A program made the position numbers and the translations under genes. A model generated the notes under the pieces. The model ran no database searches, was not told the origin of the DNA, and worked only from the letters and a program-made list of their open reading frames with translations. Source: an uncultured Bacteroidales bacterium (lineage in GTDB: Bacteria; Bacteroidota; Bacteroidia; Bacteroidales; JAEINX01). From it: 64,000 bases of DNA. The stretch spans positions 3,329 to 67,328 of the forward strand of contig CAYWXI010000025.1 in NCBI GenBank assembly GCA_964462015.1, given 5' to 3'. Positions 1 through 64,000 of this stretch are shown here, piece by piece; within the stretch, counting starts at the first letter, position 1; each line of letters opens with the position of its first letter.

Positions 1-3000
1 CAATGAGCATCATAAAATTGGTCCCATTCTAATAAGAGTCCTCCTCCGATATAGGTTGTGGCATCAATAACAGGGCTGATCAATTCATCATCCATCGTTA
101 AACTAGCTGGCCCCCAACCTTGTCTTCCATCACATAACATAAATTTGGTTCCATTGAAGTTACTACCTTCTATTGCAGTTGTATCCATCCAGGTATAGTC
201 ACTATTTCCGTTATTAATAACAGTCCAATCCATTGGAAGGCCTGCATCGAAACTCTCATAAAATAGTTCAACTTCATCATAAATTACAGAGGCTGCGTAA
301 TTTAATGCAAATCCACCAGTGTTTTCAATCTCGAGATCAATATTAGCAGGCATAAGAGGAGTAGCCTCACCTAAAACCGGATTCGGATTCACAGAAATTG
401 CCGGGTCAGCAAACGTATTTATTTCAATATCATCAATGCTCCATCCATACCTGTTAACCCAACCATCTGAGGTTAATCTGAATCTTATTTGTACATCATT
501 GTATCCACCATATGAACTAAGGTCAAAAGCTTCGTGCTTCCACCAGGTATTATCGGGAATTTCAGAACCTGTTCCCCAATCAGCATATGATTCTTCATTG
601 AAACATGGGCCTTCAGGGCTTCCCCATTGTGTTACAGTGTAATTTCCACTTCCTGCATAGGTTGATTCAGGCAATTGATCATAAGTTAGTCCTCCATCAG
701 TTGAGATTTCCACATAAGCCTGGTCGTAACTACCTTCTACTTTAGCTATATGCCAGAATGTTAAACCGATAACAGATTCGGCAGTGAAATCTAATTTCCC
801 TAGCACCAGAAGCATATTTTCATTATCTAATGTATAGGCATTGTAGGCAGAACTGGATCCATTATGGAAAAGTGAATTGTCAATCACCCAATCGGTAGTA
901 TTTGAAAGATCATTTCCTGTAACTCCAAATCCTGATTCAAAATCTTCAATTACAGGCAGGGTCAGATATTCATACGAAGTGATAAAAGTAACAGGACCAC
1001 TCCACTCACTCAAATCACCACTACCACAATCAGCTTGAACATAAACATCATATCCTGTACCTGCTGTTAATCCGCTTAAATCATAGCTCTGATTTGTTCC
1101 AGATTGATTGTTATAGGTATATTGATTAATATAATTTCCTGTACCGGGTACAAAACCAGTAGCTCCAACTTCAATTATCCAATCGACTGCAGTACCACTC
1201 TCGGTCCAGTGGAAATCGGCGGTGGTACTGGTAATATTATCTACATAATTATTGGTTGGTGGAAGACAGGATGATAATAATTCCACAGATATATCATCAA
1301 TGTTAATATCAACCCATGTTGCAGTACTTCCATGTTTAAAAGCAAAGTATTGATCGTATCCTGTATATGTATTAAACCAAATATCAAATTCAGTATAGGT
1401 ATTAGTAACGGATACTGAAGTTAACTGTGTAAATGTTCCCGGATCATCAGGATTAGTTATAGTCCCTATGATAAGATCTTCATTCATGTTACTTCTTGCA
1501 TAAAACTTCACTCTTTTATCTGACAAAGTGGTCATTGGAGGTGAAACAAGAAGTAAAGTTGAGGCCAGGTCACCTCCATTACTCATCAGGTAGTTATTTG
1601 GCGGGCTATATGAATCCCAGTCGATTACACCGTTCATTGCCCATGGATCCGTTGTTAAAACAATATTTGACCAGCAAACAGGCATTTCATCATATCCCAC
1701 TCCATCAAAGTTTTCAGAAAACGGAGCAACATAAAAATCACAAGGTGTCAGGAAAGTTCCTGCATCGGACCAATCACTTATATCTCCGCCTCCACAGTCT
1801 GCCTGAACATAAAAATTATATTCAGTTGATGAGGATAAGCCGGTAATTTCATGCGGATTACTAACTCCGGATACAGTAGTTCCGGTTCCCGGAGTGAATC
1901 CTGCGAGACCATATTCAATGTTCCATGAAGTGGCACCGTTCATATCGGTCCAGTTGAGCCAGGCTGAGTTTATAGTCAAATTATCAGCAAACAGGTTTAT
2001 AGGTTTTAAGCATGATGGAGCTACATCAACTACTATATTATCAATAAAAATTTCCTGGTAAGAAGTGGTTGGATCCATTTGAAATGCAATGTAGGTATCA
2101 CCATTACTGACTCCACTAAAGAAAACCTCAAAGGAAGTTAATCCTCCCCAGGGATCATAGGCAACTTCTGTCTGTACTGATGTGAATGTTGATTCATCAG
2201 TTGGATCTGTTATTGTTCCTATTTTTAATAAAGGGAATCCATTACCACCCATATCAAAAGAAACCATAAAATCAGCTATACTACCACCAGCTAGGTCAAT
2301 TTCAGGAGTAATGAAAAATAATGTGGCCTGTGGATCGTCTCCATTTGTTAAAGCAAGTGAATTTGGACCTACTGAGCCATAGAAATCATAAACCCCAACA
2401 CCGGCATATTGAGAAGTGGCATCGACAATCCTTCTCCAGCAATAAGGAACCTCATCAAGTGGTGTAGTTTCGAAGTCCTCTGAGAAAGGAACTGCAAATG
2501 CACCGCATTCAGTTGTAAAACTCCAAACCGGACCTGGTGTTGTTCCACTTGTATTATGTGAAACAATTTGCCAGTAATAAGTTTCAGTTTCCATCATCGT
2601 TCCCGGATCAAACGAACCACTATCACCTGCCGGATCACCAAAAACATATTGGGTGGTTGGTGGATTATCAGTACCAAAAAACAAGTCATAAGTCTCATTG
2701 TATGAACCAAAATCCCAGGTCAGGTCATCATCGACACCAACATATAATGCTCCATCTGCAGGAGAAGGATTAATGGCAAATGTTGGAAAACCGGCAGGAA
2801 TATAAGTTACGGTAACTGTCCATGTGTTGTTATCTACCTTAGTAAAATCGGCAGAACAGCCAACAGCCTGCCAATGGCCTGTACCTGCATGCAATTCAAA
2901 GTCTACACCAGCACCTCCAGTTGGTGGAGATACAGCATTGGCAATATTGAGGTCAGTCCGGTCATAGATCATTGTTCCTGCCAAATAACCAGAACCATAG

Positions 3001-3308
3001 GATACAAATTCCTCAGATATTCCACCAGGAGAAGTACATACCAGCTTTGAATTTTGCTGAGCCATTGATTCCGGATCTATTGATGTCATTTCATAATAAA
3101 CATCCGTATTAATAACGGTTGCTCCGTCAGGAACAGGTACGTTTAACAAACCCGGACATGAAGACACTGAATTTGGCCAGGCAAATGCCTCATCTACCTC
3201 AATGTCGCCTGATGTATAGGTTATGCTGACTGATTGATTTTGCCCCAAAATTGATGCATTTAAAGCAAAAACAAATAATAAGAATAAAATCGTGCTTTTT
3301 GTTTTCAT
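1..3308 (-). CDS. Large secreted multidomain surface protein, N-terminal 1102 codons; 3' end runs off the window start. Repeated FN3-like modules alternate with 'choice-of-anchor J'-like modules.
   Basis: Absent from the ORF track because it has no stop in the window. My manual minus-strand translation from the ATG at 3308-3306 stays open to position 1. N-terminus MKTKSTILFLLFVFALNASILGQNQ looks like a signal peptide. Two clear FN3-like modules: SCLKPINLFADNLTINSAWLNWTD...YNFYVQADCGGGDISDWS and SCLPPTNNYVDNITSTTADFHWTE...YDVYVQADCGSGDLSEWS. Repeated F-x-E-[DN]-F-[ED] module starts. The other two minus frames are full of stops. Confidence 0.8.
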   Translation of the reverse strand, partial: MKTKSTILFLLFVFALNASILGQNQSVSITYTSGDIEVDEAFAWPNSVSSCPGLLNVPVPDGATVINTDVYYEMTSIDPESMAQQNSKLVCTSPGGISEEFVSYGSGYLAGTMIYDRTDLNIANAVSPPTGGAGVDFELHAGTGHWQAVGCSADFTKVDNNTWTVTVTYIPAGFPTFAINPSPADGALYVGVDDDLTWDFGSYNETYDLFFGTDNPPTTQYVFGDPAGDSGSFDPGTMMETETYYWQIVSHNTSGTTPGPVWSFTTECGAFAVPFSEDFETTPLDEVPYCWRRIVDATSQYAGVGVYDFYGSVGPNSLALTNGDDPQATLFFITPEIDLAGGSIADFMVSFDMGGNGFPLLKIGTITDPTDESTFTSVQTEVAYDPWGGLTSFEVFFSGVSNGDTYIAFQMDPTTSYQEIFIDNIVVDVAPSCLKPINLFADNLTINSAWLNWTDMNGATSWNIEYGLAGFTPGTGTTVSGVSNPHEITGLSSSTEYNFYVQADCGGGDISDWSDAGTFLTPCDFYVAPFSENFDGVGYDEMPVCWSNIVLTTDPWAMNGVIDWDSYSPPNNYLMSNGGDLASTLLLVSPPMTTLSDKRVKFYARSNMNEDLIIGTITNPDDPGTFTQLTSVSVTNTYTEFDIWFNTYTGYDQYFAFKHGSTATWVDINIDDISVELLSSCLPPTNNYVDNITSTTADFHWTESGTAVDWIIEVGATGFVPGTGNYINQYTYNNQSGTNQSYDLSGLTAGTGYDVYVQADCGSGDLSEWSGPVTFITSYEYLTLPVIEDFESGFGVTGNDLSNTTDWVIDNSLFHNGSSSAYNAYTLDNENMLLVLGKLDFTAESVIGLTFWHIAKVEGSYDQAYVEISTDGGLTYDQLPESTYAGSGNYTVTQWGSPEGPCFNEESYADWGTGSEIPDNTWWKHEAFDLSSYGGYNDVQIRFRLTSDGWVNRYGWSIDDIEINTFADPAISVNPNPVLGEATPLMPANIDLEIENTGGFALNYAASVIYDEVELFYESFDAGLPMDWTVINNGNSDYTWMDTTAIEGSNFNGTKFMLCDGRQGWGPASLTMDDELISPVIDATTYIGGGLLLEWDQFYDAH

Positions 3309-3402
3309 AAGATTTAAGTTTAAATTTATAAATAATTGATTTAAAGAAAATACAAGTCAAAATTTTCATCGTGCACAAATATATGTTCAAGGAACCATAG
3401 TA

Positions 3403-3417
3403 AGGTCTCAAAAGATA
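3403..3417. repeat. Copy A of shared 15-mer AGGTCTCAAAAGATA, upstream of the minus-strand surface-protein gene
   Basis: Exact 15-mer also at 4907-4921. Both copies are preceded 13-17 bp earlier by (A/T)TATGTTC(A/G)A. Both lie about 100 bp upstream of minus-strand start codons. Confidence 0.5.
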
Positions 3418-3553
3418 GAATGGGACAAAAATAAAAGGTATCAGGGGATACAATGAGACAAAATTTAAATATCGTTAGTAAAATTTGTACTGATATACTT
3501 TGTCGGAAATTAAAAAAAGTTACGCTGATAAAATAAGTCTAACCAGCAATATA

Positions 3554-4804
3554 CTAAATACTTTTATGACTTGTAAAATATTCTGATGGCGTCAAATCAG
3601 TCAGTTGCTTAAAAATACGGAAGAAACTTGCCTTAGAATTAAATCCGGCATCATAAGCCAAACTTATTAGTTTAAAATGTTTATTGGATGGATCACTCAT
3701 TAATTGCTTTACTTCTTCAATCCTGAATTGATTAACAAACTCATAAAAATTTTTTTTATGCAATTGGTTAATAATCCTGGACAACTTGTTCCTCGGTATT
3801 TCGAGTAAATTGGCCAGTTCAGGTAAAGTTAGTTCCGGATTCAAGAAAGGTTTTTCGTTTTGCATGCAAGTGATAAGTCGCTCATTTAAAGAAGTGAGAG
3901 AAGGGTCAGAAGACGTAGGTTCACTTATTACATGTGGTTCTTTAATTACCTGTATATCCAGAGACGATCCATTTGACGCTTTATCAAGGTTTTTAATTCT
4001 TATAAAATTATCCCTTAAAACACCAAAATCAAGTTTAAAAATTTCAGGACTTTTTACAGCAGTATAACTAATTATATAAATAAACAATACAAGTACGAGA
4101 TAAGCAAATGCAAATAAATCAACCCCTGTTTTAATATGTAAATATTCCAGGTGAAGACCAATGATTCCAATAATCCAGGAAAACAAATTAAGAGATATGC
4201 CAATATATAGAACTCTTATTATGCTTTTATCTAAAGTGGATTCAAATTCCTTGATTTTTTTTCTGTATGATCTGATCAGTTTTAATGAAAGAAAAGAATA
4301 GATTATACCCTGTAATGCAATCACCTCATCTCCTATAAATTGTAAAATCTGATAATACTCTGTTCTGTTTCGAATCAAGTATATTTTATCCTCACCTGTT
4401 TGCAGGTAAAAATCAATATAGAAAAGTATGCTCAAAATAAACGGTAAAAAATGAAAAAGATCAGTCTTTTCAAACTTATTGTGATGAGATAACAAATATT
4501 TAACTTGTAAATATAACAATGGGAAAAACAGAAATAAGAACTGGTAAATTACCTTTAATAAATGTGGAAACCTAATGTATAATCCTTCTTCCTGAAGGGC
4601 AAATGTAAACAAAAACATTCCCCATAATAAAGTAAGCAAACCTAATAACCTGTTTGATAATCTGTTGATCCTTATTGAAAATAAAAACACAGAAAGTAAT
4701 AATCCTTGAACTGCTCCAACGTATAGAATTATTTGAATTATTTCGTCCATTAATTGATACCAACATAAAGCCCTTATATAAGGACATAAAAAAATAATGC
4801 TCAA
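3554..4804 (-). CDS. Membrane-anchored AraC-family transcriptional regulator: multi-TM N-terminal domain plus C-terminal HTH
   Basis: C-terminus LTLPELANLLEIPRNKLSRIINQL...FRIEEVKQLM...ISLAYDAGFNSKASFFRIFKQLTDLTPSEY is a typical AraC double HTH. The N-terminal ~250 aa are hydrophobic helices. The true start may be the internal Met at 4750 (MDEIIQ). Confidence 0.8.
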   Translation of the reverse strand: MSIIFLCPYIRALCWYQLMDEIIQIILYVGAVQGLLLSVFLFSIRINRLSNRLLGLLTLLWGMFLFTFALQEEGLYIRFPHLLKVIYQFLFLFFPLLYLQVKYLLSHHNKFEKTDLFHFLPFILSILFYIDFYLQTGEDKIYLIRNRTEYYQILQFIGDEVIALQGIIYSFLSLKLIRSYRKKIKEFESTLDKSIIRVLYIGISLNLFSWIIGIIGLHLEYLHIKTGVDLFAFAYLVLVLFIYIISYTAVKSPEIFKLDFGVLRDNFIRIKNLDKASNGSSLDIQVIKEPHVISEPTSSDPSLTSLNERLITCMQNEKPFLNPELTLPELANLLEIPRNKLSRIINQLHKKNFYEFVNQFRIEEVKQLMSDPSNKHFKLISLAYDAGFNSKASFFRIFKQLTDLTPSEYFTSHKSI

Positions 4805-4906
4805 AATTACTAAAAAAATCTATTGGGCATATAAGCCAACAAGCTAAAATAATATACAATTAATATCCCGTTTCTCATATTATGTTCGAATTATTTGAAT
4901 AAAAAC

Positions 4907-4921
4907 AGGTCTCAAAAGATA
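4907..4921. repeat. Copy B of shared 15-mer AGGTCTCAAAAGATA, in the AraC / LRR-protein divergent intergenic region
   Basis: Exact match to 3403-3417. Confidence 0.5.
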
Positions 4922-5007
4922 CAGTGAGTCCGTTGTAACAAATACTAGGTCTATTTTTGTTGCAGGAATGAAAATTTGAATAATCAAAAATTAAAACTAA
5001 TAAAAAA

Positions 5008-8000
5008 ATGAAAAAGTTTAACAAAAAAACATTGATTATCGGCATGCTGATATTTTTTGGAGTAGTAGCACTGGTAATTTCGACATTTGCACAAAATGGC
5101 TCAACAGCCAAAGATCTTGAACCACCTACAAATTTATTTGCAGTAGTTCAAAATGAAAATGATGTGCATTTATTCTGGGATGAACCTACAGCCGGAGATT
5201 CAACCTATCTGCACTGGGATAACGGTATAAATTATGATGCTATAGGAAATTTTATGGGACCATCTATATTTGAATATGCTACAAAATGGGAACCGGACCA
5301 AATTGCCAATTATGATGGCTGGAATATCATTTCCATGCGGTTTTATGTTGTTAATCCCCTTGCTACTGTAAAGCTTAAGGTATGGACGGGTATTGAGGGT
5401 ACCACAGAAATATACAGCCAGGATGTTACAAATTATAATCTTGGAGACTGGACAGAAATATTTTTTGATACACCTGTATCCATTGATGCAAGTGATTATC
5501 TATGGTTTGGGCTTTATGTGAATATGCCTGTAGCAGGTGCTTTTATGGGAGTAGATGAGGGACCTGCGGTTAATGGTTATGGTAATAATTACAGAATGCC
5601 TGGTGGAAATTGGTACCAGGATTTTGATGCAAACTGGAACCTTCAAATCCAGATTGATGGTAGTCAAAAGGAAACCAAAGATCTTTTAGGTTATAACATA
5701 TACAGGAATGATGTAACTGTGAACTCCGAATTGGTTACCAATACATCTTATGTTGATGAGAATGTTGGTAATGGAATCCATAGTTACTATGTAACAGCCG
5801 TGTATGATGACGGGGAATCAGATCCATCCAATACAGTACAAGTGGATATAAGTAATACTTATGTAATGGAACAGGATTCATTAGCACTGGTAGATCTTTA
5901 TAATAATTGCAATGGTCCTAATTGGACATGGAACGAAAACTGGTTGGTTACCCCTGTGGTAGAATGGCAAAATGTAACTGTTGTCGGTGACAGGGTAACG
6001 GATCTATTTATGTCTAATAATAATTTAACAGGTGATATTCCCGAATCCTTTGGAAACCTAACTGCCCTTGTTGACTTTCACGCTACCAGTAATAGTATTA
6101 CTTCAATTCCGGAAACTTTTGGAAACCTGGAGTCATTGGAAGTATGTTGGCTCGGATTTGATAATGAAATTACATCACTGCCCGAATCCTTTGGGAATTT
6201 GACAAACCTTGTTCAATTACATATTGGATTTCTTGACCTGGGCACCTTACCTGAATCATTTGGAAACCTTGTAAACCTCGAATGGCTTGCCCTTGGAGAT
6301 GCAGGTTTAAATAGCCTACCCGAAAGTTTCGGTAACCTGATATCTGTTGAAAGTTGTTTCCTTTGGGGAAATAACCTAACCTATCTGCCTGACAACTTTG
6401 GAGGCATGGAAAGTCTGAATTATTTATCACTGTATGAAAATCAACTTACCGGTTTGCCGGAAAGTTTTGGGGATCTTGATAACCTTCAGTTTTGTTTTCT
6501 TGATGTAAATCAGCTTGAATCCCTGCCAGAGAGTTTTGGATATCTTGCATCACTGGACTCTCTCTATTTGGACGCCAATAATTTAACTCAATTGCCTGAG
6601 TCTTTCGGAAATTTATCAGATTTAAATTATTTAAGCATTGCAGCTAATAACCTTACATCATTGCCTGCTTCATTCTCAAACCTGGCAACAATTCAGGAAA
6701 TTTATCTCAATAATAACCAGCTTATCGAGTTACCTGAGGATATTGGAAACCTGGGAAATACATTGATGGCTATGGGAATCAGCTATAATAATATTACTTC
6801 TTTGCCTGAATCAATTGATCAGCTGACAAATATTTATAGCTTTTTCGGTTCAAATAATCAGATTGGGAATTTGCCTGTGAATATTGGAAATATGGCTAAC
6901 CTGCATTACCTGGGTATGGAAAACAATAGCATTGAATCTATACCAGAATCATTTGGAAACTTGAGTGCTCTGGGTTATATCAGTTTGATGGATAATAACA
7001 TTAACGGACTTCCGGAATCTTTTGGTAATTTAAATGCGGATACAGTTTTACTTACAAATAATAATATTCCAGAATTGCCATCAGGTATGCTCAACAAATC
7101 ATTTGATTATTTATGGGTTGAGGATAATAATTTACAGTTTGGAAGCATTGAGCCACTTATGTATAATGTTGCATATCAATTCAATTATGATCCTCAGGCA
7201 ATGATAGGCAATGATACTATAATCGGAATACCCAATCATACAACACTATCATATACCATTGAGGTTACAGGAAGTAACAATATTTATAAATGGTATAAGG
7301 ATGGAACTATATTACCGGATCAAACTTCAAATACATTATACATCGAAAATGCTTCATATAATGACGAGGGTACATATGTATTAAAAGTCACAAATACAAT
7401 TGTTTCTGATCTGGAATTGGTAAGTTATGATGTAGAAATAGAGATTGTCGGTCAACAATTCGACTTAGAACCTGGATTCCAATTTATTTCTTCAGCAGTT
7501 GATCCAACTGATCCGAATATGACAGTTGTTATGGCTGACATATTAAATTCTAACCTTGATTTCGTTAGAAATTCAGCTGGTCAGATGTTGCGGAAAATTG
7601 GCCCTGTTTGGGTTAATGGTATCGGTAACTGGGTTGTTGAAGAAGGATATCTTGTCAAGATGTTTGCTGCTGATTCATTCACAATTTGTGGTACTTCTAT
7701 AGCTCCCGAAACCCCTATCGTTGTTGAATCAGGATTCCAGTTTGTAAGTTTTTTCCCGGCTGCTCCAATGGATGCACTTGTTGCATTTGAAACTATAGTT
7801 GGTGATGATCTTGATTTCATTAGAAATTCAGCCGGTCAGATGTTGCGGAAAATTGGCCCTGTTTGGGTTAATGGAATTGGCGACGCTTTGCCAGGTGAAG
7901 GTTACTTAGTTAAAATGTTTGCTCCGGGTCAAATTATCTATCCTGAGCCGGTTAAATTAAGTGGGAAAACTTCAATCATCCCATCTCATTTACTTTTCGA

Positions 8001-8565
8001 AGGTGGTAATGCTGCTGAACCTGTTTATACTATGTATATTAAAGGTTTAGAACCTGGTGATGAAGTAGCGGCTTATAACGGAGATGTTATTCTCGGTTCT
8101 ATGACTGTAACATCAGACAATGTTTACAATAACGCTCTTCCTGTATTCAGTCAGTTGAATAACGGACAAGGATATGTAGCCGGTGAAACTATTTCATTAA
8201 AAGTCTGGTCTAACGACAATGTTGTTGTTGCTGACTTTGAAATGGAATCAGTTTACAATTCTTACATATCTGATGTTTATCCGGGCAACGACGGTGAATT
8301 CAGTGTTGTTAATGTAACAAAAGATGCTATGCTTTCCGGTGAATTGCTTGTTTATCCAAATCCTGCCACTGATGTAATTAACATTACTTCTCCTTCTGAT
8401 ATTAGCAATGTTACTATATTTAATTATGTTGGACAGCCTGTTTACTCAAGCAATGTAAACAGTTCAAATGTTCAAATTAATTCAAACGATTTTAAAGCTG
8501 GTATTTATATTATAAGAATTCAAACTTGTAGGGGATTAGAAACCCAAAAGGTTACTATTAAGTAA
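5008..8565 (+). CDS. Secreted leucine-rich-repeat protein with FN3-like region, Ig-like domain, R1-R2 module pair, N-module and T9SS C-terminal sorting domain
   Basis: Signal peptide MKKFNKKTLIIGMLIFFGVVALVISTFAQ. About 19 repeats of a 23-aa LRR with core L-P-E-S-F-G-N-L. Ig-like segment YKWYKDGTILPDQTSNTLYIENASYNDEGTYVLKVTN. Two copies of DF[VI]RNSAGQMLRKIGPVWVNGIG. The end, VYPNPATDVINITS...AGIYIIRIQT...KVTIK, resembles Por_Secre_tail. Confidence 0.9.
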   Translation: MKKFNKKTLIIGMLIFFGVVALVISTFAQNGSTAKDLEPPTNLFAVVQNENDVHLFWDEPTAGDSTYLHWDNGINYDAIGNFMGPSIFEYATKWEPDQIANYDGWNIISMRFYVVNPLATVKLKVWTGIEGTTEIYSQDVTNYNLGDWTEIFFDTPVSIDASDYLWFGLYVNMPVAGAFMGVDEGPAVNGYGNNYRMPGGNWYQDFDANWNLQIQIDGSQKETKDLLGYNIYRNDVTVNSELVTNTSYVDENVGNGIHSYYVTAVYDDGESDPSNTVQVDISNTYVMEQDSLALVDLYNNCNGPNWTWNENWLVTPVVEWQNVTVVGDRVTDLFMSNNNLTGDIPESFGNLTALVDFHATSNSITSIPETFGNLESLEVCWLGFDNEITSLPESFGNLTNLVQLHIGFLDLGTLPESFGNLVNLEWLALGDAGLNSLPESFGNLISVESCFLWGNNLTYLPDNFGGMESLNYLSLYENQLTGLPESFGDLDNLQFCFLDVNQLESLPESFGYLASLDSLYLDANNLTQLPESFGNLSDLNYLSIAANNLTSLPASFSNLATIQEIYLNNNQLIELPEDIGNLGNTLMAMGISYNNITSLPESIDQLTNIYSFFGSNNQIGNLPVNIGNMANLHYLGMENNSIESIPESFGNLSALGYISLMDNNINGLPESFGNLNADTVLLTNNNIPELPSGMLNKSFDYLWVEDNNLQFGSIEPLMYNVAYQFNYDPQAMIGNDTIIGIPNHTTLSYTIEVTGSNNIYKWYKDGTILPDQTSNTLYIENASYNDEGTYVLKVTNTIVSDLELVSYDVEIEIVGQQFDLEPGFQFISSAVDPTDPNMTVVMADILNSNLDFVRNSAGQMLRKIGPVWVNGIGNWVVEEGYLVKMFAADSFTICGTSIAPETPIVVESGFQFVSFFPAAPMDALVAFETIVGDDLDFIRNSAGQMLRKIGPVWVNGIGDALPGEGYLVKMFAPGQIIYPEPVKLSGKTSIIPSHLLFEGGNAAEPVYTMYIKGLEPGDEVAAYNGDVILGSMTVTSDNVYNNALPVFSQLNNGQGYVAGETISLKVWSNDNVVVADFEMESVYNSYISDVYPGNDGEFSVVNVTKDAMLSGELLVYPNPATDVINITSPSDISNVTIFNYVGQPVYSSNVNSSNVQINSNDFKAGIYIIRIQTCRGLETQKVTIK

Positions 8566-8588
8566 TTTTTCATTTTTAGTTTTTTGAA

Positions 8589-8617
8589 AAGCTGCCCCTT
8601 CCCGGGCAGCTTTTTTT
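8589..8617 (+). terminator. Rho-independent terminator of the LRR gene
   Basis: AAGCTGCCC-cttccc-GGGCAGCTT: 9-bp stem followed by a T-run (tttttatttt), 24 bp after the stop codon. Confidence 0.8.
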
Positions 8618-8785
8618 ATTTTCGGGAAAATATTATTTCACTCTTGTTTATTTGATTGTGTGAACCTCCTTTAAACCAATATGGATTAGAAAATGCAAAA
8701 TGTTTCAGTCTGATCAATATAAAACCGGGTCTTTAATATTTTTCATTTAATGCAAGGTTTACGAAACGAGGTAAGTGACACGAAG

Positions 8786-9244
8786 TTAACCCGAAGGGAT
8801 TATGGCCATGGATGCGTTGCCTCCCGAGGTAAACCTTATTGTATCTTCATCGGCACTGGCTTCAACTTGTATTTTGGTGTCGCCGTCAGCATCAGTGATT
8901 GCATCAGGGATGGGTTTTGAACCGGCATTCAAACATAACCAACTGCTCCCATCATAAAAGTAGAACCCTTCTGTTCCATCAGTTTGATAGACTAAAAGGC
9001 CTGTTGCAGGGCTGCTTATGCTTCCCCTTTGACTTACGGTCATTCTTGGAATTAATAAACCTTTATCGGTTGATTTTACATCCAGCATGGCTGAAGCATC
9101 CGGCTCGCTGCCGTCAGTAGTTATGGCTACCTGGGCGTTTAGCCCGCTTAGTCCAAGAAAAAACACCATGCATAAAACCGTAATTGTTTTCCCGGCTTTG
9201 CGTGATTTTACCGAAAATATTGGGGTGAACATTTTGTTCAACAT
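8786..9244 (-). pseudogene. Truncated 5' duplicate (152 codons plus upstream region) of the 634-aa tail-fibre-like FISUMP gene
   Basis: MLNKMFTPIFSVKSRKAGKTITV...[33 protein letters not shown]... parallels the first ~150 aa of 9482..11386. The DNA just upstream of each start is also alike (catagttttgtgttttta vs catagatttgtgtttttta). The ORF stops where the full-length protein begins its NVGIGTT repeats. Confidence 0.55.
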
Positions 9245-9481
9245 AGTTTTGTGTTTTTATTGTTTATTTGTACTTTTTATTTATTACTTGCCTGCGGCAG
9301 GCGGGGCTATATCATCCATAAAAAAGTGCTTGTGCCTTAAGCTGATCAATTATATTAATTTTATCGCATCTATGGTACTCCCCATTCTTTAGACAGCGAT
9401 ATCTCAAAGTTAAGTTTCATTTGCTTTGTTCTTGATTATTTCGGATATCGTCATTTTCAAAAAAAATATCAAATATCGGAT

Positions 9482-11386
9482 TTAATCCTGCAAACAACGA
9501 ACTGAAAAACCGTTTCCCTTAGTGATGTAGTTACGGGATACTTTATCAAGGTAATAAAAGAGGGTCCGGGACCAGGTGGTAGAACTACTGTGCTCACTCG
9601 ACGACCAAAAGTAGGCGTAGAAAGTGATAGTGCTGAAATTACCAGTTATAGTACGGTAACCGGTGGGAAGGGTGGTAAAGCCGTAAAGGTCAATTCCGTT
9701 ACCACCACTATACCATCCACTTGTAGATTTAAGATTTGTCCCGGCATCAATTCCACGCTCTCCTGTTTGGCTGCAAGAAATTGTTCCGGCATCAACATAG
9801 TTTTCCAAAGTACACAACTCGGCATCAGTAGGTATATGCCAACCTGTGGGGCAAATACCCTGTACTCCTTCGGTTGTTACATATTGCATTATCTCGTCCC
9901 ATTGGTACAATCCGCCGTAGGTGTCACAATTGATTGTATTGTTATCGTAGCAGTATTTTTCTATTGTGCTGTTATTGGTTGGGTCGCTACTGCCGTTTAT
10001 CATAGTCCCAATGTTCAAATTTTCTGCCATCCAGCACTGGGTTCCTATCTCTACTGTGGTGTAGGCTTGTGAGTCACGGTCGTCAATAATAACATCTCCG
10101 CAAGCAAATGGTGGCTGGTAAACTCCTATACAATTTGACCATGCTGAGCCATTATAATAACGCATACAATGAGAGCTTAGGTCATAAATCATTAAACCTT
10201 CAGCCGGTGTACTAATAACATTTATACTGGCAACACGTGGTGGCAAAAATCCTTTTGAAGTGCTGTTTATATCCACGATTGCAGAAGCATCAGGACTATT
10301 GGTTCCAATGCCAACATTACCTGTAAAATCAGCATTGCCGTCAACAGTTAATAAGTTCGACGGGGAAGTAGTGCCAATACCCACATTGCCCAAACTGGTT
10401 ATTCTCATGCGCTCCTGAGAGGTTGCATTCAAAGTATAAAATGCGAGTTCTCCTAAATAAGAACCTCCTGCATAAGTGTCTATCCCAACGACCTGGGCAA
10501 CAGGCTGAGTTCTTTCTGCCCCAGGCCCCCCGGAATTAAATTTTAAAGGTAATGTCCTATTTGAACCTGATACCTTATAATTTGTATTACTGATCACAAT
10601 GTTTCCTCCTGAAGCGTTTCCAACTTCAAGCAATCCTTCGGGACTTGTTGTGCCAATACCCACATTGCCATTGCTGCTTATTAACATCCTCTCATTTCGG
10701 CTATTTGATCCGGTTGAGAAACTCACACCATCCCAGCCAGCTATGGTTAGCCCATCGGGAGATGTGCCCCCCTGGTTGTGATCGTATGATAGTATTCCCA
10801 GGTTATACAGGCCATATCCTTTTCGAAATAATATGCCGCTGCCCTGAGACTGGAATGCATCTACAAGAAGGCTTCCTCCTTCAATGCTTAGTTTTGCGGT
10901 GGGAGTTGTTGTGCCAATGCCCACATTGCCTGAGTTGTTAATAGTCATTGCCTCACTGCCACTTACATCAAAACGAATATGGTCTTCATCGGAGCTTGCT
11001 TCTACCTGTACTTTTGTGTCGCCATCGGCATCGCTTATCTCAGTTATCAGGGTTGAGGAAAGTCCAATCCAACTGGGAGAAGCAGGAGTGCCCAGGTTAT
11101 AATAAAAACCAGCTGTGCCATCAGTTTGAAAAACCAGCAAACCTGTGGCCGGGCTACTGATATCGCTTCGCTGGGATTCAGTCATCCTGGGAATTAAAAG
11201 CCCTTTGTTGATTGACTTAACGTCGAGCATAGCAGAAGCATCCGGCTCGCTGCCATCGGGTGTTATGGCTACCTGGGCGTTTAACGAGCTTATGCCAAGA
11301 AAAAATACCATGCTAAAAATTGTAATTATTTTCCCGGCTTTGCGGGATTTCCCGGAAAATATCGGGGCGAGCATTTTGTTTAACAT
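9482..11386 (-). CDS. Secreted tail-fibre-like repeat protein with C-terminal FISUMP (Fibrobacter succinogenes major paralogous, TIGR02145-like) domain
   Basis: Repeats [55 protein letters not shown] and [31 protein letters not shown]-terminal [24 protein letters not shown]...GGLYQWDE...[15 protein letters not shown]...FWSSSE...GFSVRCLQD. Confidence 0.85.
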
Positions 11387-11425
11387 AGATTTGTGTTTTT
11401 TAGTTGTATATTATTTACTTTAATT

Positions 11426-12886
11426 TTAATTTAGGATCACCTTTTCGGAAAGGAAGTATTGTGGTGTAACAATAGTTACCACATAAGCGCCGCTTGCATT
11501 GCTGAGGTTAATGGTGGCGGTATTGGAGTTTCCGGTGTTAACAGTGCGACACAATTGGCCGGTAATATTATACACCGAAATTGTTGCAGTGGTTGGTTCG
11601 GGAAAACGGAGATAAATATTTCCGTTTGCCGAAAATATTTTCACGTTCAGGGCCGGATCGTTTACAGTTAGCAAATCAAAATGCAGCTTAAACCGAGCCT
11701 GAACATCCTCGTCAAAGGATGTAAAATGATATTCGGGATCATCGTTTAGTTTTTGTGTAATATCAAGCTTGAGGTCGCTTAGGTAAACATCTCTTTGCGG
11801 AATCAGGTCATTAACACCTTCGGCTTTTATGTAAAAATCAGAAGAAGCGTTTTTTAAAAAATGTACAGGGATTTCCATTTCTGCAGATATCTCAGGAAGT
11901 GTGTTGATTGAAAGACTGTCTCCATCACTTACTGAAAAAAACTTTGGGGCATAACCGGTAAGAAAGTGTGAATCATATTTGGAGTCAAAAGCATGTGTAG
12001 CATCGTCAGCGAACTTTACAACACATTGCTGGGATGTGCTGCCTTCGGGATCGAAAGCAGTAAGCCTGATAGCGTTAAACATCTCATCTTTAAACCATGC
12101 AACGGGTGAATGGGTACGATCGGCAACTGGGATTGTTAATGAGCCGGTACCTGCGTCGGTAACATGAATCATAAAACCCTGATGGGCAGGAATGATCACT
12201 CCGGTAGAAATATCGGTGTAACTTGCTGTGGATTCGTTCCAGACTTTAATTACGCCATCGATATTGTTTAAATTCCAGCCGGCTGAGTTATTCCACTGCA
12301 AAGCACAAGGATAGGGATTGCCTATCAAATGCCAGCCGGGTGCATTCGATGTAGCAGTGTAGGTAAGGCCTGAAACATCAACATCATCGGCATTTAATGT
12401 GCCTGCAAAGGTTTTTGTAAGGTCGGAGTTGTACCCGCACAGATAACCGGAACCAACACCGAATGTGTTTTCAAATTCAGTGTTCCATAAGCCGTTTTCC
12501 AGCTTAGTGTTAATCCACAAACTTGAAACTTCATCCCATTTAAAAAAATCCTGACCGGAAGAAGGAGGATTAGAAACAAACTCACTTTGAATATTCTGGG
12601 CGGCAACAGGTGAAGACAGTAAATGCCATCCGTGAAGATTATCAGTCCATCCGCTAATGAAACGCTCAACTTTGGCTTCCCCGCCTCCGCTAAATGTGAT
12701 ATTACCTCTTTGCAAAAAGGATGCATCACCTGTACCATCTGATTGCAAAAGAAGGTTGCCACCGGCAACATCTATTGTTATACCTGTTGTAACTGTGATT
12801 TTTGTGCCCGGCTTTACCAGAAATTCCTGTGAAAATATTAGAATGGGGCAAAGAACAAAACTAAAAAGAACCAATATGTTTTTCAT
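11426..12886 (-). CDS. Secreted hypothetical protein with T9SS-type C-terminal sorting domain
   Basis: Likely start at Met16 (MKNILVLFSFVLCPILIFSQ signal). C-terminus ATISVYNITGQLCRTVNTGNSNTATINLSNASGAYVVTIVT...KVILN is CTD-like. I recognised no other named domain. Confidence 0.7.
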   Translation of the reverse strand: MKNILVLFSFVLCPILIFSQEFLVKPGTKITVTTGITIDVAGGNLLLQSDGTGDASFLQRGNITFSGGGEAKVERFISGWTDNLHGWHLLSSPVAAQNIQSEFVSNPPSSGQDFFKWDEVSSLWINTKLENGLWNTEFENTFGVGSGYLCGYNSDLTKTFAGTLNADDVDVSGLTYTATSNAPGWHLIGNPYPCALQWNNSAGWNLNNIDGVIKVWNESTASYTDISTGVIIPAHQGFMIHVTDAGTGSLTIPVADRTHSPVAWFKDEMFNAIRLTAFDPEGSTSQQCVVKFADDATHAFDSKYDSHFLTGYAPKFFSVSDGDSLSINTLPEISAEMEIPVHFLKNASSDFYIKAEGVNDLIPQRDVYLSDLKLDITQKLNDDPEYHFTSFDEDVQARFKLHFDLLTVNDPALNVKIFSANGNIYLRFPEPTTATISVYNITGQLCRTVNTGNSNTATINLSNASGAYVVTIVTPQYFLSEKVILN

Positions 12887-12941
12887 AATTTTAAATTTCT
12901 TCAAAAAAACAAAAAAAAATGGCACCAACAATTCACATATG

Positions 12942-13523
12942 TTAGATAATGCTTCTGATACGGCTCAATGAACCAGGGGTGATGCCCAAATATGAAGCAA
13001 TATAGTTGATGGGAATCTTTTGAATAATATTCGGCTCTTTTTCAATAAGTTGCAAGTAACGTTCTTTGGCATCCATTGTTTGAAAGTTCCTGAGCCTTTT
13101 TGCCAATTGCACAATAATAATCCCATTAACCAACACTTCGAGCTGTATGAGTTCACTATTATTAGTTTTAAGTTTATCGTATTTATTCAGGTCGATTTTA
13201 TCTGTTTCTACATCAGTAAGGGCTTGAATATATTCATCAGAATCGGCATCTGGAATATAACTATTTATCGGGAAACAAAAGTCTTTTTCGAAATTGAAAT
13301 TTGTAGTGATTTCTTTTGTATTTTTAGTGATGTAAGTACGAGTTACACCTTTTGTAATAACAAAAACCACTCCGGCCTTTTTTCCTGGTTCTATCAGGTG
13401 TTCATTCTTTTTAAAGGCCTTTCTTAATGTGGCTTGTTCAAGTAAATACTGGTTCTTCTCAGACAGATTAAAAAAAAGCTTTCTGAAATCGTTGTCAATA
13501 CTCATCATTATAGTTTTTACCAA
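12942..13523 (-). CDS. Crp/Fnr-family transcriptional regulator
   Basis: 193 aa. N-terminal cNMP-binding-like fold (VVFVITKGVTRTY). C-terminal HTH IPINYIASYLGITPGSLSRIRS. Confidence 0.75.
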   Translation of the reverse strand: MVKTIMMSIDNDFRKLFFNLSEKNQYLLEQATLRKAFKKNEHLIEPGKKAGVVFVITKGVTRTYITKNTKEITTNFNFEKDFCFPINSYIPDADSDEYIQALTDVETDKIDLNKYDKLKTNNSELIQLEVLVNGIIIVQLAKRLRNFQTMDAKERYLQLIEKEPNIIQKIPINYIASYLGITPGSLSRIRSII

Positions 13524-13721
13524 TTATAACAAAATCATATAATCATAAGTTTAGCATTGGTTTTTATCAAGCTATAGAATTTATGATTTTCATCGTATTA
13601 AATTAATAACTTTTGTGCAAAAAAAGGTAAAATATTTCTAAAATTCAAATCAAACATGCTTTCGGCTAAATTTTATTTTGATGTGTCGGGGAGTTATAAT
13701 AATTTTAATTTGAATAATCTC

Positions 13722-13749
13722 AAAAAAAAAGGGAGACAAACTGCCCCCC
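13722..13749 (-). terminator. Probable rho-independent terminator of the C25 peptidase gene
   Basis: On the minus strand, GGGGGGC-agttt-GTCTCCC (G-U containing stem) is followed by a run of 9 T, about 25 bp after the stop at 13775. Confidence 0.6.
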
Positions 13750-13774
13750 TTTAATAAATTCGTAACACAAAAGG

Positions 13775-16700
13775 TTATTTAATAGTAACCTTTTTAATTA
13801 TAGTTGAATTGAGTGTATTTATTCTGAAAATATATATACCGGCTTGGTAATCCGAAGTATTAATTTTCATTTGAGCATCATTAACTTCAGTATTTAATAA
13901 TACTTGTCCTAAGAAGTTAAGAACCTGTACGTCATTAATTGTTTCGTTTGAAACAATATTAACATTATTGTTAGCAGGGTTAGGATATACTGAAATGTTA
14001 TCATTGGCAGTGTTTTCAAATCTGCTTCCTTTCGAAATATTAACAAAACTATATTCGTTATCTTCTGTTGGAAATACTTTATTGGTATAAGCTTCAAAAT
14101 CTGATTCAAAGTTAAAAGTTGAGACAATTTCCATTTGATTCTTGATATCCCAAACTTTTAATGAAATTTGATTTCCGGCATTAAAACCTTTACTATTAGT
14201 TAAGGTACTGAATATTGGCAAGCTGTTTTCAAATTTATTATCCGAACGGATAACTGTTGAACCAACCAATAAATCACCATCAAAAGCAGCAACTTCATCA
14301 CCAACTTCCAAACCTGAAATATACATTGTATAAATTGGATCAGCTGCGTTTCCACCATCGAATACAAAGTGTTCAATTACTTTAGGTCTAAGATTTGATA
14401 AAGTAGATTTTACGGGAGTATTATAAACTAATTGATCATCAGCATACATTTTAATAAGATAACCTTCTCCGGGTGTTGCATCACCAATTCCGTTCACCCA
14501 GTTAGGGCCAATTTTTCTTAACATTTCACCATTTGAATTTCTGATTAAATGTAAATTATCGCCCAGAATTTCATTAAAGGCATATAAAGCATCAATTGCT
14601 TCGGTTGGCAGATAACTTACAAATTGGAAGCCTGCAACTAAATCAATGGGTGTTGAAGCAGCAATTTCTACACCTGAGAACTCAACAGTTTCGCTACCAA
14701 ACATTTTAAATAAATATCCTTCGGTAACTACCCAATCACCTATTCCATTAACCCAATTCGGACCAATTTTTCTTAAAGTAGTTCCATCTGAATTTCTGAC
14801 AAAATCTAAGTTTTCATTTAATATATCTTCTAAAACAACAAGCATATCAGCATTTTCAATTTCGAAATGTGTTGAAACAAATTGATAACCTTCTGATAAG
14901 TCAATGTTTTGAGTTGCAGAAACAATTGAAATATTTTCATAAATTGTTTCAGTATTTAAGCTTGTTACAACCAATAAAACTTCGCCTGATAGAAAGTCAT
15001 GCTCAATATTTACATGTCCGTCAGCATCAGTTATTGCATTAAAGTATTCTCCGTTTTGTGATATGCACACCATAGCACCGGCAACCGGAGATCCGTTAGA
15101 AGTAACAATTAGATCATAAGGCATACCAACAGAAATTACCTCGTTAGATAATGCAAGCGGTGCAGGCTCAATAGTACGATGTTGAAGGGCAACATCACCA
15201 AAATATATCCATGTTTTAGCTGTTTCCCAATCGGAAGAACTACCCGATTCGGTTGTCATTAAAACCAAACCGTTAAATACAACTGCTCCGAGAGTATTTC
15301 TTTGTTCGCTTGTATTTATACCATTTTGTCCGGGATGAGCACTATAATCATAACCGCCAATTATAACATCATTAAAATAATCCTGCCCTCGCATTGGAGG
15401 AGTCCATGGTTGATTAATTGTTGCCATTAAAACTACAATAGCACCGCCATTTTCCTTTTTCAACCAAGCTTCAGCAAAACAATCTCCTGAACCCTGGAAT
15501 GCACCGTTAACACATGCAACAGAAAAAATAAAAGGAAGTTTACTGCCATTGGTTAAATTATTAACATGGCTATTACTAAAACCGGTAGAACCCCATGAAG
15601 TTTGGGAACCATGTCCACAGTAATTAATTGCACTAACTCCGTCATTAATTGCGTTAGTTACCATTGCGGCAGTACCTGAATAATCATAAGCAGTTGAGAA
15701 ATTATCATAAGTATAAGGATCCTGTTTATCGTTATAGATAACATCAATATGTTGATAATCCAGTTCATTGTCATCGCCAGGGCCTTGATTGGAAGCAACT
15801 CCTAATGCACTTGAATACCAATCATCACTATCAGGATTTTTCTCGTAATTAATTGTTTTATTAACCTGAATTGTTACATATCCGGGATTATTGGCCGAGA
15901 ATCTTCCAATACAAATATCAGCGTGGTTATCGCTTCCAACAACACAACCTAATTGAGGATCCATTGGTGATCCACCCATATTATCAGATTTAATATCGGC
16001 CCAATCACCAACTAACTGAACGTAGAGAAGATCATTATTTGCATTATAAGCATTTTGAATAAGGTTCTTTACATTTGTTCCGGTTGCAACAACTTCTTTT
16101 GTTACAGAGTAGCCTTTTTCCTTTTTCCATTCAATATAAGGTTCAATTGCATCTTCATCTCTTGCAGTTGTAATTACTAAGAGGTCGCCATATTCTCCTA
16201 CTGTAAGGTCATCTCTTGTTAGATTATAATTAATGAAAACAGAGTTGTAAATTGCATCCATTTCCCTGACAATTTCAGTTGCTTGTTTAGGTAGTGGATT
16301 AATAGCTTGTGTTTCGTTTTCAATTAATTCAACTGTCATGCTTTTATAAATCCTGAGAACATTTTTCACTGCATTATACCTGAAAGGAAATACATTAACA
16401 CTGGTTCCCCTTACATCTCTTAAAATGAAAGGAGTAGTGTTAGTAGCAAGATTCTGAGGATACCAGTTATCACGAAATGAGCTTGGACTTATAACATAAG
16501 GAATAGTTGAAGGATCCTGATCTCTGTAAATAACCCCTCTTGAAGGTAAAAGCGGATATTCTAACGAGAATTCCTCATATTCTCCTTCAATTACATTAAG
16601 GCTTACATTTTTATCAGCCGATAATTGTACTGTGGCACTAATCATGGGCAATTGTGCAAAACCTTTTAATTGAGTATAAACACTTCCATCAAATAATATT

Positions 16701-16873
16701 TTCGAATAAGTTGTACCGTCAATATTGATTTCGGTAAGATCATAGTTTTCAACACTAAAGTTCAGTTCAAAAACATCTCCTTTAGTTTGATTAAATTTAA
16801 CGTCATAAGCTTCAGAAGCCGTGACAAACGAAAAGCTGAAAAAAACAGCAATCACTAAGATAAAGTTTCTCAT
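13775..16873 (-). CDS. Gingipain-like cysteine peptidase (family C25) with CarboxypepD_reg-like domain, R1-R2 module pair, N-module and T9SS C-terminal sorting domain
   Basis: NYCGHGSQTSWG (catalytic His context) and FIFSVACVNGAF (catalytic Cys context) match the C25 layout after an N-terminal propeptide-like region. Also LDFVRNSDGTTLRKIGPNWVNGIGDW and LHLIRNSNGEMLRKIGPNWVNGIGDA. End: VYPNPANNNVNIVS...AGIYIFRINT...KVTIK. Confidence 0.85.
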   Translation of the reverse strand: MRNFILVIAVFFSFSFVTASEAYDVKFNQTKGDVFELNFSVENYDLTEINIDGTTYSKILFDGSVYTQLKGFAQLPMISATVQLSADKNVSLNVIEGEYEEFSLEYPLLPSRGVIYRDQDPSTIPYVISPSSFRDNWYPQNLATNTTPFILRDVRGTSVNVFPFRYNAVKNVLRIYKSMTVELIENETQAINPLPKQATEIVREMDAIYNSVFINYNLTRDDLTVGEYGDLLVITTARDEDAIEPYIEWKKEKGYSVTKEVVATGTNVKNLIQNAYNANNDLLYVQLVGDWADIKSDNMGGSPMDPQLGCVVGSDNHADICIGRFSANNPGYVTIQVNKTINYEKNPDSDDWYSSALGVASNQGPGDDNELDYQHIDVIYNDKQDPYTYDNFSTAYDYSGTAAMVTNAINDGVSAINYCGHGSQTSWGSTGFSNSHVNNLTNGSKLPFIFSVACVNGAFQGSGDCFAEAWLKKENGGAIVVLMATINQPWTPPMRGQDYFNDVIIGGYDYSAHPGQNGINTSEQRNTLGAVVFNGLVLMTTESGSSSDWETAKTWIYFGDVALQHRTIEPAPLALSNEVISVGMPYDLIVTSNGSPVAGAMVCISQNGEYFNAITDADGHVNIEHDFLSGEVLLVVTSLNTETIYENISIVSATQNIDLSEGYQFVSTHFEIENADMLVVLEDILNENLDFVRNSDGTTLRKIGPNWVNGIGDWVVTEGYLFKMFGSETVEFSGVEIAASTPIDLVAGFQFVSYLPTEAIDALYAFNEILGDNLHLIRNSNGEMLRKIGPNWVNGIGDATPGEGYLIKMYADDQLVYNTPVKSTLSNLRPKVIEHFVFDGGNAADPIYTMYISGLEVGDEVAAFDGDLLVGSTVIRSDNKFENSLPIFSTLTNSKGFNAGNQISLKVWDIKNQMEIVSTFNFESDFEAYTNKVFPTEDNEYSFVNISKGSRFENTANDNISVYPNPANNNVNIVSNETINDVQVLNFLGQVLLNTEVNDAQMKINTSDYQAGIYIFRINTLNSTIIKKVTIK

Positions 16874-17108
16874 AATAATTTAAATTTGTTATTTAGTTGT
16901 TATTAGTAATTTATTCATTTTTATTTATTTCAATTTTTAATCCAAACCTGAATTATATCCTAATTGTGATATAAAAACAGATAAGTAGACATGTAGAATT
17001 TTAATAGGTTGCTTACATTTCGTTAAAAATTTGTTAAGCTCAAGGTTTTTCAAAGGAAAAGAGCAGTAAAAACTATTTTTTAATATATAAGCTGTTTATT
17101 AAAATTTT

Positions 17109-19262
17109 TTATAGTGCAAATCGCCAAATTAGTTTTCCAATTATAGTTGTCCGTTCTAACTTAATACCATCTTCGGTATTAAATTCCTGATTTACGACAA
17201 AGTAGAAATAACTTCCAATTTTGGGTATCCAGTTTATTCTGTAATTAAGTAAGATATCTTTATCTTCATTATTCCATTGTAGAAATAAATTGGTATTTAA
17301 TTTCGGGTTAAAAGCATAGTCAATTCGTCCTCCCAACTCATCAGTTGTTAATGATTTTTGCGGAAGTTGAATGTAGTTTCTTTCCCAATCGATGCCTATG
17401 TTTAAGTGGCTGTTAAAATTAAAACTCATATATAATTCATATTCCTGTCGGTGTCCGGTATAAAACTCACCTACACTAACAGTGGCTTCAGCTGCAATTT
17501 TTCTTCCTTTGAAAGAACTAATCTCAATTTCAAAACGATTGTCCCAATAGCTGCCTGCCGGAATAATCACGTTGTCAATAAGCTCAAAATCTTCTTCTGG
17601 TTTATCAAAAATATGTTGGATGTTAAATTCAAAAAACTCCCCACTCTTTGTAACGAAACCAAAAGGACGCCATTCATAAAAAACAGATTCAGTTTTTTTG
17701 GTTTCAGCATTGATGTAATAATTAAGGTCAATTGGCTTAAAGATCAGGTTCCTGAAAAAAGGCAAACTCTTAAACCGGGGATTAATCTGAAGCTCGATGT
17801 AAAGCATTTGGAAATTTTTGCGCCTAGTAAAACCCATCTCAGGATTAAATCCTCTTTCGACGGTTGAGAAACCTAAATCGTATTCAATTACATCGTTCGG
17901 GTAACTTAAAAATACATCATACGAAATATTATTCTTATTCAAATCTTCAGCCTCTCCAAAGATTTTCGTCTCTGAAACTGCAACTGAACCTCCTGCAATA
18001 AGATTTTTTTCTTTAAAAAGTTCAGAAGTGGAATAGATAAAGGAAGTGCCGTAAACCCTATTGTATTGGTTTTTTGAATATTTTTGAGTAACGATCATTC
18101 CAAGGCTTGATTGCTTAAAGATATCTTGCTTTACCTTAATGACAGAATAATTGGTTGTCGGAATACTGTCTTTTGAGTTAGTTTGTATTGACATAATCCC
18201 GATATTGGTTTTATCCAGTTTTCCGAAGAGCCTCATGCCACCGATTATTGGTACTTCGGTTTGGTGATCAATACCAATTCTACGGCTATAAAACAGTCTG
18301 GCTTTATCGACATTCATATCAAAATAGTTCTTTCCCTCCAGAAAAAATTGTCTTTTCTCAGGATAGTATAATGAAAACCTTGTAAGGTTAATTTGTTCAC
18401 GATCTGATTCAACCTGTGCAAAGTCCGTATTTGCTGAAAAATTTAATTTTAGTGTAGGAGTTATATCAAAGTTTAATTCACCACCTATTTTCCCGGTGCT
18501 TTTTGGTTCTTTATCCGAAAATTCAAAACCACCAAGCATATATGGTTTAAATTCAATTTTTGTCCCTTGTTTGATATTATTGATACCAACTAATTTACCG
18601 CCCTGAGATATTTTTTCCACATCATACAACCTTGACCACCCCTGCCACATTAGTTGCTCTTTTTTTCTCCGAATATTTCTTTCAAAGTTAATTCCCCAGA
18701 CTTGTGCACTATCCTTTGTAAATTTCAGGGTGCTAAAAGGAATAAGTATTTCTGCAAACCAACCTTTTTCATTATTATCGACGGCAACATCCCACACACC
18801 ATTCCAGTCTTTGTTAAAATCGTGGCCTTCATCACCCACCCAAATATCAGCCTTTGCGCCGTTCGGATTTATTACAAACAAATATCCGTTTCTATTGTCG
18901 TTGAATGTACTAATCATTAGCTCAACATTATCATCACTACTCCAGCTAAAATCATAAGCCATCTGTTGAGCCGAAATTTTTTCAGGTTCACTATCGAAAC
19001 ACCAAATACCAAAATAGATTTCATGTGCATTATAAACTACAGCAATTTTTGTTCTTTCTGAAGCAGGTGCTCCTTCATTTTGCTCTCTTTGAGTAAAATT
19101 TTCAATAGCAGATGCATTCAACCAGCAAACTTCATTTAACTTACCATCAAGTTTAATTTGTTCATTATTAAACATTGCTTTCAGGGTATCAGGTTTTGAA
19201 TGTTGGCTGAAAAGATTGGTGGTGAATAACAAAATGATAATTAAAAGGGAAGTTTGTTTCAT
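17109..19262 (-). CDS. Secreted CBM9/DOMON-like plus DUF5916-type beta-barrel protein
   Basis: Signal MKQTSLLIIILLFTTNLFSQ. The N-terminal DGKLNEVCWLNASAIENFTQREQNEGAPASERTKIAVVYNAHEIYFGIWCFD resembles CBM9-like modules of ~720-aa Bacteroidota proteins. The C-terminal half is rich in alternating beta-strand pattern. Confidence 0.6.
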   Translation of the reverse strand: MKQTSLLIIILLFTTNLFSQHSKPDTLKAMFNNEQIKLDGKLNEVCWLNASAIENFTQREQNEGAPASERTKIAVVYNAHEIYFGIWCFDSEPEKISAQQMAYDFSWSSDDNVELMISTFNDNRNGYLFVINPNGAKADIWVGDEGHDFNKDWNGVWDVAVDNNEKGWFAEILIPFSTLKFTKDSAQVWGINFERNIRRKKEQLMWQGWSRLYDVEKISQGGKLVGINNIKQGTKIEFKPYMLGGFEFSDKEPKSTGKIGGELNFDITPTLKLNFSANTDFAQVESDREQINLTRFSLYYPEKRQFFLEGKNYFDMNVDKARLFYSRRIGIDHQTEVPIIGGMRLFGKLDKTNIGIMSIQTNSKDSIPTTNYSVIKVKQDIFKQSSLGMIVTQKYSKNQYNRVYGTSFIYSTSELFKEKNLIAGGSVAVSETKIFGEAEDLNKNNISYDVFLSYPNDVIEYDLGFSTVERGFNPEMGFTRRKNFQMLYIELQINPRFKSLPFFRNLIFKPIDLNYYINAETKKTESVFYEWRPFGFVTKSGEFFEFNIQHIFDKPEEDFELIDNVIIPAGSYWDNRFEIEISSFKGRKIAAEATVSVGEFYTGHRQEYELYMSFNFNSHLNIGIDWERNYIQLPQKSLTTDELGGRIDYAFNPKLNTNLFLQWNNEDKDILLNYRINWIPKIGSYFYFVVNQEFNTEDGIKLERTTIIGKLIWRFAL

Positions 19263-19387
19263 GGTTTTTATTATGTTTTGGCTATGCTGCGTACCGCATT
19301 TATTTTAATTATTTTTCTGTTTGCGAATTTATTAAAACATAGCACCCATGTTTTACAACTAATTACAAAATGTAGTATGAGTAATTT

Positions 19388-20131
19388 TTACCGTCTGGTT
19401 TTTCTTAGTTTCTCAATTCCGATTTTCGTTTTAGGAGCAATTTCATTTTCAAATTTCTCTGGCCACGGATTCTTTTCAAATTTTTTCATTAAAATTCCAG
19501 GATGTGGTAAGCAGATAAAATTTCTGTCAATCCCATTTATTGTTTTCAATCGTATTTCACCGTCTAAATATGATTTGGCTTTAATCTCTGATATTTCGAA
19601 AATAGTCTTAGTAACTTCTATTCCAAGTAAGATTATTGCAATAGGATTCGCAAGTTCTATTTCTTTTTTGAGTCTATTAATGCTTTTTTTTGCATATTCT
19701 AAAAACTTTGAACGGTTTTCGGTTAAGTCTGTTTTTCCTAATTTATTATACCTGTCTATGTGACCTTGTTTGAAAAGAAAAACTTTAACTAAATCTGTAA
19801 TCCAACAAATATCTCTTTTAACTCCGATTTTTTCTAATATTACTTCATTCAGTTCTTTTCCTGATGGAATTGTTCTAACTCTTGAACCATCAAAATATGA
19901 TTCATTTGAAAAAGGTGAGTCATTATCTGCTAATGGTGTATCAGAAATTCCATTCACTGTATAAAATTTTGCAGAAGGATAGGCTCCTACAATCATAATT
20001 CCATTTTTACTTGTTTCAATTGGAACCAAAACATTTATTGGATTTCCATAAAAATATGAATAGTCCTCAGGATATTCAATTTCTTGTTTGTAATTAGCAA
20101 AACAATCTTTCTGATATTTTTTTATTTCCAT
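19388..20131 (-). CDS. Divergent uracil-DNA glycosylase superfamily protein (tentative)
   Basis: IMIVGAYPSAKF fits the position of UDG motif A (GxxP[GS]) and FICLPHPGILM the position of motif B (HPS/HPG). No closer family assignment is possible by eye. Confidence 0.4.
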   Translation of the reverse strand: MEIKKYQKDCFANYKQEIEYPEDYSYFYGNPINVLVPIETSKNGIMIVGAYPSAKFYTVNGISDTPLADNDSPFSNESYFDGSRVRTIPSGKELNEVILEKIGVKRDICWITDLVKVFLFKQGHIDRYNKLGKTDLTENRSKFLEYAKKSINRLKKEIELANPIAIILLGIEVTKTIFEISEIKAKSYLDGEIRLKTINGIDRNFICLPHPGILMKKFEKNPWPEKFENEIAPKTKIGIEKLRKTRR

Positions 20132-20263
20132 GTTCTGTTTCTTTTAATGCACTGATTAATAATATATTTTTCACCATCAAATCAATACTTATATTTTATT
20201 TCCCAAATATATAAAAAACATTCTAATTATTTACAAGGCACTCTTTTCAAACAAACAATAATT

Positions 20264-20318
20264 GGAATTTTCTTTTCTTCCTTTTTACAACTAATATATA
20301 ATCTTTGAGTTAATCGTT
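20264..20318. repeat. Direct repeat copy A (~55 bp) flanking the nucleotidyltransferase cassette
   Basis: ggaattttcttttcttcctttttacaactaatatataatctttgagttaatcgtt, compared with 21076-21128. The 21-bp core ataatctttgagttaatcgtt is identical. Confidence 0.7.
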
Positions 20319-20501
20319 TTCCCTGTTTAAACGAGGTATTTATATTGAGCTAACTGAACCCAGTGTGAGCCCTTTATGAGCCGATTACTTTTTTTTTAAT
20401 TTATAAACCGTTCCAACTCCTGTTTGTTCAACTTTGTCAAATAGCTTCTAATTTACAACCATCTCGGTTATTATTTCTAAACATTGTTGGATTTTCGTGG
20501 T

Positions 20502-20813
20502 TTATTTTATGACAATCTCAATCCCTGTTGTTTGTACTTCGTACGCAAATGGATTCATTTGAGTAAAGTCAGATTCTCCAATAGGATGTGGCTCAATTCT
20601 TAAATCAATTTTTCTTCTCAATCTCATTAGCTGCATTTGAGTATCAAAGAAATCGGTCATATTTCCAATCACTATTGCTATATCAATATCGCTATCCTCT
20701 CTCTCCAATCCTCTGGCACAAGAACCAAATAAGAATGCTTTTTTCACATTCAAATCAGAAGGCAGTTGATTAATGTATTTTGATGCTGTATCTATAATTG
20801 ATTTCTTAACCAT
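20502..20813 (-). CDS. MNT-type nucleotidyltransferase domain protein (antitoxin-like), no intact HEPN partner
   Basis: FLFGSCARGLEREDSDIDIAIV is the G-S-x(n)-D-x-D polbeta-NTase signature. 103 aa. Confidence 0.8.
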   Translation of the reverse strand: MVKKSIIDTASKYINQLPSDLNVKKAFLFGSCARGLEREDSDIDIAIVIGNMTDFFDTQMQLMRLRRKIDLRIEPHPIGESDFTQMNPFAYEVQTTGIEIVIK

Positions 20814-21075
20814 ATTCTAAGTTTTTCGATTCTATCCAACCAGATGTCAGTAAATTCTTTTGTACATAGTTTATAAAACTCTTGTTTGTAATTATCATAT
20901 CTTGCATTCAAGTTGAACGTAGTAATCTTGTTTGTTTATTTTATGTGGCAATTTAAAAAAACTTTTTTTCAATATCTGGTTTCCAAAAGCTCAATTATTT
21001 ATCATTCAATTATAAAATACAAATATACATTAAAATCTCTTTATACATACAGATGAATAATAACCAGCACCAGAT

Positions 21076-21128
21076 GGAATTTTTTTCTTTCATTAAACAA
21101 CTAACACATAATCTTTGAGTTAATCGTT
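21076..21128. repeat. Direct repeat copy B (~53 bp) flanking the nucleotidyltransferase cassette
   Basis: ggaatttttttctttcattaaacaactaacacataatctttgagttaatcgtt, same orientation as copy A, about 810 bp away. Confidence 0.7.
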
Positions 21129-21192
21129 ATTCTATTTATACGTATTTATTTATTTTAAGCTATTTTCTTTTAAATACTGAATTGCTTAGTTT

Positions 21193-21219
21193 GCAAAAGC
21201 CTGCCCCAAAAAGACAGAC
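21193..21219 (-). terminator. Possible terminator at the end of the metal-efflux operon
   Basis: Minus strand GUCUGUC-uuuuugg-GGCAGGC (7-bp stem with two G-U pairs) then UUUUG, 20 bp after the stop at 21239. Confidence 0.35.
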
Positions 21220-21238
21220 TTTTGAATTCCATTAATAA

Positions 21239-21607
21239 TTATTTCTCTTGAGGTTTTTTAGCCTCACTTTCCTTCTTTTGACGCTCATATTTACAGCATC
21301 CCGGAAGATTGCTATAAACTTCATCTTTTGCTTTTTGCTTATCGGTATCATGTCCAACTTTTGCAACAGCCAAATGAACTTTATTACTGTTTGTTTTAGA
21401 CTTATCATAAGTCAACTCAAGCATATTGGTTTTTTGATTCCAGTCAGCAGACGTAACTCCATCTACAGATTCTGCAGCTTTTTCGATACGGTTTTCACAC
21501 ATTCCACATGCACCATAAACTTTGAATTTTTCGGTTTTGCTTTGTGCAAATACTGTCATTGCTCCAATCAGGAACAATCCTGCTAAACTTAAAACTTTCT
21601 TTTTCAT
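21239..21607 (-). CDS. Secreted heavy-metal-associated (HMA) domain protein
   Basis: Signal MKKKVLSLAGLFLIGAMTVFAQ. KVYGACGMCENRIEKAAESVDGV (CxxC HMA motif). C-terminal PGCCKY. Confidence 0.8.
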   Translation of the reverse strand: MKKKVLSLAGLFLIGAMTVFAQSKTEKFKVYGACGMCENRIEKAAESVDGVTSADWNQKTNMLELTYDKSKTNSNKVHLAVAKVGHDTDKQKAKDEVYSNLPGCCKYERQKKESEAKKPQEK

Positions 21608-21636
21608 TTTTTTAGATTTTAATATTAATTAATTAT

Positions 21637-21909
21637 TTATTTACTTATTCTACCTATTGCACAGCTTACAAATGATTTTGCAACAGATATTGTACTATTA
21701 TTTCCTCGTACGGGATAACCCATTTTTGTAAGCTTTGACTTATATTTTCCAACATTGCTTTCATCACCGTCAAAACAAATTGATATTAATGAATCTTCAA
21801 TGTTAATTTCTGTTGATTTTACTTCATGAAATTTATTAAGACCATTTTTGATCGTTGAAGCACAACCATTGCATTTTAAATTTTCAATTTTTATTGTTAT
21901 TGTGTTCAT
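21637..21909 (-). CDS. Cytoplasmic HMA-domain metallochaperone (CopZ-like)
   Basis: KIENLKCNGCASTIKNGL, a CxxC in a ferredoxin-like HMA context. 90 aa, no signal peptide. Confidence 0.75.
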   Translation of the reverse strand: MNTITIKIENLKCNGCASTIKNGLNKFHEVKSTEINIEDSLISICFDGDESNVGKYKSKLTKMGYPVRGNNSTISVAKSFVSCAIGRISK

Positions 21910-21939
21910 GTGTATATATTTTTGTAGTTGCTACATTTT

Positions 21940-23775
21940 TTATTTAGTTGAAAAGTTAAATTCACGTTTTATTTCTCCACATTTCAGCATCTTGTCGCCA
22001 AAGTAAGGGTTGCGAATTTCTTTTTCACTACTTATCCAAAACGCTCCTTTATTATTGAAAGCCATTGGACAAAATTGTAAATACAAAGGTTTTTCACCGT
22101 CAGCCCCAAACAAATCAATGGATTCGATGAGATTATTCGACACAATACTAAAATGACTACGTTTCATCTCAATGCCTTTCATTGTGATGATACCATAAAG
22201 ATTTTCTTTAACAGACTTCAGGATATTCATCCATTCTATATGTGCATTGCCTTTTAAAAGGGTCACATCTATTTTATTTAGACTTGATAAAACAGTCTTT
22301 GTTTTTTCTTCAACCTGTTTTTCATCAGTTGCTACAAAGGCATCTTTCATTTTTAGATAATTATCTACAAATTCAGTAAGTTGTATTTTGAAAGTCTCAG
22401 GAATATCAGCAAAAGTTTCAACCTTTCTTTCGGAAATATTCATTGCTTCCATTTCTTCATCACTCATTTTAGTACCGCCATGATTATGGCCGGCAGAAAT
22501 TTTACCCCCTTCAGGATTCATCATGCTCGGTTTGCCTGCCAACTGTGCTGATGCATCAATCTTAAATACTCCTTTTGTTACAATTTCTTCTCCCTCGGAT
22601 AAGCCTTTTGCAACTACATAGAAATTATCGGATTCGTGTCCAAGAACAATTTCACGATACTGAAATGACGGTGTTTCACGGTTCGGGTTTTTTACATAAA
22701 CCACTGCACGTTTTCCTGTCCAAAGGATTGATGTTTTTGGTATCAATAACTCATCAGAGTTTTTACCTGTAGTTGATTCTAAAATTCCATTTGCAAACAT
22801 TTCGGGTTTCAATAACAGATTTGGGTTTTCTATTTCAAGCCGCACCTGAGCAATTCTTGTTTTAGGATTAATAAAAGGATCGATAAAACTTACTTTGCCG
22901 GTGAAGTTTTTGCCGGGTAATGATTGCAAAGTCAAGTCTATTTTATCACCAATTTTTATCCAGGGTAAATCGCTTTCGTAAGCTTCGAACATGACCCAAA
23001 CGCGGCTTAAGTCAATTATTTCGAATAATGCTGAACCTTCCTTAACATAATCACCAATTGCAACATGACGTTTGCTTACTGCTCCCGATCCTGGAGAAAA
23101 AATATCAAAATACAGCTTTGGTTCCCCATTAGCTTCTATGTCATCAATTTGGCCATTAGTCAAATCCCAAAGTTTAAGTTTACTTCGTGATGCCTTATAA
23201 AACGAAGGATTGCTATCTTTGTATTTGATAGCTTCAAGCAATTCCTTTTGTGCAGTAATTAAATCAGGTGAATAGATGATTCCTAATTTCTGACCTTTCT
23301 TTACATTCTGACCTGTATAATTCACATACAACTTTTCGATTCTTCCACCAAAACGAGCGGTTAATTCAGCAATATTTCGTTCGTCGGGTTTTACTTTGCC
23401 AAGCAGATGAATTGATTTTTCTGGAACACCTCGTTTTACGAAAGTGGTTTGAACATCTGCCAGTTTTATGGCCGATTCGGTCATTTGTATTTCATTGGGA
23501 TCAATATCGTCTCCTTCTGTATGCAAGGTGTTTACCGGTACTAAATCCATTGCACAAATTGGGCAAAGCCCCGGCTTGTTTTGCTTTATCTGCGGATGCA
23601 TAGAGCAGGTGTAAATCGTTTCTTCCGCAATTGTAATTTCTTCATGATTGTGCCGTGCATGGTTTTCTTCAGAACCTCCGAAAAAAACTGCACCAAAGAA
23701 TAAGCTTGTAATAAGCGTAATACCTATTATTATGACTTCTCTTTTATTCAGTGTTTTAAATTTTTTTGTTTTCAT
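21940..23775 (-). CDS. cusB: RND efflux periplasmic adaptor (CusB-like) with N-terminal CxxC metal-binding domain and DUF3347-like C-terminal extension
   Basis: [26 protein letters not shown], His-rich HARHNHEE and GHNHGG, a central lipoyl/beta-barrel adaptor region ([18 protein letters not shown]...). ATGA overlap with the upstream gene. Confidence 0.8.
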
Positions 23776-25871
23776 TGTTGTAATATTTTTTTTGCTTCAT
23801 TAACAGAAGATACAGGCTGCTTACAAACATTATGTTTACAAACATAAATTATTGATTGATTCTTAACATATCTGTTTTCAAAAACAGGAATTCCTTTATC
23901 TTTAACACTTCCGGCAAAAATAATATCAGGCCTATAATCATTTAATATCTCTATTGAAAGTTTATCGGTATCGGGGCCTGTAACCACAAGTTCGTAGGGC
24001 GAATTTGTAAACCATAACATTACTGATGCCCAATTTGAAAAATATGTAATATTTGAAGAAATTTTTTTATTAATATTTGTAAGCATCTGTTTTGATTTAT
24101 TGTTCATGCTACTATCAGAGTAATAGACACCCAGAGTAAATAAATTTTTCGCCATTGATGAGTTGGATGATGGAATTACATTATCTGAAATTTCTTTTTT
24201 ACGAACAATCAAGTTAAAATCAACATCTGAAGCGTAAAAAAACATAGCTGTTTCATAATCATAAAAATGCTCCAGAGTATAATCTGTTAACTTTTTAGCT
24301 ACTCTTAAATAATTTTCATTATAAGTAGCTTGAAATAATGCGATAAATGCTTCAATTGTAAAACTATAATCATCAAGAAAAGCATTAATTTTACTCTTTC
24401 CATCTTTGTAGTTTCTAAGAAGACTGAAATCATTTTGCAGGATATTTTTTTCAAGAAATTCAGCAGCCTTTGTTGCTTGTATTAAGAATTTATCTTCTTT
24501 AAAAACAAGATAAGCATCAACATAAGCCTTGATCATAAGTGCATTCCACGAAGTTAAAACTTTGTCATCCAAGCCGGGATGAATGCGTTCTTCCCTTGCA
24601 TTTCGTAATTTATTATTTAATGATGTGATTGTTTTTAATAGCCCGGTTTCTGTTAAGTTGTATTTTTTTGCAATTTTTTCAGAACTTTCAATTATATGTA
24701 AAATATTTACACCTTGTTCCCAGTTTCCTGATTCTTTAACTGCATAATAATCACAAAACAAGTCAGAGCTATTACCCAAAATTTCATCTATCTCCTCTTT
24801 TTTCCAAACATAATATTTTCCTTCTTCTCCTTCACTATCAGCATCTAATGATGAATAAAAACCGTTTTCAGGAGAGGTGAGTTCTCTTTTAATAAATTCA
24901 AGGGTTTGATAAACTATTTTTTTATACAAATCATTTTTTGTCAGCAAATACGCATTGCTGTAAAGACTTACAAGCTGAGCATTATCGTAAAGCATTTTTT
25001 CAAAGTGTGGGACTTTCCAATGTTCATCGACAGAATAACGGGAAAAACCACCGCCAAGTTGGTCATAAATTCCACCTTTAGCCATTTTTTCAAGGGTTAA
25101 ATTTATGTGCCGCAAAACTTCATCATCATTTGTATAGTAATAGTATTTCATCAAAAAGTCTATAGTTGAAGGCATAGGAAACTTCGGAGCTTTTTGTTCG
25201 CCACCATTTATTTTATCAAAACTTGATTTCCAATTTTCAACAGCATCGGTTAATTCTTCAATGCTAAATTCAGTTGGCTCGGATTTTAATTTTACAAATT
25301 CAGAATTTATTATTCCCTGCTGCAATTGCTCAGCTGAGTTTATATATCGTTGCTTGTCATTCTCATATCCCAAAGCAAGATTTTCCAAAATATCTTTCCA
25401 TTGATTTGGTTTGAAATAAGTTCCTCCGTAAACCGGACGGCCATCAGGTAAAGCAAAACAATTTAAAGGCCAACCTCCGTTGCCTGTGATTAATTGCACT
25501 GCTATCATATATATTTGATCAACATCGGGATGTTCTTCTCTATCAACTTTTATGCATACGAAATTTTCATTCATAATTTTTGCAATACTTTCGTTTTCAA
25601 ACGATTCATGTTCCATTACATGACACCAATGACAAGCTGAATACCCGATACTTATCAGCAATAATTTATCTTCGTTTTTTGCCTTTTTCAAAGCTATCTC
25701 ACCCCAGGGATACCAATCCACAGGGTTGTGGGCATGTTGAAGTAGATAAGGACTGTTTTCTTTAATTAAATGATTTGAAAATTTATGTTTCATTTTTGTA
25801 TTATTTTGTTTTTGTGAGTTTCCGCATTGGAAAAATAAAATTATTGGAAGTATGATAAGATTTTTCTTCAT
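23772..25871 (-). CDS. DUF255 / YyaL-type thioredoxin-fold plus six-hairpin (epimerase-like) protein, lipoprotein-like signal
   Basis: [43 protein letters not shown] is the DUF255 signature. About 700 aa with the typical alpha/alpha toroid tail. N-terminus [10 protein letters not shown]. Confidence 0.8.
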
Positions 25872-25875
25872 GTGT

Positions 25876-27123
25876 TTAAAATTTCCCCATTAAATAATTT
25901 ATAAATGCAATTGAAATTTGTTTGTCAACTTTTGCTTTTTCAAGTTCCAAACAATACTTCAAAACACGTTTTTCCATTCTTAATATTTCCTCAAAATTAC
26001 TACCTTTGGTGGCATATTCAGTCTCGAGAATATTTCCAGCTTTTTCGGCTAATTGCAACTGTTTTTGAAATAAATCAATTCGCCTGTCAGCATCAAGATA
26101 TTCAGCATACTCCTTTTCAAAGATGGATTCAAGCTTATTGATTTTATCGACTTTTTTGTTTTCAATAGCTTTTTTCATGAATACCGCTTCTTTTACCATT
26201 GCTGAATATTTCTTGCGATATAATGGAATTGTTATCCCGATTTTAGGAAAAAGGATAGCATCCTTTCCATTTTGATTAGCATCAGTCATTGCATCACCAC
26301 TTGCTCCGATAGCAATGTAATCAAGTCCAATTGATATATTGGGCAAGCCGTTTTTCTTTGCAAGTTTTTCTTTGCTCTGAAATGAATTAATCTTGTAATC
26401 AAGAGTCAACAACTGATGATTATTCAATTTTAAACTGTCTAAAACAGTTTGTCGGGAGTAAGCTAAATCGTTTGTCCAAAGAATATCGGGAATTTCGATT
26501 GGGCTATTTTCATCAACATTTAAAAGATTATTGAATTTTACTGAATTCACAAAACTTTTATCTTTTAATAAGGCAAGCTTGTTTTCCAGATCAGTTAGTT
26601 CCATTTCTACCCTTAATTCATCAACTCCCGAAGTTTTTCCTGTTTCAATTTTAATTAAGGCAAGATTTTTAAATGTTTTAAGAATACGAATATTCTTATG
26701 GGTAATATCAATGCTTTGCCTGATAAAATATAAATCGAACCAGCATGATTTAACCTCGAAAAAGAGTTTTGATTTAGTTTCTTCAAGATCCTCAAACTTA
26801 GCCCTTGCCATATTTAACACAACATCCTCTTTGATATTTAAGGTTCCAAACCAGGGAAACATCTGAGTTAATGAAATTTTAGCTTGTTGCGGACCGTTTT
26901 TGGTTTCAACCGGCATAATAAAATATCCGAATGCCAATTGAGGGTCAGGTAGTGTCCCAACTTGTGAGACCTGTTCCAGTGAGGCCATATATTCATTGAA
27001 CTTTGCTTTGAGTGCAGGATTGTTTATAGCGGCAGTTTGCAAATACCTGTCCAAAATTTCCTGTCCTGAAAGTGTTCCGGTAAAAGCTAAAAATATTAAT
27101 ATAATTATAAGTTTAGTTTTCAT
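25876..27123 (-). CDS. cusC: TolC-family outer-membrane efflux protein (CusC-like)
   Basis: 415 aa, signal [21 protein letters not shown]. Two repeats of coiled-coil/beta segments typical of OEP family. Sits between the RND pump and adaptor genes. Confidence 0.75.
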
Positions 27124-27143
27124 AAGTTTATATTTTAGTGAAC

Positions 27144-27224
27144 AGGGGCTTAGACCCTATATATCTACAATGTACAATTATTTAATTAATGCTCATTATT
27201 CCAAGTAGCAGGGTCTAAGCCCCT
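27144..27224. repeat. Perfect 15-bp inverted repeat (AGGGGCTTAGACCCT / AGGGTCTAAGCCCCT) with 51-nt spacer, between cusA stop and cusC start
   Basis: Left arm 27144-27158, right arm 27210-27224, which overlaps the cusA stop codon. GC-rich relative to its surroundings. Confidence 0.8.
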
Positions 27225-30200
27225 CACTCAATGAACGTTTTTTTCTCTGCGCTTTTGCGACTCTGCGTTTTATATATATCAGATTTCTGACTTCTAACTT
27301 TTTGCTCCTGCCACATGCTATATAGCACCGGAACAACAAAAATGGTAAGTGTTGCAATCACCATTCCTCCAAAAATGGGTATAGCCATGGGAACCATAAT
27401 ATCTGATCCCTTGCCTGTAGATGTAAGAATAGGAAGCAATGCAATTAATGTAGTTGCAGTTGTCATTATTGCCGGACGTACTCTTTTCTTTCCTGCTTCC
27501 AGAACATTATCCCTTACTTCCTTAATGGAAACAGGTGTTTTTTTATCGAATAATTGTTTCAAATAAGTGCTAATTAACACTCCATCATCTGTTGCTATAC
27601 CGAAAAGGGCAATAAAACCAACCCAGACTGCAACACTTAGGTTTATGGTATTTATCTGGAACATGTTTTGTATGCCAATGCCTCCAATGAAAAAATTCAT
27701 AAACCATGGCTGCCCATAAAGCCAAAGCATGATGAAGCCACCGGAAAATGCAACTAATATTCCTGAGAAAATTAAACCTGCTCCAATAACCGATCTGAAC
27801 TGAAAATAAAGAATTAAGAAAATTATTATCAATGATATTGGGATAACTATCATTAATCGTTTGGTCGCTCTAATTTGATTTTCGTAGTTACCTGTGAATT
27901 TATAGTTAACTCCCGAAGGTATTTCCAGGTTTCCATTCTTAACTTTTTCATTCAGATATTTTTGTGCATTTTCAATCACATCAACCTCTGCATATCCGTC
28001 TTTTTTATCGAAAATCACATATCCGACAAGAAAAGTATTTTCGCTTTTTATCAATTGCGGGCCACGTGTATATTCAATGCTTGCCAGTTCACCTAATGGA
28101 ACCTGATGGCCTGAAGGTGTAGGAATAAGTATTTTTTTCAGGCCTTCGGGATTATCTCTGTATTCCCGTGCATACCGAACTCTAACCTGATAACGTTCCC
28201 TACCTTCAACAGTTGTTGTTAAGGGCATTCCACCTATTGCAGAACTAATAAAATTTTGAAAATCCTGTATTGTCAATCCATATCGGGCAATTGCATCTCT
28301 GTTTATTTTTATTTCAAGATAAGGTTTTCCAACTACACGGTCGGCAAAAACAGAAATCGGTTCAATGCCTTTTACATGTTTTAAGTGATTTTCTAATTGA
28401 TACCCTACTTTTTCTATGCTTTCCAAATCAGGGCCAAAAACTTTTATTCCCATTGGAGCACGCATCCCGGTTTGCAACATTATTAAACGAGTTTGAATTG
28501 GTTGTAATTTTGGTGCAGAAGTTAATCCAGGAATATTAGAATTATTTACAATTTCATTCCAAATATCATCAGGAGATGTAATGCTTTTTCGCCACTGACG
28601 GAAATATTCACCTTTAGTATCAGGAATTAACAAGTCTTTTTCAACAACCCTAAACAAATCTTTATCAGGATTATAAATTGAACCATCCTTTAAAACAAAG
28701 CTTTCATCATCATCAACTTTAAACCTTAGGCGATGTCCCTTTTCGTTAAGAATGTATTCCGGTTTATAATTGATCACATTTTCATACATCGACACAGGAG
28801 CAGGATCTAAAGCTGAATTTACCCGTCCCCATTTCCCAACAACATTTTCAACTTCAGGAATTGCATTAACTTTTTTATCAAGCAATCGGATAACCTCAAT
28901 GTTTTCCTCAATACCTGAATGTGGCATTGTGGTTGGCATCAGTAAAAACGAACCTTCATCAAGCGATGGCATAAATTCCCTGCCAATACCCGGAAAGGTT
29001 TTATTAACAGATTGCCATGTATCGGTTTGTTTTATAACATCGGGCATAAAACCGAAGAGTTTACCGAAACCCTGCCATACCATAATACCAAAAAGAATAA
29101 CAAAAATCGGGAGGATCAAAAACTTCCATTTGTTTGCCAATGCCCAAGAAAGAATTTTTGGGTACTGATATACGATTGATATTAAAACACCTAAAATGAA
29201 TGCAATAATAATTGCAATAAATACAAAATTACTGAATGTGCTATTTTGAGCACCAAGTGGCATCCATTTACTTGCAAGAAATTGAACCACTACTAACAAA
29301 GTAATGGTAATATTGATAAAGTTCACATACTTTCTATGCGATTCTTCCCAACGAAAAGCAAAGAAATTATTTACACCATAAGCAATCAAGGCAAAAGCGA
29401 TAAAATATCTTCCATAGAAAATAAATACTATACCTGCCAAAGCGAGAACTATATTCAGGTATTTACGGATTTTTTTACTGTTAACTCTTATTGACAATAC
29501 GATGTGTGCCAGTGCAGGAATTATTGTTATACCAAGAACCAATACCGACAGCATTACGAATGTTTTGGTGAAAGCCAGGGGCCTGAATAATTTACCTTCA
29601 GCTGCTTCCATAGCAAAGACCGGTAAAAAACTTATTATGGTAGTTGTAATTGCGGTTATAACTGCCGGGGCAACTTCAATACTTGCCTCGTAAATAATAT
29701 GCCGTAATTGTCTTCCCCTGGCCCCTTTGTTTTTAGGCAAAGAAGTGTGTCTGATGATGTTTTCGGTAAAAATAACACCCACATCCACCATTACACCAAT
29801 TGCGATGGCGATACCCGAGAGTGCAACAATATTGGCATCAACACCAAATTTTCTCATTACAATGAATGTCATTAATACACCGATAGGTAATAAACTTGAA
29901 ATAAGAATAGATGCACGTAGGTTAAAAACCAATATCAGTACTACAATTATGCTGATAAGCACTTCTAATGATAAAGCTTCTTCCAGGGTACCAAGTGTTT
30001 CGCTGATTAATCCCGAACGGTCATAAAATGGAATAATAGAAACTTTCGAAACAGTTCCATCATCTAATTTTTTTGAAGGTAAACCGGTACTGATTTCAAC
30101 AATTTTTTGCTTTACATTTTTAATTACTTCCAAAGGATTTGCACCATAACGTGCAACTACAACACCCCCAACTGCATCTGCACCACCTTTGTCCAGGCCA

Positions 30201-31072
30201 CCCCTGCGGGTAGCAGGACCAAAATGGATATTTGCAACATCTTTTAACCGGATCGGAACATTATTTTCAACAGCAACAACCGATTTTTCAAGGTCTTCAA
30301 GACTTTTAATATAACCTAATGCCCGTATCAGATATTCGGCACGGTTGAACTCTATAGTTCTTGCTCCAATATCAAGATTGCTTTTTTTAACTGCCTGCAT
30401 AATCTGAGCAATGGAAACTCCGTGAGCTTTCATTGCATTAGGAATAATATCTACCTGGTATTCCTTAACATATCCCCCAATTGAAGCTATCTCGGCTACA
30501 CCTTTGGCAGATGTCAAAGAATATTTCACATAAAAATCCTGAATAGAACGTAATTCCTGAGGATCCCATCCACCACTCGGATTACCGTTTTCATCTCTTC
30601 CTTCAAGCGTGTACCAATATACCTGCCCCAATGCTGTTGCATCCGGGCCAAGTGAAGGTGTAACTCCATCTGGTAAAGTTCCGGCAGGCAAAGAGTTAAG
30701 TTTTTCGAGTATCCGGCTTCTTCTCCAGTAGAATTCAACATCTTCTTCAAAAATGAGATAGATACTTGAAACTCCGAAAATAGAATTGCTACGGATAGTC
30801 TTTACTCCGGGAATACCGAGTAAGGCAGTTGTTAAAGGATAGGAAACCTGGTCTTCGATATCCTGTGGTGAACGACCGGGCCACTCGGTATAAACGATTT
30901 GTTGATTTTCGCCAATATCGGGAATGGCATCAACAGGAACAGGATCGTTTGGTAATATACCTGTGTCCCAACTAAATGGTGATGATACCATACCCCATGC
31001 TACAAATAATGCGAGCATTAGGAAAGTTACAAGTTTATTCTCTAAAAAGAACCTTATGATTTTGTTTAACAT
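27224..31072 (-). CDS. cusA: CusA/CzcA-family heavy-metal RND efflux pump, unusually long (1282 aa)
   Basis: N-terminus MLNKIIRFFLENKLVTFLMLALFVAWG...PDIGENQQIVYTEWPGRSPQDIEDQVSYPLT and GIAIAIGVMVDVGVIFTENI are typical of the HME-RND family. There is an extra hydrophobic block of roughly 160 aa in the middle. Confidence 0.85.
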   Translation of the reverse strand: MLNKIIRFFLENKLVTFLMLALFVAWGMVSSPFSWDTGILPNDPVPVDAIPDIGENQQIVYTEWPGRSPQDIEDQVSYPLTTALLGIPGVKTIRSNSIFGVSSIYLIFEEDVEFYWRRSRILEKLNSLPAGTLPDGVTPSLGPDATALGQVYWYTLEGRDENGNPSGGWDPQELRSIQDFYVKYSLTSAKGVAEIASIGGYVKEYQVDIIPNAMKAHGVSIAQIMQAVKKSNLDIGARTIEFNRAEYLIRALGYIKSLEDLEKSVVAVENNVPIRLKDVANIHFGPATRRGGLDKGGADAVGGVVVARYGANPLEVIKNVKQKIVEISTGLPSKKLDDGTVSKVSIIPFYDRSGLISETLGTLEEALSLEVLISIIVVLILVFNLRASILISSLLPIGVLMTFIVMRKFGVDANIVALSGIAIAIGVMVDVGVIFTENIIRHTSLPKNKGARGRQLRHIIYEASIEVAPAVITAITTTIISFLPVFAMEAAEGKLFRPLAFTKTFVMLSVLVLGITIIPALAHIVLSIRVNSKKIRKYLNIVLALAGIVFIFYGRYFIAFALIAYGVNNFFAFRWEESHRKYVNFINITITLLVVVQFLASKWMPLGAQNSTFSNFVFIAIIIAFILGVLISIVYQYPKILSWALANKWKFLILPIFVILFGIMVWQGFGKLFGFMPDVIKQTDTWQSVNKTFPGIGREFMPSLDEGSFLLMPTTMPHSGIEENIEVIRLLDKKVNAIPEVENVVGKWGRVNSALDPAPVSMYENVINYKPEYILNEKGHRLRFKVDDDESFVLKDGSIYNPDKDLFRVVEKDLLIPDTKGEYFRQWRKSITSPDDIWNEIVNNSNIPGLTSAPKLQPIQTRLIMLQTGMRAPMGIKVFGPDLESIEKVGYQLENHLKHVKGIEPISVFADRVVGKPYLEIKINRDAIARYGLTIQDFQNFISSAIGGMPLTTTVEGRERYQVRVRYAREYRDNPEGLKKILIPTPSGHQVPLGELASIEYTRGPQLIKSENTFLVGYVIFDKKDGYAEVDVIENAQKYLNEKVKNGNLEIPSGVNYKFTGNYENQIRATKRLMIVIPISLIIIFLILYFQFRSVIGAGLIFSGILVAFSGGFIMLWLYGQPWFMNFFIGGIGIQNMFQINTINLSVAVWVGFIALFGIATDDGVLISTYLKQLFDKKTPVSIKEVRDNVLEAGKKRVRPAIMTTATTLIALLPILTSTGKGSDIMVPMAIPIFGGMVIATLTIFVVPVLYSMWQEQKVRSQKSDIYKTQSRKSAEKKTFIE

Positions 31073-31184
31073 ATCTCTGAATGTTTTTAAATGTTATGAT
31101 TTTGTTTAAAGTCTAATGATAGAATGCGAAAATGCTTGAATGAGAGAATATGATTGAAATGAATAATTGATGAGTTTTTTAATC

Positions 31185-31225
31185 ATTTACTCAATTAAAC
31201 ATTTACTCATTCAATGATTTACTCA
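31185..31225. promoter_or_regulatory. Three direct repeats of ATTTACTCA at 16-bp phase, immediately upstream of cusA
   Basis: Copies at 31185-31193, 31201-31209 and 31217-31225, in the 154-bp gap between the small Cys-rich gene and cusA. Confidence 0.45.
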
Positions 31226-31226
31226 T

Positions 31227-31607
31227 TTAACAGAGGTATGTCTGTAATAAAGATAGTTTTGTTTGTGTGGCAGGCGACGGAGATTCAGCGAAATTGTTAA
31301 TTTCTATTTCAACAATGCCCGGTGTATCAAGAAAAATTGCAAACACCAACGGAAAAAGAATATCAAAGGATGCTATCCGTGTATTTTCAAATGATGCAGG
31401 ACTAACGATATCTTCTTTAAGCTGAAAATACTCCGTTTCATTATGACAACAATTTGAATTTCCCATATCGCCACAACACGGCTCTATTTCAGAATTTATT
31501 GCTACTTCAACTAAATGGGAACCACAATAATGTTTAGATACAGAAAAGCCGGTTGTTGCAATCAACAATAAAGTGGCTAAAATGATATGTCCTGTTTTTC
31601 TAAACAT
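31227..31607 (-). CDS. Small membrane-anchored Cys/His-rich protein (resembles the 'HYC_CC_PP'-type small proteins found next to Bacteroidota metal efflux genes)
   Basis: N-terminal TM GHIILATLLLIATTGF, then KHYCGSHLVEV...EPCCGDMGNSNCCHNE. Confidence 0.55.
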   Translation of the reverse strand: MFRKTGHIILATLLLIATTGFSVSKHYCGSHLVEVAINSEIEPCCGDMGNSNCCHNETEYFQLKEDIVSPASFENTRIASFDILFPLVFAIFLDTPGIVEIEINNFAESPSPATQTKLSLLQTYLC

Positions 31608-31678
31608 GCGACAAAGATAGTATCGTTATTTAGAATCGTTTTATATAATTTTGGAAAAGATTTATATTTTTTTTGGAT

Positions 31679-32251
31679 TTAGACTTTATCCAAAGGATTT
31701 CGTTTGTTTTTTTTCAGTTTTTTGAATTGAGAAGGCGAATAAGCTGTATTTTTCTTAAACTGGTTAGACAGATGCTGAACTGAACTATAACCCATCTGAT
31801 ATGATATTTCAGTTAATGAAAGTTCATCATAAGTTAATAGTTCTTTAACTTTTTCAATTTTTTGCAAAACAATATATTTTTCAATGGTTGTTCCTTCAAC
31901 TGATGAAAATAAATTACTTAGATAAGAATAATCATAAAATAACTCGCTGGCAATAAAATCTGAAATATTCATATTATTTGGAATTTCTTTTCCATGATGA
32001 ATTATTTCAATAATGAAAGTTTTTATTTTATCAATTATTTGATTTTTTTTATCATAAATAAGTTCAAAACCATTTTCAGTAAGAACTTTGTCAATCGTTT
32101 TAATTGTCTCAGTTTCAATTTGTCCTTTTAATTCTACATTACCTAATTCAATGTGATCAATAGTAAGTCCGATCTTTTTAATTTCATCTTCCACAGTTTT
32201 AATGCATCTGGGGCAAACCATGTTTTTGATATTCAAAATAGTATTATTCAT
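31679..32251 (-). CDS. AraC-family regulator with N-terminal HMA (CxxC) metal-binding domain
   Basis: IKNMVCPRCIKTVEDEIKKIG (HMA-like) plus C-terminal LSLTEISYQMGYSSVQHLSNQFKKNTAYSPSQFKK (AraC HTH). Confidence 0.8.
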   Translation of the reverse strand: MNNTILNIKNMVCPRCIKTVEDEIKKIGLTIDHIELGNVELKGQIETETIKTIDKVLTENGFELIYDKKNQIIDKIKTFIIEIIHHGKEIPNNMNISDFIASELFYDYSYLSNLFSSVEGTTIEKYIVLQKIEKVKELLTYDELSLTEISYQMGYSSVQHLSNQFKKNTAYSPSQFKKLKKNKRNPLDKV

Positions 32252-32631
32252 TTTACAAAGTTAAAAAATAGTGTTTATAAAAAGTAGCTAAATATTCAAA
32301 TCATCTTATGGACTTTATATTTTATCAAGTACCTTAAATCATCTGAAGTGAATTAGTGCAAAACAAAATTTCTTAGCAAATTTGAAACAGCTTATCCTTC
32401 AATATCATATGTATTTTCCATAAACATAGAAATCCATTCTGTATGTTAGCAGAAAACAAATATCCATTAATATCTAATAAAATAATCATGTATTATTCTG
32501 ATACAAAAAAATGTTCCATTTTGAAACATAGTGTCTATTAAATTATAATATCAGATTTTGTTTTTGATTGAGAAACAAACATATAGAAACTTTGGTATAA
32601 GAATTGAAACTATAATCTAAATTGAAAGTTT

Positions 32632-35022
32632 ATGTTTAGAAACTATATCATCACTGCCATTCGAAATCTATACAGGAACAATGTGTTCACATTTATTAAT
32701 ATTATCGGTTTGGCTATCGGCCTAACCAGTGCAATAGTCATTTTTTTATTGCTTGAGTTCGAGTTGAGTTTTGATAAACACCACAAAAAATCAAAAAATA
32801 TTTACAGGGTTCTTGATATCTATACACATAGTGGCGGGACTGATATAAGTGGCACCACATGTTATCCACTGGCAAAAGCCATACGTATGGAATTTCCGGA
32901 TATCCCTGCCACGTATATGTCGCATGAATCTCAACTTGATGTAAAAGTAAATGATAATGTTTATAATCAGGATAATATCGTTATTGCTGATTCATTATTT
33001 TTTAATTTCTTTGATTTTCAATGGATAAGCGGAAATGCAGAATATTCTTTTCAAAGTCCTGATGACGTAATCCTTACCCGCTCGGTTGCAGAAAAATATT
33101 TTCCACAACAGGACCCTATTGGCAAGATAATTCGTTTTGATGCAAAATATGATATGGTGATTAAAGGGATAATTGAGGACTCACCACCCAATTCAAGTAT
33201 TCCGCTTGAAATGATTATTTCGACGGGGATTTATGATAAAGGATTTCGAGGAGGTTTATATACATGGTACACAGCTATGTCAGGAATGTGTACTTTTATT
33301 CAATTGCCTGAAAGTGTATCTCCAGATGATTTTAGCAAGCAACTGAAACAACAAATTATAAATAAAAACTATCATAAAAGTGTTGCTGATTTACTTGATT
33401 ATGGTTTGCAGGCTTTTGAAAAATTGCATTTTGAAGCTGACTTTTCTAACATATACGATACATATACAACTGATCCTTTGTTTATTTGGATATTCATTTT
33501 GATCGGTTTTTTTATTTTGGTCATTGCCAGCATAAACTACGTTAACCTTTCTACAGCCCAGTCTTTAAAAAGAACAAAAGAAATAGGAATCAGGAAAGTA
33601 AGTGGTGCCAAAAGAAGCCAGATTTTTAAACAATTCATTTTTGAAACTTTCATTATTACTTTTATTGCTATGATTATTTCATTGATTATTGCTGAGATAT
33701 TCCTTCCATATTTAAATGAATTTATCGGTTATAATGTTAATCTGAGCATTTATAATAGCAAAGCTGTAATGATTTTTCTTGTTTGTATATTATTGTTTAC
33801 AACCTTGTTGTCAGGAGCATATCCTGCTGTTTATCTTTCAGGTTTCAGGCCTATCCTTGCTATCCACAATAATATCAACGGATTGCGATCCGGTCTGCTT
33901 AATCTACGTAGTTTGCTTGTTATCGTTCAGTTTTTTATTTCAACAGTATTAATTGTATGTACCATTGTTATGATCAATCAAATGCATTATTTTAAAAACA
34001 AAGATTTAGGATTTGATAAATCTGATATTGTAGTTTTTACAATTCCTGATTCAGGATCAGAAAATATAGATGCTATCAGGCAAAAAGTATTATCAATACC
34101 CGGAATAATAAAATACTCGTTTAGCATTGGTTCACCAACATCTGATGATTCAAGAAAGTCTGATATTACTTCACGTGAGCTGGAAAATTCAGATCGCTTC
34201 ATGGTAAACATGAAGTTAGCTGACACAAATTACATTGACATGTTTAATCTTAAATTATTGGCTGGAAAACCTCATAGTATTCCTTTGAGTGATTCATCAT
34301 TTCCGATAGTTGTCAATGAAAAACTAATTCATTACCTGGGTATTGGTAACCCTGAAGAAGCATTAGGGCATCGCATCGGAGCAGGTATTTTTAAAGGGTA
34401 TGTGTGTGGTGTTGTAAAAGATTTCCATGTGGCAAGTTTACAAAATCCTATCGGGCCGGTCGCAATTTTTTATGAGCCACAAGGCTTTTCAAGGCTCTTG
34501 CTTAAAGTACATCCGGAGCAAAAAGCTGAAGTTATCAATAAAATTGAGAAGGAATGGAATATAGTTTTTCCAGATTTCACCTGCGATTATTTCACTCTTG
34601 AGGAATCATTGGGTCAATTTTATGACGAAGAAAACAAAACAAAAACCATGATTCAGTTTTTTATGTACCTTGCTATAATTATAGCTTGCCTTGGATTATT
34701 CGGTATGGTTTCGTTTATGGTGGTCAGGAAAACCAAAGAAATAGGTATAAGGAAAGTACTTGGTGCAAATGTGAGCGAGATTGTTTTATTGATCTCAAAG
34801 GATTTTTTCATTCTAATTATCATTGCCAATCTGCTTGCCATTCCTGTTGCATGGTATATAATGAACAGGTGGCTTGAACAATTCACTTTCAGAGTTTCAA
34901 TCAATTGGTGGGTCTTTGTAATTGCTGTTCTTGGTTCGCTACTGATTATTTTTGTTACCATATGTTATCAGGCAATAAAAGCCGGCATAAGCAATCCTGT
35001 TGATGCTATTAGGCACGAATAA
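32632..35022 (+). CDS. FtsX/MacB-like ABC transporter permease (two FtsX domains), no adjacent ATPase
   Basis: 796 aa. Two copies of the motif [RK]TKEIGIRKV[SL]GA followed by three TM helices each. The N-terminus MFRNYIITAIRNLYRNNVFTFINIIGLAIG is typical of this family. Confidence 0.85.
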   Translation: MFRNYIITAIRNLYRNNVFTFINIIGLAIGLTSAIVIFLLLEFELSFDKHHKKSKNIYRVLDIYTHSGGTDISGTTCYPLAKAIRMEFPDIPATYMSHESQLDVKVNDNVYNQDNIVIADSLFFNFFDFQWISGNAEYSFQSPDDVILTRSVAEKYFPQQDPIGKIIRFDAKYDMVIKGIIEDSPPNSSIPLEMIISTGIYDKGFRGGLYTWYTAMSGMCTFIQLPESVSPDDFSKQLKQQIINKNYHKSVADLLDYGLQAFEKLHFEADFSNIYDTYTTDPLFIWIFILIGFFILVIASINYVNLSTAQSLKRTKEIGIRKVSGAKRSQIFKQFIFETFIITFIAMIISLIIAEIFLPYLNEFIGYNVNLSIYNSKAVMIFLVCILLFTTLLSGAYPAVYLSGFRPILAIHNNINGLRSGLLNLRSLLVIVQFFISTVLIVCTIVMINQMHYFKNKDLGFDKSDIVVFTIPDSGSENIDAIRQKVLSIPGIIKYSFSIGSPTSDDSRKSDITSRELENSDRFMVNMKLADTNYIDMFNLKLLAGKPHSIPLSDSSFPIVVNEKLIHYLGIGNPEEALGHRIGAGIFKGYVCGVVKDFHVASLQNPIGPVAIFYEPQGFSRLLLKVHPEQKAEVINKIEKEWNIVFPDFTCDYFTLEESLGQFYDEENKTKTMIQFFMYLAIIIACLGLFGMVSFMVVRKTKEIGIRKVLGANVSEIVLLISKDFFILIIIANLLAIPVAWYIMNRWLEQFTFRVSINWWVFVIAVLGSLLIIFVTICYQAIKAGISNPVDAIRHE

Positions 35023-35207
35023 AGATAATTATAAGCTATTCAACCAACTAAGAATAATTGTCTATTGGATCTATTATTTTTCAATGATATTATAATAAAT
35101 AATTTATTCTCATTTCTTGAGAAATTTGAAGAATTATGGAACTCTCTATATTTTTTTTGTATTTTAGTTGCAGATTTTTTGCTCAATATATAGTATAAAA
35201 AATACAA

Positions 35208-38200
35208 ATGGGTCAAACGCATATTAAACGAGTTTTACTTTTTCTTTTTCTGTTTCTATTTCTTTTTTTTGAATTACATGCAGTAATTGATTACGAATTT
35301 CAAATTGATAAAAGGATAATCCTGCAAGAGGGTTTGAGTCAAAGCAGGATACTTTCGGTACTTGAAGATGAAAGAGGCTTTATGTGGTTTGGAACTGCTG
35401 ATGGGCTTAACAGATATGATGGATATACATTCAAAATATTCAGAAACATATTTAACGACAGTACCTCGTTACCAAACAATGTGATTAATTCAATGGTTGA
35501 AGATAATGATGGCAATATTTGGATCGGCACTAATAATGGAGTTGTAATATTTAATCCTTATTTGGAAACTTTCAAATCATTGAGAGAAACCGACTCAACT
35601 GCAATTGCTTTTGGGGCCAATTTAATCAGTTCTTGCGTAATCGACAAACAAAATAATATTTGGTGTAGTACACAAGGATATGGAATTTTCAAAGTCAATC
35701 ATAAAACTCTTGAACAAGAAGTTTTTTTGTTAAATGAAGCCGACTCTCTCCAATTATTGAACATTAATAATCTTTATATCGACAGCTTTAACAGGCTTTG
35801 GATCGGCGGTTTAACAAACAATACAGTATTTGCGTTAAATGTTTATAATGGTAAACTTGAAAAATATCATATTAAAGGTTTCGCAGATACTGACCACATG
35901 AGCATTATTATTTCTTCATTTTTTGAAGACAATGACAATAGGATATGGATGAGTTGCAATGACTTTGACGAAAAAAAAGGAGGTGTGTTTTTTCTCGACA
36001 ATGGCCAAACATCTTTCAACAGTTATTGGCAATTTGTTTCAAAAAAGTTCCATAACTCTTTCTTTTATTTTTTTTGTAGAATTACTTCAATTACCGGTGA
36101 TGATGCAGGTAATATTTGGGCTGCAAGTCATCATGGCGGAGTATTTAAAATCAGATTTGGTAATACACCAATTGCATACTTTAATCAATATCTCATTAAA
36201 CATGTAGGAGTTAATTGTATTTTTTGGGACAGCAGAGATATGATATGGATTGGTACTAATGGATACGGTATCGAATTATCAATACCCGACAAAACTAATT
36301 TTAAACTCATGAGCAACAAACTCAATAGTGATTTTTCGATTGAAAGTATTAGGACATTCGCTGAAGATGACAATTATTATTGGGTAGGCGGTTATTACGG
36401 TTTATCAAAAATAAAAAAAGATTTCAGCGAGGTAAATACATTTCACTATGCTAGCGTTTACGCAATTGCCAATTGCACTAATAATTCAAATCTAATGTGG
36501 ACCGGATCCGAAGGTGGAGGACTAATGCCGTTAAACAAAACGAACAATACATTATCAAACATCAAATTTACTCCCTGTGAAGTCAATCCAAATTTATTAG
36601 ATTATATATTCGTAATCTATCCTGTTAATGATACACTCCTGCTATTAGGTACACAGGATGGACTTTTTGGTTTTAATCCTGTTTCAAAAACCATTACTTC
36701 CTACACTTATTTCAGTTCAACATCAAACAAACTAATTCTCAAAACTGTTAGAACAATTTACGAGGACAGGTTTGGCAATATATTAATTGGTTTTGTACAG
36801 GGAGGTATTGGGAAATTGGTGCTTAGAAATAAAAGAGTTGAGAAGTTTGGTATTTTACCGGATTTACAAGCTTTTAATGATTACAATCCCGTAAATTGTA
36901 TTTACAATGATAAAGAAAACAGATATTGGATCGCTACAAGCAACGGCCTTTTTATGTATGATACAGGAAACGAAAAAACCAAGCTTTTTACTGAAGCAGA
37001 CGGCTTGCCAAACAGCCATATTTATGCTATTCTGCCCGATGATGAAGATAACCTATGGTTAAGTACAAATAATGGAATATCATGTTATTATCCGAGAGAA
37101 GGAATTTTCAGGAATTATGATGTGAGTGACGGTCTTCAAAATAATGAATTTAATACCGGAGCATACTTTAAAGCATCCGACAGCACTTTGTTTTTTGGCG
37201 GAATTAACGGATTTAATTATTTCAATCCAAAAAAAATTAAACAAAACAGTATAGTTCCGGAATTAGTTATTATAGGAATTAAAATCTCAAACCGATATCT
37301 TAAAATTAGCAAGAAAGAACTTTCACAACATTCACTTACAATTCAACCCGATCAGGAAATATTTACAATTGAATTTGCCGGTTTAAGTTTTATAAACAGT
37401 TATAAAAACCAATATAAATATAAAATCAGGGAGTTAAATCAGGAATGGATTCAGCTTGACAATCAAAACCATATAACTTTCAATAACATGTCACCCGGCA
37501 CATATACATTGGAGATAATGGCAGCAAACAATCACGGTTTATGGTTAAAAAAGCCTTATACTTTTACAATAATAGTTTTACCAACATTTTTTGAATCAGT
37601 ATATTTTAAATGGATTATTGTCGTTTTTACAATACTTCTTATTATAGCGGGATACAAAATCAGGTTAAGGCAAATAACAAAACAAAAAGACAGATTGCAA
37701 ATATTTGCTGATAAACAAACTGCCAACCTGCTTACTGCAAACAAAACACTTAAAGATGAAATACTTAAACATAAGGCCACTGCTGACGAGTTGAATTTAT
37801 CAAATAAAACTAAAGACAAATTCCTATCGATAATGGCCCACGACATTATTAATCCTTTAGGCGTTATTCATGGTTTTTCCGATCTGCTTGCCGAAAAAAG
37901 TAATAAATTTGATGAAAAAGAGAGACTTTCTTTCATTCAGACAATAAATCTTATAGCTAAGGAACTGACATTATTAATAACAAACTTATTACAGTGGTCG
38001 AATCTTCAAAGTGATTCAATAACACCAAAGCCAAAGGCAATTATCCTAAAAGACACTGTTTTAGAAACTGCAACACTTTTACAGGGAAACATTGAAAAAA
38101 AAGAAATTAATTTAACAATAAATATTGATAAGAAAACAAAAATAACGGCTGATGAGAACATGCTTTCAATGATTTTACGTAATCTGTTATCAAATGCCAT

Positions 38201-38492
38201 AAAGTTTACGCCGGCTAAAGGTCTAATTCGTATTGAGTCGAAAACAATTAACGGTATGGTACAGGTAAACATCACCGATACAGGAGTTGGAATACCGGAA
38301 GAAACTCTAAATAAGCTTTTTAATCCTGATGAAAATATTACAACAAAGGGCACTGATAATGAATCTGGAACAGGATTAGGTTTAAACCTTGTTTATGAAT
38401 TTGTCAATATGAGTGGTGGTAAAATATGGGTAAATAGTGAGGTTGGAAAAGGTACTACCTTTTATTTTACTTTACCTGTTTTTGATTTGTAA
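35208..38492 (+). CDS. Sensor histidine kinase with periplasmic two-component-regulator propeller and Y_Y_Y domains
   Basis: Repeated DGL..N.V..I.ED..GNIWIGT propeller motifs. YKYKIRELNQEW...GTYTLEIMAANNHGLW (Y_Y_Y). One TM. HisKA FLSIMAHDIINPL. HATPase NLLSNAIKFT and GTGLGLNLV. No receiver or HTH domain. Confidence 0.85.
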   Translation: MGQTHIKRVLLFLFLFLFLFFELHAVIDYEFQIDKRIILQEGLSQSRILSVLEDERGFMWFGTADGLNRYDGYTFKIFRNIFNDSTSLPNNVINSMVEDNDGNIWIGTNNGVVIFNPYLETFKSLRETDSTAIAFGANLISSCVIDKQNNIWCSTQGYGIFKVNHKTLEQEVFLLNEADSLQLLNINNLYIDSFNRLWIGGLTNNTVFALNVYNGKLEKYHIKGFADTDHMSIIISSFFEDNDNRIWMSCNDFDEKKGGVFFLDNGQTSFNSYWQFVSKKFHNSFFYFFCRITSITGDDAGNIWAASHHGGVFKIRFGNTPIAYFNQYLIKHVGVNCIFWDSRDMIWIGTNGYGIELSIPDKTNFKLMSNKLNSDFSIESIRTFAEDDNYYWVGGYYGLSKIKKDFSEVNTFHYASVYAIANCTNNSNLMWTGSEGGGLMPLNKTNNTLSNIKFTPCEVNPNLLDYIFVIYPVNDTLLLLGTQDGLFGFNPVSKTITSYTYFSSTSNKLILKTVRTIYEDRFGNILIGFVQGGIGKLVLRNKRVEKFGILPDLQAFNDYNPVNCIYNDKENRYWIATSNGLFMYDTGNEKTKLFTEADGLPNSHIYAILPDDEDNLWLSTNNGISCYYPREGIFRNYDVSDGLQNNEFNTGAYFKASDSTLFFGGINGFNYFNPKKIKQNSIVPELVIIGIKISNRYLKISKKELSQHSLTIQPDQEIFTIEFAGLSFINSYKNQYKYKIRELNQEWIQLDNQNHITFNNMSPGTYTLEIMAANNHGLWLKKPYTFTIIVLPTFFESVYFKWIIVVFTILLIIAGYKIRLRQITKQKDRLQIFADKQTANLLTANKTLKDEILKHKATADELNLSNKTKDKFLSIMAHDIINPLGVIHGFSDLLAEKSNKFDEKERLSFIQTINLIAKELTLLITNLLQWSNLQSDSITPKPKAIILKDTVLETATLLQGNIEKKEINLTINIDKKTKITADENMLSMILRNLLSNAIKFTPAKGLIRIESKTINGMVQVNITDTGVGIPEETLNKLFNPDENITTKGTDNESGTGLGLNLVYEFVNMSGGKIWVNSEVGKGTTFYFTLPVFDL

Positions 38493-38537
38493 TAAATTCT
38501 GATTTTTCAATAATATAGCGATTTAGAATTTTAACAA

Positions 38538-40364
38538 TTACTCTCTTATACAACGCACTGAATACCCGTATGTTTTATTATAACTTGCCTGGTAAAAATT
38601 TATATAATCATAAACTAAATTACCATACAAAGCGAAATTATCACTCGTTTCGCTTGATGACCAAAAACGACAACTTGCACTCAAATAATAGAAGTATCCG
38701 TTTGTAATATGTCCTCCGGGAAGGCCCGTAAAACCACTTGAATTTGTTGCTCCTGTATTTGGTGGATTCCAATGAATTGTTCCTTCTTCTTTCATTTTAC
38801 CACCTGCAACAGCATTTCCTCCAAGAAAATCGCCAAGTGTTGCCAAATCTTCATCCGTAGGAATATACCAACCAATTGGGCAGATTCCCTTTGATTCCGG
38901 CATTGTTGAATATTCCATCAATTCATCCCATTGATATAAACCTCCATACTCATCGCAGTTTGTCGGATCATCATCATAACAATATTTTTCAATTTCACCA
39001 TTATTTGACGGATCAATACTGCTGGCAATCATTATTCCGATATTTAAGTTTTCTGCCATCCAGCATTGTCCTCCTATCTGAACAGTATTGTAAACCTGTC
39101 CGTTACGAGAATCTGTAAATAGCTGACCACAAGGAAAAGTTGCAGGATATATTAAAACATCATTTGAATTCATTTTAATAAGATATGCCTGGCAGGGGAT
39201 AGAGTTTCCAATTCCGTTAACCCAGTTCGGCCCGATTTTTTGCAAAATATTTCCCTCAGAATTTCTGATATATAATAATTCATCTCCAATTATAGAAGCA
39301 AAAGCATCCATCGCATCCATTTCATAAACCGGTAAATAACTTACAAATTGATAACCTTCATGCAAATTAACAGGAGTTGTTGGAGAAATTATTTCACCAG
39401 TAATTGAAAATTGGCCGGTTCCGTTATATTTCACCAAATATCCTTCAGTTTCTATCCAATCACCAATTCCATTGATCCAGTTTGGCCCTATTTTTCTTAA
39501 CATAAAGCCATCCGAATTTCTGATAAAGAGTAAATCGTCTGTTAAAATTTCTGAGACCACCTCCATCATATCCGGATTTTCAAGAAAAATTTGTGAGGAA
39601 ATGAATTGATAACCGGTTTCAATATAATAAGTTTGAGTAAAAATAATCGGCTCTAAATCAAAATCAACAATAATAGTTTCTTCTGAAATTACCTGCTGTG
39701 CAAACTTAGTTTGTGGATAAAATCTATTTGCATTTACAGTAATATTATAAGTTATGGGTTGTAAGCCTTCAATTAAATATGTTCCATCGCTTGAAGTAAC
39801 TGTTTGATAAATTGCACCGTCTATTTTCACTTCTGCTCCAACAATTAACTCATTTGATAAAGCACTTCTAACCGTACCTGAGATTGCACCTGCCGGCAAA
39901 ATAGGAAAATTCAATTGAATCACACTGTATTCACCATCATCAGGAGGAAATATATTTTGTGTCCAGGCATCTCCATAGGGGTTGGAATATATCACTTCAA
40001 ATATTATATATTCAATTTGCTCGCTTTCATCCCAGCCTTTAAAAGATACCGGATTTCCCGGTGTCCATCCTGGCATTGAAATAAGATCACCCCAAGCAGA
40101 TAAATCGTTTTCAAATTGATTATCCGGAGTACAAACCTGATCTAAGGTAAAAACGCCTACCATAGTTTCTCCATCAAATATTGCAATTTCATCTCCTGAT
40201 TCCATATCAATATTATTTATGGTTGCTCCACCTATATATAATGTCCATAGAGGAGCACGACCACCTAAGAAATTAAAATGGCCTGTTTTCACTTGCGGCA
40301 AAGCATCAATTGATGATAAAAGAAGAATTATCATCATAAACGAGATTGTGTAAAGATTTTTCAT
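38538..40364 (-). CDS. Secreted FISUMP lectin-like protein, paralog 1 (signal - N-module - CarboxypepD_reg-like - R1-R2 - FISUMP)
   Basis: Start moved to MKNLYTISFMMIILLLSSIDALPQ by homology with paralogs 2-3. GHFNFLGG...GDEIAIFDGETMVG; LLFIRNSDGFMLRKIGPNWINGIGDW; LLYIRNSEGNILQKIGPNWVNGIGNS; [26 protein letters not shown]...GLYQWDE...FWSSSE...GYSVRCIRE. Confidence 0.85.
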   Translation of the reverse strand: MKNLYTISFMMIILLLSSIDALPQVKTGHFNFLGGRAPLWTLYIGGATINNIDMESGDEIAIFDGETMVGVFTLDQVCTPDNQFENDLSAWGDLISMPGWTPGNPVSFKGWDESEQIEYIIFEVIYSNPYGDAWTQNIFPPDDGEYSVIQLNFPILPAGAISGTVRSALSNELIVGAEVKIDGAIYQTVTSSDGTYLIEGLQPITYNITVNANRFYPQTKFAQQVISEETIIVDFDLEPIIFTQTYYIETGYQFISSQIFLENPDMMEVVSEILTDDLLFIRNSDGFMLRKIGPNWINGIGDWIETEGYLVKYNGTGQFSITGEIISPTTPVNLHEGYQFVSYLPVYEMDAMDAFASIIGDELLYIRNSEGNILQKIGPNWVNGIGNSIPCQAYLIKMNSNDVLIYPATFPCGQLFTDSRNGQVYNTVQIGGQCWMAENLNIGIMIASSIDPSNNGEIEKYCYDDDPTNCDEYGGLYQWDELMEYSTMPESKGICPIGWYIPTDEDLATLGDFLGGNAVAGGKMKEEGTIHWNPPNTGATNSSGFTGLPGGHITNGYFYYLSASCRFWSSSETSDNFALYGNLVYDYINFYQASYNKTYGYSVRCIRE

Positions 40365-40380
40365 AATAATATGTTTTTGA

Positions 40381-40431
40381 GAAATTGGAATAAGAAATTC
40401 AGGAGGGTCCAAATTTCTAATTCCCAATTTC
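40381..40431 (-). promoter_or_regulatory. Imperfect ~20-bp-arm palindrome in the leader of paralog 1
   Basis: gaaattggaataagaaatt - caggagggtcc - aaatttctaattcccaatttc, starting 17 nt upstream of the start codon. Confidence 0.5.
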
Positions 40432-40442
40432 ATTCTATAACC

Positions 40443-40482
40443 TTTACAAATATAGTAATTTATTTAACAGAATAAAAGATAT
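40443..40482 (-). promoter_or_regulatory. Conserved promoter-like block with Bacteroidota -7 motif (TATATTTG on the minus strand), paralog 1
   Basis: tttacaaatatagtaatttatttaacagaataaaagatat closely matches 51490-51528. The reverse complement of caaatata (40447-40454) is TATATTTG, which fits TAnnTTTG. Confidence 0.5.
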
Positions 40483-40565
40483 TTTAGAGTAATTAAAAAG
40501 TTTGTAAGAATTATTACTGACTTTAAGATAAAATTCAAAACAAAAATTTCTCAGAATAGATTAAA

Positions 40566-40600
40566 TGTATATTTTTGCATCCAAAATGTATAAATATGCA
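40566..40600 (+). promoter_or_regulatory. Two ARG-box-like sites 21 bp apart, overlapping the argR start
   Basis: TGTATATTTTTGCA (40566-40579) and TGTATAAATATGCA (40587-40600), compared with the E. coli core TGAAT-WWWW-ATTCA. The 21-bp centre spacing matches tandem ARG boxes. Confidence 0.35.
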
Positions 40601-41069
40601 CATCAAAGCAGATCGTTTATTACAAATCAAAGAAATAATTAGTAAACAAAATATATCAAAGCAAGAAGATTTACTTAACATTCTACACAGCAAAGATTTT
40701 CATGTTACACAAGCCACAGTATCCCGCGATTTGAAAGAGCTTAACATTGGAACAAAACACGATAATAATTTTGGTCATATATATTTCATACCGGAAGAAG
40801 ACAATTTAATTAAGCAAAATACACTTTCTGAATTAGATGGAATTGTTTCACTGGAATTAGCAAATAATTTAGCTGTTTTAAAAACATTACCAGGTTTTGC
40901 TAATAGTGTCGCCGCTATTATTGATTCTAAAAAAATTGAAACTATTATAGGAACGGTTGCAGGCAATGATACAATACTAATAATAATTAACGAAAAAACA
41001 AAGAAGAAAGAATTTATTAATTCCATATATAAAGAATTTTCCAATATTGTTAAAATCTTAAAACCTTAA
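40596..41069 (+). CDS. argR: Arginine repressor ArgR
   Basis: ISKQEDLLNILHSKDFHVTQATVSRDLKEL (winged helix) and IIGTVAGNDTILIII (oligomerisation/Arg-binding domain). Start placed at the second Met (MHIKADRLLQIKE). Confidence 0.8.
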   Translation: MHIKADRLLQIKEIISKQNISKQEDLLNILHSKDFHVTQATVSRDLKELNIGTKHDNNFGHIYFIPEEDNLIKQNTLSELDGIVSLELANNLAVLKTLPGFANSVAAIIDSKKIETIIGTVAGNDTILIIINEKTKKKEFINSIYKEFSNIVKILKP

Positions 41070-41100
41070 TTTTCTATGGTTTTTTCGTGATATAATACAA

Positions 41101-42183
41101 ATGAATAAACGTGCACATTTAATTTTAGAAGACGGTACACAATTAGAAGGCATAGCTTTTGGGTATGAAATGTCGGTATCAGGTGAGCTTGTTTTTAATA
41201 CTGCTATGACGGGGTATCCCGAGAGTTTAACAGATCCGTCGTATAAAGGGCAACTTTTAGTTTCAACCTATCCTTTAATTGGAAATTATGGTGTACCCGA
41301 TAAATCGAAAAAGTATAAAATCCTGGAGTTTTATGAATCGGATAAGATACAGGTATCAGCTCTGATTATTTCCGAGTATTCGCAAAAATACAATCATTGG
41401 AATGCCAATAAAAGCTTAAATGATTGGATGATAGAAAATAAAGTGCCCGGTATATATGGTGTCGATACTCGTATGCTGACAAGTATATTACGAGAAAAAG
41501 GATCAATGCTTGGTAAAATTGTGATTAATGATGAGGACGTAAATTTCTACAATCCTAATAATGATAATCTAGTTGATATAGTTAGTATAAACGCAAAGCA
41601 GATTTATGGCAATGGTAAATATAAAGTATTATTGATAGATTGTGGGGTAAAGAATAATATTATTCGTCACTTTTTAGCAAGAGATGTCACAGTAATACGA
41701 GTTCCCTGGAATTACGATTTTAGTAATGAAGAATACGATGGCCTCTTTATTTCTAACGGACCCGGCGATCCTGAAAAATGCACAGAAACAATTAACAATT
41801 TAAAGATAGCCTTTGAAAACAATAAGCCAATATTTGGTATTTGTTTAGGCCATCAATTAATGGCTTTAGCAAAAGGAACACGAACTTACAAGCTAAAATA
41901 CGGGCACAGAAGCCATAATCAGCCGGTTTTGCAAACAGGAACAAACAAAGCATACATTACTTCACAAAATCACGGTTATGCAGTTGATGAAAAATCAATA
42001 CATAAAGACTGGAAAAGTTTTTTTATAAATCTTAATGATAAAACAAACGAAGGTTTAAAACACAAAACAAAGCCATTTTTCTCAACTCAATTTCACCCCG
42101 AAGCATCGGGTGGCCCAACAGATACTGAGTTTTTATTCGATGAATTTATTGAATTAATTAAGAAAAACTCTCAAAATAAATAA
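41101..42183 (+). CDS. carA: Carbamoyl-phosphate synthase small (glutamine amidotransferase) subunit
   Basis: LILEDGTQLEGIAFG...FNTAMTGYPESLTDPSYKGQ. Catalytic GICLGHQL. QFHPEASGGPTD. Confidence 0.93.
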   Translation: MNKRAHLILEDGTQLEGIAFGYEMSVSGELVFNTAMTGYPESLTDPSYKGQLLVSTYPLIGNYGVPDKSKKYKILEFYESDKIQVSALIISEYSQKYNHWNANKSLNDWMIENKVPGIYGVDTRMLTSILREKGSMLGKIVINDEDVNFYNPNNDNLVDIVSINAKQIYGNGKYKVLLIDCGVKNNIIRHFLARDVTVIRVPWNYDFSNEEYDGLFISNGPGDPEKCTETINNLKIAFENNKPIFGICLGHQLMALAKGTRTYKLKYGHRSHNQPVLQTGTNKAYITSQNHGYAVDEKSIHKDWKSFFINLNDKTNEGLKHKTKPFFSTQFHPEASGGPTDTEFLFDEFIELIKKNSQNK

Positions 42184-42249
42184 TGCTACAATTACAAAGA
42201 CAGCGGCAGCAGACAATTGCTAAAATGCGAGAATAAAAACAATTCACTT

Positions 42250-45200
42250 ATGATTAATAATTCAATAAAAAAAGTACTTGTTCTTGGATCGGGAGCATTA
42301 AAAATTGGCGAAGCCGGCGAATTTGATTACTCAGGCTCACAAGCATTAAAGGCATTAAAAGAAGAAGGCATAAAAACAATTTTAATTAATCCTAATATTG
42401 CAACAATACAAACATCTAACGAAATTGCAGACACAATTTATTATTTGCCGGTAACACCAGACTTTGTTGTAAAAATTATTGAAAAGGAAAAACCCGATGG
42501 TATTTTACTTGCTTTTGGTGGACAAACAGCCTTAAATTGTGGTGTTGCACTACACAAAAACAATATTTTCCGGAAATACGATATTGAAGTTTTAGGAACG
42601 CCGGTTCAGTCAATTATTGACACTGAAGACCGTGAGTTATTTATTGACAGACTAAACCAAATAAATGTAAAAACAGCCAAAAGTATTGCTACAACAAGTA
42701 TTGATGAAGCTCTTGTTGCCTCTAATTCAATAGGCTATCCGGTTATTTTACGGGCAGCTTACACATTAGGCGGACAAGGCAGCGGATTTTGTAATAATAA
42801 CGAGGAATTAAAAACCCTGGCAAATACTGCTTTTTCTTTTTCAGGCCAGGTATTAGTTGAAGAATCATTAAAAGGATGGAAGGAAGTTGAATACGAAGTG
42901 GTTCGTGATAAATTCGATAATTGTATTACGGTTTGTAATATGGAGAATTTCGATCCTTTGGGAATACACACAGGTGAAAGTATTGTAGTTGCACCATCTC
43001 AAACTTTAACAAACTCTGAATATCATAAATTAAGAGAAATTGCTATAAAAATTGTCAGAAAGATTGGTGTTGTAGGTGAATGCAACGTACAATATGCTTT
43101 AGATCCTAAGTCAGAGGATTACAGAGTAATTGAGGTTAATGCCCGTCTTTCGCGTTCTTCAGCATTAGCATCTAAAGCTACGGGGTATCCTTTAGCTTTT
43201 GTTGCAGCTAAACTGGGTTTAGGTTATGGTTTACATCAATTAAAAAATAGTGTAACAAAAACAACTACGGCTTTCTTTGAACCATCATTAGACTATATTG
43301 TTTGTAAAATTCCACGCTGGGATTTAAACAAATTTGCGGGTGTTACTAAAGAAATTGGTTCATCTATGAAAAGTGTAGGTGAAGTAATGGCAATAGGCAG
43401 AAGTTTTGAGGAAGCCATTCAAAAGGGATTGCGAATGATTGGCCAGGGCATGCATGGATTTACAGCAAATAAAGATTTTGCAGTTGATGATATTGAAAAA
43501 GAGCTGAGTAAGCCTACCGATATGCGAATTTTTATTATCGCACACGCTCTTAAACAAGGCTTCTCAACTTCTAAAATTCACGATTTAACAAGTATTGACA
43601 ACTGGTTTTTAGAAAAGTTAAAAAATATTTTAGATGCTGAAAATAATTTAGCGAGGCAAAATTCTCTTAATGATTTAAGTAAACCGGAACTTTTAGATGC
43701 AAAACAAAAAGGATTTTCTGATTTTCAGATTGCACGAATTGTTTTAAAAAGTAGTGATGAAAATATAGAAAAAAATTTGCTAAAAGTAAGAGAATACAGG
43801 AAAAAGGTAAATATATTACCGGTAGTTAAACAGATAGATACATTAGCCGGCGAATTCCCTGCTCAAACAAACTATTTGTATCTGACTTATCACGGCATAA
43901 CATCCGATGTACATTATGAAGATGATAAAAAATCAGTTATTGTATTGGGCTCGGGTGCTTATCGTATAGGAAGCAGTGTGGAATTTGATTGGAGTAGTGT
44001 AAATACTCTAAATACTATTACTAAAGCCGGGTATCGATCGGTAATGATAAATTATAATCCTGAAACTGTTAGTACAGATTATGATGTTTGCGATCGTTTA
44101 TATTTCGAAGAACTTTCTTTTGAAAGAGTTTTGGATATTATTGATTTTGAAAAACCTAAAGGAGTTATTGTTTCAGTTGGCGGGCAAATTCCAAATAATT
44201 TATCGCTGCGTTTGTTTAATGAAAATATTAATATCCTTGGCACTTCCCCAATTTCTATTGATAGAGCCGAAGATAGAAATAAGTTTTCTTCAATGTTAGA
44301 CAAGTTGAATATTGACCAACCGAGATGGAAAGAGTTAACAAGTTTAGAGGATATCAACCGTTTTGCAGATGAAGTAGGTTTTCCAATATTAATACGTCCG
44401 TCATACGTTTTATCAGGTGCCGCAATGAATGTAGTATCTAATAAATCGGAATTGGAACATTTTTTAATTTTGGCAGCCAAAGTTTCAAAAAAGCACCCCG
44501 TAGTTGTATCGGAATTTATTGAGCAGGCAAAAGAAATTGAGTTTGATGCTGTAGCAAATAAGGGTGCTATAATATTGTATGCTATTTCAGAACATATTGA
44601 ATATGCAGGAGTTCATTCAGGAGATGCTACCCTTGTTTTCCCTCCACAAAAGGTTTATTTTGAAACCATTAGAAGAATTAAAAAAGTAGCCGGACATATA
44701 GCAAAAGAATTAAATATATCAGGCCCATTTAATATACAGTTTTTAGCAAGATATAATGATGTTAAGGTTATAGAAACTAACCTTCGTGCGTCAAGAAGTT
44801 TCCCTTTTGTTTCAAAAATATCTAATCAGAATTTCATAGATACTGCCACAAAAGTTATGTTAGGAATAAATGTTGAAAAACCCGATAAATCTATTTTTGA
44901 AATAGAATACATTGGCATTAAAGCGTCACAGTTTTCTTTCTCTAGATTATCAAAAGCCGATCCTGTTTTGGGTGTCGACATGTCATCAACCGGTGAGGTA
45001 GGCTGTATTGGAGATGATTACTACGAAGCTGTACTCAAAGCAATGCTTTCGGTAGGATATAAAATTCCCCAAAAGGGAGTTTTAATATCAAGCGGTGATA
45101 TTCGCTCTAAAGTAGAGTTATTAAACTCATGCAGGGCTATGCACAATATGGGCTTACCTCTATTTGCAACTAAAGGTACAAGCGATTTTTTGAAAAGAAA

Positions 45201-45480
45201 TAATATACCTTCAGGCATTTTACACTGGCCTGATGACGACAATCAACCAAATGTAATAAATAACATGAAAGACGGTAAAATAGATTTTGTTGTAAATATT
45301 CCAAAAAACTTTTCAGAAAACGAATTGTTTAACGATTACGAAATCAGGCGTAGTGCAATAGATTTAAATATTCCTTTAGTAACGAATGCCCGCCTGGCAA
45401 GTGCATTTATTATGGCTTTCACATCAATAGATTTTCAAGATATGTCGATAAAAAGCTATAATGAGTATTTGGTTGAATAA
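42250..45480 (+). CDS. carB: Carbamoyl-phosphate synthase large subunit
   Basis: KKVLVLGSGALKIGEAGEFDYSGSQALKALKEEG. Two ATP-grasp halves (second: VIVLGSGAYRIGSSVEFDW). An MGS-like C-terminus. Start placed at MINNSIKK. Confidence 0.93.
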   Translation: MINNSIKKVLVLGSGALKIGEAGEFDYSGSQALKALKEEGIKTILINPNIATIQTSNEIADTIYYLPVTPDFVVKIIEKEKPDGILLAFGGQTALNCGVALHKNNIFRKYDIEVLGTPVQSIIDTEDRELFIDRLNQINVKTAKSIATTSIDEALVASNSIGYPVILRAAYTLGGQGSGFCNNNEELKTLANTAFSFSGQVLVEESLKGWKEVEYEVVRDKFDNCITVCNMENFDPLGIHTGESIVVAPSQTLTNSEYHKLREIAIKIVRKIGVVGECNVQYALDPKSEDYRVIEVNARLSRSSALASKATGYPLAFVAAKLGLGYGLHQLKNSVTKTTTAFFEPSLDYIVCKIPRWDLNKFAGVTKEIGSSMKSVGEVMAIGRSFEEAIQKGLRMIGQGMHGFTANKDFAVDDIEKELSKPTDMRIFIIAHALKQGFSTSKIHDLTSIDNWFLEKLKNILDAENNLARQNSLNDLSKPELLDAKQKGFSDFQIARIVLKSSDENIEKNLLKVREYRKKVNILPVVKQIDTLAGEFPAQTNYLYLTYHGITSDVHYEDDKKSVIVLGSGAYRIGSSVEFDWSSVNTLNTITKAGYRSVMINYNPETVSTDYDVCDRLYFEELSFERVLDIIDFEKPKGVIVSVGGQIPNNLSLRLFNENINILGTSPISIDRAEDRNKFSSMLDKLNIDQPRWKELTSLEDINRFADEVGFPILIRPSYVLSGAAMNVVSNKSELEHFLILAAKVSKKHPVVVSEFIEQAKEIEFDAVANKGAIILYAISEHIEYAGVHSGDATLVFPPQKVYFETIRRIKKVAGHIAKELNISGPFNIQFLARYNDVKVIETNLRASRSFPFVSKISNQNFIDTATKVMLGINVEKPDKSIFEIEYIGIKASQFSFSRLSKADPVLGVDMSSTGEVGCIGDDYYEAVLKAMLSVGYKIPQKGVLISSGDIRSKVELLNSCRAMHNMGLPLFATKGTSDFLKRNNIPSGILHWPDDDNQPNVINNMKDGKIDFVVNIPKNFSENELFNDYEIRRSAIDLNIPLVTNARLASAFIMAFTSIDFQDMSIKSYNEYLVE

Positions 45481-45541
45481 CACCTATTGAAGGCTTGTAA
45501 TCTAAACTATTATTGTATTACTTTTTTAAAAATTCATACAA

Positions 45542-47368
45542 TCAATAACTTATACATCGTACTGAATATCCATATATTTTATTATTACTGGCTTGGGGAA
45601 AATTTGTATTCGCGGAAAATAAGCTACTATACAAAGCAAGTACATTACTTGTTTCACTTGATGACCAAAAACGACAACTGGAACCTAAATAATAGAAATT
45701 TCCATAAAAGTTAACATATCCCCCAGGAAGAGCAGTATAACCACTTGAATTTGTTGCACCGGTATTTGGTGGATCCCAATGTACTGTTCCTTCTTCTTTC
45801 ATTTTACCACCTGCAATTTCATCTCCTCCAAGAAAATCGCTAAGAGTTGTCAAATCATCTTCGCCCGGAACGTGCCAACCGGTAGGGCAGATACCCTGTG
45901 AAAACTGCATTGTTGAATACTCCATCATTTCATCCCATTGATACAAACCGCCATATTCATCGCAGTTTGCAGAATTATCATCATAGCAATATTTTTCAAT
46001 CTCACCATTATTTGCCTGGTTAATACCGCCGGCAATCATTGTCCCGATATTTAAATTTTCTGCCATCCAACATTGTTCTCCAATTTGAACGGTATTATAA
46101 ACCTGTCCGTTACGAGAGTCTGTAAATGGCTGGCCGCAAGGATAGTTTGCGGGATATATTAAAACATCATCGGAATACATTTTAATAAGATATGCCTGGC
46201 CGGGGATAGAATTTCCAATTCCATTAACCCAATTAAGCCCGATTTTTTGTAATATTTCACCTTCCGAATTTCTGATAAATAATAGATTTTCGCCAATTAT
46301 TGAAGCAAAGGCATCCATGGCATCCATTTCATAAACCGGCAAATAACTAACAAACTGATAACCTTCATGCAAATTAACTGGAGTTGTTGGAGAAATTATT
46401 TCACCACTAATTGAAAACTGCCCAATTCCGTTATATTTAACCAAATAACCTTCAGTTTCTATCCAATCGCCAATTCCATTGACCCAGTAAGGCCCTATTT
46501 TTCTTAACATATCACCATCCGAATTTCTGATAAATAACAAATCATCTGTTAAAATTTCTGAGACCACCTCAATCATATCCGGATTTTCAAGTATAATTTG
46601 AGATGAAATAAATTGAAAGCCGGTTTCCAAATTATAGGTTTGATTAAATATGATAGGCTCTAAATTAAAATCAACTAAAATAGTTTCTTCTGAAATTACT
46701 TGCTGAGTAAACTTTGTTTGAGGATAAAATCTACTTGCATTTGCAGTAATATCATACGTTATGGGTTGAAGCCCTTCAAATAAATATGTCCCATTGCTTG
46801 ATGTAACAGTCTGATAAGAAGTGCCTTCTATTGTCACAACCGCACCCTCAATTACTTCATTTGATAAAGCACTTTTAACTGTTCCTACAATAGCACCTTC
46901 TCCTATATAAAAATTAAACTGAACCATGCTATATTGACCATCACCGGGAGGGAATACATTTCCTGTCCACGCGCCACCATAAGGATCAGAATAAATCACC
47001 TCAAATATTGCACATTCTACCTGCTCGCTTTCATCCCAGCATTTGAAAGACACCGGATTTCCCGGTGTATACCCAATTCCATACAAAAGAGTACCATGAG
47101 CTGTCATTAAGTTTTCAAATTGGTTATCGGGAGTACAAACCTGGGTTAAAGTAAAAGCTCCGACCATAATTTCTCCATCGAATATTGCAATTTCATCGCC
47201 GGACTCCAGATCAACATTATTTAATGTCGCTTCACCAATATATAATGCCCAATAAGGGAAATTACCACCTTCGAAATTAAAATGTCCTGTTTTCACTTGT
47301 GGAAAAGCTTCAATTGATGATAAAAGTAGAATTATCATCATTAACGAAATTGTGTAAAGTGTTTTCAT
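45542..47368 (-). CDS. Secreted FISUMP lectin-like protein, paralog 2
   Basis: Same architecture as paralog 1: MKTLYTISLMMIILLLSSIEAFPQ; GHFNFEGGNFPYWALYIGEATLNNVDLESGDEIAIFDG; R1-R2; [26 protein letters not shown]...GYSVRCISY. Confidence 0.88.
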   Translation of the reverse strand: MKTLYTISLMMIILLLSSIEAFPQVKTGHFNFEGGNFPYWALYIGEATLNNVDLESGDEIAIFDGEIMVGAFTLTQVCTPDNQFENLMTAHGTLLYGIGYTPGNPVSFKCWDESEQVECAIFEVIYSDPYGGAWTGNVFPPGDGQYSMVQFNFYIGEGAIVGTVKSALSNEVIEGAVVTIEGTSYQTVTSSNGTYLFEGLQPITYDITANASRFYPQTKFTQQVISEETILVDFNLEPIIFNQTYNLETGFQFISSQIILENPDMIEVVSEILTDDLLFIRNSDGDMLRKIGPYWVNGIGDWIETEGYLVKYNGIGQFSISGEIISPTTPVNLHEGYQFVSYLPVYEMDAMDAFASIIGENLLFIRNSEGEILQKIGLNWVNGIGNSIPGQAYLIKMYSDDVLIYPANYPCGQPFTDSRNGQVYNTVQIGEQCWMAENLNIGTMIAGGINQANNGEIEKYCYDDNSANCDEYGGLYQWDEMMEYSTMQFSQGICPTGWHVPGEDDLTTLSDFLGGDEIAGGKMKEEGTVHWDPPNTGATNSSGYTALPGGYVNFYGNFYYLGSSCRFWSSSETSNVLALYSSLFSANTNFPQASNNKIYGYSVRCISY

Positions 47369-47431
47369 AATAATTTGTTTTTAAAGGGTAAAGTGCAAAG
47401 TTTAAACCACGATTTTTAAAAATCCAAACAT

Positions 47432-49261
47432 TTACTCCCGTATGCAACGCACAGAATATCCGTGGGTCTTATTATAACAGCCCAGGTAATAAAAGTATGA
47501 ACTATAATAAGATAAGCTGCCATACATTGCATAATCATCTATGGTTTCGCTTGATGACCAAAAACGGAAACCGGCACCCAAATTTGAATATCCTGGGGGG
47601 ATAATATGTCCTCCCGGAAGAGCAGTAAAACCACTGGAATTTGTCGCTCCCAAATTTGGCGGATCCCAGTGTACTGTTCCGGTTTCTTTCATTTTTCCAC
47701 CCGCAATGTCTTCTCCTCCAAGAAAATCGCTAAGAGTTGCCATATTTTCAATGCGGGGAACATACCAACCAATGGGGCAGATCCCAGGTGAACACGGACT
47801 TATTGAGTACTCCATCATTTCATCCCATTGATATAAACCGCCATATTCATCACAATTTGCAGGATCATCATCATAACAATATTTTTCAATTTCACCATTA
47901 TTTGTCGGATCAAAACTGCTATTGATCATTGTTCCGATATTTAAATTTTCTGCCATCCAGCATTGTTCTCCTATTTGAACCGTATTGTAAACCTGCCCGT
48001 CACGGGAATCGGTAAATGCCTGGCCACAAGGAAAACTTGCGGGATATATTAAAACATCATCGGAATTCATTTTTATAAGATATGACTGGCCGGGAATAGA
48101 ATTTCCAATTCCATTAACCCAGTTTGGGCCAATTTTTTGTAACATTTCGCCTCCAGAATTTCTGATAAACAAAAGATTTTCGCCAATTATAGAAGTAAAA
48201 GCATCAATAGCATCCATTTCATAAACCGGCAAATAACTAACAAACTGAAAACCTGTTGTTAAATTAATTGGTGTTAATGGATTAATTATTTCACCACTAA
48301 TTGAAAATTCTCCGCTTCCGTTATATTTAATCAAATAACCCTCAGTTTCTATCCAATCGCCAATTCCATTTACCCAGTTTGGGCCAATTTTTCTTAACAT
48401 AAAGCCATCTGAATTTCTGATAAAAAGTAAATCATCAGTTAAAATTTCTGAGACAACATCCATCATATCCGGATTTTCAAGTATAATTTGTGATGAAACA
48501 AATTGAAAACCGGTTTCAATATTGTAAGTTTGAGTATAAATAATTGGCTCTAATTCAAAATCTACAATAATGACTTCATCTGAAATCACTTGTTGTTCAA
48601 ATATTGTTTGAGGATGAAACCTGCTTGCATTCGCAGTAATATTATGAGTTATGGGCATAACATCTGCAATTGAATATTTTCCATTGCACGATGTAAGCGT
48701 CTGTAAAGATGCGCCTTCAACCTTAACTATTGCACCCTCAATTACTTCATTTGACAAAGCACTTTTAACTGTTCCTCCAATAGTGCCCCCTATATAAAAA
48801 TTCAAATAAATCAAACAATATACACCATCATCAGTTGGGAATACATTTTCTGAACAACCTGTACCATAAGGATCAAAAAAACTAAACTCAAATAATGTAG
48901 ATTCCACTTGCTCACTTTCATCCCAGCATTTGAACAAAACCGGGTTTCCTGCAGTATAACCGGGCCCAGAAAGAAGCACACTAAAAGCTGTTAAATCGTT
49001 ATCAAAGGCGTTATCGGGAGTACAAACCTGATCTAAAGTAAAAGTTCCAACTATAGTTTCTCCATCGAAAACTGCAATTTCGTCTCCTGATTCCAGATCA
49101 ATACTATTTAATGTAGCTTCCATTATATATAGTGTCCATATAGGGGAACTGGGATCACCTCCTTCGAAATTAAAATGGCCTGTTTTCACTTGTGGAAAAG
49201 CTTCAAATGATGATAAAAGTAGAATTATCATCATTAACGAGATTTTGTAAAGTGTTTTCAT
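47432..49261 (-). CDS. Secreted FISUMP lectin-like protein, paralog 3
   Basis: MKTLYKISLMMIILLLSSFEAFPQ; same module order; 63-bp gap to paralog 2. Confidence 0.88.
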   Translation of the reverse strand: MKTLYKISLMMIILLLSSFEAFPQVKTGHFNFEGGDPSSPIWTLYIMEATLNSIDLESGDEIAVFDGETIVGTFTLDQVCTPDNAFDNDLTAFSVLLSGPGYTAGNPVLFKCWDESEQVESTLFEFSFFDPYGTGCSENVFPTDDGVYCLIYLNFYIGGTIGGTVKSALSNEVIEGAIVKVEGASLQTLTSCNGKYSIADVMPITHNITANASRFHPQTIFEQQVISDEVIIVDFELEPIIYTQTYNIETGFQFVSSQIILENPDMMDVVSEILTDDLLFIRNSDGFMLRKIGPNWVNGIGDWIETEGYLIKYNGSGEFSISGEIINPLTPINLTTGFQFVSYLPVYEMDAIDAFTSIIGENLLFIRNSGGEMLQKIGPNWVNGIGNSIPGQSYLIKMNSDDVLIYPASFPCGQAFTDSRDGQVYNTVQIGEQCWMAENLNIGTMINSSFDPTNNGEIEKYCYDDDPANCDEYGGLYQWDEMMEYSISPCSPGICPIGWYVPRIENMATLSDFLGGEDIAGGKMKETGTVHWDPPNLGATNSSGFTALPGGHIIPPGYSNLGAGFRFWSSSETIDDYAMYGSLSYYSSYFYYLGCYNKTHGYSVRCIRE

Positions 49262-49286
49262 AATATTTTGTTTTTAAAGCTTAAAT

Positions 49287-49341
49287 GGGAAATAGAGGTA
49301 TAAAGGTATAGCCTCTATTTCCCCTATTTCCATTATTTCCC
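49287..49341 (-). promoter_or_regulatory. GGGAAATA/TATTTCCC palindrome cluster between paralog 4 and paralog 3
   Basis: Perfect 12-bp stem gggaaatagagg (49287-49298) / cctctatttccc (49312-49323) with a 13-nt loop, plus two more TATTTCC copies. Begins about 20 nt upstream of the paralog 3 start. Confidence 0.6.
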
Positions 49342-49387
49342 TAATTTTCAATTTCATATATTTTTAATTTTTCAATGATTCATTCAA

Positions 49388-51184
49388 TTACTCCCGAATG
49401 CATCGCACAGAATATCCATGTGTCTTTTCAAAACCGGCCTGGTAGTAAAAACTTGAATTATAATAAGTTAAAGCACCATACAAAGCATAAATACTACTGC
49501 TTGATGACCAAAAACGGAAACCGGCACCCAAATTGAAATATTCTGATGAAATAATATGCCCTCCTGGAAGGCCGGTAAAACCACTTGAATTTGTTGCACC
49601 GGTATTTGGTGGATTCCAGTGTACTGTTCCGGCCTCCTTCATTTTACCACCTGCAATGTCTTCTCCTCCAAGAAAATCGCATAAGGTTGCCATATCCTCA
49701 TTACTGGGAATGTACCAACCAATGGGGCAGATTCCAGGTGAATACTGGATTGCAGAATACTCCATCATTTCATCCCATTGATATAAACCACCATATTCAT
49801 CACAATTTGCAGGATCATCATCATAACAATATTTTTCAATTTCACCATTATTTGTTGGCTCAATACTGCTGTTGATCATTGTTCCGATATTTAAGTTTTC
49901 TGCCATCCAGCATTGTTCTCCTATTTGTACGGTATTGTAAATCTGTCCATCACGTGAGTCAGTAAATGGCTGGCCACAAGGAAAGCTTGCGGGGTATATT
50001 AAAACATCATCGGAATTCGTTTTAATAAGATATGCTTGTCCGGGAACAGAATTCCCTATATTATTAACCCAGACAGGACCTATTTTCTGCAACATATTCC
50101 CTTCTGAATCCCTGATATAAACAAGATTATCACCAATAATAGAGGCAAAGGCCTCCATTGCATCCATCTCATAAAGTGGCAAATAGCTTATAAACTGAAA
50201 GCCTGTAGATAATGATATCGGTGTTGTTGGAGACATTAATTCTCCTGAAATTGTAAACTGCCCTGTACCGGAGTACTTCACAAGATATCCTTCGGTTTCA
50301 ATCCAGTCACCGATACCATTAACCCAATATGGCCCAATTTTCCTAAGCATCATTCCATCAGCATTCCTGATATAATGTAAATCATCGGTTAAAATATCTG
50401 AGATAACTTCCTCCATATCCGGATTCTCAAGAAATATTTGTGATGAAATAAATTGATAACCGGAATTAATGGTGTAGCTCTGAGAATGTATAACAGGATT
50501 TAATGAAAAATCAACAAAAATAGTATCGTCAGAAATTGCCTGATTATCGAAACTTACTTGAGGATAAAACCCGTAAGCACTTGCTCTGATGTTATAATTA
50601 AAGGGCATTACAGGTTCAAACAGGTATTTTCCTTCACTTGTAGTTATTGTTTGTAGAAATGTACCTTCAATTGACACTATTGCACCTTCAATTTTTTTGT
50701 CTGATAAGGAGCTTCTAACCGTACCGCTTATTGTGCCACCAAAATAAAAGTCCAATTGAATAATACAATACGGTTCATCTTGTGGAAATATATTATCCTC
50801 ACAGGGGCTTGTACCGTATGGATCAAAAGTGGTCATTACAAATAATGAAACTTCTCTTTGTAAACTTTCGTCCCAGCATTTGAAAAGCATTGGATTTCCG
50901 GGAGTATAACCAGGGCCGTTTAGCAGATCCCTGAATGCATATAATTCATTATCAAAGCAGTTATCCATAGTGCAAACCTGAGACAATGTCATTGCTCCAA
51001 CCATAATATCACCATCAAATATAGCAATTTCATCTCCGGCTTCCAGGTCGATATTTTCAAGCCTTGCACCGCCAATATATAAGGCTGTTATATTTGAAGT
51101 CGGATCGCCTCCTTCAAAAATAAAATGTCCTTCTCTTGTTTGTGTTAAAGTTTCAATTGACGATAAAAGTAGAATCATCATCAT
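49388..51184 (-). CDS. Secreted FISUMP lectin-like protein, paralog 4 (ancestral start codon apparently lost)
   Basis: Same module order. The in-frame upstream codons read KKTYYTISI before MMMILLLSS, i.e. homologous to MKTLYTISL of the other paralogs, but with AAG where they have ATG. Confidence 0.8.
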   Translation of the reverse strand: MMMILLLSSIETLTQTREGHFIFEGGDPTSNITALYIGGARLENIDLEAGDEIAIFDGDIMVGAMTLSQVCTMDNCFDNELYAFRDLLNGPGYTPGNPMLFKCWDESLQREVSLFVMTTFDPYGTSPCEDNIFPQDEPYCIIQLDFYFGGTISGTVRSSLSDKKIEGAIVSIEGTFLQTITTSEGKYLFEPVMPFNYNIRASAYGFYPQVSFDNQAISDDTIFVDFSLNPVIHSQSYTINSGYQFISSQIFLENPDMEEVISDILTDDLHYIRNADGMMLRKIGPYWVNGIGDWIETEGYLVKYSGTGQFTISGELMSPTTPISLSTGFQFISYLPLYEMDAMEAFASIIGDNLVYIRDSEGNMLQKIGPVWVNNIGNSVPGQAYLIKTNSDDVLIYPASFPCGQPFTDSRDGQIYNTVQIGEQCWMAENLNIGTMINSSIEPTNNGEIEKYCYDDDPANCDEYGGLYQWDEMMEYSAIQYSPGICPIGWYIPSNEDMATLCDFLGGEDIAGGKMKEAGTVHWNPPNTGATNSSGFTGLPGGHIISSEYFNLGAGFRFWSSSSSIYALYGALTYYNSSFYYQAGFEKTHGYSVRCIRE

Positions 51185-51233
51185 AATGGAGATTGTATAA
51201 TATGTTTTCTTATTTTTTTCTTTTAAAAGTTAA

Positions 51234-51309
51234 ATGGGAAATAAGGGAAATAGAGATATAAGGGCATAGCTCCTTATTCCCTTATTTCCCTTATACCTTT
51301 ATTTCCCAT
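51234..51309 (-). promoter_or_regulatory. GGGAAATA/TATTTCCC palindrome cluster in the leader of paralog 4
   Basis: Perfect 14-bp arms gggaaataagggaa (51236-51249) / ttcccttatttccc (51277-51290). Inner ataagg/ccttat pairing. A third tatttcccat at 51300-51309 could pair alternatively with atgggaaata at 51234-51243. Confidence 0.6.
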
Positions 51310-51489
51310 ATTCGCAAATTATTAGTGTTTTCTAAAAATCATAATATTTAAATTATTTAATCATCTTACACAAAAGCGTCTACAAAACTTCTTACAAGCG
51401 ATGTTTGCAGGTATTTGAATTAAATTTCTAAACTTTGTTTTAAGACTTGCTGCTGCAAACCCGACTTTTAAGTTTATTGTTTTATAAGC

Positions 51490-51528
51490 ATTACAAATAT
51501 AGTATTTTATTTAACACAATAAAAGATT
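51490..51528 (-). promoter_or_regulatory. Conserved promoter-like block with TATATTTG -7 motif, paralog 4 / array promoter
   Basis: attacaaatatagtattttatttaacacaataaaagattt, compared with 40443-40482. The reverse complement of caaatata at 51494-51501 is TATATTTG. Confidence 0.5.
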
Positions 51529-51622
51529 TTATTTATTTTTATAAAAAATTTATTATATTTTCGTTTATTTTTAATACAGACGAAATTTATTTAATGTCAA
51601 ATAATTAGAAAATACCTAACTA

Positions 51623-54600
51623 ATGAAAAACTTTACATACTATCTCTTTTACTTTATATTATTCTCCGGAATAAATTCACAAGCCCAACATTTTGATTTT
51701 CCGGGAGGAAATCCTGAAGCACCTTTTTACACAATGTATTTTGCAGGAGCGAGTTTGAACAACATTAATTTGTCAGAAAACGATGAAATTGCTGTTTTCG
51801 ATGGAGAAACTATGGTGGGTGTGTTCACTCTCACGCAGGAATGTGCCCCCGAAAACGCCTTTGCTAACGTATTAATAGCATGGCAATTATTAAATAATGG
51901 AAACCAGGGATATTCCCCGGGCAATAATGTAAATTTTAAATGTTGGAAAGCAGATGATGAAACAGAAGTCGGGGAATTTGAAATAATTTATACTGATCCT
52001 TATGGAGGGGCATGGACTGAAAACACTTTTCCTGATGGAGAAAATAAATACAGTATTCCGATAATTAATTTCTACACACCAAAAGGTTCGATTGCAGGAA
52101 TAATCTCCGATACAATCACAGGTGAACCGATTGCAAACGCAAGTATTTCAATTGAAAACAAACCTTATTCTACGACAAGCAATTCGCAAGGTGAATATTT
52201 TCTAAATGAAATCCCCATCGGGGAATACAATTTAATTACTGAAGCTACCGGTTATTTCACAAAAACGAAAAATGATCTAATTGTCATACCTGATGAAACA
52301 ACAGTTTGTGATTTTGAATTACATATTCTTACACCTGTTTTAGTTGAAATAATCCAGGGAAATGAAGAACTAACAATAGTATGGGAATCAATTCAACAAA
52401 GCAGTGACGGACATTTTAATTTTGAAGGAGGAAATTCAAATTTTCCAACATGGACAATATATTTATCATCAGCATTTATTGATGAAGTCGATCTTGAACC
52501 AAACGATGAAATCGGGATTTTCGACGGAGATATTCTGGTTGGGGCTTTTACACTCACAGAAGTCTTAACACCACAGAATTTTTTATCCAATCCTTTGATT
52601 GCTTATAGTGAGCTTATTTCAGGCCAAGGCTATACTCCGGGAAATCCTATTTCATTAAAATGCTGGGACGACAGCGAAGGATTAGAATATTCAAAATTTG
52701 AAATTAGCTTTTCCGATCCTTACGGTGGTGCATGGATTGAGGCATTTTTTCCACCCGGCGTAAATAAATACAGTATCGTTGAAATTGACTTTGCTTCATT
52801 CTTTTTTAATGTTTATTACGACAATGGTGAATTAGTAGCTGGAGATGTTGTTGGCCCGTCATTTACCGACACAGATTTAGACCCTGAAATTGAATACTGC
52901 TATTATGTCAAACAGATTTTAAGCAATGGCGAGGAATCCTTGGCTTCAAATGTTATGTGCGATATTCCTTTGCCTCCGATGGCACCAATTATTACTGATG
53001 CAATTCCCGGAATTGAGGAGATTACAATATATTGGGAACCTTTGGAGGGAATATTTAATGTTTATTACGAAGATGGAGCTTTAATAGCTGAAAATATCGA
53101 AGTTTCTTTTTTCACAGATACAGCCCTGATTGTTGGCCAGGAATATTGTTATTTTGTAACTCAGACACTTGAAGGCGGAGAAGAATCTCCCCCATCAAAT
53201 ATTTACTGTGAAGAACCACTCTCCCCCCCTGCCCCGTACCTCATCAAAGCTCAAGCCGGTGTTGAGAAAGTTACATTAACATGGAGGCCTGTTTTTTTTG
53301 AAAACCCCGGAGGCGATTATTTTGATTTTCCGGGAGGCGACACCAGCAATAATTACTGGAATATTTTCATCAGCGGTGCATACTTAGATGGAGTTAGTTT
53401 GAGGCCAGATGATGAAATTGCTATTTTCGATAATGATTCGATTGTTGGTGTTTATCATCTGCAACAGGTCTGTACACCCGATAATATGTTTGAAAATAAT
53501 TTATATGCTTTTAGCGTACTTTACAATGGAAATCAGGGATATACACCCGGCGACAGCCTGAAATTCAAATGCTGGAAAAACGGAGGAGATGAAGGAATTG
53601 AGTCGGTTGATTTTGAATATACTTTCTTTGATCCTTTTGGGGATGCATGGATGGGAGAAGTATTTCCCGAAGGAAGCGGTAACTATAGTTGCATTGAATT
53701 GAACTTTACTTCTTATTATTTTAATATTTATTATGATGACGGTAGTTTGGTTGCAGAAAATATTACCGAAACTGATTATGTCGATTCAAATTTAATTCCG
53801 CTTCAAGAATATTGTTATTATATAACACAAATTTTTCCTGACCTGAGTGAATCAATCCCATCAAATACAAAATGTGGCAGTCCGTTGTTGCAACCTCATT
53901 TCCCGTTTTACGGTGGGTATTTTATCGATTTTATCTGGACTATGTATATTTCATCGGCTACTCTAAATGGGGTTGATCTGCAACCTGGTGATGCGTTAGC
54001 AATTACAAATAACGATACTATTGTCGGAGTTTTTAATTTAGACCAGGTGTGTACTCCGGAAAATATTTTTGAAAATGATTTTATAATCTGGAAAACGATT
54101 TTTCTGGAAGATTTCACAATGGTTCCCGGCTATACAATTGGGAATAAATATTATATAAAATGCTGGGATGAAGATGAAGAAATTGAAGCAAATTGTTTTG
54201 AAGTAGTCTTTAGCAATCCTTATGGTGATGCTTTTTGCGGAGATGTTTTCCCCGATGGCGACGCACAGTACAGTCTGGTGGAGCTTCACTTCCAGACTCC
54301 ATCTACTCAAAATATTTTGTTTAATTCGGGTTATCAGATTTCATCTTCTTTTATAGCACCCGATGAAACAAATATGCTCTCGGTTTTAAGCCAGAATTTA
54401 AATGATAATCTATATTTTGTTAAAGATGTATCAAATTATTCGGTTCAAAAAGTAGGACCTTTTTGGATAAATAATATTGGCGATTGGATAAATTCCGATG
54501 CCTATCTTTTTAATATGTTTACTGAAGACAACCTCAGCATTGAAGGATGCGAAATTTGCAACGACACACCAATTCCTTTAGATGCGGGATATCAATTATG

Positions 54601-55504
54601 CAGTTATTATCCTAAAGATGTTTTACTCTCATACGAAGTATTTTCAAGTATATTTTCCGATTCATTGGATTTTATCAGAAATTCGGAGGGGAAAGAAATT
54701 AGAAAAATCGGCCCGGATTGGGCTCCCGGATTCGTTGCTTGCTCACCCGGTGAAGGATTTCTTATCAGTATGTTTGAACCGGATACATTAGTTTATCCCG
54801 AAGCAAACGAAAATAAGTTTTCTCAAAATCACTCAGCTGAAACTATTCATTTCGATAATGTTCAAGGTAATGCTCTCAATCCTGTCTGGACTATTTATTT
54901 TGAAAAACCCGAAAACATTGAAATCGGCGATGAAGTTGCTTTGTTTGACGGTGAAAAACTTGTTGGTTCAGTGACAATAAATTCACATATCGAACTTAGC
55001 AACGACCTTACTGCATGGAGCACTTTGGATTCAGGTACAGGTTATGAGGCGGGGAATCCTTTGATTTTTAAATTATGGGATAAGAGTGAAGAAAAGGAAG
55101 TATTTATCGATGTTATTTTTGTAAATCCTTACGGTGATGCCTATGTAAACAATTTTTTCCCTGAGACTGACGGTGAATACAGCATTGCGGAATTCGATTA
55201 TGTTGGAATTCATGAAGATTTAAATCTTACCGGCAATTTTCTTGGAGATAATTATCCTAATCCATTTACAAAATCAACCAGAATTGACTTTGGTTTGAAA
55301 AATCAGGGACAGGTCCACTTATCATTACTAAACACATTCGGGGAAGCTGTTAAAATATTAATTAGCCGGAATTTTGAAAAGGGGAAGCATTCCTATGAAT
55401 TTTACAGTAATAATCTAAGTCCGGGAATTTATTATTATAAAATTAAAATTGAAAGTTTCGGAAAAATATTTATTGAAACTAAGAGGATGATTATAATTGA
55501 ATAG
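51623..55504 (+). CDS. 1293-aa secreted T9SS protein with five N-modules, CarboxypepD_reg-like domain, FN3-like linkers and one R1-R2 pair
   Basis: N-modules start near aa 22, 262, 564, 758 and 1073 (HFDFPGGN, GHFNFEGGN, DYFDFPGGD, PHFPFYGG, IHFDNVQGN). Each has GDE[IV]A[IV]FDG-like and DP[YF]GDAW-like motifs. R pair: LYFVKDVSNYSVQKVGPFWINNIGDW and LDFIRNSEGKEIRKIGPDWAPG. CTD: DNYPNPFTKSTRIDF...GIYYYKIKI. Confidence 0.88.
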   Translation: MKNFTYYLFYFILFSGINSQAQHFDFPGGNPEAPFYTMYFAGASLNNINLSENDEIAVFDGETMVGVFTLTQECAPENAFANVLIAWQLLNNGNQGYSPGNNVNFKCWKADDETEVGEFEIIYTDPYGGAWTENTFPDGENKYSIPIINFYTPKGSIAGIISDTITGEPIANASISIENKPYSTTSNSQGEYFLNEIPIGEYNLITEATGYFTKTKNDLIVIPDETTVCDFELHILTPVLVEIIQGNEELTIVWESIQQSSDGHFNFEGGNSNFPTWTIYLSSAFIDEVDLEPNDEIGIFDGDILVGAFTLTEVLTPQNFLSNPLIAYSELISGQGYTPGNPISLKCWDDSEGLEYSKFEISFSDPYGGAWIEAFFPPGVNKYSIVEIDFASFFFNVYYDNGELVAGDVVGPSFTDTDLDPEIEYCYYVKQILSNGEESLASNVMCDIPLPPMAPIITDAIPGIEEITIYWEPLEGIFNVYYEDGALIAENIEVSFFTDTALIVGQEYCYFVTQTLEGGEESPPSNIYCEEPLSPPAPYLIKAQAGVEKVTLTWRPVFFENPGGDYFDFPGGDTSNNYWNIFISGAYLDGVSLRPDDEIAIFDNDSIVGVYHLQQVCTPDNMFENNLYAFSVLYNGNQGYTPGDSLKFKCWKNGGDEGIESVDFEYTFFDPFGDAWMGEVFPEGSGNYSCIELNFTSYYFNIYYDDGSLVAENITETDYVDSNLIPLQEYCYYITQIFPDLSESIPSNTKCGSPLLQPHFPFYGGYFIDFIWTMYISSATLNGVDLQPGDALAITNNDTIVGVFNLDQVCTPENIFENDFIIWKTIFLEDFTMVPGYTIGNKYYIKCWDEDEEIEANCFEVVFSNPYGDAFCGDVFPDGDAQYSLVELHFQTPSTQNILFNSGYQISSSFIAPDETNMLSVLSQNLNDNLYFVKDVSNYSVQKVGPFWINNIGDWINSDAYLFNMFTEDNLSIEGCEICNDTPIPLDAGYQLCSYYPKDVLLSYEVFSSIFSDSLDFIRNSEGKEIRKIGPDWAPGFVACSPGEGFLISMFEPDTLVYPEANENKFSQNHSAETIHFDNVQGNALNPVWTIYFEKPENIEIGDEVALFDGEKLVGSVTINSHIELSNDLTAWSTLDSGTGYEAGNPLIFKLWDKSEEKEVFIDVIFVNPYGDAYVNNFFPETDGEYSIAEFDYVGIHEDLNLTGNFLGDNYPNPFTKSTRIDFGLKNQGQVHLSLLNTFGEAVKILISRNFEKGKHSYEFYSNNLSPGIYYYKIKIESFGKIFIETKRMIIIE

Positions 55505-55518
55505 CACGAAAGGAATGG

Positions 55519-55785
55519 CATCTGGTGTGTTGTTTTTGTTTGAAATATACTAAAATAAATTCCAGCAAATTTTGGGTTAAAATAATAAGGTTATTAGCTT
55601 TTGGGTTTGCATATTCTACTAAGGTGTTTTTGAAATGATAAGGTTTAAAACCTTATATTCGGTCATTTAACCTTAGTAGAAATGAATTATTACCATTATT
55701 TTTTAACCTTATTAGCTTATTAAAAAAAGTAAAATCTGTATGAAATTTTCTTTTGAAAAATACATCAAAATCAACACACCAGATG
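55519..55785. repeat. 267-bp imperfect long palindrome with perfect 14-bp termini (CATCTGGTGTGTTG / CAACACACCAGATG); MITE-like or structured element
   Basis: Termini at 55519-55532 and 55772-55785. Nested matching arms: ttctactaaggt (about 55613) / accttagtagaa (about 55670), and a central ataaggttt-aaaccttat. Lies between convergent gene ends. Confidence 0.6.
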
Positions 55786-55855
55786 GCAGCCCATATGTTG
55801 ACAAGATTAATGCGGCTGCGCCGAATAATCCTGTCTATTTGTTAGGCTGCGTAAT

Positions 55856-56116
55856 TTATTTGTCATAGTGATATTTACAACTGTAAATCAATAATTCGTT
55901 GTCTGATACTTGATAGACGAGCCTATGTTCTCTTTCAATTCTACGTGACCAAAAACCAGCTAAATCATATTTTAATGGTTCAGGGTTTCCTATTCCATGG
56001 AAAGGATTTCTTTGAATATCTTTGATTAGTTGATTGATTTTTTTCAACATTTTCTTGTCTTCTTTTTGCCATGAAAGATAATCTTCCCATGAATTCTTTG
56101 AAAAAGTAATTTTCAT
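55856..56116 (-). CDS. yoeB: YoeB/Txe-family type II toxin (mRNA interferase)
   Basis: ITFSKNSWEDYLSWQKEDKKMLKKINQLIKDIQRNPFHGIGNPEPLKYDLAGFWSRRIEREHRLVYQV...YSCKYHY. Confidence 0.9.
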   Translation of the reverse strand: MKITFSKNSWEDYLSWQKEDKKMLKKINQLIKDIQRNPFHGIGNPEPLKYDLAGFWSRRIEREHRLVYQVSDNELLIYSCKYHYDK

Positions 56117-56373
56117 TAGTCCTCAATTAATTCCGGGTTAATAATGTTTTTCCCCTCTTTTATTTGTTGAATTGACTCATAAAGTCTGTCTGCATTTGCT
56201 TTAGAACTTAACAGATGTACAGTTTCCATTATTGAATTGTATTCGTCTAAAGAAATCATAACAGTTCCTTTTCCGGATTTTCTTTTAATCACTAATGTTT
56301 CATGATTTTTTTCAACATTGTCAAGGAATTTTTTTAGTTCTGTTCTAAATTCTGTGAAATTTGCTGCAATCAT
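56116..56373 (-). CDS. yefM: YefM/Phd-family antitoxin
   Basis: 85 aa: FTEFRTELKKFLDNVEKNHETLVIKRKSGKGTVMISLDEYNSIMETVHLL. 1-nt overlap with the toxin start. Confidence 0.88.
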   Translation of the reverse strand: MIAANFTEFRTELKKFLDNVEKNHETLVIKRKSGKGTVMISLDEYNSIMETVHLLSSKANADRLYESIQQIKEGKNIINPELIED

Positions 56374-57164
56374 TGTCTAAATGTTTAAGGTTATTAATTA
56401 AGTACAAAAATAAGTACTTTTATTGATTTTTGCAAATTTTTCAGGTTTTTTTTATTTTCGATCAATTTTTATGCAGTAGTAGAGTAGAGCCTGATAGCCT
56501 TCTCAAATTCATATTTCTTTTTTTTTCCAAAGATAACACATTTAGATTTGGCTATCAGTACCCCCTTCATCAAACCGTGTCCCGATTAAAAATCGGGATA
56601 AACTATGAAGTTTTCCTCACATGACCAGCGGAAATCCGTATGGACGGCTTACCGATAGAGTTCTTCATTGAGCTTTCGCAAGGGTTTTCAAGCGTGCATA
56701 CTTTTCCAATGTAAGAAAGGCCACATGCACATAATTGAGGAGCTACCCCGGATCCATGCACCGGTGAAGTTTTTAAAACCTTTGGCAAAACACCTAAACA
56801 AATGATTATCAATAAATAATAAATCCTGAAAAAACAAGACAGGAATTGCTTTGCCAATGGTTTGGGTAAATGATGAAAAATTATTTGAGTAAAACACTTT
56901 ACATTGCAAAAAATCACCCGAAACACCCAAAGACTACCCAAAACTTAATCCTTTTGTGGCCGGATTCTCTTTAGCCGCATCCCTTTCCCTCAAAAAATCG
57001 TATTCAATATCCATAGTTCTTGAGGGTGTTGATTTAGTTCAACATTAGCTTCAAACTGGGTACTTTTCAATTAATACACCTGTTACTTTTTCGATTTATA
57101 TAAGCAGCACTGGCATTATATGTAAGTTTTATCTACAAACAATTATATCCATTAATAATACCTG

Positions 57165-58112
57165 TCATTGCTTACAAAAGATATAACTAGCAAAATACCC
57201 TTTTCTGTCCGTAATTTTGCCGGTTGTTTTAAAAGCAGTATCCTCAATCAGTTTTTTGATGATGTCATCGTTGTATTTTCTTGAAATTTCAGTTAAAATC
57301 CGCTCGTCTTTCTTCAAGGTATATTTGCCCCCGGTTTTACTGATGTTAATTTCCTGACATTTTGTGCTTTTAAGATAACTTCGGGTACACCCGTCATGTT
57401 CAGAATATTCAGGTTCATACTCAAATGCTTCGATGTCGAAATTCGCCTCCAGCTCGCAATTTATACGGCGGAGCAAATTAAGGTTAAACTCTCTGGTAAT
57501 CCCCTGTGTGTCATCATAAGCTGGCAAAACAATCGACTCATCTTTGATTAAATCAACTCCAAGCAGCAATTTATCACCCTGATACAACTTATCGCTTAAT
57601 TCAGCTAAAAAGCGGGCTGACTGGTCATCATCCATATTTCCTATACTTGAGCCCAGAAACAACACAACTTTAGGATGATGGGTTTCTTTAAACGAATCAA
57701 GCATCTGAAAATAATCGCCATGAAGTTTTTTTACTGTCAGCTCAGGAAGTTCCTTTTTAAAACTGTTTTCGATCAGCTCCAGGGCATTGGCAGAAATATC
57801 GATTGGAAAAAAGTCGAAATGGTAACCCTGGTCCAGCAATTTTTTGATCAGTTCTTTGGTTTTAAAACCATTGCCGGCACCCAGCTCAATGAGTTCAAAA
57901 TAGTTTTTGGGATTGATATTGAGGTTTTGAATGATCCTGTCGGAACGGGTTTGAAAGATCTCCAGTTCGGCACGAGTAAGATAATACTCGGGCAGTTGCA
58001 TGATCTTTACAAAAAGTTCATCACCCCGTTTGTCATAAAAGTATTTAGAGGGTAGGGTTCTCGGATTTTTACTTAATCCTTCATGTACATCTTTACTAAA
58101 TTGTTTGATCAT
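57165..58112 (-). CDS. egtD: L-histidine N-alpha-methyltransferase (EgtD/EanA family)
   Basis: LPSKYFYDKRGDELFVKIMQLPEYYLTRAELEIF and IELGAGNGFKT match the EgtD-type (Methyltransf_33) signature. Confidence 0.8.
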   Translation of the reverse strand: MIKQFSKDVHEGLSKNPRTLPSKYFYDKRGDELFVKIMQLPEYYLTRAELEIFQTRSDRIIQNLNINPKNYFELIELGAGNGFKTKELIKKLLDQGYHFDFFPIDISANALELIENSFKKELPELTVKKLHGDYFQMLDSFKETHHPKVVLFLGSSIGNMDDDQSARFLAELSDKLYQGDKLLLGVDLIKDESIVLPAYDDTQGITREFNLNLLRRINCELEANFDIEAFEYEPEYSEHDGCTRSYLKSTKCQEINISKTGGKYTLKKDERILTEISRKYNDDIIKKLIEDTAFKTTGKITDRKGYFASYIFCKQ

Positions 58113-58117
58113 TGGAC

Positions 58118-59407
58118 TTACTGTTTTGGGATTCCAGTTTCATAAGGGTTATTCGGATCATTGCTCCATTCATACCATCCACCATCAAATACTGATACCC
58201 TTGGCCATCCCATCAGCCAGGCATTGAAAAAAGCCTCGCTGCCGCGCCATCCGGTTCCACAATAAAAGGCCAGGTGTTTGTCAGGCGTAATTCCCGCTTC
58301 TTTCCAAATGGCTTCAACTTCCTGTGCTTCACGAATGGTGTGATCCACATTTCGGTAGTTTTCCATGTGGTAAGCATCCGAACCGCAGTTACCGAAAACA
58401 GTTCCCGGAATACGGCCTTTCTTTTCAATATAGTTGTAGCCACTCACTTCGCCAATGTATTCCGTCCAGCTACGTACACAAACAATGTCGGCATCATGTG
58501 CTTCAATCATTTCCTTTGCTTTAGGTACATCAACAATGATTTCAGGATTTGATGGAATCGGAAGGCCGAAATCATCAATAGTTTGTTTAGGTACATCGTC
58601 AGTGGCGATTTCATAACCTGCATCTTTCCACGACTGGAATCCACCGTTTAAAATCCGTACATCCTTTACTCCGGCGTACAGCATAATCATGGCATTTCTG
58701 ATGGCACCAATATGGCCGGCAGCACTGCCCGGAAACTGGTCATCATTATCAGGATCCATGTATTTCCCGTAAAGCACCACCGTTGTGTTGCAGTCAATAC
58801 CGTGGTTTTCAAGGGCCTCTTTTAGCTCTGCACGCGACCGTCGGTTCCAGGTTTCGGGGGCCTCCAGCGCCAGTGTATCCATATCAATAGCTCCCGGTAA
58901 GTGACCTGAAAGATAGGCATCCCTATTCCGGTAATGTGCATGAACAACCACAAACTTTTTGTTGTTGTAATTGGCCGGTTGGCCTTCGTTAACCAATTTG
59001 TTTACCCAACTTGCAGGTACAAGATTTTTGTAGCGGGACAATTGCTCCATAGGACATTCAGCATTGGCTGACCATTCGCTGATGAACTGATTGTAAACCG
59101 TGACATCAGTGTAGCCGCACTTAATAAAATGCTTGGCGGCTTTCTGGCTTTCTGCTGAATTGTACCCATAGATGATCAGTGAATCATCGGGTAATATAAG
59201 CTTCGATCGTACAATTTCAATCCAGTCGATATAACTGAACCATTTGAGTGGTAGTGATTTGGCCCCTTTGATGTGACCACCTCGTTTTTCATCCAGTAAC
59301 TGCCAGCCATTGTATGCATCTCCAGGTCGTATGTCTATTATTTTTGTATTGTTATCATAAATCTTTTCTAATATTACAGTTGTTGATGTTTCTTTGAAAT
59401 CAATCAT
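58118..59407 (-). CDS. eanB: Multi-rhodanese sulfurtransferase, candidate EanB-like ergothioneine synthase
   Basis: Rhodanese active-site loop FYCGTGWRGSEAF near the C-terminus. An N-terminal inactive rhodanese-like domain. 5-bp gap to egtD. Confidence 0.55.
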   Translation of the reverse strand: MIDFKETSTTVILEKIYDNNTKIIDIRPGDAYNGWQLLDEKRGGHIKGAKSLPLKWFSYIDWIEIVRSKLILPDDSLIIYGYNSAESQKAAKHFIKCGYTDVTVYNQFISEWSANAECPMEQLSRYKNLVPASWVNKLVNEGQPANYNNKKFVVVHAHYRNRDAYLSGHLPGAIDMDTLALEAPETWNRRSRAELKEALENHGIDCNTTVVLYGKYMDPDNDDQFPGSAAGHIGAIRNAMIMLYAGVKDVRILNGGFQSWKDAGYEIATDDVPKQTIDDFGLPIPSNPEIIVDVPKAKEMIEAHDADIVCVRSWTEYIGEVSGYNYIEKKGRIPGTVFGNCGSDAYHMENYRNVDHTIREAQEVEAIWKEAGITPDKHLAFYCGTGWRGSEAFFNAWLMGWPRVSVFDGGWYEWSNDPNNPYETGIPKQ

Positions 59408-59411
59408 TTGA

Positions 59412-60836
59412 CTATTTTTTAATAAACTTTAATCGTTTTATTATTTTACCGTCAGTATCCTTAATATGCAAAATATAAAATGCTGATTTTAATGTGCTCA
59501 AATCAAAACATATTTCACTATTGGTTCGGAAAAATACAGATTGAACCAATTGTCCTGATTGATTATAGATTTCCAGCTCAACATCATTTAAATTTCCATT
59601 AATATATAGTTTATCAACGACCGGATTTGGGTAAATGTTAAAATTGCTATTGCTAAATTCATTCATACCCAAAACATAATCAATGATATCAATATTCCCA
59701 TTAGCATCAAATGGATCAGACCATTTGGGATCAGTATATACATCTTGGCTTGTAAGTGTCCTAAGAAAGCTTTCCAGGTCAATCTTTTCCTGTTGGGTAA
59801 AATTCAAATTCTGAAAGTGTCCGTTTGGTTTAAGTCTCGGATCAATATTATTATTGTAGGGCATTGCAATTAAATAAATCACTTCATAATGAAAGATCAC
59901 TTGTTCAAGGCTCTTAAACAAAGCATTGTGCATGAAATTTCCATTTATCTGACCTAAAGGATTAACCAAATCTCTGAGTGAAGGTGCTCGTGTAACAAGG
60001 CTGTCATTTCCCATACCGGATTGATTATGTAAACTATTCGGATCGATATCAAACTCCGGTGGCCGGTGACATTGAGCACAACCGGCTCCACCTCCGGTTC
60101 TTACTCCAACACTGTCAAAATGAGGTAAATTTATAAATAGCTCTTTCCCCGCATTTTCGGAGACTGTGAAATTTGGGAAGGGTGTAGAATCGTTGCTCAC
60201 AAAACTCCTGCCCTGGTCATATTTGGAATCAAAAGACTGAATGCTCCTTACAAACTGAGCCATTGCTTTTTGCATTCTTTCTTCAGTTATGATAGTATCT
60301 CCATAAACAAATTTAAATAGTGTATTGTAATAATCATTGGAATCCAGTTTTGCGATTAGGTCTGAAAAGCCAGGATCTCCTAATGTGTCACTATACCCCA
60401 TTTCTTTATGATCCCGGATGGGCATTGTAGTTTGCTTTTCCAGACTATCGGCACGCTCATCCCAGAAGTAATGAACTTCATCTGCAAATCGATTATTTAT
60501 CAAACGCATTGAATGCCGGCCAGTTTCCCCATTTACTCCCTGGCTAAAATCAGCAGTATCACTGAAAGCAAACTCTTGTTTATGACAACTGGCACATGAT
60601 ATTTGATTATCAGAAGATAGTTTTTTATCGTAAAACAATACGCGACCAAGCGTTGCTCCAGCGTCGGTAATAAGATTGGCTCCAGTATTGTCCTTATTTA
60701 TGTAATCCGGGACATCCTGATTAGCATAATTTGGCAAATTGTTTAAATCTATGGTTCCGGAAATTAGTATCAATGCACCAAATAGTAGCAAAATTGAAAG
60801 TATTTTACTTTTCGTCATGTTGTTTATGTTACTCAT
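59412..60836 (-). CDS. Di-haem cytochrome c peroxidase/MauG-family protein with T9SS-type C-terminal sorting domain
   Basis: Two CxxCH sites (SCASCHKQEF, CAQCHRPPEF). Signal KSKILSILLLFGALILISG. C-terminal NIYPNPVVDKLYINGN...AFYILHIKD. Confidence 0.75.
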   Translation of the reverse strand: MSNINNMTKSKILSILLLFGALILISGTIDLNNLPNYANQDVPDYINKDNTGANLITDAGATLGRVLFYDKKLSSDNQISCASCHKQEFAFSDTADFSQGVNGETGRHSMRLINNRFADEVHYFWDERADSLEKQTTMPIRDHKEMGYSDTLGDPGFSDLIAKLDSNDYYNTLFKFVYGDTIITEERMQKAMAQFVRSIQSFDSKYDQGRSFVSNDSTPFPNFTVSENAGKELFINLPHFDSVGVRTGGGAGCAQCHRPPEFDIDPNSLHNQSGMGNDSLVTRAPSLRDLVNPLGQINGNFMHNALFKSLEQVIFHYEVIYLIAMPYNNNIDPRLKPNGHFQNLNFTQQEKIDLESFLRTLTSQDVYTDPKWSDPFDANGNIDIIDYVLGMNEFSNSNFNIYPNPVVDKLYINGNLNDVELEIYNQSGQLVQSVFFRTNSEICFDLSTLKSAFYILHIKDTDGKIIKRLKFIKK

Positions 60837-60870
60837 GTACTTCTGTATTGTATGTGTTTAAGTCAAATTG

Positions 60871-61293
60871 TTATGTCAGCAAATTACTGAAAAATAACCT
60901 GGTGGGTGGAATAGTGTTCAGATCAAATAGATCCGCTTTTTCAATATGTAAACAGAAATATGTGAGGTCCTTATTGTCAAACGATTTATAAATATCCTTA
61001 AGAATTTTGTTTGCCTGAAAAATATCGAAGGCCTTGTCGTATGCGATATCAAAACTTACTGTTCCGCTAATTCGAACTGAAACATAATTGGTCATCCCCA
61101 GTGTTTCAATATTTGGGTTTTGCTGTAATTGCTTGTAAACTTCCTTGCTTCGGGATGTTGCAAAATACACTTTTCCATCTTCGACCTTCATCACCTTCAT
61201 GAACCGTAAACGTGGATTTCCGTCTTCATCTACCGTCGCAAATGCGAGGTCTTTATTCTGTTTTAGAAAATCAAATATTTTATCCATGATCAA
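60871..61293 (-). CDS. Pyridoxamine 5'-phosphate oxidase-like FMN-binding family protein
   Basis: LAFATVDEDGNPRLRFMKVMKVEDGKVYFATSRSKEVYKQLQQNPNIE is typical of the split-barrel PNPOx-like family. 140 aa. Confidence 0.65.
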   Translation of the reverse strand: MIMDKIFDFLKQNKDLAFATVDEDGNPRLRFMKVMKVEDGKVYFATSRSKEVYKQLQQNPNIETLGMTNYVSVRISGTVSFDIAYDKAFDIFQANKILKDIYKSFDNKDLTYFCLHIEKADLFDLNTIPPTRLFFSNLLT

Positions 61294-61304
61294 TTAACTA
61301 ACTA

Positions 61305-62180
61305 TTATCCTCTTTCTTTGAGGTTCTGGTCTTCCACATGGGTAACGATCTCACCGTATTTCAGGTTGAAGTTGTGTTTTTTCAACAGCTTCCTGATCAC
61401 AGGTTCCATCTCTTCCCTGTATTTCTTTGTTTGCGACCTTGCATAAATTTCCTGTACTTCCTCAGGTTCTTTTTTCAGCACCTTGTTAAGACGGCTTTTT
61501 ACATAAGAAGGTAAATTGAGGTATTCGATCTTTGCATTTCGTGTTCCGGTTTCTGCAATAGCTTCGAAAAGCTGGTTCAACAGCTGTGGTTTAAGTTTCA
61601 GATGCGGAACAACCGGGCCAATAAAAACATAGGTCTGAATGCCAGCATCATTGAGCGATTTCAGGGTTTTGATGCGTGCTCTGGCCAGTGGCGCCCTCAC
61701 TTCCAGAAAACGGCTAAGTGAATCATCGAAGGTGGTGATGCTCAGACCTACCTCCAGGTTATTGATCTTTTTCAACACATCAAGGTCTTTCAGTATCATG
61801 GGTGATTTGGTAAGCACACTCACCCGGCCATGGTAATCATGGTTGGCAAAGGTTTGTAAAATGCCACGTGTAAGTCTGTACTTGCTTTCGACACCCTGGT
61901 AAGGATCGGTTACTGTGCTCAGGATTACCCTTGGATGCGGGTCTTTTTTCATCAACCGTCTGATGTCCTTCTGCATCAGTTCAACAGCATTGGCTTTAAC
62001 ATATACATATTTGCCCCAGTTTTGATTGCTTTCTCCAACAAAGCGCCCCATGAAGGTGGCAAAGCAATACATGCAACCAAACTGGCATCCGGTATAGGCG
62101 TTGATCACATAATCAGCGCTGGGGACTGAAGTATGGCCTATGATGGATTTCGCCTGGATTTCTTTGATTTTAACGGGCAT
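61305..62180 (-). CDS. Radical SAM protein (COG1533 / SplB-like class)
   Basis: CxxxCxxC cluster motif YTGCQFGCMYCFA near the N-terminus. 291 aa. Confidence 0.7.
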   Translation of the reverse strand: MPVKIKEIQAKSIIGHTSVPSADYVINAYTGCQFGCMYCFATFMGRFVGESNQNWGKYVYVKANAVELMQKDIRRLMKKDPHPRVILSTVTDPYQGVESKYRLTRGILQTFANHDYHGRVSVLTKSPMILKDLDVLKKINNLEVGLSITTFDDSLSRFLEVRAPLARARIKTLKSLNDAGIQTYVFIGPVVPHLKLKPQLLNQLFEAIAETGTRNAKIEYLNLPSYVKSRLNKVLKKEPEEVQEIYARSQTKKYREEMEPVIRKLLKKHNFNLKYGEIVTHVEDQNLKERG

Positions 62181-62276
62181 TAAATTCGATTTTTACATGA
62201 AGGATGATTTAATAAATATTTATGCGAAAAAAAGCAGGTGTCTCAGTTGAAATCCCTGCATTATATGAAAATGGAA

Positions 62277-63059
62277 TTAGAATTTACCACTGTTTCCCCA
62301 CTGGTCTTTCGGAAGGATATTTTCCTGTATATCCCAGTGTTCAACGATCAATCCGTCTTTTACGCGGAATACATCGATAAAGCAATAGTCTTCATCGTTC
62401 ATTTTTGTATGGCTCAAAGTGGCAACAAAATTTCCCTGTCCCACCAACAGGTGCAACTTTTCATAACTGGATTTAATACCCTGTTCAGCCATTTCCTGAA
62501 CATGTTTACCAAAACCTTCCAAACCATCACCAACATAAGGATTGTGCTGGTCATATTGTTCGGTCGAGATATAGTCAGTTACCTTGTCAAATTTGCCACC
62601 AATAAGTACTTCATCAAAGAAATTACGGATCAGAGTTTTATTTTCTTCAGTTTTGTCAAGGTCTTCAATTTTGGTGGGCCCATCAACCATTGTACGCCCT
62701 GAAACAGTTTTTTCTTCATAAGCCTGGATCACATCCCAGTGCTCAACGATCTTGTCGTTTTCATCGGTATCAAAAATATCGGCAGTTACCCACTGCGCTT
62801 CACCATTATTAATATTCTGATAAACATGAACAAATACATAATTGCCATCTTCCCAGCAGCGTACGATGCGAATATCTCTTTGAGGGCAACGATTGACAAA
62901 AGGTTCAAAGAAAGCTACAAAACCTTCCACACCATCAGCAACACCTGTGCTGTGCTGAGTATAACGGTCGCCGGTGTATTTTGTAACGGCTTCTCTTACT
63001 TTACCATTTCTGATTCCTTCGAGGTAAAGTTTTTTGGCATTTTCTAGTTTTTGACTCAT
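62277..63059 (-). CDS. Tandem SnoaL-like / NTF2-fold protein
   Basis: Two halves, each ending in a [IV]VEHWDV motif (KIVEHWDVIQ, LIVEHWDIQE). Typical of SnoaL-like (COG4922-type) proteins. Confidence 0.6.
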   Translation of the reverse strand: MSQKLENAKKLYLEGIRNGKVREAVTKYTGDRYTQHSTGVADGVEGFVAFFEPFVNRCPQRDIRIVRCWEDGNYVFVHVYQNINNGEAQWVTADIFDTDENDKIVEHWDVIQAYEEKTVSGRTMVDGPTKIEDLDKTEENKTLIRNFFDEVLIGGKFDKVTDYISTEQYDQHNPYVGDGLEGFGKHVQEMAEQGIKSSYEKLHLLVGQGNFVATLSHTKMNDEDYCFIDVFRVKDGLIVEHWDIQENILPKDQWGNSGKF

Positions 63060-63152
63060 AATTGTAATTTTTAATGGTTAGTATTTGATAAAGGATTTGC
63101 CCGGTAAGGTAATGGTCCTTTCCGAGCAAATATAAATTATTATTTTCATTTA

Positions 63153-64000
63153 TTACCATTTTCCATTTGGATTGGCCCATACTTCCTCTGGTGGAATGAC
63201 TTGAACAACATCCCAGTGTTCAACGATCAAACCATTTTCTAAACGGAACAAATCAAAATATGCTGATGCAAGACCTGTAGTTTGATCAGGGAAACCTTGT
63301 GACATCATCAAGGCAAAATTACCTTGTACATGTATAAATTCAATAGATTCATAAAATGGTGTTCCTTCTGGTAAAGTTGATAAAAAGCCTAATAATGGCT
63401 GAATATCTGTCCCATAACCAACACTGTGCTGTGTGTAATTGGTTGTATCAAAATAATTGGCAATTGTACTGTACTGTCCTTCAATGAATATTTTCTGACT
63501 AGTTTCGGTGATGAGGGCACGATTGTCTTCTGTTCTATCTAGATCGGTTGCCGGAGTAAGAGCACCATTCAACTGAGTAGTTCCGTCACCATCATCAACT
63601 TTTTTGGTCAGGTTATCCCAGTGCTCAACGATCAGGTCGTTTTCAAACCTGAACACATCGAAAACCACCTGAACAGTATCTTTGTTCCATGTGCCTCCGT
63701 ATTCAGAGTGAAGTACAACATAGTCCCCGTCCTCAAAAGAACGTACAGTTTCGATTGTCGTTCCATCAAAAGCACCTGATTCAACTGCACCTATAACAGC
63801 TGCTGCTCCATCAGGATAAAACAGGTTGTGCTGGGTATAGTTATCCTTATCCAGGTAGTCTTCCATAGCAGTAATATCTCCGTTTTCAATAGATTCAAGG
63901 ACTGCTACTGCCATTTCTGTATTCGTGGGTTGCGGTTCCGGCTCTAGTTCAGGATTTTCATCTTTTGAACATCCAATAAATGATATAGCTACAAATGCTA
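63153..64000 (-). CDS. Tandem SnoaL-like / NTF2-fold lipoprotein, paralog of 62277..63059; 5' end beyond the window
   Basis: The frame stays open upstream of the listed Met and reads ...AFVAISFIGCSKDENPELEPEPQPTNTE-MAVAVLES (lipobox FIGC). Two LIVEHWD motifs. Confidence 0.65.
   Translation of the reverse strand, partial: AFVAISFIGCSKDENPELEPEPQPTNTEMAVAVLESIENGDITAMEDYLDKDNYTQHNLFYPDGAAAVIGAVESGAFDGTTIETVRSFEDGDYVVLHSEYGGTWNKDTVQVVFDVFRFENDLIVEHWDNLTKKVDDGDGTTQLNGALTPATDLDRTEDNRALITETSQKIFIEGQYSTIANYFDTTNYTQHSVGYGTDIQPLLGFLSTLPEGTPFYESIEFIHVQGNFALMMSQGFPDQTTGLASAYFDLFRLENGLIVEHWDVVQVIPPEEVWANPNGKW

What the first reader, a model, noticed from the sequence alone, without database searches (positions are those of the whole stretch)
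7474..8562. Conserved C-terminal cassette R1-R2 / Cys-less N-module / T9SS CTD on three cargo proteins
Three proteins end with the same four-part cassette in the same order: R1, R2, then a ~115-aa module, then a T9SS C-terminal sorting domain.
- Locations: LRR protein (7474..8562), C25 peptidase (about 13778..14890, minus strand) and the 1293-aa protein (about 54329..55501).
- The ~115-aa module reads [HL]-F-x-F-[ED]-G-G-N-A-A-[ED]-P-[VI]-Y-T-M-Y-I...GDEVAA[YF][ND]GD...ISLKVW in the first two proteins. The giant's fifth copy is more divergent (IHFDNVQGNALNPVWTIYF...GDEVALFDGE...LIFKLWD).
- The CTD-proximal N-module copies all lack the two cysteines (QVCTPDN ... FKCWD) that are conserved in the N-terminal-type copies of the lectins and in copies 1-4 of the giant.

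So the cassette appears to move as a unit. The region just before a T9SS CTD ends up next to the anionic-LPS anchor, so this cassette would sit at the cell-surface-proximal end of each cargo.
Basis: seen in the sequence. Interest (0 to 1): 0.65.

Follow-up and report, generated by a model that had tools for sequence, protein, structure and literature searches.

The report
Shared undescribed tail on T9SS cargo
Three unrelated secreted proteins of an uncultured marine Bacteroidales bacterium end in the same four-domain tail, two of whose domain types are in no database searched here; related genomes attach this tail to dozens of different surface proteins, so it is probably a common stalk or docking unit for the cell-surface coat.

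Summary
The LRR protein, the C25 peptidase and the 1293-aa protein all end R1 (78 aa), R2 (76 aa), short N (~105 aa), type A T9SS CTD.

- **Undescribed domains.** R and N match no Pfam model, even at E<=10, and no PDB sequence. A confident model of N (pLDDT 95.8) has no structural neighbour.
- **Widespread.** Nearly all of the 258 related proteins examined keep the same order and almost fixed spacing on unrelated heads, including C10, C25, subtilase, CARDB, GEVED, PKD, LamG and Kelch. Among the 80 best loci retrieved, one MAG holds 42 and another 30.
- **A unit with a sharp edge.** In the 60 best of 116 pairs with unrelated heads, homology begins 3-30 aa before R1, or at an upstream long N, and runs to the stop codon.
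- **A distinct N type.** CTD-proximal N copies form their own Cys-less type; the tree needs 4 label changes against about 60 in shuffles.
- **Constraint.** R1-R2 is as constrained as the heads (dN/dS 0.09 vs 0.10) and more than the CTD (0.21).
- **Divisible.** The cassette splits into R1R2 and N-CTD. Fib_succ_major is inserted between them in 26 proteins, and four window lectins carry R1R2 without a CTD.

Function is inferred only: an export-and-anchor base plus a partner-binding stalk.

The parts
7468..7701 (+). R1 module of the LRR protein (residues 821-898 of the 5008-8565 gene)
   Evidence: HMM match 9e-37. AF2 pLDDT is about 95. No Pfam hit at E<=10.
7726..7953 (+). R2 module of the LRR protein (residues 907-982)
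   Evidence: HMM match 1.6e-35. The 8-aa gap to R1 is the gap seen in 248 of 259 family members.
7984..8322 (+). Short, Cys-less, CTD-proximal N module of the LRR protein (residues 993-1105)
   Evidence: HMM match 1.8e-34. AF2 model of the domain alone has pLDDT 95.8 and pTM 0.88. No PDB structural neighbour better than E 0.1.
8332..8562 (+). Type A T9SS C-terminal sorting domain of the LRR protein (residues 1109-1185)
   Evidence: PF18962 scores 44.5 bits against a cutoff of 27. TIGR04183 also matches. In the Foldseek search of the whole 370-aa cassette model, the match of about 76 columns to the RemA CTD (8gl6_D, TMt 0.84) corresponds to this domain.
14411..14896 (-). R1 (residues 660-737) and R2 (746-821) of the C25 peptidase (gene 13775-16873)
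   Evidence: HMM matches 1.6e-37 and 1.1e-36.
14033..14374 (-). Short CTD-proximal N module of the C25 peptidase (residues 834-947)
   Evidence: HMM match 7e-38. It falls in a clade made up only of proximal copies.
13778..14008 (-). Type A T9SS CTD of the C25 peptidase (residues 956-1032)
   Evidence: PF18962 scores 49.2 bits.
54323..54808 (+). R1 (residues 901-978) and R2 (987-1062) of the 1293-aa protein (gene 51623-55504)
   Evidence: HMM matches 7.6e-34 and 7.2e-31.
54845..55201 (+). Fifth, CTD-proximal N module of the 1293-aa protein (residues 1075-1193)
   Evidence: HMM match 4.5e-40. It groups with other proteins' proximal N copies (SH-aLRT 97), not with N1-N4 of its own protein.
55226..55501 (+). 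Type A T9SS CTD of the 1293-aa protein (residues 1202-1293)
   Evidence: PF18962 scores 28.7 bits against a cutoff of 27.
51686..54265 (+). Four long (distal-type) N modules N1-N4 of the 1293-aa protein (residues 22-141, 263-381, 565-686, 758-881)
   Evidence: HMM matches 1e-50 to 1e-52. All four fall in the distal clade.
46145..46627 (-). R1R2 pair of lectin 45542-47368. Architecture: signal peptide, long N, CarboxypepD_reg, R1, R2, Fib_succ_major, with no CTD.
48032..48517 (-). R1R2 pair of lectin 47432-49261 (same architecture, no CTD)
49985..50467 (-). R1R2 pair of lectin 49388-51184 (same architecture, no CTD)
39135..39620 (-). R1R2 pair of lectin 38538-40433 (same architecture, no CTD)

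Best explanation
**What it is.** The cassette is a reusable C-terminal tail for type IX secretion (T9SS) cargo, seen so far only in uncultured Bacteroidales MAGs, where a source names the organism. It is built from two separable sub-units.

**Sub-unit 1: short N plus type A CTD, the export-and-anchor base.**
- Shown: the CTD is a bona fide type A sorting domain.
- Shown: the N copy next to it is a distinct, shortened, Cys-less subtype that almost always occupies that position.
- Inferred: the cargo folds in the periplasm and the CTD takes it through the T9SS translocon.
- Inferred: a PorU-type sortase cuts in the 12-17-residue N-CTD linker and joins the new C-terminus to a surface lipopolysaccharide.
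- Inferred: short N stays as the membrane-proximal domain. It acts like the Ig-like domain next to the CTD of gingipains and HBP35, by stabilising the junction.

**Sub-unit 2: R1-R2, a rigid pair of about 78-aa beta-sandwich domains.** It is joined to N by a flexible linker of about 10-12 residues.
- Shown: it is the most conserved part of the tail. It is as constrained as the catalytic or binding heads, and more constrained than the secretion signal.
- Inferred: it lifts the head off the surface. Its conserved face (LDFVRNSxGQMLRKIGPNWVNGIGDW...EGYLVKM, present in both R1 and R2) binds a partner common to all the cargo. The partner could be a surface glycan or neighbouring tails. This would organise dozens of different heads into one coat.

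**History.** The tail has been joined to many unrelated heads by recombination just upstream of R1.
For: **Order and spacing.**
- Of the 258 proteins examined, 230 end R-R-N-CTD by my module HMMs.
- Another 23 end in R-R-N without a detected CTD. Several of these keep a trailing stretch of about 90 residues, which I read as a divergent CTD; that reading was not tested.
- The R-R gap is 8 aa in 248 of 259 cases. R2-N gaps are mostly 10-12 aa and N-CTD gaps 12-17 aa.

**Heads.** They are unrelated: C10, C25, subtilase, esterase, CARDB, GEVED, PKD, LamG, Kelch, BNR, beta-helix and LRR.
- 335 of 631 cassette pairs at >=70% identity have heads with no BLAST hit to each other.
- In the 60 best of the 116 pairs with >=75% identical cassettes and unrelated heads, homology begins 3-30 aa before R1, or at an upstream long N. 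It ends at the C-terminus.

**Abundance.**
- The profile search finds 5095 cluster representatives at E<=1e-3 and 424 at E<=1e-30.
- 42 loci come from MAG15 and 30 from a second MAG.

**Short N is its own type**.

**Structure.**
- In the cassette model, R1-linker-R2 has pLDDT about 95. The R2-N linker (168-182) and N-CTD linker (291-296) fall below 50.
- The CTD matches the RemA CTD at TMt 0.84.
- N alone has pLDDT 95.8. Its only recurring weak hits are gingipain IgSF domains: 4rbm (prob 0.85), 6i9a, 4ief and 1cvr.

**Constraint.**
- Mean pairwise identity is R1 0.59, R2 0.62, N 0.51 and CTD 0.35.
- In 14 orthologue pairs the median dN/dS is 0.104 for heads, 0.086 for R1R2, 0.177 for N and 0.208 for CTD.
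- Cassettes pair as orthologues between MAGs and do not cluster by genome, so the paralogues are old and individually maintained.

**Literature.**
- In RgpB, disrupting the contact between the CTD and its preceding domain blocks secretion (PMC11285876).
- Ig-like domains of cargo are needed for stability during T9SS secretion (Sato et al. 2018, cited in PMC10202324).
Against: - No experiment or binding partner is known, so the stalk-and-docking role rests on conservation and position alone.
- R1R2 is not always next to the anchor. In 26 proteins a Fib_succ_major domain of 160-250 aa lies between R2 and N.
- In the window's four lectins R1R2 occurs with no CTD at all.
- Other CTD cargo in the same window lack the cassette (11426-12931 and 59412-60836). 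The tail is therefore not needed for secretion as such.
- The resemblance of N to gingipain IgSF is weak (TMq 0.33-0.37, E>=0.18).
- No separate model of R could be made, so the R fold was not classified.
Confidence: 0.6

Rival explanations
1. R1R2 and/or N are substrate-targeting modules that bind carbohydrate or another ligand, as CBMs do. On this view they aim many different enzymes and adhesins at a common external substrate, such as marine particles, algal or prey cell walls. They would not organise proteins on the cell's own surface.
For: - The bacterium comes from marine and seawater metagenomes.
- R1R2 is combined with Fib_succ_major lectin-like domains, with or without a CTD.
- N occurs in tandem arrays of up to six copies, as adhesin or CBM repeats do.
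- The conserved R block is rich in Trp, Tyr, Asn and Arg.
- Purifying selection on R1R2 is strong.
Against: - There is no sequence or profile similarity to any Pfam or CBM family or PDB chain, and no structural neighbour for N.
- R1R2 is always exactly one pair at a fixed spacing, whereas CBMs vary in copy number and position.
- The short N subtype is tied to the CTD-adjacent position, which a substrate-binding role does not explain.
Confidence: 0.2
2. The whole cassette is an extended secretion and quality-control signal. On this view R1-R2-N is needed for recognition by, or stability during passage through, a lineage-specific T9SS shuttle or attachment complex, and it has no role after export.
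For: - Cassette CTDs form their own close subfamily. My HMM built from the three window cassette CTDs scores those same three CTDs at 1e-33 to 1e-39, which is partly circular. It gives 4e-8 for the CTD of the peroxidase cargo and does not detect the CTD of the 501-aa protein.
- The identities of the modules co-vary. Spearman correlation is 0.74 for R1 against R2, about 0.6 for N against R, and 0.32-0.44 for CTD against the rest.
- CTD-adjacent domains are known to matter for secretion (PMC11285876; Sato 2018, cited in PMC10202324).
Against: - Cargo without the cassette are encoded in the same window.
- R1R2 occurs in proteins without a CTD and can be separated from N-CTD by a whole lectin domain.
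- A pure transit signal would not be expected to be more conserved than the CTD itself.
Confidence: 0.15
3. The shared tail results from recent duplication, genome-wide gene conversion or chimeric metagenome assembly. On this view it is not a functional unit.
For: - P0009 (C10 head) and P0015 (GEVED head) share a cassette that is 99.5% identical. However, the contig with P0015 ends 18 nt after the stop codon, so a chimeric join is possible.
- A 71-nt stretch is 94% identical between R1 and R2 of the LRR gene, which shows local conversion.
Against: - The three window cassettes are only 35-51% identical.
- Cassettes lie inside long contigs and pair as orthologues between two MAG species. They do not cluster by genome: the MAG15 label needs 28 changes against 26 in shuffles.
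- dN/dS of 0.09-0.21 shows long-term purifying selection on each copy.
Confidence: 0.03

Closest known systems
Type A CTD cargo of the Bacteroidota type IX secretion system (PF18962 / TIGR04183), for example RgpB, HBP35 and RemA
   Same: The last 75-90 residues match PF18962 above its threshold. The model superposes on the RemA CTD (TMt 0.84). All three proteins start with a hydrophobic, signal-peptide-like N-terminus.
   Different: Known cargo share only the CTD. Here about 290 further residues upstream (R1, R2, short N) are shared as well. R1R2 is conserved more strongly than the CTD.
Ig-like (IgSF) domain next to the CTD in gingipains RgpB/Kgp and in HBP35. It is required for cargo stability during secretion (Sato et al. 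2018; PMC11285876).
   Same: It is a beta-sandwich of about 100 residues in the same position, directly before the CTD. It is the only recurring, though weak, structural hit for short N.
   Different: There is no sequence similarity, and the structural match is below significance (TMq 0.33-0.37). Short N belongs to a family that also has long copies at N-termini and in tandem arrays.
Cleaved-adhesin / haemagglutinin (K/HA) domains shared by RgpA, Kgp and HagA of Porphyromonas gingivalis
   Same: These are non-catalytic modules shared between a C25 peptidase and other surface proteins of one organism. They are thought to hold surface complexes together.
   Different: There is no Pfam match to Cleaved_Adhesin. 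The number and order of modules is fixed, not variable. The tail is carried by dozens of unrelated heads, not three proteins.
Dockerin modules of cellulosomal enzymes
   Same: The logic is the same: one conserved non-catalytic module on many unrelated enzymes of a genome, kept alike by a common partner.
   Different: There is no homology, since dockerins are calcium-binding helical repeats. No cohesin-like partner has been identified. Attachment here would be through T9SS and LPS.
Fib_succ_major (PF09603 / TIGR02145) paralogous family proteins
   Same: The window's four lectins and 26 related proteins combine R1R2 with this domain.
   Different: Fib_succ_major is not part of the cassette. It is an alternative C-terminal head, or an insert between R2 and N.

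Membership tests
T9SS type A CTD cargo (PF18962/TIGR04183) | C-terminal domain of about 75 aa matching PF18962 above the gathering score | tested here: met
   Scores are 44.5, 49.2 and 28.7 bits against a cutoff of 27. TIGR04183 scores 45.5, 44.2 and 26.7 against a cutoff of 23.
T9SS type A CTD cargo (PF18962/TIGR04183) | CTD has the seven-strand Ig-like sandwich fold of solved CTDs | tested here: met
   Foldseek matches the RemA CTD 8gl6_D (TMt 0.84, rmsd 1.6) and the mirolase CTD 8qb1 (TMt 0.69).
T9SS type A CTD cargo (PF18962/TIGR04183) | N-terminal Sec signal peptide | tested here: inconclusive
   Hydrophobic N-termini can be read directly in the translations. No signal-peptide predictor was available.
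T9SS type A CTD cargo (PF18962/TIGR04183) | Genome encodes the T9SS machinery (SprA/Sov, PorV, PorU, PorK-N) | not testable with these tools
T9SS type A CTD cargo (PF18962/TIGR04183) | CTD is cleaved and the cargo is attached to anionic LPS | not testable with these tools
   This needs proteomics or biochemistry.
CTD-adjacent IgSF domain of gingipains/HBP35 | Beta-sandwich domain immediately upstream of the CTD | tested here: met
   The short N model has seven strands and pLDDT 95.8. N-CTD gaps are mostly 12-17 aa.
CTD-adjacent IgSF domain of gingipains/HBP35 | Significant structural or sequence similarity to the gingipain IgSF | tested here: not met
   The best IgSF hit is 4rbm (E 0.18, TMq 0.37). 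There is no sequence hit.
Cleaved adhesin / HA domains (Pfam Cleaved_Adhesin) | Pfam match to the family | tested here: not met
   No Pfam family is reported in the R1-R2-N regions at E<=10, apart from two chance-level hits.
Carbohydrate-binding modules / lectins | Match to a described CBM or lectin family, or to a solved CBM structure | tested here: not met
   No match in Pfam, in PDB profile searches or in Foldseek with N. R alone was not modelled.
Dockerin-cohesin systems | Dockerin or cohesin Pfam domains, and a scaffold protein with matching receptor modules | tested here: not met
   No such Pfam hits in the cassette or in the window proteins. A partner search in the genome was not possible.

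The most novel reading that the evidence does not exclude
R1R2 is a docking module of a surface-assembly system, dependent on T9SS, that has not been described before.
- Dozens of LPS-anchored cargo would display the same rigid R1R2 pair.
- That pair would bind other R1R2 pairs or long N modules.
- Proteins lacking a CTD, such as the window's four R1R2-bearing lectins, could then be recruited to, or travel out with, anchored cargo.
- The result would be a mixed enzyme-and-lectin coat. It would be a functional counterpart of the cellulosome or of gingipain-adhesin complexes, built from two new domain families.
Probability: 0.15. Interest if true: 0.8.

Novelty: new variant of a known kind. Interest (0 to 1): 0.55.

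Why it matters
T9SS cargo are thought to share only the CTD of about 80 residues.

**What is different here.**
- In this lineage a large set of cargo shares a further 290 residues, made of two domain families that appear in neither Pfam nor the PDB. One MAG contributes 42 such loci.
- The shared part is conserved more strongly than the secretion signal. This implies a common function after or during export that current T9SS models do not include.

**Practical consequences.**
- Two new domain families could be defined. The profile search found 5095 cluster representatives at E<=1e-3.
- Annotation of marine Bacteroidales surface proteomes would improve.
- It gives a concrete construct set for testing what lies between the LPS anchor and the working head of T9SS-displayed proteins: CTD, N-CTD and R1R2-N-CTD. 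That knowledge is also useful for surface-display engineering.

Tried and rejected

**Searches that found nothing.**
- Pfam at E<=10 on R1-R2-N and on a long N gave only chance hits.
- PDB sequence-profile searches with R and N gave only spurious hits.
- Profile-profile comparison of R against N shows they are unrelated.
- Foldseek with the four-domain model returned CTD matches and generic tandem-Ig matches, which say nothing about R.
- Three literature searches found no description of the cassette.

**Limits.**
It remains untested.

**Hypotheses rejected or left open.**
- Genome-wide concerted evolution of the cassettes is rejected, because cassettes pair by orthologue and not by genome.
- An obligatory disulfide in long N is rejected, because the two Cys columns are both occupied in only 60 of 154 copies.
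- The 99.5% identical cassette on P0009 and P0015 is left ambiguous as evidence for recent swapping, because one contig ends at the cassette.


Full report
**1. What is in the window**

Three genes end in the same four-part C-terminal region:
- the LRR protein (5008-8565, plus strand, 1185 aa);
- the C25 peptidase with its propeptide (13775-16873, minus strand, 1032 aa);
- a 1293-aa protein (51623-55504, plus strand).

BLASTP of the last 370 residues of the LRR protein finds the C25 tail at 51% identity (E 1e-130) and the giant's tail at 35% (E 2e-64). It also finds the R1-R2 part alone, at 51-54% identity, in four paralogous proteins of about 600 aa.

Module boundaries from phmmer and HMMs are regular: R1 78 aa, R2 about 76 aa, N about 105 aa, CTD about 77-92 aa. 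A six-frame scan finds exactly 14 R copies and 11 N copies in the window, all in these seven proteins. PF18962 passes its gathering threshold in all three tails.

The four "lectins" have a different architecture: signal peptide, long N, CarboxypepD_reg, R1, R2, Fib_succ_major, with no CTD.

Two other CTD-bearing proteins in the window have no cassette: 11426-12931 and the di-haem peroxidase at 59412-60836.

**2.

The coordinates and motifs are right. The three CTD-proximal N copies lack both cysteines and share two deletions.

The claim that all other copies keep both cysteines is not exact. Giant N2 lacks the first and Lec631 lacks the second.

Across 407 N copies from 258 related proteins:
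- no proximal copy has both Cys (0 of 253), and the first position is deleted in 239 of 253;
- distal copies have Cys at either position in about two thirds of cases, but at both in only 60 of 154.

An obligatory disulfide is therefore unlikely.

**3. R and N are undescribed domains**
- Pfam gives nothing for R1-R2-N or for a long N, even at E<=10.
- Profile searches of all PDB sequences give only chance hits.
- R and N are unrelated to each other.

The AlphaFold2 model of the whole LRR tail was built with a 72-sequence alignment and has mean pLDDT 83.5.
- R1-linker-R2 is modelled at about 95 throughout, which suggests a rigid pair.
- The R2-N linker (residues 168-182 of the tail) and the N-CTD linker (291-296) fall below 50.

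Foldseek against the PDB finds real relatives only for the CTD: RemA CTD at TMt 0.84, plus the mirolase and RgpB CTDs. Otherwise it finds generic tandem-Ig proteins.

Short N modelled alone is very confident (pLDDT 95.8, pTM 0.88) but has no neighbour better than E 0.1. The only recurring weak hits are the IgSF domains of gingipains, which occupy the same place before the CTD (4rbm, 6i9a, 4ief, 1cvr).

**4. The cassette elsewhere**

A word-indexed search with the tail returned 656 proteins. The best 119 cover 97-100% of the tail at 47-94% identity, apart from five that match only the R1-R2 part (44% coverage). Their heads are unrelated: C10 and C25 peptidases, subtilase, esterase, CARDB, GEVED, PKD, LamG, Kelch, BNR, beta-helix and LRR.

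An exhaustive profile search of 1.84 billion cluster representatives found 5095 at E<=1e-3 and 424 at E<=1e-30. In most of the best 150, the whole R1-R2-N stretch lies about 90 residues from the C-terminus.

Among the 258 proteins examined, 230 end R-R-N-CTD by my module HMMs. Another 23 end R-R-N without a detected CTD. Several of these keep a trailing stretch of about 90 residues, which I take to be a divergent CTD; this was not tested.

Spacing is nearly fixed:
- the R-R gap is 8 aa in 248 of 259 cases;
- R2-N gaps are mostly 10-12 aa;
- N-CTD gaps are mostly 12-17 aa.

Where a source names the organism, it is an uncultured Bacteroidales MAG. Of the best 80 genomic loci, 42 come from one MAG (MAG15, JAEINX01) and 30 from another. 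The window itself is held by marine and seawater metagenomes.

**5. Does it move as a unit?**

In a tree of 181 N copies:
- the proximal/distal label needs only 4 changes, against a shuffled mean of 59.6 (0 of 500 shuffles as low);
- the giant's N5 sits in an all-proximal clade (SH-aLRT 97), away from its own N1-N4.

Evidence from the heads:
- Of 631 cassette pairs at >=70% identity, 335 have heads with no detectable similarity.
- In the 60 best of the 116 pairs with >=75% identical cassettes and unrelated heads, the homology begins 3-30 residues before R1, or about 140 residues before it when both carry a long N there. It runs to the last residue.
- Module identities co-vary. Spearman correlation is 0.74 for R1 against R2, about 0.6 for N against R, and 0.32-0.44 for CTD against the rest.

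The order R1-R2-N-CTD with a sharp upstream edge is thus a real evolutionary unit.

It is not indivisible:
- 26 proteins carry an insert of 160-250 aa between R2 and short N. Where precomputed Pfam domains are listed, this insert is Fib_succ_major.
- R1R2 pairs from those proteins are scattered among the ordinary ones, needing at least 13 changes on the tree.
- The window's lectins stop after Fib_succ_major.
- In several orthologue pairs N is much more diverged than its flanks. In L042/L065, for example, N is 61% identical against 87-88%.

The tail is therefore best read as two sub-units, R1R2 and N-CTD.

**6. Age and constraint**

Cassettes do not cluster by genome. Copies from MAG15 and the second MAG interleave as orthologue pairs. 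The paralogues are therefore old, and genome-wide concerted evolution is excluded.

Local conversion does occur. A 71-nt stretch is 94% identical between R1 and R2 of the LRR gene.

A 99.5% identical cassette sits on a C10 head (P0009) and a GEVED head (P0015), with the break at the last strand of the upstream N. One of the two contigs ends 18 nt after the stop codon, so a chimeric assembly cannot be ruled out.

Measures of constraint:

| Part | Mean pairwise identity, 220 cassettes | Median dN/dS, 14 orthologue pairs |
|---|---|---|
| Head | not measured | 0.104 |
| R1 / R2 | 0.59 / 0.62 | 0.086 (R1R2 together) |
| N | 0.51 | 0.177 |
| CTD | 0.35 | 0.208 |

The most conserved block, LDFVRNSxGQMLRKIGPNWVNGIGDW...EGYLVKM, occurs in both R1 and R2. 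R1R2 is therefore not a loose spacer.

**7. How it most likely works**

Shown:
- a genuine type A CTD;
- a specialised CTD-adjacent N subtype;
- a rigid, highly constrained R1R2 pair;
- flexible linkers between the sub-units;
- reuse on dozens of heads.

Inferred from established T9SS biology in P. gingivalis:
- The CTD drives export.
- A PorU-type sortase cuts in the N-CTD linker and couples the cargo to surface LPS.
- Short N then acts as the membrane-proximal base. This is comparable to the Ig-like domains that stabilise cargo during secretion (Sato et al. 2018, cited in PMC10202324) and whose contact with the CTD is required in RgpB (PMC11285876).

Inferred from conservation: R1R2 binds a partner common to all these cargo, either a surface glycan or neighbouring tails, and so organises the coat.

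Rivals:
- Substrate-targeting, CBM-like modules.
- An extended secretion signal. This is weakened by cargo without the cassette in the same window, and by R1R2 in CTD-less lectins.
- An artefact or simple duplication, which is rejected.

**8. Comparison and novelty**

The proteins are members of the type A CTD cargo class, on the tests that were possible. The R1-R2-N part belongs to no described family. Tests for membership of the gingipain IgSF, cleaved-adhesin, CBM and dockerin families were not met. The resemblance to these is functional or positional only.

Three literature searches found no description of the cassette. Earlier notes of this scan had seen the same tail in other genomes and reached a similar reading. 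They are not independent evidence.

I rate it a new variant of a known kind: T9SS cargo with an undescribed, conserved pre-CTD tail built from two new domain families.

**9. Limits**
There is no census for the window's own genome, no check of T9SS genes and no partner search.
- R was not modelled on its own.
- All functional statements are inferences.

Noticed in passing
window 7555-7625 and 7810-7880: A 71-nt stretch is 94% identical between R1 and R2 of the LRR gene. It encodes the identical peptide DLDF[VI]RNSAGQMLRKIGPVWVNGIG in both. This indicates gene conversion between the two repeats within the gene.
   Followed up: partly
window 38538-40433, 45542-47368, 47432-49261, 49388-51184 (all minus strand): Four paralogous lectin-like proteins have the architecture signal peptide, long N, CarboxypepD_reg, R1, R2, Fib_succ_major. 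They stop there, with no CTD. In other genomes the same architecture continues with short N and a CTD (P0044, P0060, P0074, P0088; P0104 has the short N, but no CTD was detected). How the CTD-less versions would reach the surface is unexplained.
   Followed up: partly
window 59412-60836 (minus strand) and 11426-12931 (minus strand): Two further T9SS CTD proteins lack the cassette. One is a di-haem cytochrome c peroxidase (CCP_MauG) fused directly to a CTD, which is an unusual cargo.
   Followed up: no
window 52799-52969, 53051-53218, 53714-53884 (giant protein residues ~393-449, 477-532, 698-754): Between the N modules there are three copies of a further unit of about 56 aa, FNVYY[DE]DG.L[VI]A...YCYY[VI].Q...S..S...C. 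A similar YNIYRND...YYVTAVY unit sits near the N-terminus of the LRR protein, where Pfam gives a weak RGI_lyase beta-sheet hit.
   Followed up: no
window 7939-7983 (LRR residues ~978-992) and the same position in relatives: The R2-N linker is predicted to be disordered, yet it carries a conserved motif, YP..AKSSGK. Tyr is conserved in >=95% of 205 non-redundant cassettes and Lys in about 80%. It could be a processing or modification site.
   Followed up: no
L079 2171-3673 and L080 4469-5977: A C10 peptidase (P0009) and a GEVED/CARDB protein (P0015) from different samples share a cassette that is 99.5% identical. The identity starts in the last strand of the upstream long N. The gene downstream of P0009 resembles the head of P0015 (77.6% DNA identity). 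L080 ends 18 nt after the stop codon, so the cause is either recent conversion between neighbouring genes or a chimeric assembly.
   Followed up: partly
loci L042/L065, L017/L008, L016/L004: In these orthologue pairs between two MAGs, short N is only 61-66% identical. In the first two pairs both flanks are 86-88% identical; in L016/L004 R1R2 is 92% and the CTD 75%. This suggests that the N module alone has been replaced within a cassette.
   Followed up: no
proteins P0099, P0102, P0120, P0044, P0088, P0157; window giant and lectins: Long N is often the first domain of the mature protein (residues about 27-145, right after the signal peptide). Several cargo therefore carry an N module at both ends.
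   Followed up: no
window 57165-58112 (minus strand): A histidine-specific SAM methyltransferase (Methyltransf_33, EgtD-like) lies next to a rhodanese-domain protein and the CTD-tagged peroxidase.
   Followed up: no
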